Position numbers and translations under genes: made by a program. Source: Macrostomum hystrix (lineage: Eukaryota > Animalia > Platyhelminthes). Taken from it: 64,000 nt of DNA. Shown here piece by piece: positions 1-64,000 of this stretch. Within the stretch, counting starts at the first letter, position 1; each line of letters opens with the position of its first letter. Below the pieces are notes generated by a model. The model had not been told where the DNA came from. It ran no database searches and saw nothing but the letters and a program-made list of their open reading frames with translations. The stretch spans positions 2,976,001 to 3,040,000 of the forward strand of contig CATNEN010000029.1 of assembly GCA_950097015.1 (NCBI GenBank). Reading direction: 5' to 3'.

Positions 1-110
1 CAAGCCTTCTCTCCGCGGCTGCGCCCCAAATGAATGTGGCCTCGACGCAGAATCGAGCTCAGGGACCTTGGTGCGAGAGGCAAACGCGTTAACCGCTCTG
101 CCACCGAACC
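1..110 (-). mobile_element. tRNA-derived SINE 5' fragment (family A)
   Basis: The reverse complement reads GGTGGCAGAGCGGTTAA (A-box-like) ... GAGCTCGATTC (B-box-like) followed by GGCGCAGCCGCGGAGAGAAGG. The same motifs recur at ~43395-43497 (-), ~51930-52000 (+) and ~13840-13872 (-). Confidence 0.65.
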
Positions 111-121
111 TCCCTACTCAC

Positions 122-1318
122 TCAGGTAGTCAGCTGATAAATCTGTGGCGACAACCGGCTCACAGAAGTAGATAAACGGCCGGTAACACTTGAGGAGTTG
201 GTCGGACTGACCGCTGCAGTGGATCGCATCATCGGCTTGCACTGCGGCCCTTCTAGTCGACTTTTTTCGACGTTTTCGGCGCCCAACGAGATCGCCGCAG
301 CCACCGACGCTGCTGTGGACGCCTTTGGCAAGACGAATAGCCGGACCGTCTGGGACGAAGCCGGGCGATACAGCCAGATCCCAGTCGATGATGGGACCGC
401 CGGCTGGCATTTGCAACACCTGTTCAATTAAGAAGAGACAGAAATCAGAACTAGCCAAGAGGGCCATTTGCACAGCCGCAGCTATTGCATCGAAAGGCTG
501 CGTACAGACAATTTAGTCCTACTGTTTTGAATGACATTTGGGGGGTTTCAAATTCCCGCATTTTTTCTTTTTTTCCTATCTCACAAAATTTTCAACCAAT
601 CGCTGTAGAAATAGCGAACGGCAGTCTACTGCTAACGGCAGCTCACCAGTTGACAGGCCAGCGGCGAATGCGGCTCAGGATCCGGCGGAATCGGCCGCGG
701 CCTCGTCCACGGCACCTTCGCAATGCAGTCTGGGTCGATCTTGTCTTCATTATCTGCTATGACAACCACCGAGCTGTGACACGGCTGGCACCGGTGCCTC
801 ACCCGGAAGACAGACGAGCAGCTGTTGCTGTTATTGTCATGGTAACGTTGATGCAGCCGTCTCGAGCGCACAATTGTAATTGTTGCTTCAATCGCGGAGC
901 GCATTGGTGGCAGTGGCTCCAGCGGCGTCATCGTCCAGGCGACGGGAGGCAGGCGACAAATCGAAAGACGAACAGAACGACAGGGGACCGATGTCGACGA
1001 CCTTGACGAGGCAGGCGTCGTCGATCTTAACGACAAGAGGCGGTCTCGGCACAATATCCGTCGCATTGCGAAGATCTGCATATGATAGCGTCTCTGTCGT
1101 TTCGCGCGAAAATTGCCAACGCCAAGGAGGTCACCGCGGCGCAGCTGGAGGAGCGGCCGACGTCGCCGACGCCATCGTCGCCAACGATTCTGCAGCCGCT
1201 GGATCGTGAGCTGCGAGCGTAGGCAACTCAATTGCAGACCGAATCGTGTGGCAGTCATGTCGCCACTGTGGCCCCAGCGGTAGCGGAACAGCGAGGTGGG
1301 TTTTCTAATGAATGCCAC
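122..1318 (-). pseudogene. Probable paralogue of the 2161-3129 membrane protein; frame-disrupted or incompletely resolved; continues off the left edge of the window
   Basis: GC-rich coding-like DNA. An upstream exon ends at 647 (CTG|gtgagc). The next exon, ~419-122, has acceptor aattgaacag and donor gtgagt, and encodes ...IHCSGQSDQLLKCYRPFIYFCEPVV, similar to VHCQATAGVGDGLCVPKRLACCSPVV in the neighbouring gene. Natural-looking peptide switches frames within 650-1260. Confidence 0.4.
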
Positions 1319-1660
1319 ATGCCAAGTCCAGCGTTGAGAATTTAACTAGACTTGCACAAACTCGTCATTATCAACTGAGATTTTCTGTTATCTATCTAAC
1401 TATTCGATTGGATTGATTTTATGTTTCTCCCGTCAGACTTTAGCCATAGACATAGGGTGTCGTTTTTGGGGTCTATTTTAATTCTTAGGTCAACGCGAAC
1501 ACTCCATGGCCTACTGACACAGCAATGAAATTAAATTGACTATTTATGTATCAACATAACATTTATCTTGATCTTTATTCATTTTGCTACAGCTTTACAA
1601 CCCTGGGTCGAGTGATTTTTTAGGTAAAAATGCTCCATTAGAATTAGAGGTAACAGCTTC

Positions 1661-1945
1661 AGGGATAGTGGATACAAATTCATGGATCGTGGATACAGAT
1701 TCAGGGATAGGGATACAGATTCAGGGATAGTGGATACAGATTCATGGATAGTGTGCACAGATTCATGGATAGTGTGCACAGATTCATGGAAGTGTGCACA
1801 GATTCATGGATAGTGTGCACAGATTCATGGATAGTGTGCACAGATTCATGGAAGTGTGCACAGATTCATGGATAGTGTGCACAGATTCATGGATAGTGTG
1901 CACAGATTCATGGATAGTGTGCACAGATTCATGGATAGTGGACAT
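1661..1945. repeat. 21-bp minisatellite (ATTCATGGATAGTGTGCACAG)
   Basis: About 13 tandem copies, read directly. Confidence 0.9.
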
Positions 1946-2160
1946 AGAAGGATAGTAGGCACAGCATTAGAGGGTGATCAACGTGTAAAAAATGTAATAA
2001 AATTTAATTAGCTTCTTTAATGACAGTGCACATAAAGAAAGTGTCACCATAAACTGAAGAATTGAAGTTTCGTAGCAAAAACAACTAATTTAAAGTTCGA
2101 GTTCATATTACAGGGCATATTACAGGGCATATTACAGGGCATATCGAGGCAGTTTCTAAC

Positions 2161-3129
2161 TCAGTTAAGCTTCTCTCCCCTGGCAACGGCCACAATAGGG
2201 CGCACAATGAGGTAGGCAAGAATGACAGCCAGAATGGCGGTGCCGGCAATCACCAAGAACAAATAGAAGCCGATGTCGTGATTGTAGAAGGCGCAGTCCA
2301 GCACCGACGTCTTGAACAAAGCCCGGTTGGGGCACTCCAGGTAGTTGACCACGGGGCTGCAGCAGGCCAGCCGTTTCGGCACGCAGAGCCCATCGCCGAC
2401 ACCCGCAGTCGCCTGGCAGTGCACGAAGCTGCCAGAATTTGGCACTCCCGAGCAGTTAAAGAACGGCGCCACGCTGAAGGCAAGCCGAATTGGCGGCGGC
2501 GGCGACTTCCCGTCGGCGCTCTCGTCGGCGACTGTCGAGCCGGGCTGACGAGCGAGCCGCCAGCCAATCTGCACCACCAGCCCCGTCGACGGCGCCGCTG
2601 AAGACGACGTGCCGTTGACATCGGAGGCGCTGGATGACGGCAGCTCCTCGAACAGCCAGACTCCGTCGGCGGCCTCAGGGGCCAGACAGCCGCGTCGTTG
2701 GCGCAACGGCGGCACCTCCTGGGAGGTCTTGCCGGACGCCGACGCTGACCGGATACTGAACGCCGTCTCCAGGCAGAGGCCGCGCTTTCGACGCAGCTCG
2801 TCTAGGCGATGCGTCGACGGTCGGAACAGGCGAATCGCCAGGTACCGCAGGCGTCCGTACAGCCCGACGATGGCAGGCGCCGGCACCAGGATAGACAGGT
2901 TGCAGGCGGCTGACGGCAACCAGTCGTCGAAGGTGACCATCGGCCGGGCCACCGTGAACACGATGCTCCGACGACCGTCGCACACGTCAGCAGCCTTCAA
3001 TTCGAGGGCGCCGGCGCCGATGGCGCAGCCGCTGGTGTGACCCCGAGCTGCGGCCGCGACTAGCAGGTGTGCGGCTGCGGCAAGCAGCAGCAGCAGCGGC
3101 GGCAGCGGTGGCGGCGGCTGACAACTCAT
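2161..3129 (-). CDS. Single-exon type I membrane protein (322 aa): signal peptide, CUB-like Cys-containing ectodomain, degenerate LDLa-like Cys module, C-terminal TM helix
   Basis: Hydrophobic N-terminus LLLLLAAAAHLLVAAAA, Cys module HCQ...LCVPKRLACC...C, TM segment IGFYLFLVIAGTAILAVILAYLIV and a short tail. Domain names are inferred from the Cys pattern only. Confidence 0.75.
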   Translation of the reverse strand: MSCQPPPPLPPLLLLLAAAAHLLVAAAARGHTSGCAIGAGALELKAADVCDGRRSIVFTVARPMVTFDDWLPSAACNLSILVPAPAIVGLYGRLRYLAIRLFRPSTHRLDELRRKRGLCLETAFSIRSASASGKTSQEVPPLRQRRGCLAPEAADGVWLFEELPSSSASDVNGTSSSAAPSTGLVVQIGWRLARQPGSTVADESADGKSPPPPIRLAFSVAPFFNCSGVPNSGSFVHCQATAGVGDGLCVPKRLACCSPVVNYLECPNRALFKTSVLDCAFYNHDIGFYLFLVIAGTAILAVILAYLIVRPIVAVARGEKLN

Positions 3130-3593
3130 CGCAAAGAATCCAAACTAAGATTCAAAAGATTCCGCTGGCAAACTTTTATTCATGCATGAAGTTAGAAATA
3201 TTTAGTATTTATACTGGAATGCTTTTTGAAATCTATAACGTGCATACAAATAGCCAACAGGATACACCCAAAACACCCGCACAATAGCTGCTGCGCGCAA
3301 TATTCACTACCAGAGGGTCAGATCTACTCCAGTCTGAGCAGCACACACAGAAGGCCAGCTGAATCCACACCAAACTGGCCCAGTCTGACAGTCTTGCGCT
3401 TATCAGGACTATGCATGGCTATGAGTTTAATGGAACTTTTTAGACATATGTTCGGAAAGCTGGCTGAAAGTTAATTCAGTACAGTTCCGCATTTATAGTA
3501 ACTATGAATCTACATGTAGATATTGTGTATTGTACAGTCACAATGCATTGTTTGTAGGCTGTAAATCAATAGTACCCACACGAATTAACTGTT

Positions 3594-4937
3594 GTGCCAC
3601 AAGTGTACACACAAACTGACGGTTTAGACACAAGTGTACACACAAACTGACGGTTTAGACACAAGTGTACACACAAACTGACGGTTTAGACACAAGTGTA
3701 CACACAAACTGACGGTTTAGAGACAAGTGTACACACAAACTGACGGTTTAGACACAAGTGTACACACAAACTGACGGTTGTGCCACAAGTGTACACACAA
3801 ACTGACGGTTTAGAGACAAGTGTACACACAAACTGACGGTTTAGACACAAGTGTACACACAAGCTGACGGTTTAGAGACAAGTGTACACACAAACTGACG
3901 GTTTAGACACAAGTGTACACACAAACTGACGGTTTAGACACAAGTGAACACACAAACTGACGGTTTAGACACAAGTGTACACACAAACTGACGGTTTAGA
4001 GACAAGTGTACGCACAAACTGACGGTTTAGAAACAAGTGTACACACAAACTGACGGTTTAGAGACAAGTGTACACACAAACTGACGGTTTAGACACAAGT
4101 GTACACACAAACTGACGGTTTTGACACAAGTGTACACACAAACTGACGGTTTAGAGACAAGTGTACACACAAACTGACGGTTTAGACACAAGTGTACACA
4201 CAAACTGACGGTTTAGACACAAGTGAACACACAAACTGACGGTTTAGACACAAGTGAACACACAAACTGACGGTTTTGACACAAGTGTACACACAAACTG
4301 ACGGTTTAGAGACAAGTGTACGCACAAACTGACGGTTTAGAAACAAGTGTACACACAAACTGACGGTTTAGAGACAAGTGTACACACAAACTGACGGTTT
4401 TGACACAAGTGTACACACAAACTGACGGTTTAGACACAAGTGTACACACAAACTGACGGTTTAGAGACAAGTGTACACACAAACTGACGGTTTAGACACA
4501 AGTGTACACACAAACTGACGGTTTAGACACAAGTGTACACACAAACTGACGGTTTAGACACAAGTGTACACACAAACTGACGGTTTAGACACAAGTGTAC
4601 ACACAAACTGACGGTTTAGACACAAGTGTACACACAAACTGACGGTTTAGAGACAAGTGTACGCACAAACTGACGGTTTAGAAACAAGTGTACACACAAA
4701 CTGACGGTTTAGAGACAAGTGTACACACAAACTGACGGTTTAGAGACAAGTGTACACACAAACTGACGGTTTAGACACAAGTGTACACACAAACTGACGG
4801 TTTAGACACAAGTGTACACACAAACTGACGGTTTAGACACAAGTGTACACACAAACTGACGGTTTAGAGACAAGTGTACACACAAACTGACGGTTTAGAC
4901 ACAAGTGTACACACAAACTGACGGTTTAGACACAAGT
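3594..4937. repeat. 31-bp minisatellite (ACACAAGTGTACACACAAACTGACGGTTTAG)
   Basis: About 43 near-identical copies. Confidence 0.95.
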
Positions 4938-5439
4938 TATTATCTAACGATCTTATCAATGACCAACTCGAGGATGCAGAAAGCTGTTCCTTTGGATTTC
5001 AGTGGAATCGCATTGTTTGATGAACTTGAAGCACATAAATAAGCTATGGTTATCTTTTAACATAAAGGCAAAAATATGCAAACAAAGGTATCATAGAAAC
5101 GATAGCTTCAACCAGCTAGACAATCTGCTGATACACAAATTCATTCGTTAATTTGTTAGGTTCCTTTCTTCAAATAAGCTAACCAAAAAGAGCATAAGCG
5201 TACTGTAGGAACCGCATTAGAGATGCAGGCCAATGGCACAGATAATTAGAACTATAAAACTAGTTAAAACCGGCAAATGTATTCATACTGGTGAAGCATT
5301 TCAATAAACAACAGGCAATCGCATTTAAGTCAGTGGTTCATCGAAAAATGCCAGCACATAGGAATAAAAATAGATTAAAAGAAGAATATATTAACAGAGC
5401 CTAGACAGAGAGAGAAAGAGAGATTAAGAATAGGTGGGG

Positions 5440-6350
5440 ATTAGATTGAGAGATGGATAGAACAGGTGGGGGATAGATTGAGAGATAGATAGAACAGGTG
5501 GGGGATAGATTGAGAGATAGATAGAACAGGTGGGGATAGATTGAGAGATGGATAGAACAGGTAGGGATAGATTGAGAGATGGATAGAACAGGTGGGGGAT
5601 AGATTGAGAGATAGATAGAACAGGTGGGGGATAGATTGAGAGATGGATAGAACATGGAGGGGATAGATTGAAAGGTGGATAGAACAGGTGTAGATATACT
5701 GAGACGCGGACAGAACAGGTGGGGATAGACTGAGAGATGGATAGAACAGGTGGGGATAGATTGAGAGATGGATAAAACAGGTGGGGATAGATTAAGAGAT
5801 GGATAAAACAGGTGGGGATAGATTGAGAGATGGATAAAACAGGTGGGGATAGATTAAGAGATGGATAAAACAGGAGGGGATAGATTGAGAGATAAATAGA
5901 ACATGGAGGGGATAGATTGAGAGATAGATAGAACAGGTGGGGATAGATTGAGAGATGGATAGAACAGGTGGGGATAGATTGAGAGATGGATAGAACATGG
6001 AGGGGATAGATTGAGAGATGGATAGAACAGGTAGGGGATAGATTGAGAGATAAATAGAACATGGAGGGGATAGATTGAGAGATAGATAGAACAGGTGGGG
6101 ATAGATTGAGAGATGGATAGAACAGGTGGGGATAGATTGAGAGATGGATAAAACAGGTGGGGATAGATTGAAAGGTGGATAGAACAGGTGTAGATATACT
6201 GAGACGCGGACAGAACAGGTGGGGATACACTGAGAGGCGGACAGAACAGGTGGGGATAGACTGAGAGGCGGACAGAAGAGGTGGGGATAGACTGAGAGGC
6301 GGACAGAACAGGTGGGGATAGACTGAGAGGCGGACAGAACAGGTAGGGCA
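5440..6350. repeat. ~31-bp purine-rich minisatellite (GATAGATTGAGAGATGGATAGAACAGGTGGG)
   Basis: About 29 copies with variants. Confidence 0.9.
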
Positions 6351-6474
6351 GAATATAATTGAAAGCAAGTCAGACAATGCAATTAGATCGGAAACCAAGG
6401 AATATTTGAGCAAGCCTTTAGAAGGGCTTAGACAAAGATTAGATTGAAGAGCTGCCAGCTCAGCCGAGAATCTG

Positions 6475-6810
6475 TCAAGAGAACAAACCAGCCTTGAAGC
6501 CCTCCTCCAGGCCGCTGATCTCTGAGATCAGGTCAGAGATGGCGTGATTGAAAGCGTCCTGAGGCAGGTAGTCTGGAACCGTCTGCACCCGGATGATCAC
6601 CCGGAACTCCATGGGGTGGGGCATCTTGTAGCCGGCGAATAGAACACCGGGATCTTTCAGCAGCTGGGTGGTGAGCAGGTTGCCTAGAGTGTGGTCCTCC
6701 TTGTTGATGATGAATAAGGCGGCGTTTGGCACCTTGGTGTCCCGCTGCATCACTACCTTCTTCTGGCCCTCTTCTAGAAGAAACGACTCCCAAGGCTGAG
6801 GCGCGTTCAT
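6475..6810 (-). CDS. RPB11: RNA polymerase II subunit RPB11 (POLR2J)
   Basis: MNAP..ESFLL..G.KK...[23 protein letters not shown]...[17 protein letters not shown] is the RPB11 signature. 111 aa, single coding exon. A TTTCAG acceptor lies 11 nt upstream of the ATG. Confidence 0.95.
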
Positions 6811-6855
6811 GACTACTGCTGCTGAAAGACCAAAGCACTCGGCATGAGGATCTTG

Positions 6856-8245
6856 GAGATTGGATGGGAATCTGGGAGGGATGGGTTGGGAATCTGGGAG
6901 GGATCAAATGGGAATCTGGGAGGGATCAGATGGGAATCTGGGAGGGATCAGATGGGAATCTGGGAGGGATCAGATGGGAATCTGGGAGGGATCAGATGGG
7001 AATCTGGGGGGGATCAAATGGGAATCTGGAAGAGATTGGATGGGAATCTGGGAGGGTTGGGTTGGGAATCTGGGAGGGATCAGATGGGAATCTGGGAGGG
7101 ATCAGATGGGTATCTGGGAGGGATCAGATGGGAATCTAGGAGGGATCAGATGGGAATCTGGGAGGGATCAAATGGGAAACTGGGAGGGATCAGATGGGAA
7201 TCTGGGAGGGATCAGTTGGGAATCTGTGAGGGATCAAATGGGAAACTGGGAGTAATCAAATGGGAATCTGGGAGGGATCAGATGGGAATCTGGGAGGGAT
7301 CAAATGGGAATCTGGGAGAGATTGGATGGGAATCTGGGAGGGATGGGTTGGGAATCTGGGAGGGATTAAATGGGAATCTGGGAGAGATCAAATGGGAATC
7401 TGGGAGAGATCAGATGGGAATCTGGGAGGCATCAGATGGGAATCTGGGAGAGATCAAATGGGAATCTGGGAGGGATCAAATGGGAAACTGGGAGGGATCA
7501 AATGGGAATCTGGGAGAGATCAAATGGGAAACTGAGAGGGATCAAATGGGAAACTGGGAGTAATCAAATGGGAATCTTGGAGGGATCAAATGGGAATCTG
7601 GGAGGGATCAGATGGGAATCTGGGAGAGATCAGATGGGAATCTGGGAGGGATCAAATGGGAAACTGGGAGGGATCAAATGGGAAACTGGGAGTAATCAAA
7701 TGGGAATCTGTGAGGGATCAAATGGGAAACTGGGAGTAATCAAATGGGAATCTGGGATGGATCAGATGGGAATCTGGGATGGATCAGATGGGAAACTGGG
7801 ATGGATCAGATGGGAATCTGGGATGGATCAAATGGGAAACTGGGAGAGATCAGATGGAAATCTGGGAGGGATCAAATGGGAATCTGGGAGGGATCAAATT
7901 GGAATCTGGGAGGGATAAAATGGGAATCTGGGAGGGATAAAATGGGAATCTGGAAGGGATCAGATGGGAATCTGGGAGGGATTAAATGGGAATCTGGGAG
8001 AGATCAGATGGAAATCTGGGAGGGATCAAATGGGAATCTGGGAGGGATCAAATGGGAATCTGGGAGGGATCAAATGGGAATCTGGGAGAGATCAGATGGG
8101 AATCTGGGAGGGATTAAATGGGAATCTGGGAGAGATCAAATGGGAATCTGGGAGAGATCAGATGGGAATCTGGGAGGGATTAAATTGGAATCTGGGAGGG
8201 ATAAAATGGGAATCTTGGAGGGATCAGATGGGAATCTGGTGGGAA
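6856..8245. repeat. 22-bp minisatellite (GGGAATCTGGGAGGGATCAGAT)
   Basis: About 63 copies, starting ~45 bp upstream of the RPB11 ATG. Confidence 0.95.
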
Positions 8246-9298
8246 TCTTTAAGCCGAACCATATTTAAATAACAGTTTGAATTTCTAACAGACTCTCTCC
8301 TAGTCTAACGTTCTAATTCGATTGTTAAAATCGAATTTTAACAAGCCGTTACTTTCGTCCTATATCTTTATAAAGATAAAAATGCCGAAAAAATAAGACT
8401 AAGAGGAATGGATTGAGTCCTTTCTGTTGAATAGCAGACTACTGGTAGTTTATTAAATGAAAAAAAATAATTTTAACAGTTTAATTAATTCGATAAACGC
8501 TATCAAATCTTACTGTAGCCTTGGTTATGGTTTGAAAATGGTGACAAATAATATGTTAACAAAAACCGTTTCGAAAAAGGACATTGATCGAGAGCACAAC
8601 AACAATGACATAGGTAAAAATACGTAAATTTTGTAAGGAAATCAAATTATGAAAATTAAAATAATTTCCTATAAAATTAAAATTGAAAAAATATTAATAT
8701 TTCTAAACCCTGGGGGAATATAAGATTTCTAAGAATATAATGCTCGGCAAAAACATCACAAAAGCCTGAGGGGAAATGTTAGTGTTAAATTAATCCTAAA
8801 TAAGCAACAACATATTAAAATACGTATTTGTAATATGTAACATATTCGTAATATGTATCAAAAGCTAATCAAAATTGACTAGATCAATCATAGACGAACA
8901 AATTATGGAAAATCCAAGCGGAAAACATTTATGAATTAATGCCATCGATTTTAAAAAGCTGATAATAGCTCTAAAATATGATTCTTCAGTAAGCCTGTGA
9001 GTTAAGAAAACAAAATAGGTCCAAAAGGAAAATAGTATAAACACAACGGCAAATCTCTTTGTGGACGATGCGAAATGAATATAAAACCAAATTTTTTTGA
9101 TTTGCATAAATGAAGTCGAAATAAGGAAAGAAAGAGATATTTTAGCTCAAATTTACCAGTAACGATATGGCCTTACTGTTGATTGCTATTCTTCTTAAAA
9201 CGAATTCTTTCTCGGTCGAGGTGGCCAAATTTATGCAATATAATTCGCAGGCTGAACAGATGAACCAAGACATCTGGGTCTGGTTAGGGTGAAAACGT

Positions 9299-12040
9299 GA
9301 GACAGGACAGAGATGAGACCAGATACACGAGACAGGGGAGAGATGAGACCAGATACACGAGACAGGGGAGAGATGAGACCAGATACACGAGACAGGGGAG
9401 AGATGAGACCAGATACACGAGACAGGGGAGAGATGAGACCAGATACACGAGACAGGGGAGAGATGAGACCAGATACACGAGACAGGGGAGAGATGAGACC
9501 AGATACACGAGACAGGGGAGAGATGAGACCAGATACACGAGACAGGGGAGAGATGAGACCAGATACACGAGACAGGGGAGAGATGAGACCAGATACACGA
9601 GACAGGGGAGAGATGAGACCAGATACACGAGACAGGGGAAAGATGAGACCAGATACACGAGACAGGGGAGAGATGAGACCAGATACACGAGACAGGGGAG
9701 AGATGAGACCAGATACACGAGACAGGGGAGAGATGAGACCAGATACACGAGACAGGGGAGAGATGAGACCAGATACACGAGACAGGGGAGAGATGAGACC
9801 AGATACACGAGACAGGGGAGAGATGAGACCAGATACACGAGACAGGGGAGAGATGAGACCAGATACACGAGACAGGGGAGAGATGAGACCAGATACACGA
9901 GACAGGGGAAAGATGAGACCAGATACACGAGACAGGGGAGAGATGAGACCAGATACACGAGACAGGGGAGAGATGAGACCAGATACACGAGACAGGGGAG
10001 AGATGAGACCAGATACACGAGACAGGGGAGAGATGAGACCAGATACACGAGACAGGGGAGAGATGAGACCAGATACACGAGACAGGGGAGAGATGAGACC
10101 AGATACACGAGACAGGGGAGAGATGAGACCAGATACACGAGACAGGGGAGAGATGAGACCAGATACATGAGACAGGACAGAGATGAGACCAGATACACGA
10201 GACAGGGGAGAGATGAGACCAGATACACGAGACAGGGGAGAGATGAGACCAGATACACGAGACAGGGGAGAGATGAGACCAGATACACGAGACAGGGGAA
10301 AGATGAGACCAGATACACGAGACAGGGGAGAGATGAGACCAGATACACGAGACAGGGGAGAGATGAGACCAGATACACGAGACAGGGGAGAGATGAGACC
10401 AGATACACGAGACAGGGGAGAGATGAGACCAGATACACGAGACAGGGGAAAGATGAGACCAGATACACGAGACAGGGGAGAGATGAGACCAGATACACGA
10501 GACAGGGGAGAGATGAGACCAGATACACGAGACAGGGGAGAGATGAGACCAGATACATGAGACAGGACAGAGATGAGACCAGATACACGAGACAGGGGAG
10601 AGATGAGACCAGATACACGAGACAGGGGAAAGATGAGACCAGATACACGAGACAGGGGAAAGATGAGACCAGATACACGAGACAGGGGAGAGATGAGACC
10701 AGATACATGAGACAGGACAGAGATGAGACCAGATACACGAGACAGGGGAGAGATGAGACCAGATACACGAGACAGGGGAGAGATGAGACCAGATACACGA
10801 GACAGGGGAGAGATGAGACCAGATACACGAGACAGGGGAGAGATGAGACCAGATACATGAGACAGGGGAGAGATGAGACCAGATACACGAGACAGGGGAG
10901 AGATGAGACCAGATACACGAGACAGGGGAGAGATGAGACCAGATACACGAGACAGGGGAAAGATGAGACCAGATACACGAGACAGGGGAGAGATGAGACC
11001 AGATACACGAGACAGGGGAGAGATGAGACCAGATACACGAGACAGGGGAGAGATGAGACCAGATACACGAGACAGGGGAGAGATGAGACCAGATACACGA
11101 GACAGGGGAGAGATGAGACCAGATACACGAGACAGGGGAGAGATGAGACCAGATACACGAGACAGGGGAGAGATGAGACCAGATACATGAGACAGGACAG
11201 AGATGAGACCAGATACACGAGACAGGGGAGAGATGAGACCAGATACACGAGACAGGGGAGAGATGAGACCAGATACACGAGACAGGGGAAAGATGAGACC
11301 AGATACACGAGACAGGGGAGAGATGAGACCAGATACACGAGACAGGGGAGAGATGAGACCAGATACACGAGACAGGGGAGAGATGAGACCAGATACACGA
11401 GACAGGGGAGAGATGAGACCAGATACACGAGACAGGGGAGAGATGAGACCAGATACACGAGACAGGGGAGAGATGAGACCAGATACACGAGACAGGGGAG
11501 AGATGAGACCAGATACACGAGACAGGGGAGAGATGAGACCAGATACACGAGACAGGGGAGAGATGAGACCAGATACACGAGACAGGGGAAAGATGAGACC
11601 AGATACACGAGACAGGGGAGAGATGAGACCAGATACATGAGACAGGACAGAGATGAGACCAGATACACGAGACAGGGGAAAGATGAGACCAGATACACGA
11701 GACAGGGGAGAGATGAGACCAGATACACGAGACAGGGGAGAGATGAGACCAGATACACGAGACAGGGGAGAGATGAGACCAGATACATGAGACAGGACAG
11801 AGATGAGACCAGATACACGAGACAGGGGAAAGATGAGACCAGATACGTGAGACAGAGGAGAGTTGAGACAATGAGAGATGAGACAGGAGAGAGATGAGAC
11901 AGGAGAGAGATGAGACAGGAGAGAGATGAGACAGGAGAGAGATAAGACAGGGGAGAGATGAGACAGGGGAGAGATGAGAAGGAGGAGAGATGAGACAAAG
12001 AGAGATTAGAAAGGGGAGAGATGAGACAGGGGACAGATGA
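9299..12040. repeat. 30-bp minisatellite (GAGACAGGGGAGAGATGAGACCAGATACAC) with a degenerate 15-bp tail
   Basis: About 85 highly homogeneous copies to ~11850, then GAGACAGGAGAGAT-type 15-mers. Confidence 0.97.
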
Positions 12041-12235
12041 AATATTACATGGCAGAGTTAGTTTCTGAATCGCCTAGAGTCCCAGATTTAGGGAGCTCTC
12101 CCAGTGGTTCAATGCATCTAATTTTAACATGAATTTTAATTAGATTCAAGTTGTTAATCGATTTTTCGCCAATTTTAGTCGCAACGAATACAATAAATTG
12201 TGCTTTAGCTGAACATCTTGAATACTGTTTAGTGC

Positions 12236-12820
12236 TTACTTACTTACTTTGCAGGGGGGCCTGGGGCACTTGACGCACAAACACAGGAACGGCATGCCCC
12301 CAGGCCGGCGAACTAGGCGAAAGCCGCCCATCGCGCCGCCTCCCCTGAGCAGGCACCTCACACACACAGCAGCAAGCCAAGCGGGGAAGGGGGCGGCAGC
12401 CGGAGTGCCTCTCACCCCAGGCCCGCACACGCACAGAGCAGACCAAGCCGGGGCGGAAGGCTGATAGAAATCAGTCCTCAGGGGGGGGGCGGGTGACGAG
12501 TGTACACTTTATCCAATCGCGCTGACGGAAATCCAGATGAGCGCGCGGCGGTGTACACCCGCCCCCCAGCCACCCCCCCGCAAGGTCTAACGCCCCAGCG
12601 CCAACGCACAAACTCAAACAACGCAGAACAGGCACACAGAAGGTAGGAGCGAAGCTATTTTTCAAGCTTTGATTGCACGAAATAAGGTGCACCTCCGCCG
12701 GTCGCTACTGTCCAAACCCCCCCCAACAAGTACCGAAATTAATCGTGACCTGAAGGGTGAATCGAACTAGCGTCCTTTGGAGTGCGAGGCAGCGACGTTA
12801 GCCGCTGACCCCCCTCGCCC
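12236..12820 (-). mobile_element. Putative full-length SINE: tRNA-like head, structured body, (AAGT)n 3' tail
   Basis: The minus strand begins GGGTCAGCGGCTAACG...TAGTTCGATTC (A/B-box-like, related to family A) and ends CTGCAAAGTAAGTAAGTAAG. Short tandem 3' tails of this kind are typical of RTE-type LINE/SINE 3' ends. Confidence 0.55.
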
Positions 12821-12882
12821 CTTACTGTTTAGTGCACTGATTCATATGGGGCCAGGCTCTTCCTATCTGTCCACCAAGCGAA

Positions 12883-13641
12883 TCAGTTAATAAACAGTCG
12901 CTCAACAGCGTCAACAGGCGAGCGGCATAGCGGACAGGCGACAGTGCGGGCTCGCGCGCCGTCGAAAAGTCGCCTAGCGCATGCCAGGCAGACTGGCACG
13001 TGGCGGCAAGGCGACAGTTTAACGCAGCGCTCTCGGCCCAGGCAGACACAGCAGGGCAGGCCGGCTGCGTCCGAGTCCGCTCCGTCTAGGCCGGACAGAT
13101 CGTACAGACAGCTGGCGCTGCCGACGCCGCCGCCGCCGAATGCCTTCGACGGTGTTGAAGCTGTCCAAGAAGATGATAGATCTACGCCGAATAATCTGCG
13201 CTCAACTAATTCAACGTGAAAATTTTCGCACTGCCGACGACCGTTGGCGTCGGTGCGCACGCGGACTCGCTTGCAGACGCTGACTAGAACCTCGGCGCCC
13301 GACTCTACCGGAACAGCGTGATCGTCGCTGTTGTTACTGGCGGGAATCGATTGATTGGCTGTTGAGGAGGCTTCGGAAGCCGCGCCGTCGACGCCGGCGT
13401 CAACAACGTCATTCTTACCGCCCAGGACGCGATTGTTGATGCCGCGCACCGTGTTCCGAGTCCCGGCAACTCGATTCCAATTGCCATAGACTTGGTTACC
13501 GTTGCCAGTGACCGTGTTGCGATGGCCCCAAACTCGATTAAGATTGCCAACAATATTGGCGTTGCAGATGAAAAACTCCGCATTGTTGGCCATCTTCACT
13601 CCGCCGGTGGTGTTGCTTGTTTCAGATTTTGCAGACGACAT
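12883..13641 (-). CDS. Intronless RING-HC (IAP/C3HC4_3-type) protein with N-terminal xxNxVxG beta-solenoid repeats (252 aa)
   Basis: C-terminal CCVC...LSPCRH..VCLACA...CPLCRSPV RING motif. Seven to eight heptads NLNRVWG/HRNTVTG/NGNQVYG/NWNRVAG/TRNTVRG/INNRVLG. Confidence 0.85.
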   Translation of the reverse strand: MSSAKSETSNTTGGVKMANNAEFFICNANIVGNLNRVWGHRNTVTGNGNQVYGNWNRVAGTRNTVRGINNRVLGGKNDVVDAGVDGAASEASSTANQSIPASNNSDDHAVPVESGAEVLVSVCKRVRVRTDANGRRQCENFHVELVERRLFGVDLSSSWTASTPSKAFGGGGVGSASCLYDLSGLDGADSDAAGLPCCVCLGRERCVKLSPCRHVPVCLACARRLFDGARARTVACPLCRSPVDAVERLFIN

Positions 13642-15369
13642 GCCTTCAACACTGGGACGCTTCAGAGTGCAATAGAAGGTCGCGTGCGGAGCAGCAACGC
13701 TCTGTCCTCCACCGCCAGATCCTGGAAGAAGTCGAAATTCGGGAAGTTAGGACTGCGGGGAAAGGCACATCATTGGTGTACACCTGCCTCTAAATATTTC
13801 ATTTCAACTGACAAGGGCGTAAATTGACGGACAAGCCCCAAATAAGTGTGACCTCGCCGCGGAATCGAGCTCAAAGAGTCAAAATTCAGAAAGCAATCAG
13901 AGTTTGGCAGAGTCAAATTACTCGAATGTTAGAACGGAACAAAATAAAATCAAATATGAGACAGTGAGGCTAGGGTCAAGCGAGGACACGCCGTGATGGA
14001 GGTTTTATGGCTAAAACAGTCCTTTTGCCGATCTAAGACAGCCGGAGTGAAATAAGAGGATGGAAAGAACAAACCAAGAGTGGAGAGAGACAGGAGTGCA
14101 AGAGGAGATTGGCAAATCCTGGGAAGAACCCGACTCTGTCTCTATAATATTTGACTTTCATGAATATGGAAAGCACAAGAAGAGATTAGATAAATAGATA
14201 TAAAAACTGGCAAGGCCCTGAGCACAGCGGATGGCAGGCGCAATGAACTGGCAGCTATATACTCGTATATATATACATATATAATGATTGCACAGACGGG
14301 ACAATCTAAATTTCAGTAGAGCGACTATAGGATTAAGTGTGCAGATAAGGCCGCAGTCCTTTCCAGATTATAACAGTCGGCAATGTACTTTATCTATAGC
14401 CAGGGCCGGCCCTGGTACAGGACGATAGAATGCAGACGCAATTATCGCCATAAGGCCGTAGGGCTTAGAAATTGAACCCCTCGAACCTGGCAACTGGATA
14501 GGCGGAGGCAATTGGCGATGGGAGTAAGGACTGCACACAATGCGGGTGAGGGTAGGGATTGACATAACCCAGACTGGGTTAGATTAATCTATATAGGAGA
14601 CTTAGTAGATATAGAGACGCGGTCGGGGTCGCGGGGGCCGGTGAGACGCCATGCACTTTTTGCACTAAAACAGCTCCTATCCACTTACCGGGGGTGGGTG
14701 GGAGATTTTATTTATTTACCGCCTTGCTTAGCAATCACACCTGAGGACGCCAGGTAGAGAGGCAAGGGGCCTATGACCCATTCGTTACTGTTTCAAATTC
14801 TGTGAGGAAATGTGTGAGAAGTTGAACTAGAAGCAAAATAAAGTGTAATTAACTATAGCAGTCTTAGCAGACAGATTCTTCGCGCATGACAGCCTGAGTG
14901 ACTAGACCCTTCATCAAAACAAGCGACTAGCGGAGTCGGCTAGACTGGGCCTGTGAAAGTCAAGAAGCATTCATTCTCCGGCCCGTGTCGAAATCGACAC
15001 GCAGCATGATGAAGCGAGAACAGGACTGACTGTGCTGTTTTCGATAAAAAAATTCCGGACAGTCTCCCAACTGAGTAGAAGAGGAGCTGAAACGCCATAG
15101 CCTCAGGGGGTTGAGGCTCAAAGAGAGCACACTGACAAGAGTAAGGCCTAACTCAATAAGCGAGCATAGACTGGTTTAAGCTGCGATAATCAGACTATTG
15201 CGTCTGAGCACAGTAAAGATAAAGAAGTTCAGATAGGGTACGGGCCTGTATTATGACTCTTGCATTGCTTGCTTTATCGTCGGCGAGACACGGAATTTTT
15301 CTCCCCAAAGTACAACTTTCTGTTGTACTTTTTTGCGCAGGGCATTTGTTAGACAATGGTTTTATCACA

Positions 15370-15660
15370 GCTGCCCTAAGTGGGCCAGATATGCAGCCGA
15401 TAGCACAGCCGCAGCTATTGCGCGGCGCATCTGATGGCTGCGTACGGCTGTTCAGTCCATGGACTGGGCCAAGGACTGAGCCACTAGTCCATGGTCGCCA
15501 TACTCTTCTTCAATTACCCCAGCTAATGCTGGGATACCCATTAAAAATGCTGAGTTAATTGTCTTGCTAAATGACACAAATAGTTCCACTGGAGTCAGGA
15601 ATCGAACCCCCGACCTTCAAGTCGTGAATCCGACGCTCTAACCACTAGGCTACAACCACC
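15370..15660 (-). mobile_element. tRNA-derived SINE (family B), near full length
   Basis: Head GGTTGTAGCCTAGTGGTTAGAGC...GGTTCGATTCC. Body CCAGCATTAGCTGGGGTAATTG...CATGGACTGAACAGCCGTACGCAGCCATC, shared with the other copies. Confidence 0.75.
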
Positions 15661-16739
15661 CAGTTGCCCAAATAATCAGTGACAAAAAAGAGAGAAAAAC
15701 GCGCACTAGGGACGCAGCAATACTTTCTCTTTTCTATTTTGTTGCTAAGCAATTGAATAGCACATTCAATTGGAGAATCGAAAATTTGTTTAATTATAGT
15801 CGCTGTATTGTGTCTGAAATGAGGTCTTTGTAAGGAAGATTTTCACTTCCAGCATTTCCAGGCAGGGCGTGAGTTTATAATCAGGCTAGTCTACTAGTCT
15901 GACAGCTTTTAGCCAACTTGAGAAAAAACGGAAGCCAGATAGAAGATCGATTACCTATATAAAGCGGTCTGCATTCACTAAATCTCATTTACTTACCCCG
16001 CTAGACCTAGGGATGAGACACAGATTGCTGAGGCTGGATTTAATTGGAAAATTGGCAATATAGGCAAGCTGAGAGAGAGAGAGAGCCGTTGCTTGTCTGT
16101 AAGTACCCACTAGAAGAAGAAAATGTTAATATGAGGCAGCAGCAGCAGCAGCAGAAGCGGACTAATAATAAGTGTAACGTTTGGTCAAGCCTGATCGTAT
16201 TTTTTCGACCCCTCAAATTTTTATAGCAACTCTCCCTCGCGGTGCCATTCGAGGGATTCTGCAGCCAGGCAGAATGAGTCTGATTGGCTAGCTGTGCTGG
16301 AAGAGAATTAGATCAGGAAAGAAGGGAAAGCCATGGAGGAATATTTGTGCCCTGGTCACTGCTAGCCTTTCCGTCATTAATTTTTGGTTGCCACCGAAAA
16401 CATTATTATTACGATCAACGTCAAACAAAAAATGTCAGGAAGCCAGGTACAAATGCCTGGAGAAAGCTATCTCTCTCCTATCTGCATCGAAACAAAGGGC
16501 ATTGGGACATTGAAAAAAAAATCGAAAGGAAACGAAGGAAAAAAGTATAGATTTTTAAAAACCACATTCGTAAGGATCCACTGTAACCGTTTCCCTTATT
16601 ACCTCATTCCCTACTGCCCTTTTCTACTTTTGGGCAAGTACGTTGGCGGCAAGCTAACTGTACTTGATGGGCCGAATAAAGAATCTAAAATATGACAGCG
16701 GGCTGGATTGATAGAGGAGAGACAAGACGGAGGAGAAAT

Positions 16740-17550
16740 AAGACAGGAAATATGAGACAGGTAAGAGATGAGACAGGTAAGAGATGAGACAGGGGAGAGA
16801 TGAGACAGGGGAGATATGAGACAGGTGAGGGTGAGACAGGTGAGGGTGAGACAGGTGAGGGTGAGACAGGTGAGGGTGAGACAGGTGAGGGTGGGGCAGG
16901 TGAGGGTGAGACAGGTGAGGGTGAGACAGGTGAGAGTGAGACAGGTGAGGGTGGGGCAGGTGAGGGTGAGACAGGGGAAGTGAGACAGGTGAGGGTGAGA
17001 CAGGTGAGGGTGGGGCAGGTGAGGGTGAGACAGGTGAGGGTGAGACAGGTGAGAGTGAGACAGGTGAGGGTGGGGCAGGTGAGGGTGAGACAGGTGAGGG
17101 TGAGACAGGTGAGGGTGAGACAGGTGAGGGTGAGACAGGTGAGGGTGAGACAGGTGAGGGTGGGGCAGGTGAGGGTGAGACAGGGGAAAGTGAGACAGGT
17201 GAGGGTGAGACAGGTGAGGGTGAGACAGGTGAGGGTGAGACAGGTGAGGGTGAGACAGGTGAGGGTGATACAGGGTGAGGGTGAGACAGGGGAAAGTGAG
17301 ACAGGTGAGGGTGAGACAGGTGAGGGTGAGACAGGTGAGGGTGAGACAGGTGAGGGTGAGACAGGTGAGGGTGAGACAGGTGAGGGTGGGGCAGGTGAGG
17401 GTGAGACAGGTGAGGGTGAGACAGGTGAGAGTGAGACAGGTGAGGGTGGGGCAGGTGAGGGTGAGACAGGTGAGGGTGAGACAGGTGAGGGTGAGACAGG
17501 TGAGGGTGAGACAGGTGAGGGTGAGACAGGTGAGGGTGATACAGGTGAGA
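16740..17550. repeat. 15-bp minisatellite (GTGAGGGTGAGACAG), preceded by GAGACAGGGGAGAGAT units
   Basis: About 48 copies, related to the 9299-12040 unit. Confidence 0.95.
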
Positions 17551-18519
17551 GTAAGCATAGGAAGAGGCCAGAGGCCAGATTCGGAAGCTTCGCATGAGCC
17601 AGATGCAATCCCGTATCTGGCCTGCTGACCCACTGTTCCAGGTCTTCACGTCTTTCTTTGTTGGAAGGTTTCTGGGTTCTTATCAACAAGAAGCTTCCAA
17701 ATCACATGATTAAGTGAGTCTTAATTGTGGCCCTTCTCAGCTTAGCCCAGTTACACGTTGGCCGGCTGCTAAAGCAATACAGAAACTCTCTAGCCTTGAA
17801 AATGTACACTATGTTGCTTAAAAAGCTGAAGTTCACTTCAAAAGCTGACGCTTGGCGACTAGGGTATGAAAGATGAATAACTGGCAGCTGACCATAATTT
17901 AAACCGAATGGGACTTGAATGAAAAATATCAAAATGCGTTTAGCTACCGCTGCAGCAGGGCATAACTTCCAGTTTCCTTGAACACAAGAAGCTTAACTGG
18001 TTCACTCTTTTCTTTGCAATAAGAATATTCTAAGGCTTACCATCTACTGCAACAGTCCAAGCGTCAGTCAACTATCCCCATCCGGGGGAAGAGGTCAGTC
18101 AACAATCGATGACGCTTCGGATGGATGGCAGAATCCACAAGGATATCCCAACCCCACTCCGCATTTCTAATTCCCCGAGAGCTTCCCTGGGGAGAAAAGT
18201 GACCGGAGTCGCCAGGACCTTTTCAGTTACCATCCGGAGGGGATAAGATGCGAGGGAAATCTAATTATAAAAGTACATTTAACTCCAGGCACCGGGAAGG
18301 ACATTCTGGAGTTTCACACCAAATCTTGCATTAGAAGACAAAATAAGCGGCCCATATAGTAGATTAGTAAAATTTGTGAAAGAAAACATTTTAATATTTG
18401 GATAATAAGACCCGTGCCCGGATGGAAATACAAATTTCTGTTCAGACACGACTGTGATAAGTGTTTGAAATTTTATGCCATGCATGACATTTTTTATTAC
18501 AGAAAATAGTAATGGACCC

Positions 18520-18672
18520 TCAATTACCCCAACTGATGCTGGTACCCATTTAACAGCTGGGTGAACTGAAGCAACGCCGAGACAAGTGTCTCGCCGAAGG
18601 ATACAAATTGTTCTAGTGGAGTCGGGAATCGAACCTTCGACCGTCGAGTCGTGAGTCCGTGAGCTACAACCC
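18520..18672 (-). mobile_element. SINE family B, 5' half
   Basis: GGTTCGATTCCC B-box, plus TTCACCCAGCTGTTAAATGGGTACCAGCATCAGTTGGGGTAATTG shared with the 15370 and 45815 copies. Confidence 0.7.
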
Positions 18673-19617
18673 TCTTGAGATGCATAATGGTAAGGATATA
18701 ACAGAGCAAAAACTGAAACAGATGGGAATTCCGACTCTCACAGCAGGGGTGCTAGAATATTTTAGAATCTAAACAGAAGGTAGGATTATCTAGGGATCTA
18801 AGCAGAGAAATAGGGTAACGGGTATAATTCTGTATTTTAGATGTTCAGAAATCTGAACTCTGGGAAATTTAGCTTTGGTGATATTTCCAATTGGCAAAAT
18901 ATTTTAGCGCGCCCAAGAGGCTGAGAAGGGAGGTAGGTGCAGAGGAGGTCACGCTTGGAGTCAATCCATTTCTTATCCACCGCTCCACCGGCCCAGGGCT
19001 CATCTAATCCCCTGAGCGAGGACTGAGCGGGTCAGCAAGCCCTAGCTTGCCCGAGCGTGCCCGTGAATCAGAAATGCTGTGTGCAGCTCAACTTCATATA
19101 TTAATATGATGAAAAGGAAAAGGCGATAGACTGTATCATGAAAGCAAAGAACGGGTGAGCTTCTTATTCCATTCTTCATCGATAGGCCAAACGGGAGGAG
19201 ACAGGATTTATTTGGAATCCACGATGAGAAATCTCTATATGAAATGTATAAAAAGAGCAAAATAGTATTACTGTGCGACCCAGACCCAATACCAGACCAC
19301 TCCTAATACTCGGCATCTCATGCGTACTACGAAAGGCGAAGTTTGCCTTGGAGAGTTTGGAATGGAATTTTTTCTGCATCCAGGAAGAAGCGACGAGAAT
19401 CGGTCAGGGTTGGACTCGGGACGTCCTTGAAGCTATTTTTTGCCTCAATTTTCCAGCAATGCTAGATAAGCGGATTATCTCTAGTCACTGAGCGACCGGC
19501 ATCCTACTCTGGCGCGCCCCGCCCCTCATCGAACTGTGCTGCCTGATAGGCAAGGCAGTTGTGGAATTCTAGGCATCTAGTTCTAGCCATAGCTATGGCT
19601 GTAGTATTTATAGGCAT

Positions 19618-19850
19618 CGCTGTTGAAGCTCAGTGGTTGGAACTCCAGACTTGTAACGAATAAGTCGGGAGTTCGAATCTCAACCATCAAAGGAATGCAA
19701 TTCATGTTTTCGTGCAAGAAACTTAGTTCCCTATTACTTCATTAAACCCAGCAGTTAAAAAAAACTGTAGAAAGGTTCAATATGGTTGTATTTGGTTGAC
19801 TGTGGCAGCTTCTGAGTGCCACTGGCTGTATATATGGCCCAACTGGGCTA
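19618..19850 (+). mobile_element. Degenerate SINE family B copy
   Basis: GCTCAGTGGTT...GGAGTTCGAATC head, ACCCAGCAGTTAAA central motif and ATATGGCCCAAC 3' motif. Confidence 0.5.
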
Positions 19851-22068
19851 GGTGTAAATTCTATCTATCATAGTGGCTTAGAAGAACAAATGCCTGAATA
19901 TATTATACATCATGAAAAAACACCCACAGAGAAATAGTGCAAGTTGTTTTTATTTACAAATACTTTAAAGAATAACATATAATATAAAAAGAATAAATGA
20001 CATACAAAATATTTAGACAACAAATATATATTAAGAGACTGTCTAAGACATAACATGCACACACATAACTATTTTTCTACTATAAACATTGATTAAAAGC
20101 ATGCTAGCAACACTTACTATTGATAACAGCCCTAACATATTTTTACAGGCACGTTGTATTAGTGCTTTAAGTTTTCAATTACTTTAATTTTTAATAGAAT
20201 GACTTCTCAATAAAAATTATTTAGGACTATAAGAATAAACATCAAAAATATACTAGAGATTTCTATAAGTTAAGGGGATATATGGTACTTACCAAGAAAC
20301 TACTCAGAATATGTAACTCCTATGCCTTTAAAATGATTTTGGTACACATTAACTTTGTTAAGTGCCTGATTTCTTGTTAGTTCTAAACATGTTAAAAATT
20401 ATTTAAGTTGCATAACTTTTATTTCTGTGCTTCAACTTTTCATTTTGTGGAAAATATTTTGGATAAGGTGCATGTAACCTTGTAGAATGGGTTGTAGAAT
20501 GATGGCATCTTTTCTTATATATCTACCTCACTTTTCTATTTTTTTCTATTCTTCTTTTTAGCTAAAGTGAAAGATACATAGAGAAGAAAGCTGGTATGAA
20601 AGAAAAAGATAATAAGATAATACATTATAGGTTGGTACAAAGTTGAACCTAAGTGCCAGTCATTTTGGTGACAGAGATTTTGATGACAAAACTTTATGGA
20701 ATATCTAAAAACCTATAGAACCAATAGACATGTGCTTAAAAATCAAGTGCAACTCATTTACTACACCTTAGCATGTGATATGATGAAATATTCCGAATAA
20801 ACATGTAATTATATTCTTAAATCCAGGAGGTAATTTTTATTTTCTGAACCACAATAAATTTTTCTGTAGCAATAGACAGAAATGGAGTACATAATATATG
20901 TAACAATGCTTATTAAATTTATGTTGTAGGAGTGACAAATAGCCATATAAAAGACAAATATATCTCAGGTATTGAAAAAGCATGATAATTGTAAATAGCA
21001 GTTGGGTCAGTTAGATTTTTATACATAAGTAGCTGGTTCCTTTTACAGAATGACTATGCAGCAAGGTTTCAAATAATGTTATATAGACCAGATTTATTTG
21101 CTTACTGATGCCCTGTCTAGTACATTGTATTCAACAATCCATAACACCACCACAAAAGAATCAGTGATTGAATTGTGTGGTTGCATGGTTGTAAGTCAAG
21201 TTCTATGGCTTAGTAACAAGTCACTGTTGAGAGACAAGATAGAAATCATTTTGGTGACATAAAAGTTGTTTGTTTTAGAAACAATAGGCCCCTAGTATTA
21301 AATTGACAACATTAAAATTTATTGAAGAGTAGATTTTATAAAAACAGACTGTAACTCTTTATATTTATAGAGTGGACTAGATGATTGATGATTCTGTATT
21401 ATAACAATTAGCAATCTTCTAGTTTTGCACGTTTAATTCAAACTGTTTAAAAAACGACAGTTAATGACAGTTTTGTATAACAACCAAGAAACAATGTGAC
21501 TAACAACCAATGAAAGATGACTGACAGTGTCTATGAGTCAATTGCATGTTACTCAGATGTCATAGGCCTAGTAGTATGCTCAGACGGCATAGGCCTAATA
21601 GTGTGCCACCCAGAAAAGGATGTTCCCAAAGGTGTTGTGCAAGTGTGCGCACTATTATGCCATCAGTAGAGTTTATGCCATCAGTTGAATTTAATGCCTT
21701 ACAATTATATTAATATTACTATAGTACAATGCACTACCATTTTGATGAAAAGGGGATAAGAAAGACTAAAAAATAACCAATGACATTTAAAATTAATAGC
21801 AACAAAAGTGCTAAATTATATATTAGTATGACATAGTATAAGTAAGCTACAAAAGCTCTATTGGTATATATTATATATTTTTACTTAGCTAGTTTCCAAG
21901 CATAATTGTTTTTGGATCAGTGAAAACAATTCTTGCTGCTTCATTCTAGGCTAGCTTAATTTTCCAAAACAGGGGCAGCCAGTGTTTAAAGAATGGTTTT
22001 TTATTAACGACTCGTTTTAGGTAACGAACATAATAATTCTAAAACATTCTAGGAAATTTGCGTGCCGT

Positions 22069-24520
22069 CACCCGTATATACACTTTTGACCGTATATACC
22101 ATGCAAAAACGGGCCAGTTTTGGCTAACATATCATGATATATGATATCGTAGCACGGTATCATAATGTAAAATGCATATCTCTTCCGCGCGATTTCAAAT
22201 GTCTTTCGGTTTACTGTACACAGCTCAGTATTTCTTTGGTTAGCTATGTAATTTTACTGAAATTTACTGTGCTAGCTCTAGGCTCTACTACTTTTCTCCA
22301 TTTTCACAGTGTATTTAGTTTTTTTCACTTTTAGCATGGAGATTCGCATACTTGGCCTAGTCTTATAGTAATAGCTACTATAATTAATATTATCATATAT
22401 AATTGACCTGTCTAATCATTGTGGTCTATTGAGCTAGGCTAATATTTTTTCTTACTATTATCTGTATGGTAGCAGGTAGCTAGGCTATTGCTATCTGAGC
22501 GAACAGGAAATATATTAGTATATGTAGTAGGCCTAATATATAACATATATATTATCTATGCTATATGGTACCAGTTATATAGCAAGCAAAGCAAGCAAAA
22601 AATGGTAGCTTTTAGATGCTGAAATGGTATAAACAGTATAATTCATACTGACTTTCGAATGGCTAATTGCCTAATACTATATGAATTGCTTGATATTTAT
22701 ATCTTTTTTCATTGACACTACTCTAGACCTAATACAAATTTGCTATTAGTTTCAGTATAAATATGAGTATAAATTTGTATTGTTGGTTTAAATATGATCT
22801 TTTTAATATAGGTTGTATACCTACAACATACCTACTGCTAGGGGTTGTAGCCTAGTGGTTAGAGCATTGGACTCATGACTTAAAGGTTAAGGGTTTGATT
22901 TGAGGGTTTACTAGCATTACCTAGGGTAATTGATTATGGGTATGGTGGCCTCCTAGTTCATGGACTGAACAGCCATATGTAGCCTTGATGTCCCTCTGAA
23001 CAACAGCTATCCTACTTTACTGCTATCCTATCCTCTCTGTTGGCCCTTCTTGCTGTCCTACATTCCCTGCTGCCCTATCCTCCCTACTGTCCTACCCTCC
23101 TTACTGCCCCACCCTCCCTGCTGCCCCACTCTCCCTCCCTACTGTCCCGCATTTCCTACTGGCCCTCCCTGCTTCACTACCCCTCCTTGCCCTACCCTCC
23201 CTGCTGTCCTGCCCTCCCTGCTAGCTCTACCTGCTGTCCTACCCTCCCTGCTGTCCCACCCTCCCTGCTGTGCTGCCCTCCCTGCTAGCCCTACCTGCTG
23301 TCCCACCCTCCCTGCTGTCCCACCCTCCCTGCTGTCCCACCCTCCCTGCTGTGCTGCCCTCCCTGCTAGCCCTACCTGCTGTCCCACCCTCCCTGTTGTC
23401 CCACCCTCCCTGCTGTCCCACCCTCCCTGCTGTGCTGCCCTCCCTGCTAGCCTTACCTGCTGTCCTACCCTCCCTGCTGTCCCACCCTCCCTGCTGTGCT
23501 GCCCTCCCTGCTGTCCCACCCTCCCTGCTGTGCTGCCCTCCCTGCTAGCCCTACCTGCTGTCCCACCCTCCCTGTTGTCCCACCCTCCCTGCTGTCCCAC
23601 CCTCCCTGCTGTCCCACCCTCCCTGCTGTCCCACCCGCCCTGCTGTGCTGCCCTCCCTGCTAGCCCTACCTGCTGTCCCAACCTCCCTGCTGTCCCACCC
23701 TCCCTGCTGTCCCACCCTCCCTGCTGTGCTGCCCTCCCTGCTAGCCCTACCTGCTGTCCCACCGTCCCTGCCGTCCCACCCTCCCTGCTGTCCCACCCTC
23801 CCTGCTGTCACACCCTCCCTCCCTGCTGTTCTGCCCTCCCTGCTAGCCCTAGTACCTGCTGTCCTGCCCTCCCTGCTAGCCCTACCTGCTGTCCAGCTCT
23901 CCCTGCTGTCCCACCCTCCCTCCCTGCTGTTCTGCCCTCCCTGCTAGCCCTCCCTGCTGTCCTGCCCTCCCTGCTAGCCCTACCTGCTGTCCAGCCCTCC
24001 CTGCTGTCCCAACCTCCCTCCCTGCTGTCCCACCCTCTCAGCTATCCAGCTATCTCTCCCTCCCTGCTGCCCCACCCTCCCTGCTGTCCCACCCTCCCTC
24101 CCTGCTGTCTCACCCTCCCTGTTGTCCCACCCTCCCTGCTGTGCTGCCCTCCCTGCTAGCCCTACCTGCTGTCCCACCCTCCCTGCTGCCCCACCCTCCC
24201 TGTTGTCCCACCCTCCCTGCTGTGCTGCCCTCCCTGCTAGCCCTACCTGCTGTCCCACCCTCCCTGTTGTCCCACCCTCCCTGCTGTGCTGCCCTCCCTG
24301 CTAGCCCTACCTGCTGTCCCACCCTCCCTGCTGTCCCACGCTCCCTGCTGTCCCACCCTCCCTGCTGTCCCACCCTACCTGCTGTCCCACCCTCCCTGCT
24401 GTGCTGCCCTCCCTGCTAGCCCTACCTGCTGTCCCACCCTCCCTGTTGTCCCACCCTCCCTGCTGTGCTGCCCTCCCTGCTAGCCCTACCTGCTGTCCCA
24501 CCCTCCCTGCTGCCCCACCC
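22069..24520 (+). repeat. Left TIR: ~1 kb unique segment plus ~1.4 kb C-rich modular minisatellite
   Basis: 22069-~23230 is the reverse complement of ~37430-38598. I found two internal substitutions, two 1-bp homopolymer indels and one mismatch at terminal position 3. The array of CCCTCCCTGCTGTCCCA-type units runs to ~24520. Confidence 0.93.
22841..23005 (+). mobile_element. Decayed family-B SINE embedded in the left TIR (mirror copy at ~37660-37824, -)
   Basis: GGGGTTGTAGCCTAGTGGTTAGAGCATTGGACTCATGAC head and CATGGACTGAACAGCCATATGTAGCC body match the 15370-15660 SINE. Confidence 0.75.
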
Positions 24521-24650
24521 TCCATGCTGGCCCAACCCTTCATTTTGTTGATACCCACCGTTTTTTGTTCTTCCCACCCTTCTGGCTCCGTCCCTCTACT
24601 GCTTTTTATTCTCTGAGATTTCATGTTTTTGCTCCACACTTTTCAGCACT

Positions 24651-27600
24651 ATGGGGAGGCGGAAGTTATCTGTTGCTAAGTCATCAATATCATATTACCG
24701 TAAAAGTCACAAGAGGCCTCGAGTTTTGCGAACCACAGTAACGACGCAGTGCAATAATATGTGAGTTTGCTCTGTTTAGAACCTTAGTTTTTCTACTATT
24801 TTTAGAGTAATATTTTTTCCTTTCAGGGACGAAATCCATATTGATGATAACCGTGAGGCTGTTTATGTGCCTGAGGAAGAATGGAAAGATGTACCTGAAG
24901 GCAGGGATCATCTTGATCCATACGATTGTACAGTGCCCTCAAGAAGCCGCACGAAAAAGTCACCCAGTCGTTTCAAGCAGTTTTGCGACGATGAATCCGC
25001 TGCTTGGAATGACTTGTTTGAGTCTGGAGCTCTTCTCAACGATTTTGCCACCTACTTCAATAGGCACCCATGTGTTATCTGTGGTGTCTCGTCCGACAAC
25101 ATATTCCGCTGTACAAAATGCCACCTGCTGTCAGTGTGCACTGCCTGTCTAGAAGTAAAGCATGCACACAACCCACCTCATGTTGTACAACACTGGAATG
25201 TAAGGAAAGCCTTTTTGTTCATAATTCTTCAGATTTCAAGAAGTGCATACAATATTTTTCCTCTTCTGAATGTATCTCATTCTACAAGGGCAAATTCTTT
25301 GAAGCTGTCGAATCGAATGCTCGACTGGCTCGAATGTGTGCTTGTAATTCAGCAATTGCTGGCGTATTTCCTGTTACTGTCATCACAGACAATGGTAAAA
25401 TTATTTAGACATTGTTAAATTTGTTTATTTCTGTGTTAATTAATTTTAATATAATTGATTGATGGCAAAAGCTCGCATGTTCTTAACCCATATTCTAGAT
25501 GCAAGTGAGATGCAAGTTGATTTAGAAGTTTGCTCCTGTGCAACTTACCATTCTGCTCTTCTGGTACATGGCTTCTGGCCTTTGCAAGCAAGACCAGAAT
25601 GTTCTAAAATGTTAACTGCTATTGCAGTGGAACTTCTACTACTGCTTGATTCGCTTAATTGCAACTGCACTGCATCCTTATCATCTCTCTGTTGGGCTCT
25701 TAAGTGTTATCGTGAGTCAATTTGGACGCATAAATACCCATCCGTAAGTTTTACAGGCACCATAGCCCCTGACTAACAAGTTATTCTATTTTATCTACGT
25801 ATTTCAGTGTATTCCTTACTTCCTGTAACACTTTGCAGCTCGATCTATTTCGAGCGCTAAATTTGGCTGGCGCGTTTAAATCGTTTCGACGTGTACTTCA
25901 AAGCTTTCGATGGGGAGAAAAAACAACATGTCCCGCTTGTTATTTGGTAATTTTATTTAAATTCATTTACAAATTACTCCGTTTTCTATTACCTTTCCAA
26001 TCCCACTATTTTACAATTACCATGACTTGTATGAAATCTCACAGGTCAACGCGAATGCCTCTAGTGAAGAGCCAGTTTTTTTAATGATGGACGGCTGTTT
26101 TGGTCTTCGCCATCGAAAATCTGCTGGAAATGCCGCTCCACCACCTCCCTCTGGCTTTTTTCTTGACGTTGACCTCACTGAGAAATGTCCACCCTCGACA
26201 GGACACTGTGCAAACTGGAATGCAGGTGGAAGAGGTCGAAGTCTAGCGACTTCTTCAGATAGTGCTAAGCTAGATGTCTTTGGTGCATTCTCTGGTTCCT
26301 GCAGACATTCTGCAATAACTTATTTGGCCGATATGACATCGACTGGCGAACGGTAAATTGTTTTTGGAAGCATAAAATTACCGTTTTTAATGACCTCACT
26401 ATTTCGTGTTTTTTCAATTTTTATTTCTTCTTAGACTTAACTATTCCACGACTATGATTGCTCAAATGATTCGGGATGTTCCGCCAATGGTGCCAATCGT
26501 CGTCTCCTACGACATCGGGTGCAAGCTAACCGGTCGCTTTAACGACTCAAGGCTGTCTTTTGCCATTCCGGCTTTTCATTCCTATGGGCATGTTCTACGC
26601 TGTCAACTTTCCCATGGTATACGCTCTGTTCAGTCAGTCGGCCTGACAGATGGCGAGAGCGTAGAGCGCGTCTGGGCAACGCTTCGACGATTCGGCCCTC
26701 AGCTGAAAGAGATGGCTCACGATAACCGTCGGGAATTTTTGAACTATCTAGCGAATACTATCAACTTCCAGTGTATCACAAAGATCAGTAAGTATTAGTT
26801 CTATACATAGTGAAGCAGAAATTGCGTAAAATAGTGGAAACCCAACAAAAGACTGCGGCATATAAGCAGACAAAAAACCCATAGTTTAACCGATACAATG
26901 CGCTAAAATTAAAATCTTACTTTAGCTACCTGGCTTATCGGCCGAAAAGCAGTGGAGAGAAAGGCAATCCAGCAGTTCCAAGCTGAGCTTTCGGCTTTTC
27001 TACTCCAGAACAATTCTTCGAGTAAGTTGTTGCCGTTGCATTTTAAATTGGAGTTTAAATGAATTTTGTGTCGGTAGTTTATGGACGAGGGTGTGGATAC
27101 CATTTAAGGAATTATCTTTTTACCTCATTAACTGACCTCTATAGTGAGCCTGGACGATTTTCTTAACGCTGCGGCCGGTTGGAGGCAGGAGCTTCTCGAT
27201 ATACTAACTGCACATTCCAAAGCATCTTCACCCAAATCTAAAGCCATTCAAAAGCTCTATGGAATTGCCTGCGAGCGCCGGTATTTGATTGAACATGTCG
27301 GGACAGAACGTGGACAGCGCATGCAAAAGCTTCTTCGAGTTTCTCTTAACAAACTGCTTTCCAAATCAAAAGCGATCTGCTCGAGTTTTAACAGTGCTCA
27401 TCCTACAGACCAACTAGATCAGAGCCACTTCATTAAGCCTGAAGCACCCGGCTTCGAGGAACTTGTGAGCATCAGAAACCAAGCTCAAAAGGTACATGCT
27501 GTGAAGCTTCGAGACCTGTACCTTCGTATCCAGGAGGAGTCGCGTCTGGTAGCTGCGGAAGCAGAGAGGACTTCGCTATTTCTCACTGAAGCGGCTCGCA

Positions 27601-28001
27601 AAGCACGTATGGAAGTACAAGCAGCTCGAGAAGGTCCATTGGCTGCCGCACTGTCTATGAGAGAAAATGGCATTCTTCAGATACTCCAAGCTCACTTAGC
27701 AGCCTTCCCGTCAGAAAGTCAAGCAGTTCAATCTACTTCGAGCAGCATTTCCTGCCTGGAGACAGCACGGGGTAAAGCGCATAAAGCATGATCACATTTT
27801 CATACTGACATTTCATATTTGCAAATGTTGTGTGGCGTAATGGTTAAATAATTAATTTCTGATGCTTGTACCCTGGATTTTTTAGCGTCCAGTGCTTCTG
27901 GGGACGAATCCTCGAGTTCACAATCTTCATCGCCGGAAAGTGATTTCAAGAGCGAATTTGAATGCACATCCGAGAGCGAATCCGAGTATGAATCAGACTA
28001 A
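24651..28001 (+). CDS. KDZ transposase with N-terminal CxC (CxC2/3-like) cysteine cluster; 10 exons, 813 aa, apparently intact
   Basis: Exons 24651-24760, 24827-25199, 25289-25394, 25499-25743, 25839-25946, 26045-26352, 26435-26787, 26926-27021, 27145-27771, 27886-28001. All introns are GT-AG with consistent phases. Motifs: CVIC..RCTKC..CTAC..H..PH..W, CPAC, MMDGCF, SCRH..DM..GE, SYDIGC, FHSYGH..CQ, G.TDGESVER.W (D-D-E triad intact). Acidic tail. AATAAA at 28069. Confidence 0.9.
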
Positions 28002-29019
28002 TCTAGGACACAGCGACTGAGCTAGTTTTCTATTTAGCTTCGAGTAACATTGCTCACTTATTTATTTTAATAAAGCTAATTTAACCATTGCAATTTTCTA
28101 ATTTGTAAAAAATGCATATAAAAAATGTGTTCCCATGTATGCTGTGAACCTGGGACATGGGACACTCACTGCTTTACGTTTAAAAGTTGAACTTCCTATT
28201 GTCTTGCTTTGTAATGTTTGACGCAACTATTGTCGAAAAATGTCGAAATCAGGTAGTATTTAGCACGGTTGTATATTACATTTTTAAGCGCAATCTCTAT
28301 CTTCTTTGAAAGCAGGGGCCAAATTTATAACTAGCAGACCACTAGCATTTCCTATGCCTATGGATTAAAAGTATTTTACAGTATTGCTTTTCCTTAAAAT
28401 ACTCGTACTGGTAATGCTAAATAGTTACTGCAACTGCAACTGCTACAGCTCGTAATGCAAATTTTCATAAATATTCTTGTGTGTTATTTAATATGCTCTT
28501 CCTATGTAAGTTTGCATAAAAATAGAACGAAAAATATCGAAAACAATTATTTCTCTTATGAGTACGAACGAATGCAGGAAATGTTACAGTTGCATGATAA
28601 ATGTAGCCACTTTCATTCTTTTTAAATAGTATTATATTTTTTGCAAGAACAGCGAAACTACCCTAGAGGCAAACCCTAGGAGTGTCTGTACAATTGTGGT
28701 TTAGCCCAGCTTCCATGTGCCCTGAAAAGCTGCTTCTAAGGGCTAATTGGTAATTGAAAGCAGAAGTCCGAATTATGCCGAATCCGAAATATTTTACTTC
28801 TTTCTTACAGTTTTGAAACTATTTTTACCGCATAGATAACAGCGCCATAACTTTAAGGACTACCATGGTACATATGCATGCTAACATCTGCCGCCATGCT
28901 GTTTCGCCGTTAGTTGTAAATAGCTGAACGCCATGCTATATAGAATAGCAGGGTTCTGATAGGAACATTTTACGCCATGTTGTTTCTAATTACAGCGCCA
29001 AGCTGTTTCTAATAAAGTG

Positions 29020-29950
29020 CGCCATGCTGTTTCTGATAACAGCGCCATGCTCTAAGGAACCATGGTACATATGCATACCAACACTCGTCGCCATGCTGTT
29101 TCTGATTACAGCGCCATGCTCTAAGGAACCATGGTACATATGCATACCAACACTCGTCGCCATGCTGTTTCTGATAACAGCGCCATGCTCTAAGGAACCA
29201 TGGTACACATGCATACCAACACTCGTCGCCATGCTGTTTCTGATAACAGCGCCATGCTCTAAGGAACCATGGTACATATGCATACCAACACTCGTCGCCA
29301 TGCTGTTTCTGATAACAGCGCCATGCTCTAAGGAACCATGGTACATATGCATACCAACACTCATCGCCATGCTGTTTCTGAATACAGCGCCATGCTCTAA
29401 GGAACCATGGTACATATGCATACCAACACTCGTCGCCATGCTGTTTCTGATTACAGCGCCATGCTCTAAGGAACCATGGTACATATGCATACCAACACTC
29501 GTCGCCATGCTGTTTCTGATAACAGCGCCATGCTCTAAGGAACCATGGTACATATGCATACCAACACTCGTCGCCATGCTGTTTCTGATAACAGCGCCAT
29601 GCTCTAAGGAACCATGGTACACATGCATACCAACACTCGTCGCCATGCTGTTTCTGATAACAGCGCCATGCTCTAAGGAACCATGGTACATATGCATACC
29701 AACACTCGTCGCCATGCTGTTTCTGATAACAGCGCCATGCTCTAAGGAACCATGGTACATATGCATACCAACACTCGTCGCCATGCTGTTTCTGATAACA
29801 GCGCCATGCTCTAAGGAACCATGGTACATATGCATACCAACACTCGTCGCCATGCTGTTTCTGATAACAGCGCCATGCTCTAAGGAACCATGGTACATAT
29901 GCATACCAACACTCGTCGCCATGCTGTTTCTGATTACAGCGCCATGCTGT
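29020..29950. repeat. 69-bp satellite inside the transposon
   Basis: About 13.5 copies of GCCATGCTGTTTCTGATAACAGCGCCATGCTCTAAGGAACCATGGTACATATGCATACCAACACTCGTC, with a partial degenerate copy at ~28845-28910. Confidence 0.95.
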
Positions 29951-30019
29951 ATAGAAAAGCATGGCGCTAGCTATCGTAAAGTTAAAGTAAAGGAAAGCAA
30001 AACTACTGTCCTACTGGTT

Positions 30020-30150
30020 AATGCTACCCTCTCAACTACCCCAGCTAATGCTGGCACATTTAACAGTTGGGTGAACTGATGAAAAACAGTTAAGCGTCTT
30101 GCCAATGGACACACATTTTTCTAGTGGAATTGATATTCGAACTCTGAGCA
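30020..30150 (-). mobile_element. SINE family B fragment nested in the KDZ element
   Basis: CAACTACCCCAGCTAATGCTGGCACATTTAACAGTTGGGTGAACTGA matches the other family B copies. Confidence 0.6.
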
Positions 30151-32870
30151 TGAGTAAAAAAGCCTTTTATTTAATCAAAATCTCTGTAAGCGAACCTGGA
30201 ATAGGATCGGAAAGCTGGCTCTAAATTACAGAATATAGCGTTGCTTTGGACAGAGCGACATCTATGCAAAAGCAGTTAATCAACATCATAGGATTTCTTG
30301 AATTCAACAGCCAGGTGAAATTTTCAGATAAGCTGTGACGAACCGTACAATGTTACGAGTCTGCCGCCGACAACCGTAAGTGTCTCGTATTTATCCTACT
30401 ATATTAATCCTAAAAGTACTGGGAAACATAGGCATTACGTACTGTTTGAGTAATTTACGGGACTTAGCCTGTAAGTAATTTTTAAACTTTAATTGTTTAA
30501 GGGGTGCTACGTACTGCTGGAGACTGCTGTCTTATATGTCACAGAAGACAGCGAGAGACAGCGAGTTCAGGCAGGAAACTTTAGAGTGATTGTGCTAAAG
30601 CATATTGGAATATGCCGCCGCCCCAGTCCATACATGTACAATTGGCTCGTACCAAACCAACCTCGCAATTGAACTTTAAGTCAAAGCGGGCTCTCGAGAC
30701 CATGCAGCCAGCGTCTTAGCTGTCAACTTCAACTCACGACCATTCAAGTCTCAACTCAAAGGATTCTGCTGGTGGGATATTAGATCTAGGGATTAGATAG
30801 GTGTATTGGACTTTTGATGTTGGGTTCTTGCATCGGAGACTGATTTAAATAGACTTAGTAAGTCAAGTAGATTTATGCAACTTCTACTATATACATGTAC
30901 CCCTGTATATTGTGATACCCCTGATCGAATTAGCTGAGAATGTCACACTTGTAATGGTTTTCGAGCCTAACGAGATTTTATTAGTTTTTAATTCTCTTAA
31001 GGGCAGCGTGCGGTTAGGTTGTCGTCTACGGGAAAATAATGCACTGAATTCAACTTGGATTACGTAAATTTCCAGTCAATTGTAATGAGCCGATATTCTC
31101 GTCTCTTTTGTGCGAATAGCGCGCGCTTTATTATTTACATCGCTTACATTTGAAATGCAATGTATATATGTATACATTGCATACATATGCATTCTGTATA
31201 TCCAGAATGCTCAATCGAGCATATTATTTATTTTCGAAGCATAGCGCCCATAGCGCCATAGCGCCAAATCATGTGTTATAGCAATGTTGTCTTCATTGCT
31301 TTTATGTTGTTGTACTAGGTTATGTTACTACAATGTTGACTCCATGTTGCAATGGCAATATATATATTTCTTACCGCATCAAGCTTATCATCCTACTGAT
31401 AGCAGATCAGATGGAATTCTAAGTTTGACTATGTCGATAAAAATATTGATGAAAGTGTGTGTGCTATATAATTATATAATATAATATAATATTCTAAAAA
31501 GTTAAGGATGTGGTATGCTAAATTAGTCAAGATCCATCAAAATTAAGGGGCATCCCGAAATTACTTTTGTCAGTGGTACCCCCATCAAAAAGACTATAGT
31601 CACGCCAGGCAGGGGTGTACCGACTTTGAGCGGACCCCATTTGAGAACCGCTTTATCTAGAGAGATGAGATTTGATGGATTTTGATGGGATTTCATGTCC
31701 CGTACTCTGGGATAGAAGTAGAAGAGATCCCCGTCGAAAACCGGAGTCTAAAAGACAGCCTGCGGCGTCAGAATGTCACCCAGTGTAAATTGTATCTCCC
31801 CTGTGTATTTCGTCAAATTTTCTAGGTGACTTTCCAGGTTAATAAGTTCGAGGAGAAATCATTTGTAATCATGAAACTAACTCAGTCGTGTAGGAAATTG
31901 TTTCTAGATTGATTTCCAATCGAATCCGACTCGATAAACTGTGCTCAAATATTTTGGGACACCGACGACAGCCATATACTACTGACAGTAGTCAAAGTCG
32001 ATAAAATTACAAAAAATTAGTAAGAAAATTGTCATAACTTTTTTCTTCAAAAGATATTGAGCTCGGACCGCCTAGAATGAATTTCCCGTCCGAAAATAGT
32101 TTAGAAAACACAGTACCTAATAGTATGGAAGCAGTAGCTAGCAATCGGCTAGCTATTGCGTGGCTCATCTAAGTCTACGTACGGCTGTTTCATCCATGGA
32201 AAGTGTTTTAGCCTTGCTAAAGGGCAAAAATAGTTCTAAGAGATTATGAAGACAGAATCATCGCTGAAGACAGCGCCAGCCTTAAAGACAGCGCCAGCCC
32301 TGAAGACAGCGCCTTCCTCGAAGACAGTGCATGCATCGAAATCCAATGTACCTTTTAATTTCAAAAAAGAGAATAAGCAAATAACAAGACAAGCAGCACT
32401 ATACCACTGAAAATGAATAACAAGTAACAAATGGGACGAAGAAAACAGTAACAAAAATTGTTCATAAAATAAAAAAATGTCATCATTTTTTCTCTTTAAA
32501 CAGTGATATGGAAAACACGTGTATTGCACCATTTAACTGGATGGTTGTATCATACTTGCAACAAAACACAAAAAATAGAAATGCAATCAGACGCTTCGTA
32601 TTAACTCTTGTACAAACTGGCGTATTATTAGCGGGGTGCTATCACAAGCTCGAAATTTCACAACACCGAAAAGTATTTTTTCATTAGGTCGAAACTTTAG
32701 TTTTTAGTTTTTAGGCCTAAATCAGGGGTCGGCAAACTTATATGGCTCGAGGGTCACAGAGAGAGTACAAGAGACGACAGCGGGCCGTGCTGATAGAGGT
32801 GACTTCATATAGAGGTGACTACTTTCAAAGATCACTTCATTATCACTTCATCTTAATATTTATCGCGGCT

Positions 32871-34232
32871 TCAATGAAGACGTACAGGAGTATAAGAAAC
32901 GGCAACCTTCCGGCAGACATTGACGCCAGCCGACCCGCCAGCACCAGTCGATGACGCAGAAATTCTGACGCTGTTAGCCGACACCGTACTACTGGACTGG
33001 TCAACAATGATCGGTGGTAGGTCGGCAAAAGTTTTTTTTTCAAAGAAAATAGACTCCTTTTTTGACCATATAGCGGCTAAGTCCTTTTTGCACAGCCGCT
33101 GCGGGTGACAGTCTTGCCGAACACCGGTTGGCCAATTAATCCACCGACCAAAGCGGGTGTGATTGGAGTACTGGAGCTGTCGGTTTTTAATAACCTTCGC
33201 TGCAAGGAAAAAGTAAAAACGCGAGTATGATTCAAGAAGCAGTGCTGGCCGGTATGGTACCTGCTCATGAATTCAAGACAATGCTTTTGACGAACTAACA
33301 GAAAAATACGAGTACTTACAAAATTTTTTTTGCAAAAGCTCGCTAACCGCGACACGAAGACCAGCAGCGGTAGTGAGGCCACCACTATCAGTATTTGCCA
33401 AAGCAGATTGAAGAGCCTAAAAATAAGATTCCCAGGGCTACAACGGTGTGGCCACATTCAATAACATACTCGTAGAATTGCGCCAGATCCAAAACAACAT
33501 AATAATACTCTTTCCTAAATCCACAAAAAATTTTATACTATCTTACCAAAGCAATATTTCGCTTTTCGCAAAACCCTGTCACGTCTTCCGACTCGAAGAC
33601 GCTGGTTACTCCGCCGCTTTTTGGATGAAGCAGTACGATGGCATGTAAACCAGCTGAGTCAGCAGAATCAATCTGAAATTCCATATACCCTCGTTGAGTT
33701 ACATTGACTTAAGGAGAGTAAGTAACATCCGAAGCCTACTTAAAAACGTTTGAATAAAACGGCTAAATATTCCTGAATAAGTCAATTGCATTTTTTCTTA
33801 CTTACAAGCTTACTAGCAGCCTTTCGAAGCTTCCGTTTGGTTACATCTATGCTACTTTTCCGTTGATCAGCAGCATTTCTCAACAAAATACGCTCCGCGT
33901 CTCCTAAGTTTGCGTACGATGCTCGCAAACTTTCCATCTGGTCTGAAAGGCGGAAAACGGATTAGTTTGAATTTTGACACCGAGCTAAATAGCAGTAAAA
34001 AGAGAAAGTGATCGAAAGAAGCTCATACAATTTAGCTACCTAAAGACAAGAAAATTGTCATGGTTACAATGTCAGGCGAATCCTCGAGTCAAGACGATAA
34101 AGATATAACAACAGCGTGAAGAAGATTGATTAAAAACTACTCATTTCTACTACTACTCCATACGAAGCATCACTCACGAGTAATACTAACACCCGGAGTG
34201 CAGTTTCGGCGGCAATGCTCCTTCCAAGACAT
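32871..34232 (-). CDS. Transposon partner protein, 5 exons, 247 aa; HMG-box-like N-terminus and a C-terminal WP-GV..P motif
   Basis: Exons 34232-34178, 33942-33806, 33672-33547, 33416-33320, 33199-32871. All have GT-AG sites (gtgagt, gtaagt, gtaaga, gtaagt), matching phases and no internal stop. The protein begins MSWKEHCRRNCTPGVSITHQMESLRASYANLGDAERILLRNAADQRK and contains WINWPTGVRQDCHPQRLCKKDLAAIW. Confidence 0.82.
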
Positions 34233-34359
34233 TCTGAAAGCACAAAAACGTTGAAAAATATAAAATAACAGAACATCTAACCACAAAAGAAGAAAATGCA
34301 CCCAACAGTATAAGAAAGGAAGGACCTAAAGGTAGGGAGGGTGGAGGGGGGAAAATAGA

Positions 34360-37300
34360 GGTGGGACAACAGGGAGGGTGGAACAGCAGGTAGGGCTAGC
34401 AGGGAGGGCAGCACAGCAGGGCGGGTGGGACAGCAGGGAGGGTGGGACAGCAGGTAGGGCTAGCAGGGAGGGCAGCACAGCAGGGCGGGTGGGACAGCAG
34501 GGAGGGTGAGGCAGCAGGTAGGGCTAGCAGGGAGGGCAGCACAGCAGGGAGGGTGGGACAGCAGGGAGGGTGGGACAGCAAGGAGGGTGGGACAGCAGGT
34601 AGGGCTAGCAGGGAGGGCAGCACAGCAGGGAGGGTGGGACAGCAGGTAGGGTGGGACAGCAGGGAGGGTGGGACAGCAGGTAGGGTGGGACAGCAGGGAG
34701 GGTGGGACAGCAGGGAGGGTGGGACAGCAGGGAGGGTGGGACAGCAGGGAGGGTGAGACAGCAGGGAGGGTGGGACAGCAGGGAGGGTGGGACAGCAGGG
34801 AGGGTGGGACAGCAGGGAGGGTGGGACAGCAGGGAGGGTGGGACAGCAGGGAGGGTGGGACAGCAGGTAGGGCTAGCAGGGAGGGCAGCACAGCAGGGCG
34901 GGTGGGACAGCAGGGAGGGTGGGGCAGCAGGTAGGGCTAGCAGGGAGGGTGGGACAGCAGGGAGGGTGGGACAGCAGGGAGGGTGGGACAGCAGGTAGGG
35001 CTAGCAGGGAGGGCAGCACAGCAGGGAGGGTGGGACAGCAGGGAGGGTGGGACAGCAGGGAGGGTGGGACAGCAGGGAGGGCAGCACAGCAGGGAGGGTG
35101 GGACAGCAGGGAGGGTGGGACAGCAGGTAGGGCTAGCAGGGAGGGCAGCACAGCAGGGAGGGTGGGACAGCAGGGAGGGTAGGACAGCAGGTAGGGCTAG
35201 CAGGGAGGGCAGCACAGCAGGGAGGGTGGGACAGCAGGTAGGGTGGGACAGCAGGGAGGGTGGGACAGCAGGGAGCGTGGGACAGCAGGGAGGGTGGGAC
35301 AGCAGGGAGGGTGAGACAGCAGGGAGGGTGGGACAGCAGGGAGGGTGGGACAGCAGGGAGGGTGGGACAGCAGGGAGGGTGGGACAGCAGGGAGGGTGAG
35401 ACAGCAGGGAGGGTGGGACAGCAGGGAGGGTGGGACAGCAGGGAGGGTGGGACAGCAGGGAGGGTGGGACAGCAGGTAGGGCTAGCAGGGAGGGCAGCAC
35501 AGCAGGGAGGGTGGGACAGCAGGGAGGGTAGGACAGCAGGGAGGGTGGGACAGCAGGGAGGGTGGGACAGCAGGGAGGGTAGGACAGCAGGTAGGGCTAG
35601 CAGGGAGGGCAGCACAGCAGGGAGGGTGGGACAGCAGGTAGGGTGGGACAGCAGGGAGGGTGGGACAGCAGGGAGCGTGGGACAGCAGGGAGGGTAGGAC
35701 AGCAGGTAGGGCTAGCAGGGAGGGCAGCACAGCAGGGAGGGTGGGACAGCAGGGAGGGTAGGACAGCAGGGAGGGTGGGACAGCAGGGAGGGTGGGACAG
35801 CAGGGAGGGTAGGACAGCAGGTAGGGCTAGCAGGGAGGGCAGCACAGCAGGGAGGGTGGGACAGCAGGTAGGGTGGGACAGCAGGGAGGGTGGGACAGCA
35901 GGGAGCGTGGGACAGCAGGGAGGGTGGGACAGCAGGGAGGGTGAGACAGCAGGGAGGGTGGGACAGCAGGGAGGGCAGCACAGCAGGGAGGGTGGGACAG
36001 CAGGGAGGGTGGGACAGCAGGGAGGGTGGGACAACAGGGAGGGTGGGACAGCAGGGAGGGTAGGACAGCAGGTAGAGCTAGCAGGGAGGGCAGCACAGCA
36101 GGGAGAGTGGGACAGCAGGGAGGGTGGGACAGCAGGGAGGGTGAGACAGCAGGGAGGGTGGGACAGCAGGGAGGGTGGGACAGCAGGGAGGGTGGGACAG
36201 CAGGGAGGGTGGGACAGCAGGGAGGGTGGGACAGCAGGGAGGGTGGGACAGCAGGTAGGGCTAGCAGGGAGGGCAGCACAGCAGGGCGGGTGGGACAGCA
36301 GGTAGGGTGGGACAGCAGGGAGGTTGGGACAGCAGGGAGGGTTGGACAGCAGGGAGGGTGGGACAACAGGGAGGGTGGGACAGCAGGGAGGGTAGGACAG
36401 CAGGTAGAGCTAGCAGGGAGGGCAGCACAGCAGGGAGAGTGGGACAGCAGGGAGGGTGGGACAGCAGGGAGGGTGAGACAGCAGGGAGGGTGGGACAGCA
36501 GGGAGGGTGGGACAGCAGGGAGGGTGGGACAGCAGGGAGGGTGGGACAGCAGGGAGGGTGGGACAGCAGGGAGGGTGGGACAGCAGGTAGGGCTAGCAGG
36601 GAGGGCAGCACAGCAGGGCGGGTGGGACAGCAGGTAGGGTGGGACAGCAGGGAGGTTGGGACAGCAGGGAGGGTGGGACAGCAGGGAGGGTGGGACAGCA
36701 GGGAGGGTGAGACAGCAGGGAGGGTGGGACAGCAGGGAGGGTGGGACAGCAGGGAGGGTGGGACAGCAGGGAGGGTGGGACAGCAGGGAGGGTGGGACAG
36801 CAGGGAGGGCTAGCAGGGAGGGCAGCACAGCAGGGAGGGTGGGACAGCAGGGAGGGTGGGACAGCAGGGTGGGACAGCAGGGAGGGCAGCACAGCAGGGA
36901 GGGTGGGACAGCAGGGAGGGTGGGACAGCAGGGAGGGTGGGACAACAGGGAGGGTGGGACAGCAGGTAGGGCTAGCAGGGAGGGCAGCACAGCAGGGATG
37001 ATGGGACAGCAGGGAGGGTGGGACAGCAGGGAGGGTGGGACAGCAGGTAGGGCTAGCAGGGAGGGCAGCACAGCAGGGAGGGTGGGACAGCAGGGAGGGT
37101 AGGACAGCAGGGAGGGTGGGACAGCAGGGAGGGTAGGACAGCAGGTAGAGCTAGCAGGGAGGGCAGCACAGCAGGGAGGGTGGGACAGCAGGGAGGGTAG
37201 GACAGCAGGTAGAGCTAGCAGGGAGGGCAGCACAGCAGGGAGGGTGGGACAGCAGGGAGGGTGGGACAGCAGGGAGGGTGGGACAACAGGGAGGGTGGGA

Positions 37301-38598
37301 CAGCAGGGAGGGTAGGACAGCAGGTAGAGCTAGCAGGGAGGGCAGCACAGCAGGGAGGGTGGGACAGCAGGTAGGGCTAGCAGGGAGGGCAGCACAGCAG
37401 GGAGGGTGGGACAGCAGGGAGGGTAGGACAGCAGGTAGAGCTAGCAGGGAGGGCAGGACAGCAGGGAGGGTAGGGCAAGGAGGGGTAGTGAAGCAGGGAG
37501 GGCCAGTAGGAAATGCGGGACAGTAGGGAGGGAGAGTGGGGCAGCAGGGAGGGTGGGGCAGTAAGGAGGGTAGGACAGTAGGGAGGATAGGGCAGCAGGG
37601 AATGTAGGACAGCAAGAAGGGCCAACAGAGAGGATAGGATAGCAGTAAAGTAGGATAGCTGTTGTTCAGAGGGACATCAAGGCTACATATGGCTGTTCAG
37701 TCCATGAACTAGGAGGCCACCATACCCATAATCAATTACCCTAGGTAATGCTAGTAAACCCTCAAATCAAACCCTTAACCTTTAAGTCATGAGTCCAATG
37801 CTCTAACCACTAGGCTACAACCCCTAGCAGTAGGTATGTTGTAGGTATACAACCTATATTAAAAAGATCATATTTAAACCAACAATACAAATTTATACTC
37901 ATATTTATACTGAAACTAATAGCAAATTTGTATTAGGTCTAGAGTAGTGTCAATGAAAAAAAGATATAAATATCAAGCAATTCATATAGTATTAGGCAAT
38001 TAGCCATTCGAAAGTCAGTATGAATTATACTGTTTATACCATTTCAGCATCTAAAAGCTACCATTTTTTGCTTGCTTTGCTTGCTATATAACTGGTACCA
38101 TATAGCATAGATAATATATATGTTATATATTAGGCCTACTACATATACTAATATATTTCCTGTTCGCTCAGATAGCAATAGCCTAGCTACCTGCTACCAT
38201 ACAGATAATAGTAAGAAAAAAATATTAGCCTAGCTCAATAGACCACAATGATTAGACAGGTCAATTATATATGATAATATTAATTATAGTAGCTATTACT
38301 ATAAGACTAGGCCAAGTATGCGAATCTCCATGCTAAAAGTGAAAAACACTAAATACACTGTGAAAATGGAGAAAAGTAGTAGAGCCTAGAGCTAGCACAG
38401 TAAATTTCAGTAAAATTACATAGCTAACCAAAGAAATACCGAGCTGTGTACAGTAAACCGAAAGACATTTGAAATCGCGCGGAAGAGATATGCATTTTAC
38501 ATTATGATACCGTGCTACGATATCATATATCATGATATGTTAGCCAAAACTGGCCCGTTTTTGCATGGTATATACGGTCAAAAGTGTATATACGGCTG
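34360..38598 (-). repeat. Right TIR: ~3.1 kb G-rich modular minisatellite plus ~1 kb unique segment
   Basis: GGGAGGGTGGGACAGCA-type units, the reverse complement of the left array. The outer ~1.1 kb mirrors 22069-~23230. Confidence 0.93.
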
Positions 38599-38934
38599 GT
38601 GCCGTAGTGTGCCAGTGTCTGGGCCCATGCCATGAGCGGCTCTTTTAAAAGTTATCATAACGACATTCTACCTAAAATAAATAGCACAGCCTTATAGCTA
38701 TAAAGAATCAGATAAGTTTAACTGTGTTTGAGAATGCATATATATATATTTGTTAGGACTATCTTTTGTATTTGTTGAGTTTGCTTTTCTATTTAAATGG
38801 CGCAGGTTTGACTTCGTCGTTACATTCTGTTTATTGTATTCAGAAATTATCTTTCATTGTGTTTTGATTGTATTTTTGGCTCCTTTGCATTATAATACGG
38901 ACTGTTAAGCACACCATAATACAAATTTCTAATT

Positions 38935-44866
<5,932 letters not shown>

Positions 44867-45814
44867 GCAACTTTTTAGCTTAGTCTGTGTTAAGTTGTCT
44901 CTCTTTTGTAGAATTTTCATGTCCTCCGTTTGTTTACAGCCTAAAAGGATAATCGATTGATTCTTTTTGTAAGGCGAATAAAGCGGCTAGAGATTGGACA
45001 TGACAATAGTACTGAGTAGCTGCTTTTATTAGCCTTGGCTTGGTTAAGAGACATTTTTATATGCTTTATTATTATTATCTATCAGGGACTTAACTATTTT
45101 GGGAATAGATTTGTAAAAACCTTTGCTGTATATTGCCTGTAATAAACTATTTTTAGAAAATAATTAATTATTTATACATCGCTTTCGCAGTCACAATGCA
45201 TCGTCAATTATTCAACTTTTTTAAGCGTTTGACCTATAAAGGACAAAATATGAATTGGATTCAGTTTTTTGCTATGGTATAGTGTCCTACCGAATTGATG
45301 CTTCATTCCTGTAAGCTTTTTCTATTGTTATTCTATTGTTCAGTTGCGGTCTTTAGTCTGGTCTTTGTCATCGCTAGGCTATAAGGGAAACTGTGTTTGT
45401 CCAAGGCCCCTTGTATCTTGTGTACACCCACCATAGTCTTAGTGCTAATACTGATAAACTAAATTACATGTTATTTCGTCCCCACGTAACTCGTAGAAGT
45501 GTGGCGTGTCCACCTGTAGTTTTTTTCGCTTTTTGTCAAATATTTCTGCAAGAAATAGAAATTTTCACGCGTCGAACACATTTTAAGCCATGTTCGAAAT
45601 AAAAATTACTCGATTTGAATTGTTCGGAATTAGAATAATCTATGATAAAGCCTTTTTATCCTAGCCGTTTTTGTCGCTATTTTTTCTGTAAGAAATCACC
45701 ACTGTGTCGTGATAGGACTTTGAGATTAAACGGGGAAAGTACATCTTGTTTGGTTAGTTGTATTTTTCTTATATTATTGCGATACAAATAATAATAATTG
45801 ATTATACCTTCCCC

Positions 45815-46030
45815 AATCGGGCCAGATGTGCAGTAGATGTGCAGCTACTGCGCAGATGGCTGCGTACGGCTGTTCAGTCCATGGACTGTGAGGACTACCC
45901 TTAATTACCCCAGCTAATGCTGGTACCCATGAAACAGCTGGGTGAACTGAAGCAACACCGAGTTAAGTGTCTAGCAAAAAGTTGGGGCTCGAACCCCCGA
46001 CCTCAAAGGCGCAAGTCTGAGACAAACCAC
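45815..46030 (-). mobile_element. SINE family B copy
   Basis: GATGGCTGCGTACGGCTGTTCAGTCCATGGACT and AATTACCCCAGCTAATGCTGGTACCC are shared with the 15370 copy. Confidence 0.7.
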
Positions 46031-47834
46031 CAGTTACAATCCCGGTCTTCAGCAGCCAACTATTTAGACATTTATATAAAAATAAAAAATAGAAACAATA
46101 TATATATAGCATCCAGGCTAGATAGTTTGTTAACGCTAGCAACAAGTAGCAAACATCCCAGTGTATTTCTGTCGCCTTTTAACTCATAAGTTTATATTTA
46201 TATGGTTATAATATTTTTTGTTTATTCGTATGTTTTTAATCTTTTGAAAACAACCGAGCCACATCAAACAGAAGGGAGAGAAGTCAAAAAAAACAGACAG
46301 ATAAATATGCGTGCTATAGTTGTTAGATATTCTTACAATTTATTATTATGATTGAATAAATTCTCCGCAGAGCTTACTGAAAGTGTGTCTCGAACAAGCA
46401 AGCCATAGATATAGCTCGGGATAAAATGGGAGACGAGGATGACAAAATCATGGACCGCGACAAAAAATGAGAATAGAAAGTGGAGGGGACAGACACAAAA
46501 TGTTTAACACAGTTAGCGGCACGCCTGTTGGTAGTGATTGATTCATTACCACCTATAGGGCCGCGCTATGCACGACAGTATAATAATCATTGCATTTATT
46601 GATGGTCAATAGTGTATCGCGGGGATATCAGAAAAAGACTCGTTAGCAACAAAATTAACAAGGTTGCTTAACTAAACATAGTATGAATTATATGCGATAC
46701 GCGGGATATTTGGGAGTAAACTAACTGCCGACAAAAATTCTAACGAAATCCCAAACGGACAATTAGAGCAAATTAGGCACTTTTGTATGGGCAAAAATTA
46801 CAACTAAGCAGAACTGCCATCTATTGCCATTTTTTAAACAAACCTTTCAAGCAAATATGCTTTTCTATTATATAGATATAGTAGATAAAGTAGGACAGTA
46901 ACCAAGAAAATACGCGGCTAATGCAATATGCCTTAACAATAGAAATATGATCAACTCAATTGACAACATACGGACTATTGTTTGGGGTGTTGCGCCAATT
47001 ATTTAGTAGGGACAAACAAACTGAAAGAGAGAAAGTATAATTTAGACAGCTAATCATGAACGCATCATCTAGGCTAACAAGGCAATCACTCAGAATACGC
47101 TAATGTAAATATATTGAACATGCAAAATCATACAACTCATAAAACATAAATCTATTTAATAGCGGCAGCGGCATTCAATTAAATTACAACACTAACTAGG
47201 GATTGTTGGAGTTGAGCACATGTCTTCGGTGCGATATTTGCTCCTCCTAATCCCTATTACTAATAGTAATGAAATAGACATTATTTTGTCAGACTCTAAT
47301 GGTTGTTTAAACAGCATAAAACTTTCACAGTTTTATATTGTGTAATTACTGATTAAAATTATTGAACAGAAAACAAAATAACAATGAGAAAAAAACATAA
47401 CAATTAATCACTAGACGGAAGCCGACAAGAAAAAGAAACCTAGACAGATTAAAACATGGCATAGACAGAGGCGGAAACTGACGATCACTCTGCGAGACCC
47501 AAAAACAAAGCAAAACCAAGCGAGTTAACAAGAAATTAAACAAATTAAACAACAGTACAGAGATAGAACAGATGAAAATTTGTTGATTTCATCGGTTTCC
47601 AACCACCAGACACCAGAATACAATCGATTGATTATTACGAATTTAAGAGGAAGTGCGCGAGTTAAAGCGGCGTGTGGGAGTTAAATAAGCGGGACTGCAG
47701 TATGAAGGGCCATTGCTATGTTTCTCTGAAGATGAAGACAATAAGCACTGCTCGTCTAGAAATGATTAGCATTAGGTCTATTTCAAACATTTTCTGTGTT
47801 AATGAGAGAATAGACGAATAACACTTAGACTAGT

Positions 47835-48060
47835 AAGGGCCAAATGTACAGCCAGTGGTTACAGACGCAACTATTCCAGGCTGTGTACAGCTGTTCAGTC
47901 CGTGGACTGGAGTGGTCGCAATAAACACCACCCAAATTACTAACACAATTTTCCAATTAAGGTTTAATCTCAATATAAGGAAACTAAAGTGTCTTGTTGA
48001 AGGGAACGAATTCGAACCCCCGACCTCTCAGTCCGAAGCTCTAGTCACTGGGCTTCAAGC
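47835..48060 (-). mobile_element. Degenerate SINE family B copy
   Basis: CAGCTGTTCAGTCCGTGGACT body and TTCGAACCCCCGACC (reverse B-box). Confidence 0.55.
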
Positions 48061-48242
48061 CCGATTAGTGCTTGAAAAACTGGATCAATTATAGGAAGAA
48101 ACATTTCTAGACGATCGAGACACTGATTGCAAGTAGAGGAGGGTACGACATAAAAATCAACACTTCTAGGTTTCTCTTTTTCAGTGTCAAACAAAAAATA
48201 AATCCAACACAGAGGCTAGGTGGCGGTCAGTAGATCACTGAT

Positions 48243-51200
48243 TTAGCTGAGTATGTTGCGAATCTCCTTGTGAATGTGCAACAGGAAGTCAACATAGGAA
48301 GAGGAGCCGTTGCTAATTCCGCGATCCTCAACTAGAAAGTTCAGGAACCACGGCTCCAGTTTGTCCCGAGCTCGCACCACGTACAGCTGGCGAAATGGGG
48401 AAATGGCTTAGACTTAGGGTTCGATTTATTTGACAACTGTTCCTAGAATCCTCACTGGCTCCTCCTCAGAATTCCCAGAAACCCTATTCTCAGTATTCCC
48501 AGAAACCCTATTCTCAGTATTCCCAGAAACCCTATTCTCAGTATTCCCAGAAACCCTATTTTCAGTATTCCCAGAAACCCTATTCTCAGAATTCCCAGAA
48601 ACCCTATTCTCAGTATTCCCAGAAACCCTATTCTCAGAATTCCCAGAAACCCTATTCTCAGTATTCCCAGAAACCCTATTCTCAGAATTCCCAGAAACCC
48701 TATTCTCAGTATTCCCAGAAACCCTATTCTCAGTATTCCCAGAAACCCTATTCTCAGTATTCCCAGAAACCCTATTCTCAGTATTCCCAGAAACCCTATT
48801 ATCAGAATTCCCAAAACATATTTTAAGTGGTCTCTGAAACCCCATAACTAAGTCGTCCATGAAACCCTATTCTAAGTGGTCCCTGAAACCCTGTTTTAAG
48901 CGGTCCCTGAAACTACGTAGCCTTAAAGCCAGAAGTATATTTATATCTCCAAAAAGCTTACAATATAAAAATAAAATCATTCTCACCCGCATATGGCGCC
49001 GGCGTTTTTGTCTAGTAAGATCCACCACGCCGCGTATCTGCTTGGACAATGGCGTGTCCACCTCTGGCAGTTCGGTCTACAATTGAAATATTTTTAATTT
49101 ATAATATTCCTTGATACTACTGAGAATATATTCAATTCAGTAGATTTCAGCTGCAATGTATTTTTTCTTACCTTTTCTGGATTGATTTCAGCCAACGATT
49201 TAACACCGAATACTTGGCTAACCCACTGCAGATCAACAGTTGGTCCAAGCCATAGGAACATGACGAGGCCATTATCTAAATAGAAACAATGAGTAGGTTG
49301 TACGAGTAAATGCAATAAAGTCGCATTAGTGTAAACAAGGCAAAAATCTACTTACCCAGTAGGTAGACGCCGCGCTGATCTAGGCGCTCAACCGAGCATC
49401 GGATGAATGGCGGCAGAGTTGGCTGCTCAGCATCGGTGCTCAGCGGCGGCATGTCGTGCAGAGGCATGAGGCGCGGATAGAAGAACACATTCGAGGCCAA
49501 TACGTCCATGCATTCGCACAGGTACATCAGGTAGGACCGGTCGTCAGTAGAGATGTCTGTACCTGCGCGGGCCAAAATTTAAAATGGTTTGAAAATTTTC
49601 GCACGTCATTTTCAGAGCATACTACTAAAATGTATTAGTAAGTAGTACAAGTCGCAAGTAGCAGAATTGTTTTGTCAAGAGCACCAACTGCTACCAAAAC
49701 CAAAGCAAAAAATAGTTAAATTGCTTTTGCATTGCTGCATAAAATAGGCCAACACGTTTACCGCTAAGAAATGAATATCAACAGTCATCAACAAATATTA
49801 CATTTACATTCATCGCGTTGACACATAAATACTCATAGTAAGGCCAATAGATCCACAATGAGAATGAAAATTGAGCAGATTATAAAAATGAATATAAGTA
49901 ATCAATGGCGACTAGTGTCTGGGCTTTTACCGATACCACCCGACGGGTGGGCGATCTCTGGCATGAATGCGGCACAGAACCCTAGCGAGCAAGTAGTTAG
50001 TTTTTAATATAGCGAGTAGAGTTTACGTGTTAAGTGGCTGAAAAAAACACCTGGGTTGCCACGTTTTATTTGGGAGTGCACCGAAATACTGATTTACCTA
50101 GGAATGGATCTGATTATCAGCGTATCGTCGGATCGGGATTTCGGATAAGTTGGAATTTTGGAGAATTCGAATTTTAGACAATCGGGATTTCAGATAATTA
50201 GGATTTCAGAAAATCGAGATTTCAGATAATTAGGATTTTAGACAATCGGGATTTCAGATAATTAGAGAATCGGAATTTCGGAGAATTAGGATTTTAGAGA
50301 ATCGGGATGTCGGAAAATTAGGATTTTCAGAATCAGGATTTTAGAGAATCGGGATTTTAGAGAATCGGGATTTCGGAGAATTAGGATTTGCAGAATCAGG
50401 ATTTTAGAGAATCGGGGTTTTAGAGAATCGGGATTTCGGAGAATTAGGATTTGCAGAATCAGGATTTTAGAGAATCGGGGTTTTAGAGAATCGGGATTTC
50501 GGAGAATTAGGATTTTAGACAATCGGGATTTCAGATAATTAGAGAATCGGAATTTCGGAGAATTTGGATTTTAGATAATCCGAATTTCGGAGAATTTGGA
50601 TTTTAGAGAATCGGGATTTCAGATAATTAGGATTTTAGACAATCGAGATTTCAGATAAGTAGGATTTTAGACAATCGGGATTTCAGATAATTAGGATTTC
50701 AGACAATCGAGATTTCAGATAACTAGGATTTTAGACAATCGAGATTTCAGATAACTAGGATTTTAGACAATCGAGATTTCAGATAACTAGGATTTTAGAC
50801 AATCGGGATTTCAGATAATTAGAGAATCGGAATTTCGGAGAATTAGGACTACAGATAATCGGAATTTCGGAGATTTTTAGATTTTAGATAATCCGAATTT
50901 CGGAGAATTTGGATTTTAGAGAATCGGGATTTTGGAGAATTCTGATTTTAGAAAATCGGGATTTCAGATATTTAGGATTTTAGACAATTGGGATTTCACA
51001 GAATTAGGATTTTAGACAATCGGGATTTCACAGAATTTGGATTTTAGACAATCGGGATTTCACAGAATTAGGATTTTAGACAATCGGGATTTCACAGAAT
51101 TAGGATTTTAGACAATCGGGATTTCACAGAATTAGGATTTTAGAGAATCGGGATTTTGATACGCCTTTTATCTCTACGGTGAAATTAAAAGCAGTTCTAC

Positions 51201-54200
51201 GTAAAATACAATGCACCCAAAATCCAAAAGGGATGTGCATTTTTGTTCTATTCACTCAGCCCCACTCACCGCTCTGAAAGGCGTCATTCTTAATGATGGC
51301 ATTGACATAGAGCGGCAGCAGTTTCATCAGCTCCGGCAGTATTAGCTGGCCTGGCCCGGTATTGCTGGCGCAATTCTTTCTATAGGCTGCCAGAATGTTT
51401 GAGCAGCGGCTAATCAAAGATTCGCGCACTTCCTTTGGCCCGCGCTTCAACAATAGATGTAGCGACGATTTGGCGAGCAGGTTAATGAGGGCGTCCAACT
51501 CGGCAGATCTGAATACATCCGGCATCTGGGCGCTGGTGGCCAAGGCCAAGTTGTGAATGCGCAGTCGACGCTGGCCACCGATGCCGGTGTAGAGCAGGGC
51601 GCACTGGACCAGCACCGGCTCGCCCTCGGCCAACTTGTCGTCGTGCTTAACCTCCAGAGCGATGGCCTTGTCGGCGCCGAACACGCCAGTCTCGACATCC
51701 GTGGTGTTGGCCATGTACATACCGCCGTAGAAATCAACCGGCCTGGTGCCGGCGCTGGTGCGGATGCGCATAACGCAGTCGAAGGCGCGACTGTCGCGCA
51801 CAGCGTGCTCCAAATCCAGAGTCAGCTGGCGACCCTGGGTGCTAGCCTGCAGAGTGCGGTCGATAAATCAACTTGACAGTTGGTCAAATGGAAGCTTAGA
51901 GCTACCTTAATTTTTTTAACCCTAATCGGTCTAGGTTCGATTCCGCGGCTAGGCCACATTTCGTTTGAGGCGCAGCCGCGGAGAGAAGGCTCGGGAGGGG
52001 TGATTGTCGTGCTATTTACTCACATTTTTGTGATTGCATGCTCACGAAATGCATGCTCATGTACCAGATCTCACAGCCCTCCTGCAAATATTTATCATTA
52101 ACAGCAGAACAACAACGGGAAGGGGCATTTAAAATAGCTACATTTTTCTTTTTCTGTATCTTCTAAAATATTAAAATATGTATCTTCTATCTAAAAATGA
52201 GGATTTTTTTAATCAATATGGATTCGCCATAGAAGTTTATACCGAGCAATGTTAGTTGTCCTTGTCACCAAGAATCGCTGCATCTAGACGATGCTAGACT
52301 CGGCCGGCTTTGAAAGTTAGTTCATATATTCTGATATTCTCGGGGGATTCTGATCCATAATTTTAGGAAAATGTGTGGTCTCACTAGTGTTAAGAAATAG
52401 TGATTTAGCAGGTTGAAAATCTCACCTGGAAATATGTGTACTTATACAGAGAGCCGCCAGAAACAAACGGCACCTGACCAATGCTGGCCAGATCCACATA
52501 GGAATCGCAGCAGACAAACAGGTCGACACCGACACCGGCTTCAACGCAGCGCTGTCCCAGACGAGTATAATAGTCGGAGGCCGGGCTAAGCAGTGTCTTC
52601 TCCTTGTCGGAGCCCAATAGTTTCCGATCGTCGCGATTCTTTAATTTGCCAGGTGCCTCGGCTGTTGGCAGGCCGGTGTGGAACACAATGAGCTTGCCTG
52701 GACACTGGGCCGATTTGAAAGCGTCAATGCCGCTCTCAATCACCGGGCCTAGAATTGATTCAGTCTCGGCTGAGTCCTTAAACAACTGCGGGATGGCCTC
52801 CAATAGTTGGCTAATTTGCGACTCGGACTGGCTGGGATCCACTAGGAAGCCGTCTACTAGGGGCACAAACACATCCTCGAGATCTGTGACTAGCAGCATC
52901 TGGGGCTGCGACAGGCTAGGGCTGAGGTTGTAGTAATGAATCACCCGATCGTAGGTGGCAAAGCCAACTCTCAGCTGGCTGGGCGAATCCTCTTGGCCTT
53001 CCTCGCGTGGCAACAGGTCCAGAATCTGCGAGATGAGGCATGATTGCAAAGAGAATTGGGACTTCAGAGAAATATTAATTCTAATTTCAAACTAATTCAT
53101 TTTTGTGCTTCAAAATGTCTAACAAAAAATGGCTCGTACTTCACTATAAGTAATAACTAACCCGACCCCAAACTGATTTATTGGTCATCATTAACCCGAC
53201 CCCAAACTGATTTATTGGTCATCATTAACCTGACCCCAAACTGATTTATTGGTCATCATTAACCTGACCCCAAACTGATTTATTGGTCATCATTAACCCG
53301 ACCCCAAACTGATTTATTGGTCATCATTAACCCGACCCCAAACTGATTTATTGGTCATCATTAACCTGACCCCAAACTGATTTATTGGTCATCATTAACC
53401 TGACCCCAAACTGATTTATTGGTCATCATTAACCCGACCCCAAACTGATTTATTGGTCATCATTAACCCGACCCCAAACTGATTTATTGGTCATCATTAA
53501 CCTGACCCCAAACTGATTTATTGGTCATCATTAACCCGACCCCAAACTGATTTATTGGTCATCATTAACCCGACCCCAAACTGATTTATTGGTCATCATT
53601 AACCTGACCCCAAACTGATTTATTGGTCATCATTAACCTGACCCCAAACTGATTTATTGGTCATCATTAACCTGACCCCAAACTGATCTATTGGTCATCA
53701 TTAACCTGACCCCAAACTGATTTATTGGTCATCATTAACCCGACCCCAAACTGATTTATTGGTCATCATTAACCCGACCCCAAACTGATTTATTGGTCAT
53801 CATTAACCCGACCCCAAACTGATTTATTGGTCATCATTAACCTGGGCTCAAAATAATCTGTTATAATTAATCTGATCTACTAATCATGACTAGGTTATCC
53901 TCCATTTTTATCCTGACAGCTCACCCTGTTGCGAATGTGTTCGCAGACTAGCGCAGTCATGCCAGATCGCACAGCCCTAAAGCCGACATCGATCATAAAG
54001 ACCAGGCCGGGCTGATCTGGCAAATTGCCACCTTTGCAATATTCGGCTGTGGCTAGCATCTCGTAGGAGCCCAGGTGAAGCTCCGGTCGCTGATAAGTGT
54101 CCATCCGTCGGCCAGTATGATCAAGATGAGCAAAGTAAGTCTCGGGCGTGTCCGTGGTGCCGCCGCATAGGGCGCACTGGAAACGCCGGCCGCCATCTAG

Positions 54201-56121
54201 CCAGGTCATGTATGGACTCATGTAGGCCTTGCAGCGGATACATCTGACTGGCCCGCTGGCTCCCAGATCGGATAGGTAGATTGGCGATTCGCCCGGCTCG
54301 CGATCAGCCATTGGGGACACAATCAGGCCCAATGGTATGTGAGTGGATTTCAATAATTCCGCTGTGCATGGGACAGTGTAGAGAGTGGACCGGATGAATC
54401 TGGGCGAACAGCCACCGCGGTCAACTGCGATGAAATCTGTGCTCACTAGCGGCGGCGGCTGGCCAAGCTGCTGGCCGGTCTCGTACTGGCCTGAGTTCTT
54501 GCGCCGGTCTTCCTCCATCACCTAGGTAGGGGATTTTAGTGCCGAGGATTATGAATTATAAAGATCTATTGTGGATTATGAAGATTCCATTGTGGATTAT
54601 GAAGATTCCATTGTGGATTATGAAGATTCCATTGTGGATTATGAAGATTCCATTTTGGATTATGAAGATTCCATTGTGGGTTATGAATATTCCTTGTGGA
54701 TTATTAAGATTCCATTTTGGATTATGAGTATTCCTTGTGGATTATGAAGATTCCATTGTGAATTATAAAGATTCCATTGTGAATTATAAGGATTCCATTG
54801 TGGATTATGAAGATTCCATTGTGGATTATGAATATTCCTTGTTGATTATTAAGATTCCATTTTGGATTATGAGTATTCCTTGTGGATTATGAAGATTCCA
54901 TTGTGAATTATAAAGATTCCATTGTGGATTAACACAATGCATCAAATCACACCAGATTGTATTAAGACAAGTTAATTTGACAAGATGCGAGCTAATTTGT
55001 ATGAATTTAACCCTTCAATTGTTCACCTGAACAGCTGACGGCATCTGATCTGGATCGAGAGATCTGGCTGCTGGCGGCTGCGGCTGCGGTGGCTGCGGCT
55101 GCGGCGGCTGACCCGGAAAACCGTGCGGCCCGGCCGGTGGAGCCCAGGGACCGCCGCTCGCCTGGCTGCCTGGTGGCATAGGAGGCCTGAGGAGCGAGGA
55201 GGACGAGATATAAAACTGGGAACAAAAATAATCATTTGCTCTATACAGAGTTTCAATACACTTTAGAGCTTGAAGTGTTAACCATAAGGCCTGAAATCAC
55301 TCACCCGGGTGGCCTCGAGCCAGCAGAGCTCGGCGGCATCATTGGCGGCGCCTGTTGCTGACCAGGCGGATAGGGCCCCTGAGAATATTGGCCAGGTGGA
55401 TATTGGCCAGGCGGATACGGGCCAGGCGGCAATGGCGAAGGCCGCTGCTGCTGCTGCTGCTGCTGCTGCATCATCGGCGGGCCAGGCGCAGGGGGTCGCA
55501 TTGGCGGCATTCCAGCACCGCCCCCGCTGTACACTGGCGGCGGCTGATGCTGCATGTGCAACGGCGGAGTTGGCTGCTGCTGCTGATGAATTGAAGTGGG
55601 CGGCATTGGCGGCTGCATCGGTCTCGACTGCTGAGGACCAGGCGGCAGCTGCTGCTGCTGCAGTGGCGGCTGCATCATTGGCGGCGTGGTCTGGCCATTC
55701 TGACCGTTCTGCATGCCGTGCCAGCCAGAATTCGGCGGCATCCTATAGTTGAAATGGGACATTTTTCAACTACTTAAAGTAGTTCATTAAAACAATAAAA
55801 CAACAAGTAGTACCCAAGTTAATTTAATAATTTATATCTCACTAATTGGGTGTTAACAACCGAAAATATTTGTCACACTAAAATGAAATTTGTTTAGCTA
55901 CTGTGCCTTGGAGAATAAGTGGCTAAATTCGCATTTAGCTAGGTAGAAATACTTTTGAAATGCGAGATCAGTGGAGCTACTATCTTGGCTTGAATGCTAG
56001 AAGCACAGCTTTACCGGCTCAAATCTGATGAGATAAGCATGCATGACCTTTAGTAACGGAATGCAAAGCAAGGGGACAAGCGCTTACATTGCCTGCTGTC
56101 CCGCCCATTGTTGCGGTGGCG

Positions 56122-56156
<35 letters not shown>

Positions 56157-57447
56157 ATGTGCGGTGGTGGCATTGGCGCCTGGCCCATCGTTGACTTATC
56201 AGGAGGCCTGTAGTCAAATACAAATATAATTGCCTTAATTAGTTATCTCAAACCCTCACTGCAGTCAATCTTTCAGGAATCTTGTTTCCTAGACCTTCAG
56301 GATTAATCTGAAACTCTCACACAGTCAATCTTTCAGGAATCTTGTTTCCTAGACCTTCAGGATTAATCTGAAACTCTCACGACAGTCAATCTTTCAGGAA
56401 TCTCGTTTCCTAGACCTTCAGGATTATTCTGAAACTCTCACGACAGTCAATCTTTCAGGAATCTTGTTTCCTAGACCTTCAGGATTAATCTGAAACCCTC
56501 ACTGCAGTCAATATTTCAGGAATCTCGTTTCCTAGACCTTCAGGATTAATCTGAAACTCTCACGACAGTCAATCTTTCAGGAATCTTGTTTCCTAGACAT
56601 TCAAGATTAATCTGAAACCCTCACTGCAGTCAATATTTCAGGAATCTTGTTTCCTAGACCTTCAGGATTAATCTGAAACTCTCACGACAGTCAATCTTTC
56701 AGGAATCTTGTTTCCTAGACCTTCAGGATTAATCTGAAACTCTCACGACAGTCAATCTTTCAGGAATCTTGTTTCCTAGACCTTCAGGATTAATCTGAAA
56801 CCCTCACTGCAGTCAATATTTCAGGAATCTTGTTTCCTAGACCTTCAGGATTATTCTGAAACCCTCACTGCAGTCAATATTTCAGGAATCTTGTTTCCTA
56901 GACCTTCAGGATTAATTTGAAACTCCCACTGCAGTCAATCTTTCGGGAATCTCGTTTCCTAGACCTTAAGGATTAATCTGAATCTCTCACTGAAGTCAAT
57001 CATTCGAGAATCTCGTTTCCTAGACCTTCAGGATTATTCTGAAACTCTCACGACAGTCAATCTTTCAGGAATCTTGTTTCCTAGACCTTCAGGATTAATC
57101 GGAAACTCTCACGGCAGTCAATCTTTCAGGAATCTTGTTTCCTAGACCTTCAAGATTATTCTGAAACTCTCACGACAGTCAATCTTTCGGGAATCTCGTT
57201 TCCTAGACCTTAAGGAATTACTCAAAACAGTATACTCTACATATTTAACAATTTTGCTCATGTCTTACGGGCCAAACGCAGGCGGTCCATGTGTCGCACC
57301 CATGGCAGAATTTGGTGGCATTAGTTGAGACAATGGTGGCGGCTGTTGCTGCATCCCAGGCGCTGCTGAATGCGGAACCGACGGTGGCATAGATGGCGGC
57401 TGCTGCTGCCAGCCGTGTTGGCTAGGTGGCATTGAAGTTGCGGCCAT
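48243..57447 (-). CDS. SEC24C: COPII coat protein Sec24C/D; 11 coding exons, ~1071 aa (start codon uncertain)
   Basis: Exons 57447-57269, 56207-56088, 55742-55305, 55186-55027, 54521-53925, 53025-52426, 51846-51270, 49562-49356, 49275-49172, 49076-48987, 48386-48243, all phase-consistent. Pro/Gln-rich N-terminus, LDPDQMPS, zinc finger GPVRCIRCKAYM..FQCALC, trunk domain, and C-terminus SYVDFLLHIHKEIR. An acceptor at 57470 implies an unidentified upstream exon or a trans-splice. Confidence 0.95.
48468..48812. repeat. 24-bp minisatellite in the last Sec24 intron
   Basis: CCCAGAAACCCTATTCTCAGTATT x ~14. Confidence 0.93.
50130..51150. repeat. Degenerate ~32-bp (16/17-bp subunit) minisatellite in a Sec24 intron
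   Basis: GGATTTTAGACAATCGGGATTTCAGATAATTA-type units. Confidence 0.85.
51930..52000 (+). mobile_element. SINE family A fragment
   Basis: GGTTCGATTCCGCGGCTAGGCCACATTTCGTTTGAGGCGCAGCCGCGGAGAGAAGG matches the reverse complement of 1-60. Confidence 0.65.
53155..53845. repeat. 34-bp minisatellite in a Sec24 intron
   Basis: TTAACCCGACCCCAAACTGATTTATTGGTCATCA x ~20. Confidence 0.95.
54560..54930. repeat. 21-bp minisatellite in a Sec24 intron
   Basis: TGGATTATGAAGATTCCATTG x ~17. Confidence 0.9.
56260..57215. repeat. ~61-bp satellite in a Sec24 intron
   Basis: CAGTCAATCTTTCAGGAATCTTGTTTCCTAGACCTTCAGGATTAATCTGAAACTCTCACGA x ~15.5. Confidence 0.95.
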
Positions 57448-58438
57448 TGGTGGTGGCTGGTGACCCCAACTAAAATTGAATAGTACATTGATTTTTAGAG
57501 AAACACTAACACTATAAACATTTAACAGTCATTACTTATCAGCTATATAATAAGTTTCATTATTAAAACAACTCAGTAAAGACAAAAGTCTTAGGCATTC
57601 AAGAAACTATATCTTTACAAAAATAAGGTGATAATAAAATATCAAGCCAATTATAAATTGCCCATACTATATAGTCTAGGAAAGGGGTCAGAAAACTCTG
57701 GCCCATGGGCAAGTTCCAGCCCTCAAAGATCCCAAATCTGTCACATTGCCCCTTCCAACATATTTTCATCTTTATCTTGCCAAACCTCTCTCTTATCTGG
57801 AGATGGAGAGTCTCATCTCTCCTGCATCTTATCTTTCCCCAGTCTCATGTTTCTCTCCTGTCTCATCTTTTCTGTATCATGTCTCCCATTTCTCATATTC
57901 CTATAGTTAATGTGGGCCACATCATATTTTAGGTTCTCTCAGTGTTCAACGTAACCTATTGAAATACTAAAATTACAACTTAATGTCCTAAAACTTAAAT
58001 TTAATATAACTTAATATATACATTTCAAATAAAGTGTATTAAAAATGTATTGCAATTTTTGTAATAAAAGCTAAACAATTATAATTCAATTTACAGAAAT
58101 TGGACATGTGCATGTTTTAACTAAGACCTAAAGTTATTGATTTACTTTTTATGTTAGTTAATATTGGTTTTTTATCTAATGTTATAGATAAGAAATAGTA
58201 CAATAGATAAAATACAAGAAAATTAATATTTATTCAAAGTTTAAAAATCAAAACTATAAAAAGTTAATTTATAGTTTTCTACAGTTTACTTAGCTAATTA
58301 CCATAATTGAGGAAGCTAACCTACATTTGTTACAAGTTAAAATTTGACAAACTAATAAATAAAAGGTAAAAAAGAAAAGAAACTGGCCAAACTAATTATA
58401 TACATATGACAAGACTAAGTCAGTATCCATAAAAACAT

Positions 58439-58897
58439 GGTAATCTTTCCTTACCTGACCGTAAATTATTTTCGGTCAGCTCTAATTCAACAGCACGTGC
58501 TACCCGGCACACAGCATCCTGACTGACCAGTGGGCTGCATACAACCAACTGCCGAACCATGCCACTGTCAACCACTCCCTCAACTTCGTCAACCCTGCGG
58601 ACCCAACTGTGCACACCTAGAACATCGTGGGAACGTGGGGTCATGTCAAGGCCAAGCTAAGACGGATGCATGGCACGTCAGGTGTACTCTTTGACACTTA
58701 CCTCCAGGAGTTTATCTGGAGGCGCCATTGGGGAGAGCGTCATTTTGAAAATTTCATTTACTGGGTCCGGCACTACTACCCATGCTGACTTTTACCCATG
58801 CTGACTTTTAGCTTTTACCATTAGCCCATAAAAATATTTACATTTTGAATATTAAAAATTTGAAAAATAATTTACGGTCGGGTAAGGAAAGATTACC
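58439..58897 (+). mobile_element. Non-autonomous Merlin (IS1595/ISXO2-like) element, 459 bp, with a transposase C-terminal remnant
   Basis: ~33-bp TIRs GGTAATCTTTCCTTACC(T/C)GACCGTAAATTATTTT and an 8-bp TSD AAAAACAT. The remnant reads ILTDQWAAYNQLPNHATVNHSLNFV.P...HT*NIVGTW..VK...YLQEFIWR, with a frameshift, a stop, and the usual catalytic E replaced. Confidence 0.9.
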
Positions 58898-59489
58898 AAA
58901 AACATAACTACATAAAATGCAAATGCTACAAAATATTGTAATTTTTGAAAACCAACACTTTTTTGAATGTCTAAATTGATAAAGTAAAACAAAGCTATTT
59001 CACAAATATATGTAGGAATTGTAATTGTTTGACAAGTCACATAGCTAAAACATGCCATGTAGAATATCAATATCATTTGAGATAGTTAGAAATTTATTAG
59101 TATCGTTTTAGAATTTTAATATTATTGTTTTAAATTTTTTGGTGTAAATAAATTTTGTCAACAAATCATATTATAAAATGTATTTTATTAGTATATTAAA
59201 TGCTTTTATTTTTCATGTAATAATTAGTCTTTTCGTTTAAAAAAGAATTTAGTTACAATATTTGTTTAAGTTTTCCTCGCCACCCCAATCTTTTTGTATA
59301 AATAGTAGCGGTTTTAGGTCCTCAAAATATAACCTCGTCTTTGGCGACAAAAATACTAAACATAGAAAGCCACTTTAACTAGTGTTTCTGAAATTCTTAA
59401 CTTCGTGTTTATTATTTGAACAAGGATTAGAACTGTATTAGTTCGATCCAAATTTGAACTGTACTAGCTCTAAAATAATTGATAAGTTA

Positions 59490-59630
59490 TATCAACGTAT
59501 TGTTGATTTAGTTAAGATGTATTGTCTTTATTTAGGATATATCAACGTATTGTTGATTTAGCTAAGACGTATTGTCTTTATTTAGGATATATCAACATAT
59601 TGTTGATATAATTAAGGCGTATTGCCTTAC
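59490..59630. repeat. 50-bp tandem repeat, ~3 copies
   Basis: ATCAACGTATTGTTGAT-type starts at 59491, 59541 and 59591. Confidence 0.8.
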
Positions 59631-61151
59631 TGTTTAGAGTGTATTACTCAAAACAGATAACTATATTGAAATCATATGTAATGTATGATTAGTAAGATAT
59701 AAATATACAATTCCCGACTGTATTAAGAAGGAATTCCCACCCCTCCAGTCTACTGATCGTGACTACTGGGCAACTTCAATCCACCGCGCAAAGCCCCGGC
59801 CATACTCCGGAAGATGACTGGTACGCCGGAGATTTCCGGCGTACCAAATGAGTTTTCCAAAAAATTGGTGTACCACCAATGGCGTACCACCGATTCGAAA
59901 AAGCATTTGGCGTAACACCTTTGGCGTACCACCAAGCTGAAGTTGAATTGGCGTACCACTTTTAGCATACCATTGGCACCACCAGGCAAAAAATTGTTGC
60001 CAGAGTAAAAACTTTTTGTAATTTTGTGTAAATTACGACATACAAGATACGACTACATCACACGACAATGTATTTTACGTAAAAAATTGCATATATTTTT
60101 TCCTGCATTGTATAACTTGATTAATCATTTTATAAATATATTAATAAAATAATGTAGCCTAGTATTATTGGTAAATAAATTTCTGAGCGCTGATTATATC
60201 TGTTATTTTTTAATAATTGTTAAAGTTTGTCCGCTATATTTTTACAGTTTTCAAAGTTGAAATGTTATTATTTTTAGTGCCGCAACGTTATACACTAATG
60301 GACCCACACGTCTTTCTTTTGGCGTACCACTGGCGTACCACTTGGGAATCCTCCTTTTTCCTTCCGGCGTACCACATTACACCATCCGGACTATGGAGCC
60401 CCGGAAGACTGGAATTAGAATATTAGGGAGTGCCTTACCACTTGGGCACATTCAGCTACCATAGGTAACACATTACTCACGTGAGACCAAAATTACAAAA
60501 CATAGAAATTAGGGCAAATAAATACCGCACAGCGAGAACAGCTGCTACACATTATCAGTTTCCTTAAATTCATAAAACTACAAAAAGTCAACTAAGTTCA
60601 CAAACAGCTAGCTACCTTATAAATTGAAAACAACTTGTTACTTCTTTCTCATTAGATATTTTATTATGAAATTTAATTAAAAAAGTAATATAAGTGACTA
60701 TAAATCCAAATATTCTTAAAATAGATAAAGTGTAGGTGGTCAAGGTGGACTGGACAATACACTACACACTAATGGTTTACACTTCTAAAAAATGTTTAAC
60801 TTGTTTATAAAATTTTCGAGATGGCATAAATACATACCCTTGACTTGAAGGAGGTACTGTCGTCATCTAAGCAGTTACAGCACGAAGTTACAACTCATCA
60901 GATATTAGTTTTTCTACAATTTGACGTACGTTAACACGTCACATTCAGAAAACTCTGTTCAAAACCACGCTGTTATTGTTCTCGTTAATAACGACAAAAA
61001 ACTATGACTTTGAAATGTGTAATGCGAATCCTAGTCGAGTCACTTAAAAAAGAAAATTGTGAAAAAGGCTTCTTTGTGTTTTTTCAGATGTTTAATTTTT
61101 CAGAGTTCAGAGTTCAGATTTTTCAGAATTTTTCAGAATTTCAGAACTTTT

Positions 61152-61497
61152 TGTCATGAATATGAGGCGCAGTCAATTGGCTTAGCTTTTGTTAGAATAG
61201 GAAAGCAAACTTGTCGTGAATAGGCGAGGCTATATGCCAGTTTGTATTATTCAGCTTCAAGCAACGCGAACCCTAATAGAACGACAGGCGCGAGTTATAG
61301 ACTTAAAGGGACACGCCAGGTTGGGGCATAGACAATAAACATTAGTCTATAACGGCCGCGCCTGTCGTTCTATTAGGGTTCGTGTTGCTTGAAGCTGAAT
61401 AATACAAACTGGCATATAGCCTCCCCTAATCACGACAAGTTTGCTTTCCTATTCTAACAAAAGCTAAGCCAATTGACTGCGCCTCATATTCATGACA
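61152..61497. mobile_element. Palindromic MITE (~150-bp inverted arms, ~40-bp spacer)
   Basis: TGTCATGAATATGAGGCGCAGTCAATTGGCTTAGC...GTTATAGACT mirrors AGTCTATAAC...GCCTCATATTCATGACA with few mismatches. T-runs flank both sides. Confidence 0.8.
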
Positions 61498-62018
61498 TTT
61501 TTCAGAGTCAGGGGAGAGATAGTCAGGGGAGAGATGAGCCAGGGGAGAGATGAGCCAGCTGGAAGAGATGAGTCAGAAAAGAGATGAGTCAGGGAGAGAT
61601 GAGATATGGAATCTGACTGGCAGCCCATGCATGGTTTTACGACCCCTGTTTCAATGGTTCTATGGCCAGTGAAGTTTACTAAATATTGGAAAAACAAAAT
61701 AATATTACGATCAGTACCTGGGAACCGGTTTCGTAAAATCAGAACGTGCTTTTATCGGAAGGGAGTCCTGCTGGTTTTTAAACATAGGAAAGGCAAACGA
61801 ATAAGGTGAAATTAGCACTCAGCTCAGAGGCCAAGATCTGTAAAATTGTGGTCGGTTATTGATTCAAATATTTGACGGCTGCGTAAAATAATACTTATTC
61901 TGCTTTGTCTAGCTTGGCTCTCTGTATGCCTTTGTTCCGATTTCCGTTAGGGGGACTGTAAGATTTAACCAGATTGTGGGAGGAATAACTGTGTGTTCAG
62001 TACCTTAAACAGGTAGTC

Positions 62019-62090
62019 TCCTCGATAGTATAGTGGTCAGTATCTCCGCCTGTCACGTGGAAGGCCCGGGTTCGATTCCCGGTCGGGGAG
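62019..62090 (+). tRNA. tRNA-Asp (GTC)
   Basis: 72-nt cloverleaf TCCTCGA...TCGGGGAG, anticodon loop CTGTCAC, GGTTCGATTCC T-arm, TTTTT terminator 5 nt downstream. Confidence 0.95.
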
Positions 62091-62404
62091 AGACTTTTTA
62101 CTCCAGTTTCAGCTGAATAGATTTTGTAAAATCAGCGTCGTATTTTTAGAGCTGCAGTTTTTGCAAATTTATAGTTTTTTACTCCTGTGATCTTTGTAAC
62201 ACTACTTAATAGTAGGATCACACGCAAGTATCTAACAAACTTTCCATTTGTTTTACATTCGTTTTTATTCTTTCTCAATTAACTTTCAGGTTTTTCTGTC
62301 GCCTACTGCATTCAGGCATTTTAATGGTAAAAATATTTGGCGTAATTCAAAATATATGTTGCTTAGAAGCATATATTAGAAGCTAAACTAGGTCTAAAAT
62401 TTTT

Positions 62405-62476
62405 CTCCCCGACCGGGAATCGAACCCGGGCCTTCCACGTGACAGGCGGAGATACTGACCACTATACTATCGAGGA
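62405..62476 (-). tRNA. tRNA-Asp (GTC)
   Basis: Exact reverse complement of 62019-62090, with TTTT downstream. Confidence 0.95.
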
Positions 62477-63066
62477 GGTCACAGTACGTATGTCTGATTT
62501 AGTTAAACAAATGAACAGTTGCGAGTTTGACAAATCTCTGCAGTTTCAGCTTTTACTTTATTTAGTCCTTTCCCTCTTTAATGAAATCCAGCTTGAATTA
62601 GTTTTAATAAATGCTGGATTTCTGCAGTTAAAAATTCTTGATTAATCATTGATTAAACGTCACACCTTGGGCCACGTCTGTCGTTGCCATAGCAACGATA
62701 TTGATCCAGAACTTAGGGAAGTAGAGGTCTAGAGGAATTAGAGACACAGAGACTATAATATTGAGTCGTGGCACTTAACGTTATATATCGTTTAAGAATC
62801 TTAAGGGTTAGAAATTTTTAGTGTGTTCATTTTAATGTTAATTTCATTAGTGTTATCGACAATATCGGCAATACGACAATACTTGGTATCCAGCTTAATA
62901 TAGTTGGGTCATTGATTGACAGCTTATAGATTCACGTATTATAGCTATTGGCTAGGGTCGACGTCAATCATGTGTGATGTTTTTTGAGATGATTTTCAGA
63001 TCGTAAGTTTTACGCGTACACATAAAAAATAATAAAAATGACAGATAAGAGTTTCATAAATTAACT

Positions 63067-63138
63067 TCCTCGATAGTATAGTGGTCAGTATCTCCGCCTG
63101 TCACGTGGAAGGCCCGGGTTCGATTCCCGGTCGGGGAG
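63067..63138 (+). tRNA. tRNA-Asp (GTC)
   Basis: Identical third copy, with TTTT ~10 nt downstream. Confidence 0.95.
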
Positions 63139-63534
63139 GATAAGTTCTTTTGCCAAAAAGTCGTCTTTTTTGTTCACAAGCAAAACTGTGCTGTAATTTA
63201 AGCTGGTTAATTTTTTGCCGCCCAGCCTCGACTTTGTTTAATATGGCTTTATTGCATTGCCAGCTATGCCTACGTAATTAAAAAACTGAGTTAGAAAATA
63301 GATCTTAGCTCAACAGTTCATGCACCTGTAGTTTTTTCTTATTCTGAAGTTTATTATATAAAAATTTAATCTGTTGCTACTCACAGCAGCATAACAATGT
63401 TTCAATTTTCAGGTTTCAAAGTGCAAAGTTAAAGCGAATATACCGCCTTCATTAAATAGGTTTCTTAGCGTATTTTATGCACAGAGACAGATAAGAGGTG
63501 GATGTAGCAGATTGATGATTAGCGAGAGGGAGGA

Positions 63535-64000
63535 AAGGCGGATTATATGGGCGGGTGAGGGCGGAAAGGCGGATTATATGGGCGGGTGAGGGCGGAAAGG
63601 TGGATTATAAGGGCGGGTGAGGGCGGAAAGGCGGATTATATGGGTGGGTGAGGGCGGGAAGGTGGATTATATGGGCGGGTGAGGGAGGAAAGGCGGATTA
63701 TATGGGCGGGTGAGGGCAGAAAGGTGGATTATATGGGCGGGTGAGGGCGGGAAGGTGGATTATATGGGCGGGTGAGGGCGGGAAGGTGGATTATAAGGGC
63801 GGGTGAGGGCGGAAAGGTGGATTATATGGGCGGGTGAGGGCGGAAAGGCGGATTATATGGGCGGGTGAGGGCGGGAAGGTGGATTATATGGGCGGGTGAG
63901 GGCGGGAAGGTGGATTATAAGGGCGGGTGAGGGCGGAAAGGTGGATTATAAGGGCGGGTGAGGGCGGAAAGGTGGATTATATGGGCGGGTGAGGGCGGAA
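63535..64000. repeat. 31-bp G-rich minisatellite, runs off the window edge
   Basis: GGATTATATGGGCGGGTGAGGGCGGAAAGGC x ~15. Confidence 0.93.

Follow-up and report, generated by a model that had tools for sequence, protein, structure and literature searches.

The Kyakuja-Dileera-Zisupton (KDZ) transposons are among the least characterised superfamilies of DNA transposons, and their full structures, including ends and target-site duplications (TSDs), have been described mainly from fungi and from the Zisupton elements of fish. Fungal Kyakuja elements carry 7-bp TSDs and CA..TG termini; Zisupton and Dileera elements have 8-bp TSDs (PMC12730594), with the Dileera-type duplication documented for Zisupton-1_PGr (PMC12730594) and KDZ1 (PMC11343200). 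Zisupton proteins combine CxC4, KDZ and SWIM domains (PMC11343200), measure 1,166-1,400 aa in Pristionchus and are already known to be encoded by multiple exons in fish and nematodes (PMC9297572). In animals, KDZ transposases are widespread as 'uncharacterized proteins', with database matches in molluscs, echinoderms, amphioxus, fish and Macrostomum lignano. Hundreds of these animal proteins are held in databases, all under that label.

Against this background, we examined a 64-kb stretch of a Macrostomum flatworm genome (the window). Positions 22069-38598 very probably represent one full-length copy of a cut-and-paste KDZ DNA transposon, 16.5 kb in length. Direct reading of both ends shows that it is bounded by a perfect 7-bp TSD, GTGCCGT, at 22062-22068 on the left and at 38599-38605 on the right, just outside the inverted arm. 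The bases adjoining the two duplicates are not alike, and a 7/7 match at fixed ends has a chance probability of ~6e-5. The element begins with CACCCGTATATAC and finishes with GTATATACGGCTG, giving CA..TG termini, and its two arms mismatch at base 3. The boundary features of the KDZ superfamily, terminal repeats and a target-site duplication, are thus present, and the preliminary description of a complete 16.5-kb KDZ transposon with this TSD and these termini is borne out almost to the base. That description had not recognised the architecture as one known from animals. In this it went too far, as KDZ elements in animals, multi-exon Zisupton and large multi-gene KDZ elements in Cryptococcus are all known. 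The element is structurally complete, well preserved and unusually built, but it belongs to an established class and does not represent a novel type. The insertion site itself lies ~335 bp upstream of a gene for a PKA regulatory subunit.

The left terminal inverted repeat (TIR) is near-identical to its partner over 22069-23318 (plus strand, end CACCCGTATATAC), and the right one occupies 37347-38598 (minus strand, with the minus-strand end CAGCCGTATATAC). Global alignment of the left arm with the reverse complement of the right gave 5 differences over ~1,250 bp (99.6% identity), namely three substitutions (22071, 22227 and 22320) and two 1-bp indels. This agrees with the earlier count of about five differences; the non-repetitive part of the arm, put then at ~1.1 kb, is slightly shorter at 982 bp (22069-23050). 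Close to the tip of the left arm, the 10-bp motif CCGTATATAC occurs as a doublet (22072-22099, plus strand, with copies at 22072-22081 and 22090-22099) that has its mirror copy at 38568-38595. The exact motif has four sites in the 64-kb window, all of them at the two termini, and the doublet is a putative protein-binding site. Within the left arm, positions 22841-22990 hold a degenerate fragment of a tRNA-derived SINE, whose counterpart in the right arm lies at ~37681-37822. The fragment is 75-85% identical to ~310-bp repeats in the M. lignano locus L005 and to positions 15600-15657 and 45858-45925 of the window. A tRNA-like head can be discerned in its sequence, and neither ARAGORN nor Rfam made a tRNA or RNA call for it. 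Because this fragment sits at the identical place in both arms, these were either homogenised or copied together. The identity between the arms is not an insertion clock and does not date the insertion.

Inward of the unique sequence, each arm carries a subterminal array. The left array (23051-24539, minus strand, ~1.5 kb) contains ~90 copies of a 17-bp unit, and the right array (34360-37614, plus strand, 3.25 kb) contains ~198 copies of the same unit inverted, so that G-richness falls on the minus strand on the left and on the plus strand on the right. Motifs of the G-quadruplex type follow this orientation without exception, with 29 on the minus strand and 0 on the plus strand of the left array, and 78 on the plus strand and 0 on the minus strand of the right. 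A further tandem array (29020-29948) lies between the two genes and comprises 13.5 copies of a 69-bp unit at 98% identity; open reading frames crossing it are artefacts of the repeat.

The transposase transcription unit spans 24646-28569 on the plus strand, with a coding sequence at 24651-28001. Its ten exons (24646-24760, 24827-25199, 25289-25393, 25498-25743, 25839-25945, 26044-26351, 26434-26787, 26926-27021, 27145-27770 and 27885-28569) are defined by spliced contigs from runs X2, X5 and X6, which come from two studies, and the nine introns between them are all of the GT..AG type. When joined, the ten coding exons form a single uninterrupted open reading frame of 813 aa, so the intron-rich, ten-exon gene proposed beforehand from sequence matches the spliced transcript contigs exactly. 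Mapping RNA to the exon junctions, which had been suggested as a check, found all nine introns spliced. Read contigs were compared with the window over 24560-28960, that is, over the transposase gene, and there the X2 contig differs from the window at 3 of ~2,900 bases. X2 had been classed automatically as DNA; we took it for RNA, since every intron has been spliced out of its contig. A second variant of the transposase gene, ~0.7% divergent, is present in both genomic and RNA contigs and is also intact, since its indels are either intronic or a 15-nt in-frame insertion. In the DNA run the two variants have word depths of 56 and 78 at the points where they separate. Pooled across all four runs, and with one change peculiar to X2 included, 7 of the base changes are synonymous, 10 are nonsynonymous and 12 are intronic; the resulting dN/dS of ~0.43 rests on only 17 changes. 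The transposase gene of this element is transcribed and its RNA correctly spliced, with a reading frame open across 813 aa.

Ahead of the KDZ catalytic core, which is encoded in two exons (26044-26787, plus strand), the protein carries a B-box-like Cys/His cluster and putative CxC clusters. In the Pfam search that had been recommended at the outset, run here exon by exon, both core exons match the KDZ profile (PF18758; E values of 1.4e-23 and 4.8e-8), with scores of 84.2 and 33.4 bits, above the cut-off of 26.6. The D-D-E triad reported as intact is indeed retained as D330, D443 and E491/E494, alongside a CRH motif at 400-402 and H465, H469 and C473. In an alignment of 84 relatives, D330, D443, E491, E494, C400, H402, H465, H469 and C473 show 94-100% conservation, and none of these residues is lost from the window protein. 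A match to Pfam CxC1 in single-exon queries (E=0.0017, 18.9 bits) falls under the cut-off of 26.9; the CxC motifs CAC, CSC, CNC and CPAC align with those of relatives whose CxC1/CxC2 matches pass the threshold. Domain searches of the window exons and of ten relatives found neither SWIM nor CxC4. Along ~720 aa the transposase aligns collinearly with KDZ proteins of M. lignano, with 45% of residues identical.

The X5 contig also revealed how the 5' end of the message is formed. Ahead of position 24646 it carries 23 non-genomic letters that match exactly the 3' portion of the M. lignano spliced leader, a 35-nt sequence printed in PMC8629364. The leader is joined at an AG acceptor (24645-24646, plus strand, context ttttcAG|cactATG), 4 nt ahead of the transposase ATG; an ATG within the leader itself lies in a different frame from the 813-aa ORF. 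At least one transposase mRNA, seen in one contig from this one run, therefore receives its 5' end by host spliced-leader trans-splicing.

A second gene, ORF2, is modelled ab initio on the minus strand at 32871-33942, convergent to the transposase gene. The predicted 240-aa product would be encoded by four exons (33942-33802 with the ATG at 33937, 33707-33547, 33416-33320 and 33199-32871, stop included), separated by introns of 94, 130 and 120 nt that all read GTAAG..YAG. As in the transposase gene, a splice-acceptor signal precedes the modelled ATG, here a pyrimidine-rich run that closes with CAG 5 nt upstream. Searches with ORF2 gave no Pfam domain, no Atlas match and no database homologue. 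Comparison with the M. lignano loci L001 and L003 nevertheless defined a conserved block at 33042-33206 (minus strand), with invariant residues L8, Y10, W19, W22, P23, V26, D29, P32, L35, L40, I50 and F52, counted along the last exon (window 32874-33197, minus strand). In both loci the block lies downstream of KDZ genes and convergent to them. The match in L001 reaches E=4.5e-10 with a 133-aa ORF as query and 1.1e-8 with the 240-aa model, and the intron position ahead of the block is identical to that in the window. The N-terminal part of ORF2 is weakly collinear with L001, at a score reached by 2 of 500 shuffles. The closest M. lignano KDZ gene thus has as its neighbour a homologous spliced gene that matches ORF2 in location and orientation, and the ~45-residue block also recurs beside a more distant KDZ gene; the block was not found in loci L002, L004 and L005. 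The second convergent gene of the preliminary description is accordingly an ab initio model that gains partial support from M. lignano, and on this modelling an inward-facing two-gene layout is plausible.

With regard to its place within the superfamily, the element resembles Kyakuja, and not Zisupton or Dileera, in TSD length and termini. Both structural hallmarks of Kyakuja, a 7-bp TSD and 5'-CA..TG-3' termini, were found at the single insertion looked at, and the label 'Kyakuja-like' agrees with them. A Zisupton affiliation fits the structure poorly in the TSD (7 bp versus 8 bp), in protein length (813 aa versus >1,100 aa) and in the CxC4 and SWIM domains, neither of which was found in the window exons or in ten relatives; a Dileera affiliation fits poorly in the 7-bp rather than 8-bp TSD. 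In our tree, whose sequences bear no Kyakuja, Dileera or Zisupton labels, the flatworm proteins form a clade of their own (support 97/97), and the fungal and other-animal clades are equally far from it.

Taken together, these features suggest a working model for the element. Transcription would begin somewhere in an arm or array, and trans-splicing would then strip the long, repeat-rich upstream RNA; since it does so, we propose that transposase expression needs no precisely placed promoter. The transposase would recognise the element ends, probably through the CCGTATATAC doublet, excise the element and reinsert it with a 7-bp staggered cut. ORF2, a predicted protein of ~240 aa with no known domain, would face inward as an accessory factor. 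The 17-bp G-rich arrays would have been added to the arms in this family, in the manner of foldback elements; a 9.9-kb relative in M. lignano that shares the CACCCGT terminus is array-free.

Other explanations of the locus have to be weighed against a complete KDZ transposon. It could be an old, fixed insertion, now immobile, in which the transposase gene has been co-opted for a host function. The processing of its mRNA like that of a host gene, by spliced-leader trans-splicing, would sit well with this, as would the under-representation of nonsynonymous changes between the variants and the annotation of many animal KDZ proteins as single 'uncharacterized' loci with isoforms. Nor did the analysis, whose reads covered the transposase gene, show a second insertion of this family, an empty site or a polymorphism of the insertion. 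However, a co-opted gene would not need a perfect 7-bp TSD, arms of 1.25 kb that remain 99.6% identical or a motif doublet conserved at both termini, and the dN/dS signal comes from those 17 changes. The two variants in the DNA run, at their respective depths, also speak against co-option, as does the presence in M. lignano of a KDZ element with TIRs and a TSD-like flanking repeat, and we consider it improbable.

We judge it very unlikely that the locus is a composite in which non-autonomous arms of the foldback type are moved by another transposase and the KDZ gene is a passenger. Long arms made of tandem sub-repeats are a foldback hallmark, and L004, a related KDZ element of M. lignano, does without arrays. 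Yet the 7-bp TSD and CA..TG ends are those of Kyakuja (PMC12730594), and the first seven bases, CACCCGT, recur at the ends of the array-free L004, linking these termini with the KDZ gene. Inverted repeats of kilobase size and near-perfect identity are difficult to assemble, as are long satellite-like arrays, so the arms might conceivably stem from a fold-back or chimeric read. Such an artefact is extremely improbable given that the 9.8-kb interior is non-palindromic with two different genes, the arrays are unequal (1.5 versus 3.25 kb), the arms differ at 5 positions and both ends adjoin unique flanks with the matching 7-bp duplication. Within the interior, independent short-read contigs moreover span the stretch 24560-28960, and the transposase gene is also represented by spliced RNA contigs.

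As a complete KDZ transposon, the window copy provides an RNA-backed animal example with a 7-bp Kyakuja-type TSD, a candidate accessory gene and foldback-like arms. More tentatively, Macrostomum may carry a distinct, undescribed lineage of animal KDZ elements with Kyakuja-like TSD and ends, a small, conserved accessory gene that runs towards the transposase gene, kilobase-long arms of foldback character whose 17-bp arrays are prone to form G-quadruplexes (in the window family) and spliced-leader trans-splicing that yields translatable mRNAs from transcripts starting anywhere upstream, a combination that we put forward as a possibility and no more. The use of the spliced leader on a transposase mRNA suggests a simple route of expression for a mobile element that lacks a precise promoter. 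The structure should also be of use for repeat annotation in Macrostomum genomes, where multi-exon elements are readily mistaken for host genes. Should the family still be mobile today, it would offer a candidate native cut-and-paste vector for the one flatworm genus with working transgenesis.

In layout, the element recalls two further groups. The inverted arms of foldback elements are long, with tandem sub-repeats making up their inner portions, and MuDR has two genes transcribed inward from its two arms and a 9-bp TSD; both belong to other transposase superfamilies with other TSD lengths, so the likeness is one of layout only and implies no shared ancestry. Kyakuja-1_LB and Kyakuja-2_LB of agaricomycete fungi (Kojima 2025, PMC12730594) share with the window element a KDZ transposase, the 7-bp TSD and CA..TG ends, and they are likewise large with an extra gene besides the transposase. 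In contrast to the 1.25-kb arms and kilobase arrays seen here, they are reported without TIRs, and their cargo is a TET/JBP dioxygenase rather than a small protein without a known domain (PMC12730594). The window element further differs in its animal host and its nine introns.

Cryptococcus KDZ1, KDZ2 and KDZ3, of the Dileera clade (Huang et al., PMC11343200), are similarly large (9-11 kb), with TIRs and TSDs, a transposase combining CxC and KDZ, and extra ORFs of unknown function. Unlike the window element they have an 8-bp TSD, ~236-bp TIRs, no subterminal arrays, a fungal host and a strong CxC1 domain, and their transposition has been demonstrated experimentally (PMC11343200), whereas the window element is known from sequence and transcripts. 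The Zisupton elements known from fish and diplogastrid nematodes (Bohne et al. 2012, cited in PMC12730594 and PMC9297572) resemble the window element as animal KDZ transposons with a multi-exon transposase and TIRs, and depart from it in the 8-bp TSDs, the much longer proteins and the CxC4, KDZ and SWIM architecture noted above.

The nearest relatives are KDZ loci of M. lignano (PAA55188.1, our P0151, and L004 around PAA89046.1; 45% identity over 719 aa, support 99/98), for none of which did we find a paper describing it as a transposon. These loci are different families, with transposases only 35-45% identical. L004 is a 9.9-kb element whose KDZ gene is enclosed by 259-bp TIRs with CACCCGTG ends and, outside these, by a flanking repeat of 6(7) bp; L004 differs in having no arrays and no ORF2 block, and its ends have the first seven bases, CACCCGT, in common with the window element. 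L001, like the window element, pairs its KDZ gene with an ORF2-like gene in convergent orientation, after which comes a tandem array.

The element between window positions 22069 and 38598 is a real and complete copy of a KDZ (Kyakuja-Dileera-Zisupton) DNA transposon, 16,530 bp long without its target-site duplication (TSD). Self-comparison and global alignment placed its inverted arms, which lie in opposite orientation, at 22069-23318 and 37347-38598, and the global alignment gave five differences over ~1,250 bp, made up of three substitutions together with two 1-bp indels. Directly abutting the arms, GTGCCGT forms a direct repeat (22062-22068 and 38599-38605); the duplication stops at 7 bp, as the adjoining bases differ on both sides, and given fixed ends the chance of a 7/7 match is ~6e-5. 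The element termini, CACCCGTATATAC on the left and, on the reverse strand, CAGCCGTATATAC on the right, form CA..TG ends, and the 10-bp motif CCGTATATAC is present in exactly two copies per terminus and absent from the rest of the 64 kb. The TSD and CA..TG ends claimed in the preliminary description can both be read directly at the arm edges. That description also gave ~1.1 kb of unique terminal inverted repeat (TIR) with about five differences, of which the difference count stands and the length is slightly too great, the non-repetitive portion being 982 bp per arm.

The foldback-like arms of the element are unusual. Inward of the non-repetitive portion of each lies an array of 17-bp units, ~90 of them at 23051-24539 in the left arm and ~198 at 34360-37614 in the right, the two arrays being inverted relative to each other. 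G-quadruplex-type motifs number 29 in the left array and 78 in the right, always on the outward-running strand, with none in the remainder of the element; Rfam and tRNA scans across the element gave no matches. At matching places, both arms hold a degenerate fragment of a tRNA-derived SINE (22841-22990 and ~37681-37822) that is also seen at window 15600-15657 and 45858-45925. This SINE is common to the window genome and that of Macrostomum lignano, where one KDZ locus (L005) holds full ~310-bp copies at 952-1255, 14094-14403 and 23250-23573. The copy looks young. Its arm-arm identity is no clock for the insertion, because the SINE fragment occupies the same place in both arms, which were therefore homogenised, or copied, as one unit.

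The transposase gene, on the plus strand, is intact, spliced and spliced-leader trans-spliced. The Pfam KDZ profile (PF18758) matched two of its exons (E=4.8e-8 and 1.4e-23), and CxC1 gave a sub-threshold match (E=0.0017), so that the proposed profile check bore out KDZ and left CxC1 short of the threshold; these scans took single exons, and relatives besides. The N-terminal part contains a B-box-like Cys/His cluster together with several CxC motifs, the latter aligning with relatives whose CxC1/CxC2 matches exceed the Pfam threshold. The protein itself is absent from the protein collections searched. It is collinear with M. lignano KDZ proteins across ~720 residues, the best of them being PAA55188.1 (44.6% identity), and in an alignment of 84 relatives it retains every column conserved at >=94% (D330, D443, E491/E494, C400-R-H402, H465, H469 and C473), including the D-D-E triad previously described as intact.

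Contigs from four public sequencing runs were compared with window 24560-28960. Those of X2, X5 and X6, which come from two studies, each leave out the same GT..AG introns, which number nine in total, in agreement with the predicted exon junctions, and those of the DNA run X1 are unspliced across the gene. X2, X5 and X6 are recorded as 'DNA?' or as of unknown kind; X2, guessed to be DNA, was taken as RNA, since none of the introns remains in its contig. Together the ten exons form one ORF of 813 aa (CDS 24651-28001), exactly the protein length and exon number first proposed for an uninterrupted transposase. Between the X2 contig and the window, three of ~2,900 bases differ, so transcripts come from the window copy or from one nearly identical to it. 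The X5 contig has at its 5' end 23 non-genomic letters that match without a difference the 3' portion of the M. lignano spliced leader (35 nt, sequence printed in PMC8629364), which identifies the host as a member of the flatworm genus Macrostomum. The junction falls at a ttttcAG acceptor 4 nt upstream of the transposase ATG (window 24645-24653), so the transposase mRNA undergoes spliced-leader trans-splicing. An ATG within the leader is out of frame and starts an 11-codon upstream ORF. Among the papers listed by a literature search, no title or abstract describes a DNA-transposase mRNA with spliced-leader trans-splicing.

A second transposase variant, ~0.7% divergent, was seen in X1 (DNA), X5 and X6, with indels that are either intronic or a single 15-nt in-frame insertion. 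Base changes pooled over the four runs comprise 7 synonymous, 10 nonsynonymous, 12 intronic and 6 in the 3' UTR, and dN/dS between the variants is ~0.43, a weak signal drawn from a small number of sites. Where the variants are separable, X1 carries both, with word depths of 56 and 78, so the DNA of the species has at least two copies or alleles. Word depth in X1 also climbs from ~110 to 170-350 over window 28485-28960, where several contigs end loose, and this part of the element therefore contains more highly repeated sequence.

The element probably carries a second gene, ORF2, which a splice-aware search modelled on the minus strand, convergent to the transposase gene, at 33942-32871 (ATG 33937). 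The model has four exons encoding 240 aa and introns of 94, 130 and 120 nt, all of the form GTAAG..YAG, with a pyrimidine-rich CAG acceptor 5 nt upstream of the modelled ATG that mirrors the transposase gene. A block of ~45 residues recurs downstream of, and convergent to, KDZ genes at two M. lignano loci, L001 and L003; against L001 it gave E=4.5e-10 with a 133-aa ORF as query and 1.1e-8 with the 240-aa model. L001 holds the closest relative of the transposase, and the equivalent model there has its intron directly before the block at the same position as ORF2. The N-terminal part of ORF2 is weakly collinear with the L001 model, with a score reached by 2 of 500 shuffles. No ORF2 exon had a Pfam match, comparison with Atlas gave chance-level matches only (<=0.63), and a database search for homologues in the 73-233 aa size range found none. 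A search for RNA runs over this region listed none, probably because runs with spliced contigs are not recorded as RNA. The second convergent gene of the preliminary description is a probable one, a model with a conserved block that drew a blank in the three homology searches. AlphaFold modelling of the last exon from a three-row alignment was uninformative (mean pLDDT 60.5), with confidence limited to ~35 residues that make up a small strand-helix-strand piece. ORF2 may encode an accessory DNA-binding factor, by analogy with other two-gene DNA transposons.

Young tandem arrays lie downstream of the ORF2-like block at all three loci, with 69-bp units in the window (29020-29948), 45-bp units in L001 (22060-22723) and ~48-bp units in L003 (27859-28872). 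The repeats adjoin the block directly in L001 and L003; in the window they lie ~500 bp past the ORF2 stop, which is followed by a short 18-bp repeat and then the 69-bp array. Gene predictors take these arrays for long ORFs, and a called 476-aa gene in L003 overlaps one of them. ORFs of up to 468 aa across the 17-bp and 69-bp arrays of the window were dismissed as repeat artefacts.

Beyond the right end of the element, a host gene that encodes a regulatory subunit of cAMP-dependent protein kinase begins after ~335 bp, which places the element in the upstream region of that gene. Its first coding exon (38920-39126, ATG ~38935) matched the Pfam RIIa dimerisation domain (1.5e-9), and a pseudosubstrate-like site, RRGAVSGE, lies in the following ORF (40307-40600). 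Window 1-20000 shows a strong strand-composition skew (GC skew <=0.51 and AT skew <=0.70 in 2-kb bins).

A KDZ element of M. lignano was delimited at L004 (NIVC01000166.1, 6646-16569). It is 9.9 kb long, encodes PAA89046.1 and has TIRs of 259 bp (98.5% identical) with the ends CACCCGTG...CACGGGTG, flanked on both sides by CTCATT, a repeat of 6 bp, or of 7 bp counting the first C. It is apparently without transposon annotation. The terminus CACCCGT is common to this element and that of the window, tying the termini to the KDZ gene, whereas the L004 element has no arrays, which suggests that the 17-bp arrays are specific to the family of the window element. Long inverted repeats in L002, L003 and L005 were rejected as KDZ ends, since they proved to be SINEs or nested repeats and lacked CA..TG ends, and no TIRs were found within 10 kb on either side of L001.

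KDZ proteins are common in animals, though unnamed, and our literature search returned no paper on a flatworm KDZ element or on a Kyakuja-type element in an animal. The window protein groups with five flatworm proteins in a clade of their own (97/97), which the tree, built from sequences unlabelled as to Kyakuja, Dileera or Zisupton, does not resolve against a fungal clade and a mollusc/echinoderm/amphioxus/fish clade. The Kyakuja-like assignment made earlier holds for TSD length and ends. Zisupton and Dileera have 8-bp TSDs (Kojima 2025, PMC12730594), against 7 bp here, setting the window element apart from both. CxC4 and SWIM domains are found in Zisupton proteins (PMC11343200), which are also much longer (PMC9297572), and the Dileera elements KDZ1-3 of Cryptococcus, for which movement has been observed, are 9-11 kb long with ~236-bp TIRs, 8-bp TSDs and extra ORFs (PMC11343200). 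Fungal Kyakuja have 7-bp TSDs and CA..TG ends and lack TIRs (PMC12730594). The window element behaves like Kyakuja in its TSD and ends, a likeness of structure, and differs from the fungal families in its ~1,250-bp inverted arms.

Follow-up and report, generated by a model that had tools for sequence, protein, structure and literature searches.

A complete KDZ transposon with two genes

The stretch of Macrostomum hystrix DNA that we analyzed (64,000 nucleotides, hereafter the window) contains a KDZ cut-and-paste transposon that is complete and recently inserted. The element spans positions 22069-38598, has CA..TG ends and long inverted arms, and is flanked by a perfect target-site duplication (Table 1). 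Its two genes are convergent. An intron-bearing transposase gene reads inward from the left arm, and a five-exon gene, which we refer to as the partner gene, reads inward from the right arm, starting 128 bp inside the inner edge of that arm. An earlier note on this DNA had interpreted the five-exon gene as a KDZ transposon's partner gene. This was borne out, as the gene lies within an element bounded by terminal inverted repeats (TIRs) as well as target-site duplications and adjoins the KDZ transposase gene.

The transposase gene matches the Pfam KDZ family (PF18758) in two places, at 1.4e-23 and 4.8e-08, and a CxC1 match is weak and below the cut-off. The C-terminal open reading frame (ORF) of the transposase, 215 amino acids long, shares 51% identity with a KDZ protein of Macrostomum lignano (one UniRef protein was found). 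Within the KDZ group, Kyakuja elements are characterized by a 7-bp target duplication and CA..TG ends, whereas Zisupton and Dileera elements have 8-bp duplications (PMC12730594). With its 7-bp duplication and CA..TG ends, the element in the window has Kyakuja-type features.

The outer 1.26 kb of the two arms (22069-23333 and 37332-38598) are 99-100% complementary. The arms also carry arrays of a 17-bp minisatellite that are inverted relative to each other, with ~90 copies in the left arm (23051-24539) and ~198 copies in the right arm (34360-37614). These arrays have changed in length although the outer arms are ~100% identical.

At the extreme termini, each end of the element carries two direct copies of the 10-mer CCGTATATAC. 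This 10-mer has four matches in the 64-kb window, compared with 0.04 expected by chance, and all four are terminal. Judged from the sequence, the pairs are candidate binding sites for the transposase or for the partner protein. A stretch of the outer right arm that looks tRNA-like by eye (37760-37830, minus strand) was negative with both ARAGORN and Rfam.

Minisatellites are abundant across the whole window. Tandem Repeats Finder reported 27 rows with periods of 14-69 bp plus larger multiples, and the majority of the long entries in the ORF list come from these repeats (for instance, 9142-11998). One of the arrays lies mid-element, between the two genes (29020-29948), and consists of 13.5 copies of a 69-bp unit that are 98% alike. 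Several frames run open through this array, so that the long ORFs there are artefacts of the repetition.

Table 1. Features of the transposon and of its partner gene in the window. X1 and X2 are the two public runs from which contigs were mapped.
Feature	Position	Strand	Description and evidence
Target-site duplication GTGCCGT	22062..22068 and 38599-38605	.	7 bp, perfect; flanks the element
Left inverted arm	22069..24540	.	Outer part 22069-23333; inverted minisatellite copy 23051-24539
Right inverted arm	34360..38598	.	Inner 17-bp minisatellite 34360-37614; outer part 37332-38598
CCGTATATAC, two direct copies per end	38568..38595, mirrored at 22072-22099	-	Extreme termini of the element
KDZ transposase gene, intron-bearing	24651..27791	+	Convergent with the partner gene; first coding exon follows a TTTCAG acceptor; PF18758
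Partner gene, 5' leader	34233..34286	-	X1 contig extends to 34286 (transcript reaches at least there); X2 contig begins exactly at 34233
Partner gene, exon 1 (coding part)	34178..34232	-	Start codon 34232-34230; 18 codons plus 1 nt; open frame and GTGAGT donor; joint 33942/34178 in X1 and X2
Partner gene, exon 2	33806..33942	-	Codons 19-64; HMG-like string and KRKLRK basic cluster; open frame and contig joints
Partner gene, exon 3	33547..33672	-	Codons 65-106; open frame and contig joints
Partner gene, exon 4	33320..33416	-	Codons 107-138; open frame and contig joints
Partner gene, exon 5	32871..33199	-	Codons 139-247 plus stop; WINWPTGV motif region, then Ser/Gly/Ala-rich tail; open frame and contig joints
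Partner gene, 3' untranslated region	32728..32870	-	Contigs of both runs stop at 32728-32731

The partner gene is intact and conventionally spliced

The earlier note had proposed the partner gene as a minus-strand gene that is invisible in the ORF track, and we recovered its coordinates and junctions exactly as proposed. The four introns are of the GT-AG type, and the joined exons amount to 744 nt, that is, 247 codons and a stop. The expectation that such a frame would rarely be open by chance also held, since in 5000 rounds of shuffling the coding sequence the frame never remained open over 247 codons. The two strings that had drawn attention to the protein, one at its N-terminus and the other containing WINWPTGV, are both present in the translation.

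The splice donors of introns 1-4 are GTGAGT, GTAAGT, GTAAGA and GTAAGT, all of the form GT[A/G]AG. The corresponding acceptors are TTTCAG, TTTCAG, TTTTAG and TTGCAG, and each stands behind a pyrimidine-rich tract. In Macrostomum lignano the donor motif is GT[G/A]AG and the acceptor motif is CAG (PMC8629364), and the splice sites of the partner gene fit these motifs. The exons have a GC content of 0.48, compared with 0.33-0.41 in the introns. The gene is absent from the ORF list because none of its exons contains a long enough in-frame ORF starting with ATG, GTG or TTG. A second copy of the gene was not found in the 64-kb window.

Transcript contigs contain all four splice junctions

We used Logan contigs from two public runs of one study, X1 and X2 (~45 million letters each; the kind of run is not on record). 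In a word search, the two runs were found to contain one third of the words of the whole stretch, and we mapped their contigs onto 32300-34350. All four of the junctions proposed in the earlier note were found in these contigs (33199/33320, 33415-6/33546-7, 33672/33806 and 33942/34178). The segments that the contigs skip have CT..AC ends on the plus strand, which corresponds to GT..AG on the strand of the gene, and most of the mapped pieces are >=99% identical to the window. The depth of X1 and X2 is ~4-5 over the exons and zero over the introns. It is also zero upstream of 34300 and over most of the sequence downstream of 32728.

For a flatworm genome, DNA runs as small as these could not reach such depth, and introns would be covered too; we therefore read X1 and X2 as RNA. 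The contigs over the partner gene are best read as mRNA, although the kind of run is not on record; the only formal alternative is that X1 and X2 are DNA runs that contain an intron-less retrocopy of the gene. Taken with the open frame, the partner gene is thus a real, transcribed and intact second gene, encoding 247 residues, of a young and complete KDZ element.

The window and the contigs differ at three coding sites, and all three differences change the amino acid (V86E, N232T and C234G). The contigs therefore derive from another copy or allele. That all three are non-synonymous hints at weak constraint, with three sites being too few to count.

Downstream of the partner gene, another X2 contig (201 nt) matches the window over only 50 bases (32632-32681). 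Its depth is much higher, at 28.6, and on both sides of the matching segment it is unlike the window sequence. The segment is probably a short repeat that is common to another transcript.

Both genes start behind a splice acceptor

The two genes of the element begin alike, just inside the minisatellite, with a pyrimidine tract followed by TTTCAG and then by ATG. The gap between TTTCAG and the start codon is 1 nt in the partner gene (34233-34240) and 4 nt in the transposase gene (24640-24653). In the partner gene, the AG of this upstream acceptor lies at 34235-34234, and 34233 is the first base beyond it. A graph assembler breaks a contig precisely where two different upstream sequences join. 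The break of the X2 contig exactly at 34233 therefore suggests that the TTTCAG acceptor is in use, and we infer that in RNA it is joined to a spliced leader or to a leader exon, possibly shared, in the arms.

A spliced leader would have a precedent in the genus. In Macrostomum lignano, [T/C]TNCAG is the acceptor motif for spliced-leader trans-splicing, and ~30% of the genes are trans-spliced (PMC8629364). The TTTCAG ahead of both starts fits this motif. Whichever route supplies the leader, the frame of the partner gene most likely starts at the ATG at 34232-34230.

The partner protein is an orphan

The partner protein (247 residues) is basic, with a pI of 9.96. It contains a KRKLRK cluster of the nuclear-localisation kind (residues 54-59), and from about residue 200 it runs into a low-complexity tail rich in Ser, Gly and Ala, so that its C-terminal quarter is of low complexity. 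A comparison of the N-terminal with the C-terminal half gave no internal repeat (z = 1.1).

We searched the protein exon by exon, each exon singly. For exons 2-5, no Pfam family was found at E<=10. Among the 177,635 sequences of the PDB, also at E<=10, exon 3 had no match, exon 2 matched only designed ankyrin repeats (E 0.45-2, not significant), and exon 5 matched only a low-complexity sequence and Cdc13 (E>0.01, not significant).

When 1.84 billion representative proteins were searched with exon 5 by phmmer, two matches were returned, the better one at 1.1e-09, and we regard both as spurious. The better match is a protein with seven Sushi/CCP repeats that aligned only at a string of 14-17 residues around WINWPTGVRQDC, in the WINWPTGV region. 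The match is spurious because its score was summed over the seven repeats of this short motif. The Sushi/CCP repeat has ~60 residues and four conserved cysteines, and the string in exon 5 resembles the end of a repeat and the linker. However, a glycine replaces the cysteine, the remaining cysteines are absent along with the rest of the repeat, and Pfam gave no Sushi match. The second match, a bacterial protein with Ig-like repeats, aligned to the Ser/Thr-rich tail of exon 5.

With exon 5 as the query, a word-indexed search over 5.8 billion proteins yielded one candidate and none that scored at E<=10. The ESM Atlas feature search gave no usable match for exon 3 or for residues 1-66 of exon 5. 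When exon 5 alone was modeled with AF2 and no alignment, the mean pLDDT was 30.6 and the model was without secondary structure and not usable. The earlier note had suggested looking for homologues beside KDZ transposases, and no homologue of exon 5 was found among the 1.84 billion and the 5.8 billion proteins. By the domain, PDB, protein-database and Atlas searches, the partner protein is an orphan without a sequence-detectable relative.

Likenesses to DNA-binding folds

From the spacing of residues near the N-terminus, the earlier note had read an HMG box, and it took an HMG accessory gene to be a feature of fungal KDZ elements. On this reading, a divergent N-terminal HMG box would bend DNA at the long arms or select targets, and the protein would be the animal counterpart of the fungal accessory gene. 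Within residues 3-47, the spacing of W, RR, P, L, Y, L, AER, L and A looks HMG-like by eye and fits helices 1-3, and the partner protein shares the basic charge of the HMG box (PF00505). Nevertheless, the searches gave the reading no support. Exon 2 (45 amino acids, including most of the string) has no Pfam family, HMG_box included, at E<=10 and finds no HMG chain among the 177,635 PDB sequences at the same threshold. The HMG box is an L-shaped three-helix fold of ~75 residues with an N-terminal strand, and a version in the partner protein would lack the N-terminal part. Because the ATG directly follows the acceptor, the box would begin only near its residue 13; by eye, the first ~12 box residues, including the strand, appear to be missing.

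The statement on a fungal HMG accessory gene found no backing in the literature either. Fungal Kyakuja-type KDZ transposons carry a TET/JBP companion gene, and a 2025 survey of the companions names TET/JBP dioxygenases and does not contain the term HMG (PMC12730594). A literature search for KDZ, HMG and transposon together returned one paper, in which HMG occurs only in an unrelated reference. We consider the HMG reading very improbable.

Two further likenesses were seen by eye. A MADS (SRF-type) domain at residues ~52-115 was rejected, since neither exon 2 nor exon 3 matched a Pfam family at E<=10 and exon 3 was also without a match in the PDB (E<=10) or in the Atlas. The other concerns the GTF2I repeat, which runs in the order of an LR..V.EL helix, a short strand followed by an aromatic residue, then a P.G turn, L..I and I.F..KK. 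Residues ~126-194 follow this order by eye, and this most conserved-looking part of the protein looks more like a TFII-I-type (GTF2I) repeat (PF02946, a four-helix, two-strand fold). At E<=10, exon 5 matched no Pfam family and no GTF2I chain of the PDB, with the putative first helix lying on exon 4, outside the query.

If the TFII-I reading were true, a repeat otherwise known from animal transcription factors would be placed in a mobile element, and KDZ elements would gain a Harbinger-like two-protein transposition system. That residues ~126-194 form a TFII-I-type DNA-binding repeat, and that an animal family of Kyakuja-type KDZ elements has in this gene an obligate second gene, nonetheless strikes us as a doubtful proposition. 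Patterns picked out by eye fit three families (HMG, MADS and TFII-I), so such likenesses are worth little without a test.

Proposed role of the partner protein

We propose, with a probability of about 0.45 for the explanation as a whole, that the partner gene is the transcribed second gene of a KDZ transposon and encodes the element's own DNA-binding accessory factor. The partner protein would be a small, basic protein of the nucleus with an accessory function at the repeat-rich ends. It would recognize arm repeats, namely the CCGTATATAC pairs at the termini or the 17-bp arrays, and would help the transposase to find or pair the ends of the element.

The points that we count in favor of an accessory factor are the intact spliced frame, the pI of 9.96, the basic cluster, the start layout that mirrors that of the transposase gene, and the restriction of the 10-mers to the ends. 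A DNA-binding or end-recognition role is plausible on these grounds. The more specific proposal, that the protein is the element's accessory DNA-binding factor and acts on the terminal 10-mers or the 17-bp arrays, draws on analogy with other elements, and we put it at about one in three. Neither Pfam (exons 2-5) nor the PDB (exons 2, 3 and 5), both searched at E<=10, revealed a DNA-binding domain in the protein.

The gene might instead be a passenger, either a captured fragment of a host gene or a young lineage-specific gene, which is transcribed and takes no part in transposition. Several features of the protein are what one would expect of a passenger: it has no relatives in the databases searched and no known domain, its C-terminal quarter is of low complexity, and the three differences between copies are all non-synonymous. 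Moreover, other KDZ elements carry varied cargo. However, the element is young and the gene's frame unbroken through its five exons, the gene is transcribed with its introns properly removed, and its position and start layout mirror those of the transposase gene. We regard a passenger as rather unlikely.

A regulatory role is improbable. The partner protein would then inhibit transposition or counter host silencing, as has been suggested for the TET/JBP genes in KDZ elements of fungi, and the KDZ accessory genes described so far are indeed related to chromatin or DNA modification. The partner protein, however, is small, has no detected enzymatic domain or motif, and nothing ties it to chromatin.

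Significance of the element

The best-described KDZ transposons are those of fungi and algae, and these carry accessory genes. Young animal copies that are complete, with both genes intact and expressed, are useful for learning how giant elements move. Such copies could show whether KDZ transposases need a second protein, as those of Harbinger and En/Spm do. For genome annotation, the partner gene illustrates that a multi-exon transposon gene may still be real when it has neither a long ORF nor a relative in the databases.

Comparison with known transposons

Small DNA-binding proteins that act on terminal or subterminal repeats and assist the transposase are encoded by PIF/Harbinger elements (the Myb-like ORF1 protein) and by En/Spm (CACTA) elements (TnpA). 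Both are two-gene cut-and-paste elements, and they serve as the model for the mechanism proposed here, which would be a functional analogy. We found no similarity in sequence or domain between the partner protein and either the Myb-like ORF1 protein or TnpA.

Close parallels in structure are with fungal Kyakuja-type KDZ elements, which share with this element a KDZ transposase, a 7-bp duplication, CA..TG termini and a second gene inside (PMC12730594). The hosts differ, being fungi in the one case and a flatworm, that is, an animal, in the other. The companions differ as well: that of fungal Kyakuja is a TET/JBP dioxygenase (PMC12730594), whereas that of this element is a small orphan protein. 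Finally, the Kyakuja families of Laccaria are without TIRs (PMC12730594), in contrast to the element described here, which has multi-kilobase inverted arms filled with minisatellite.
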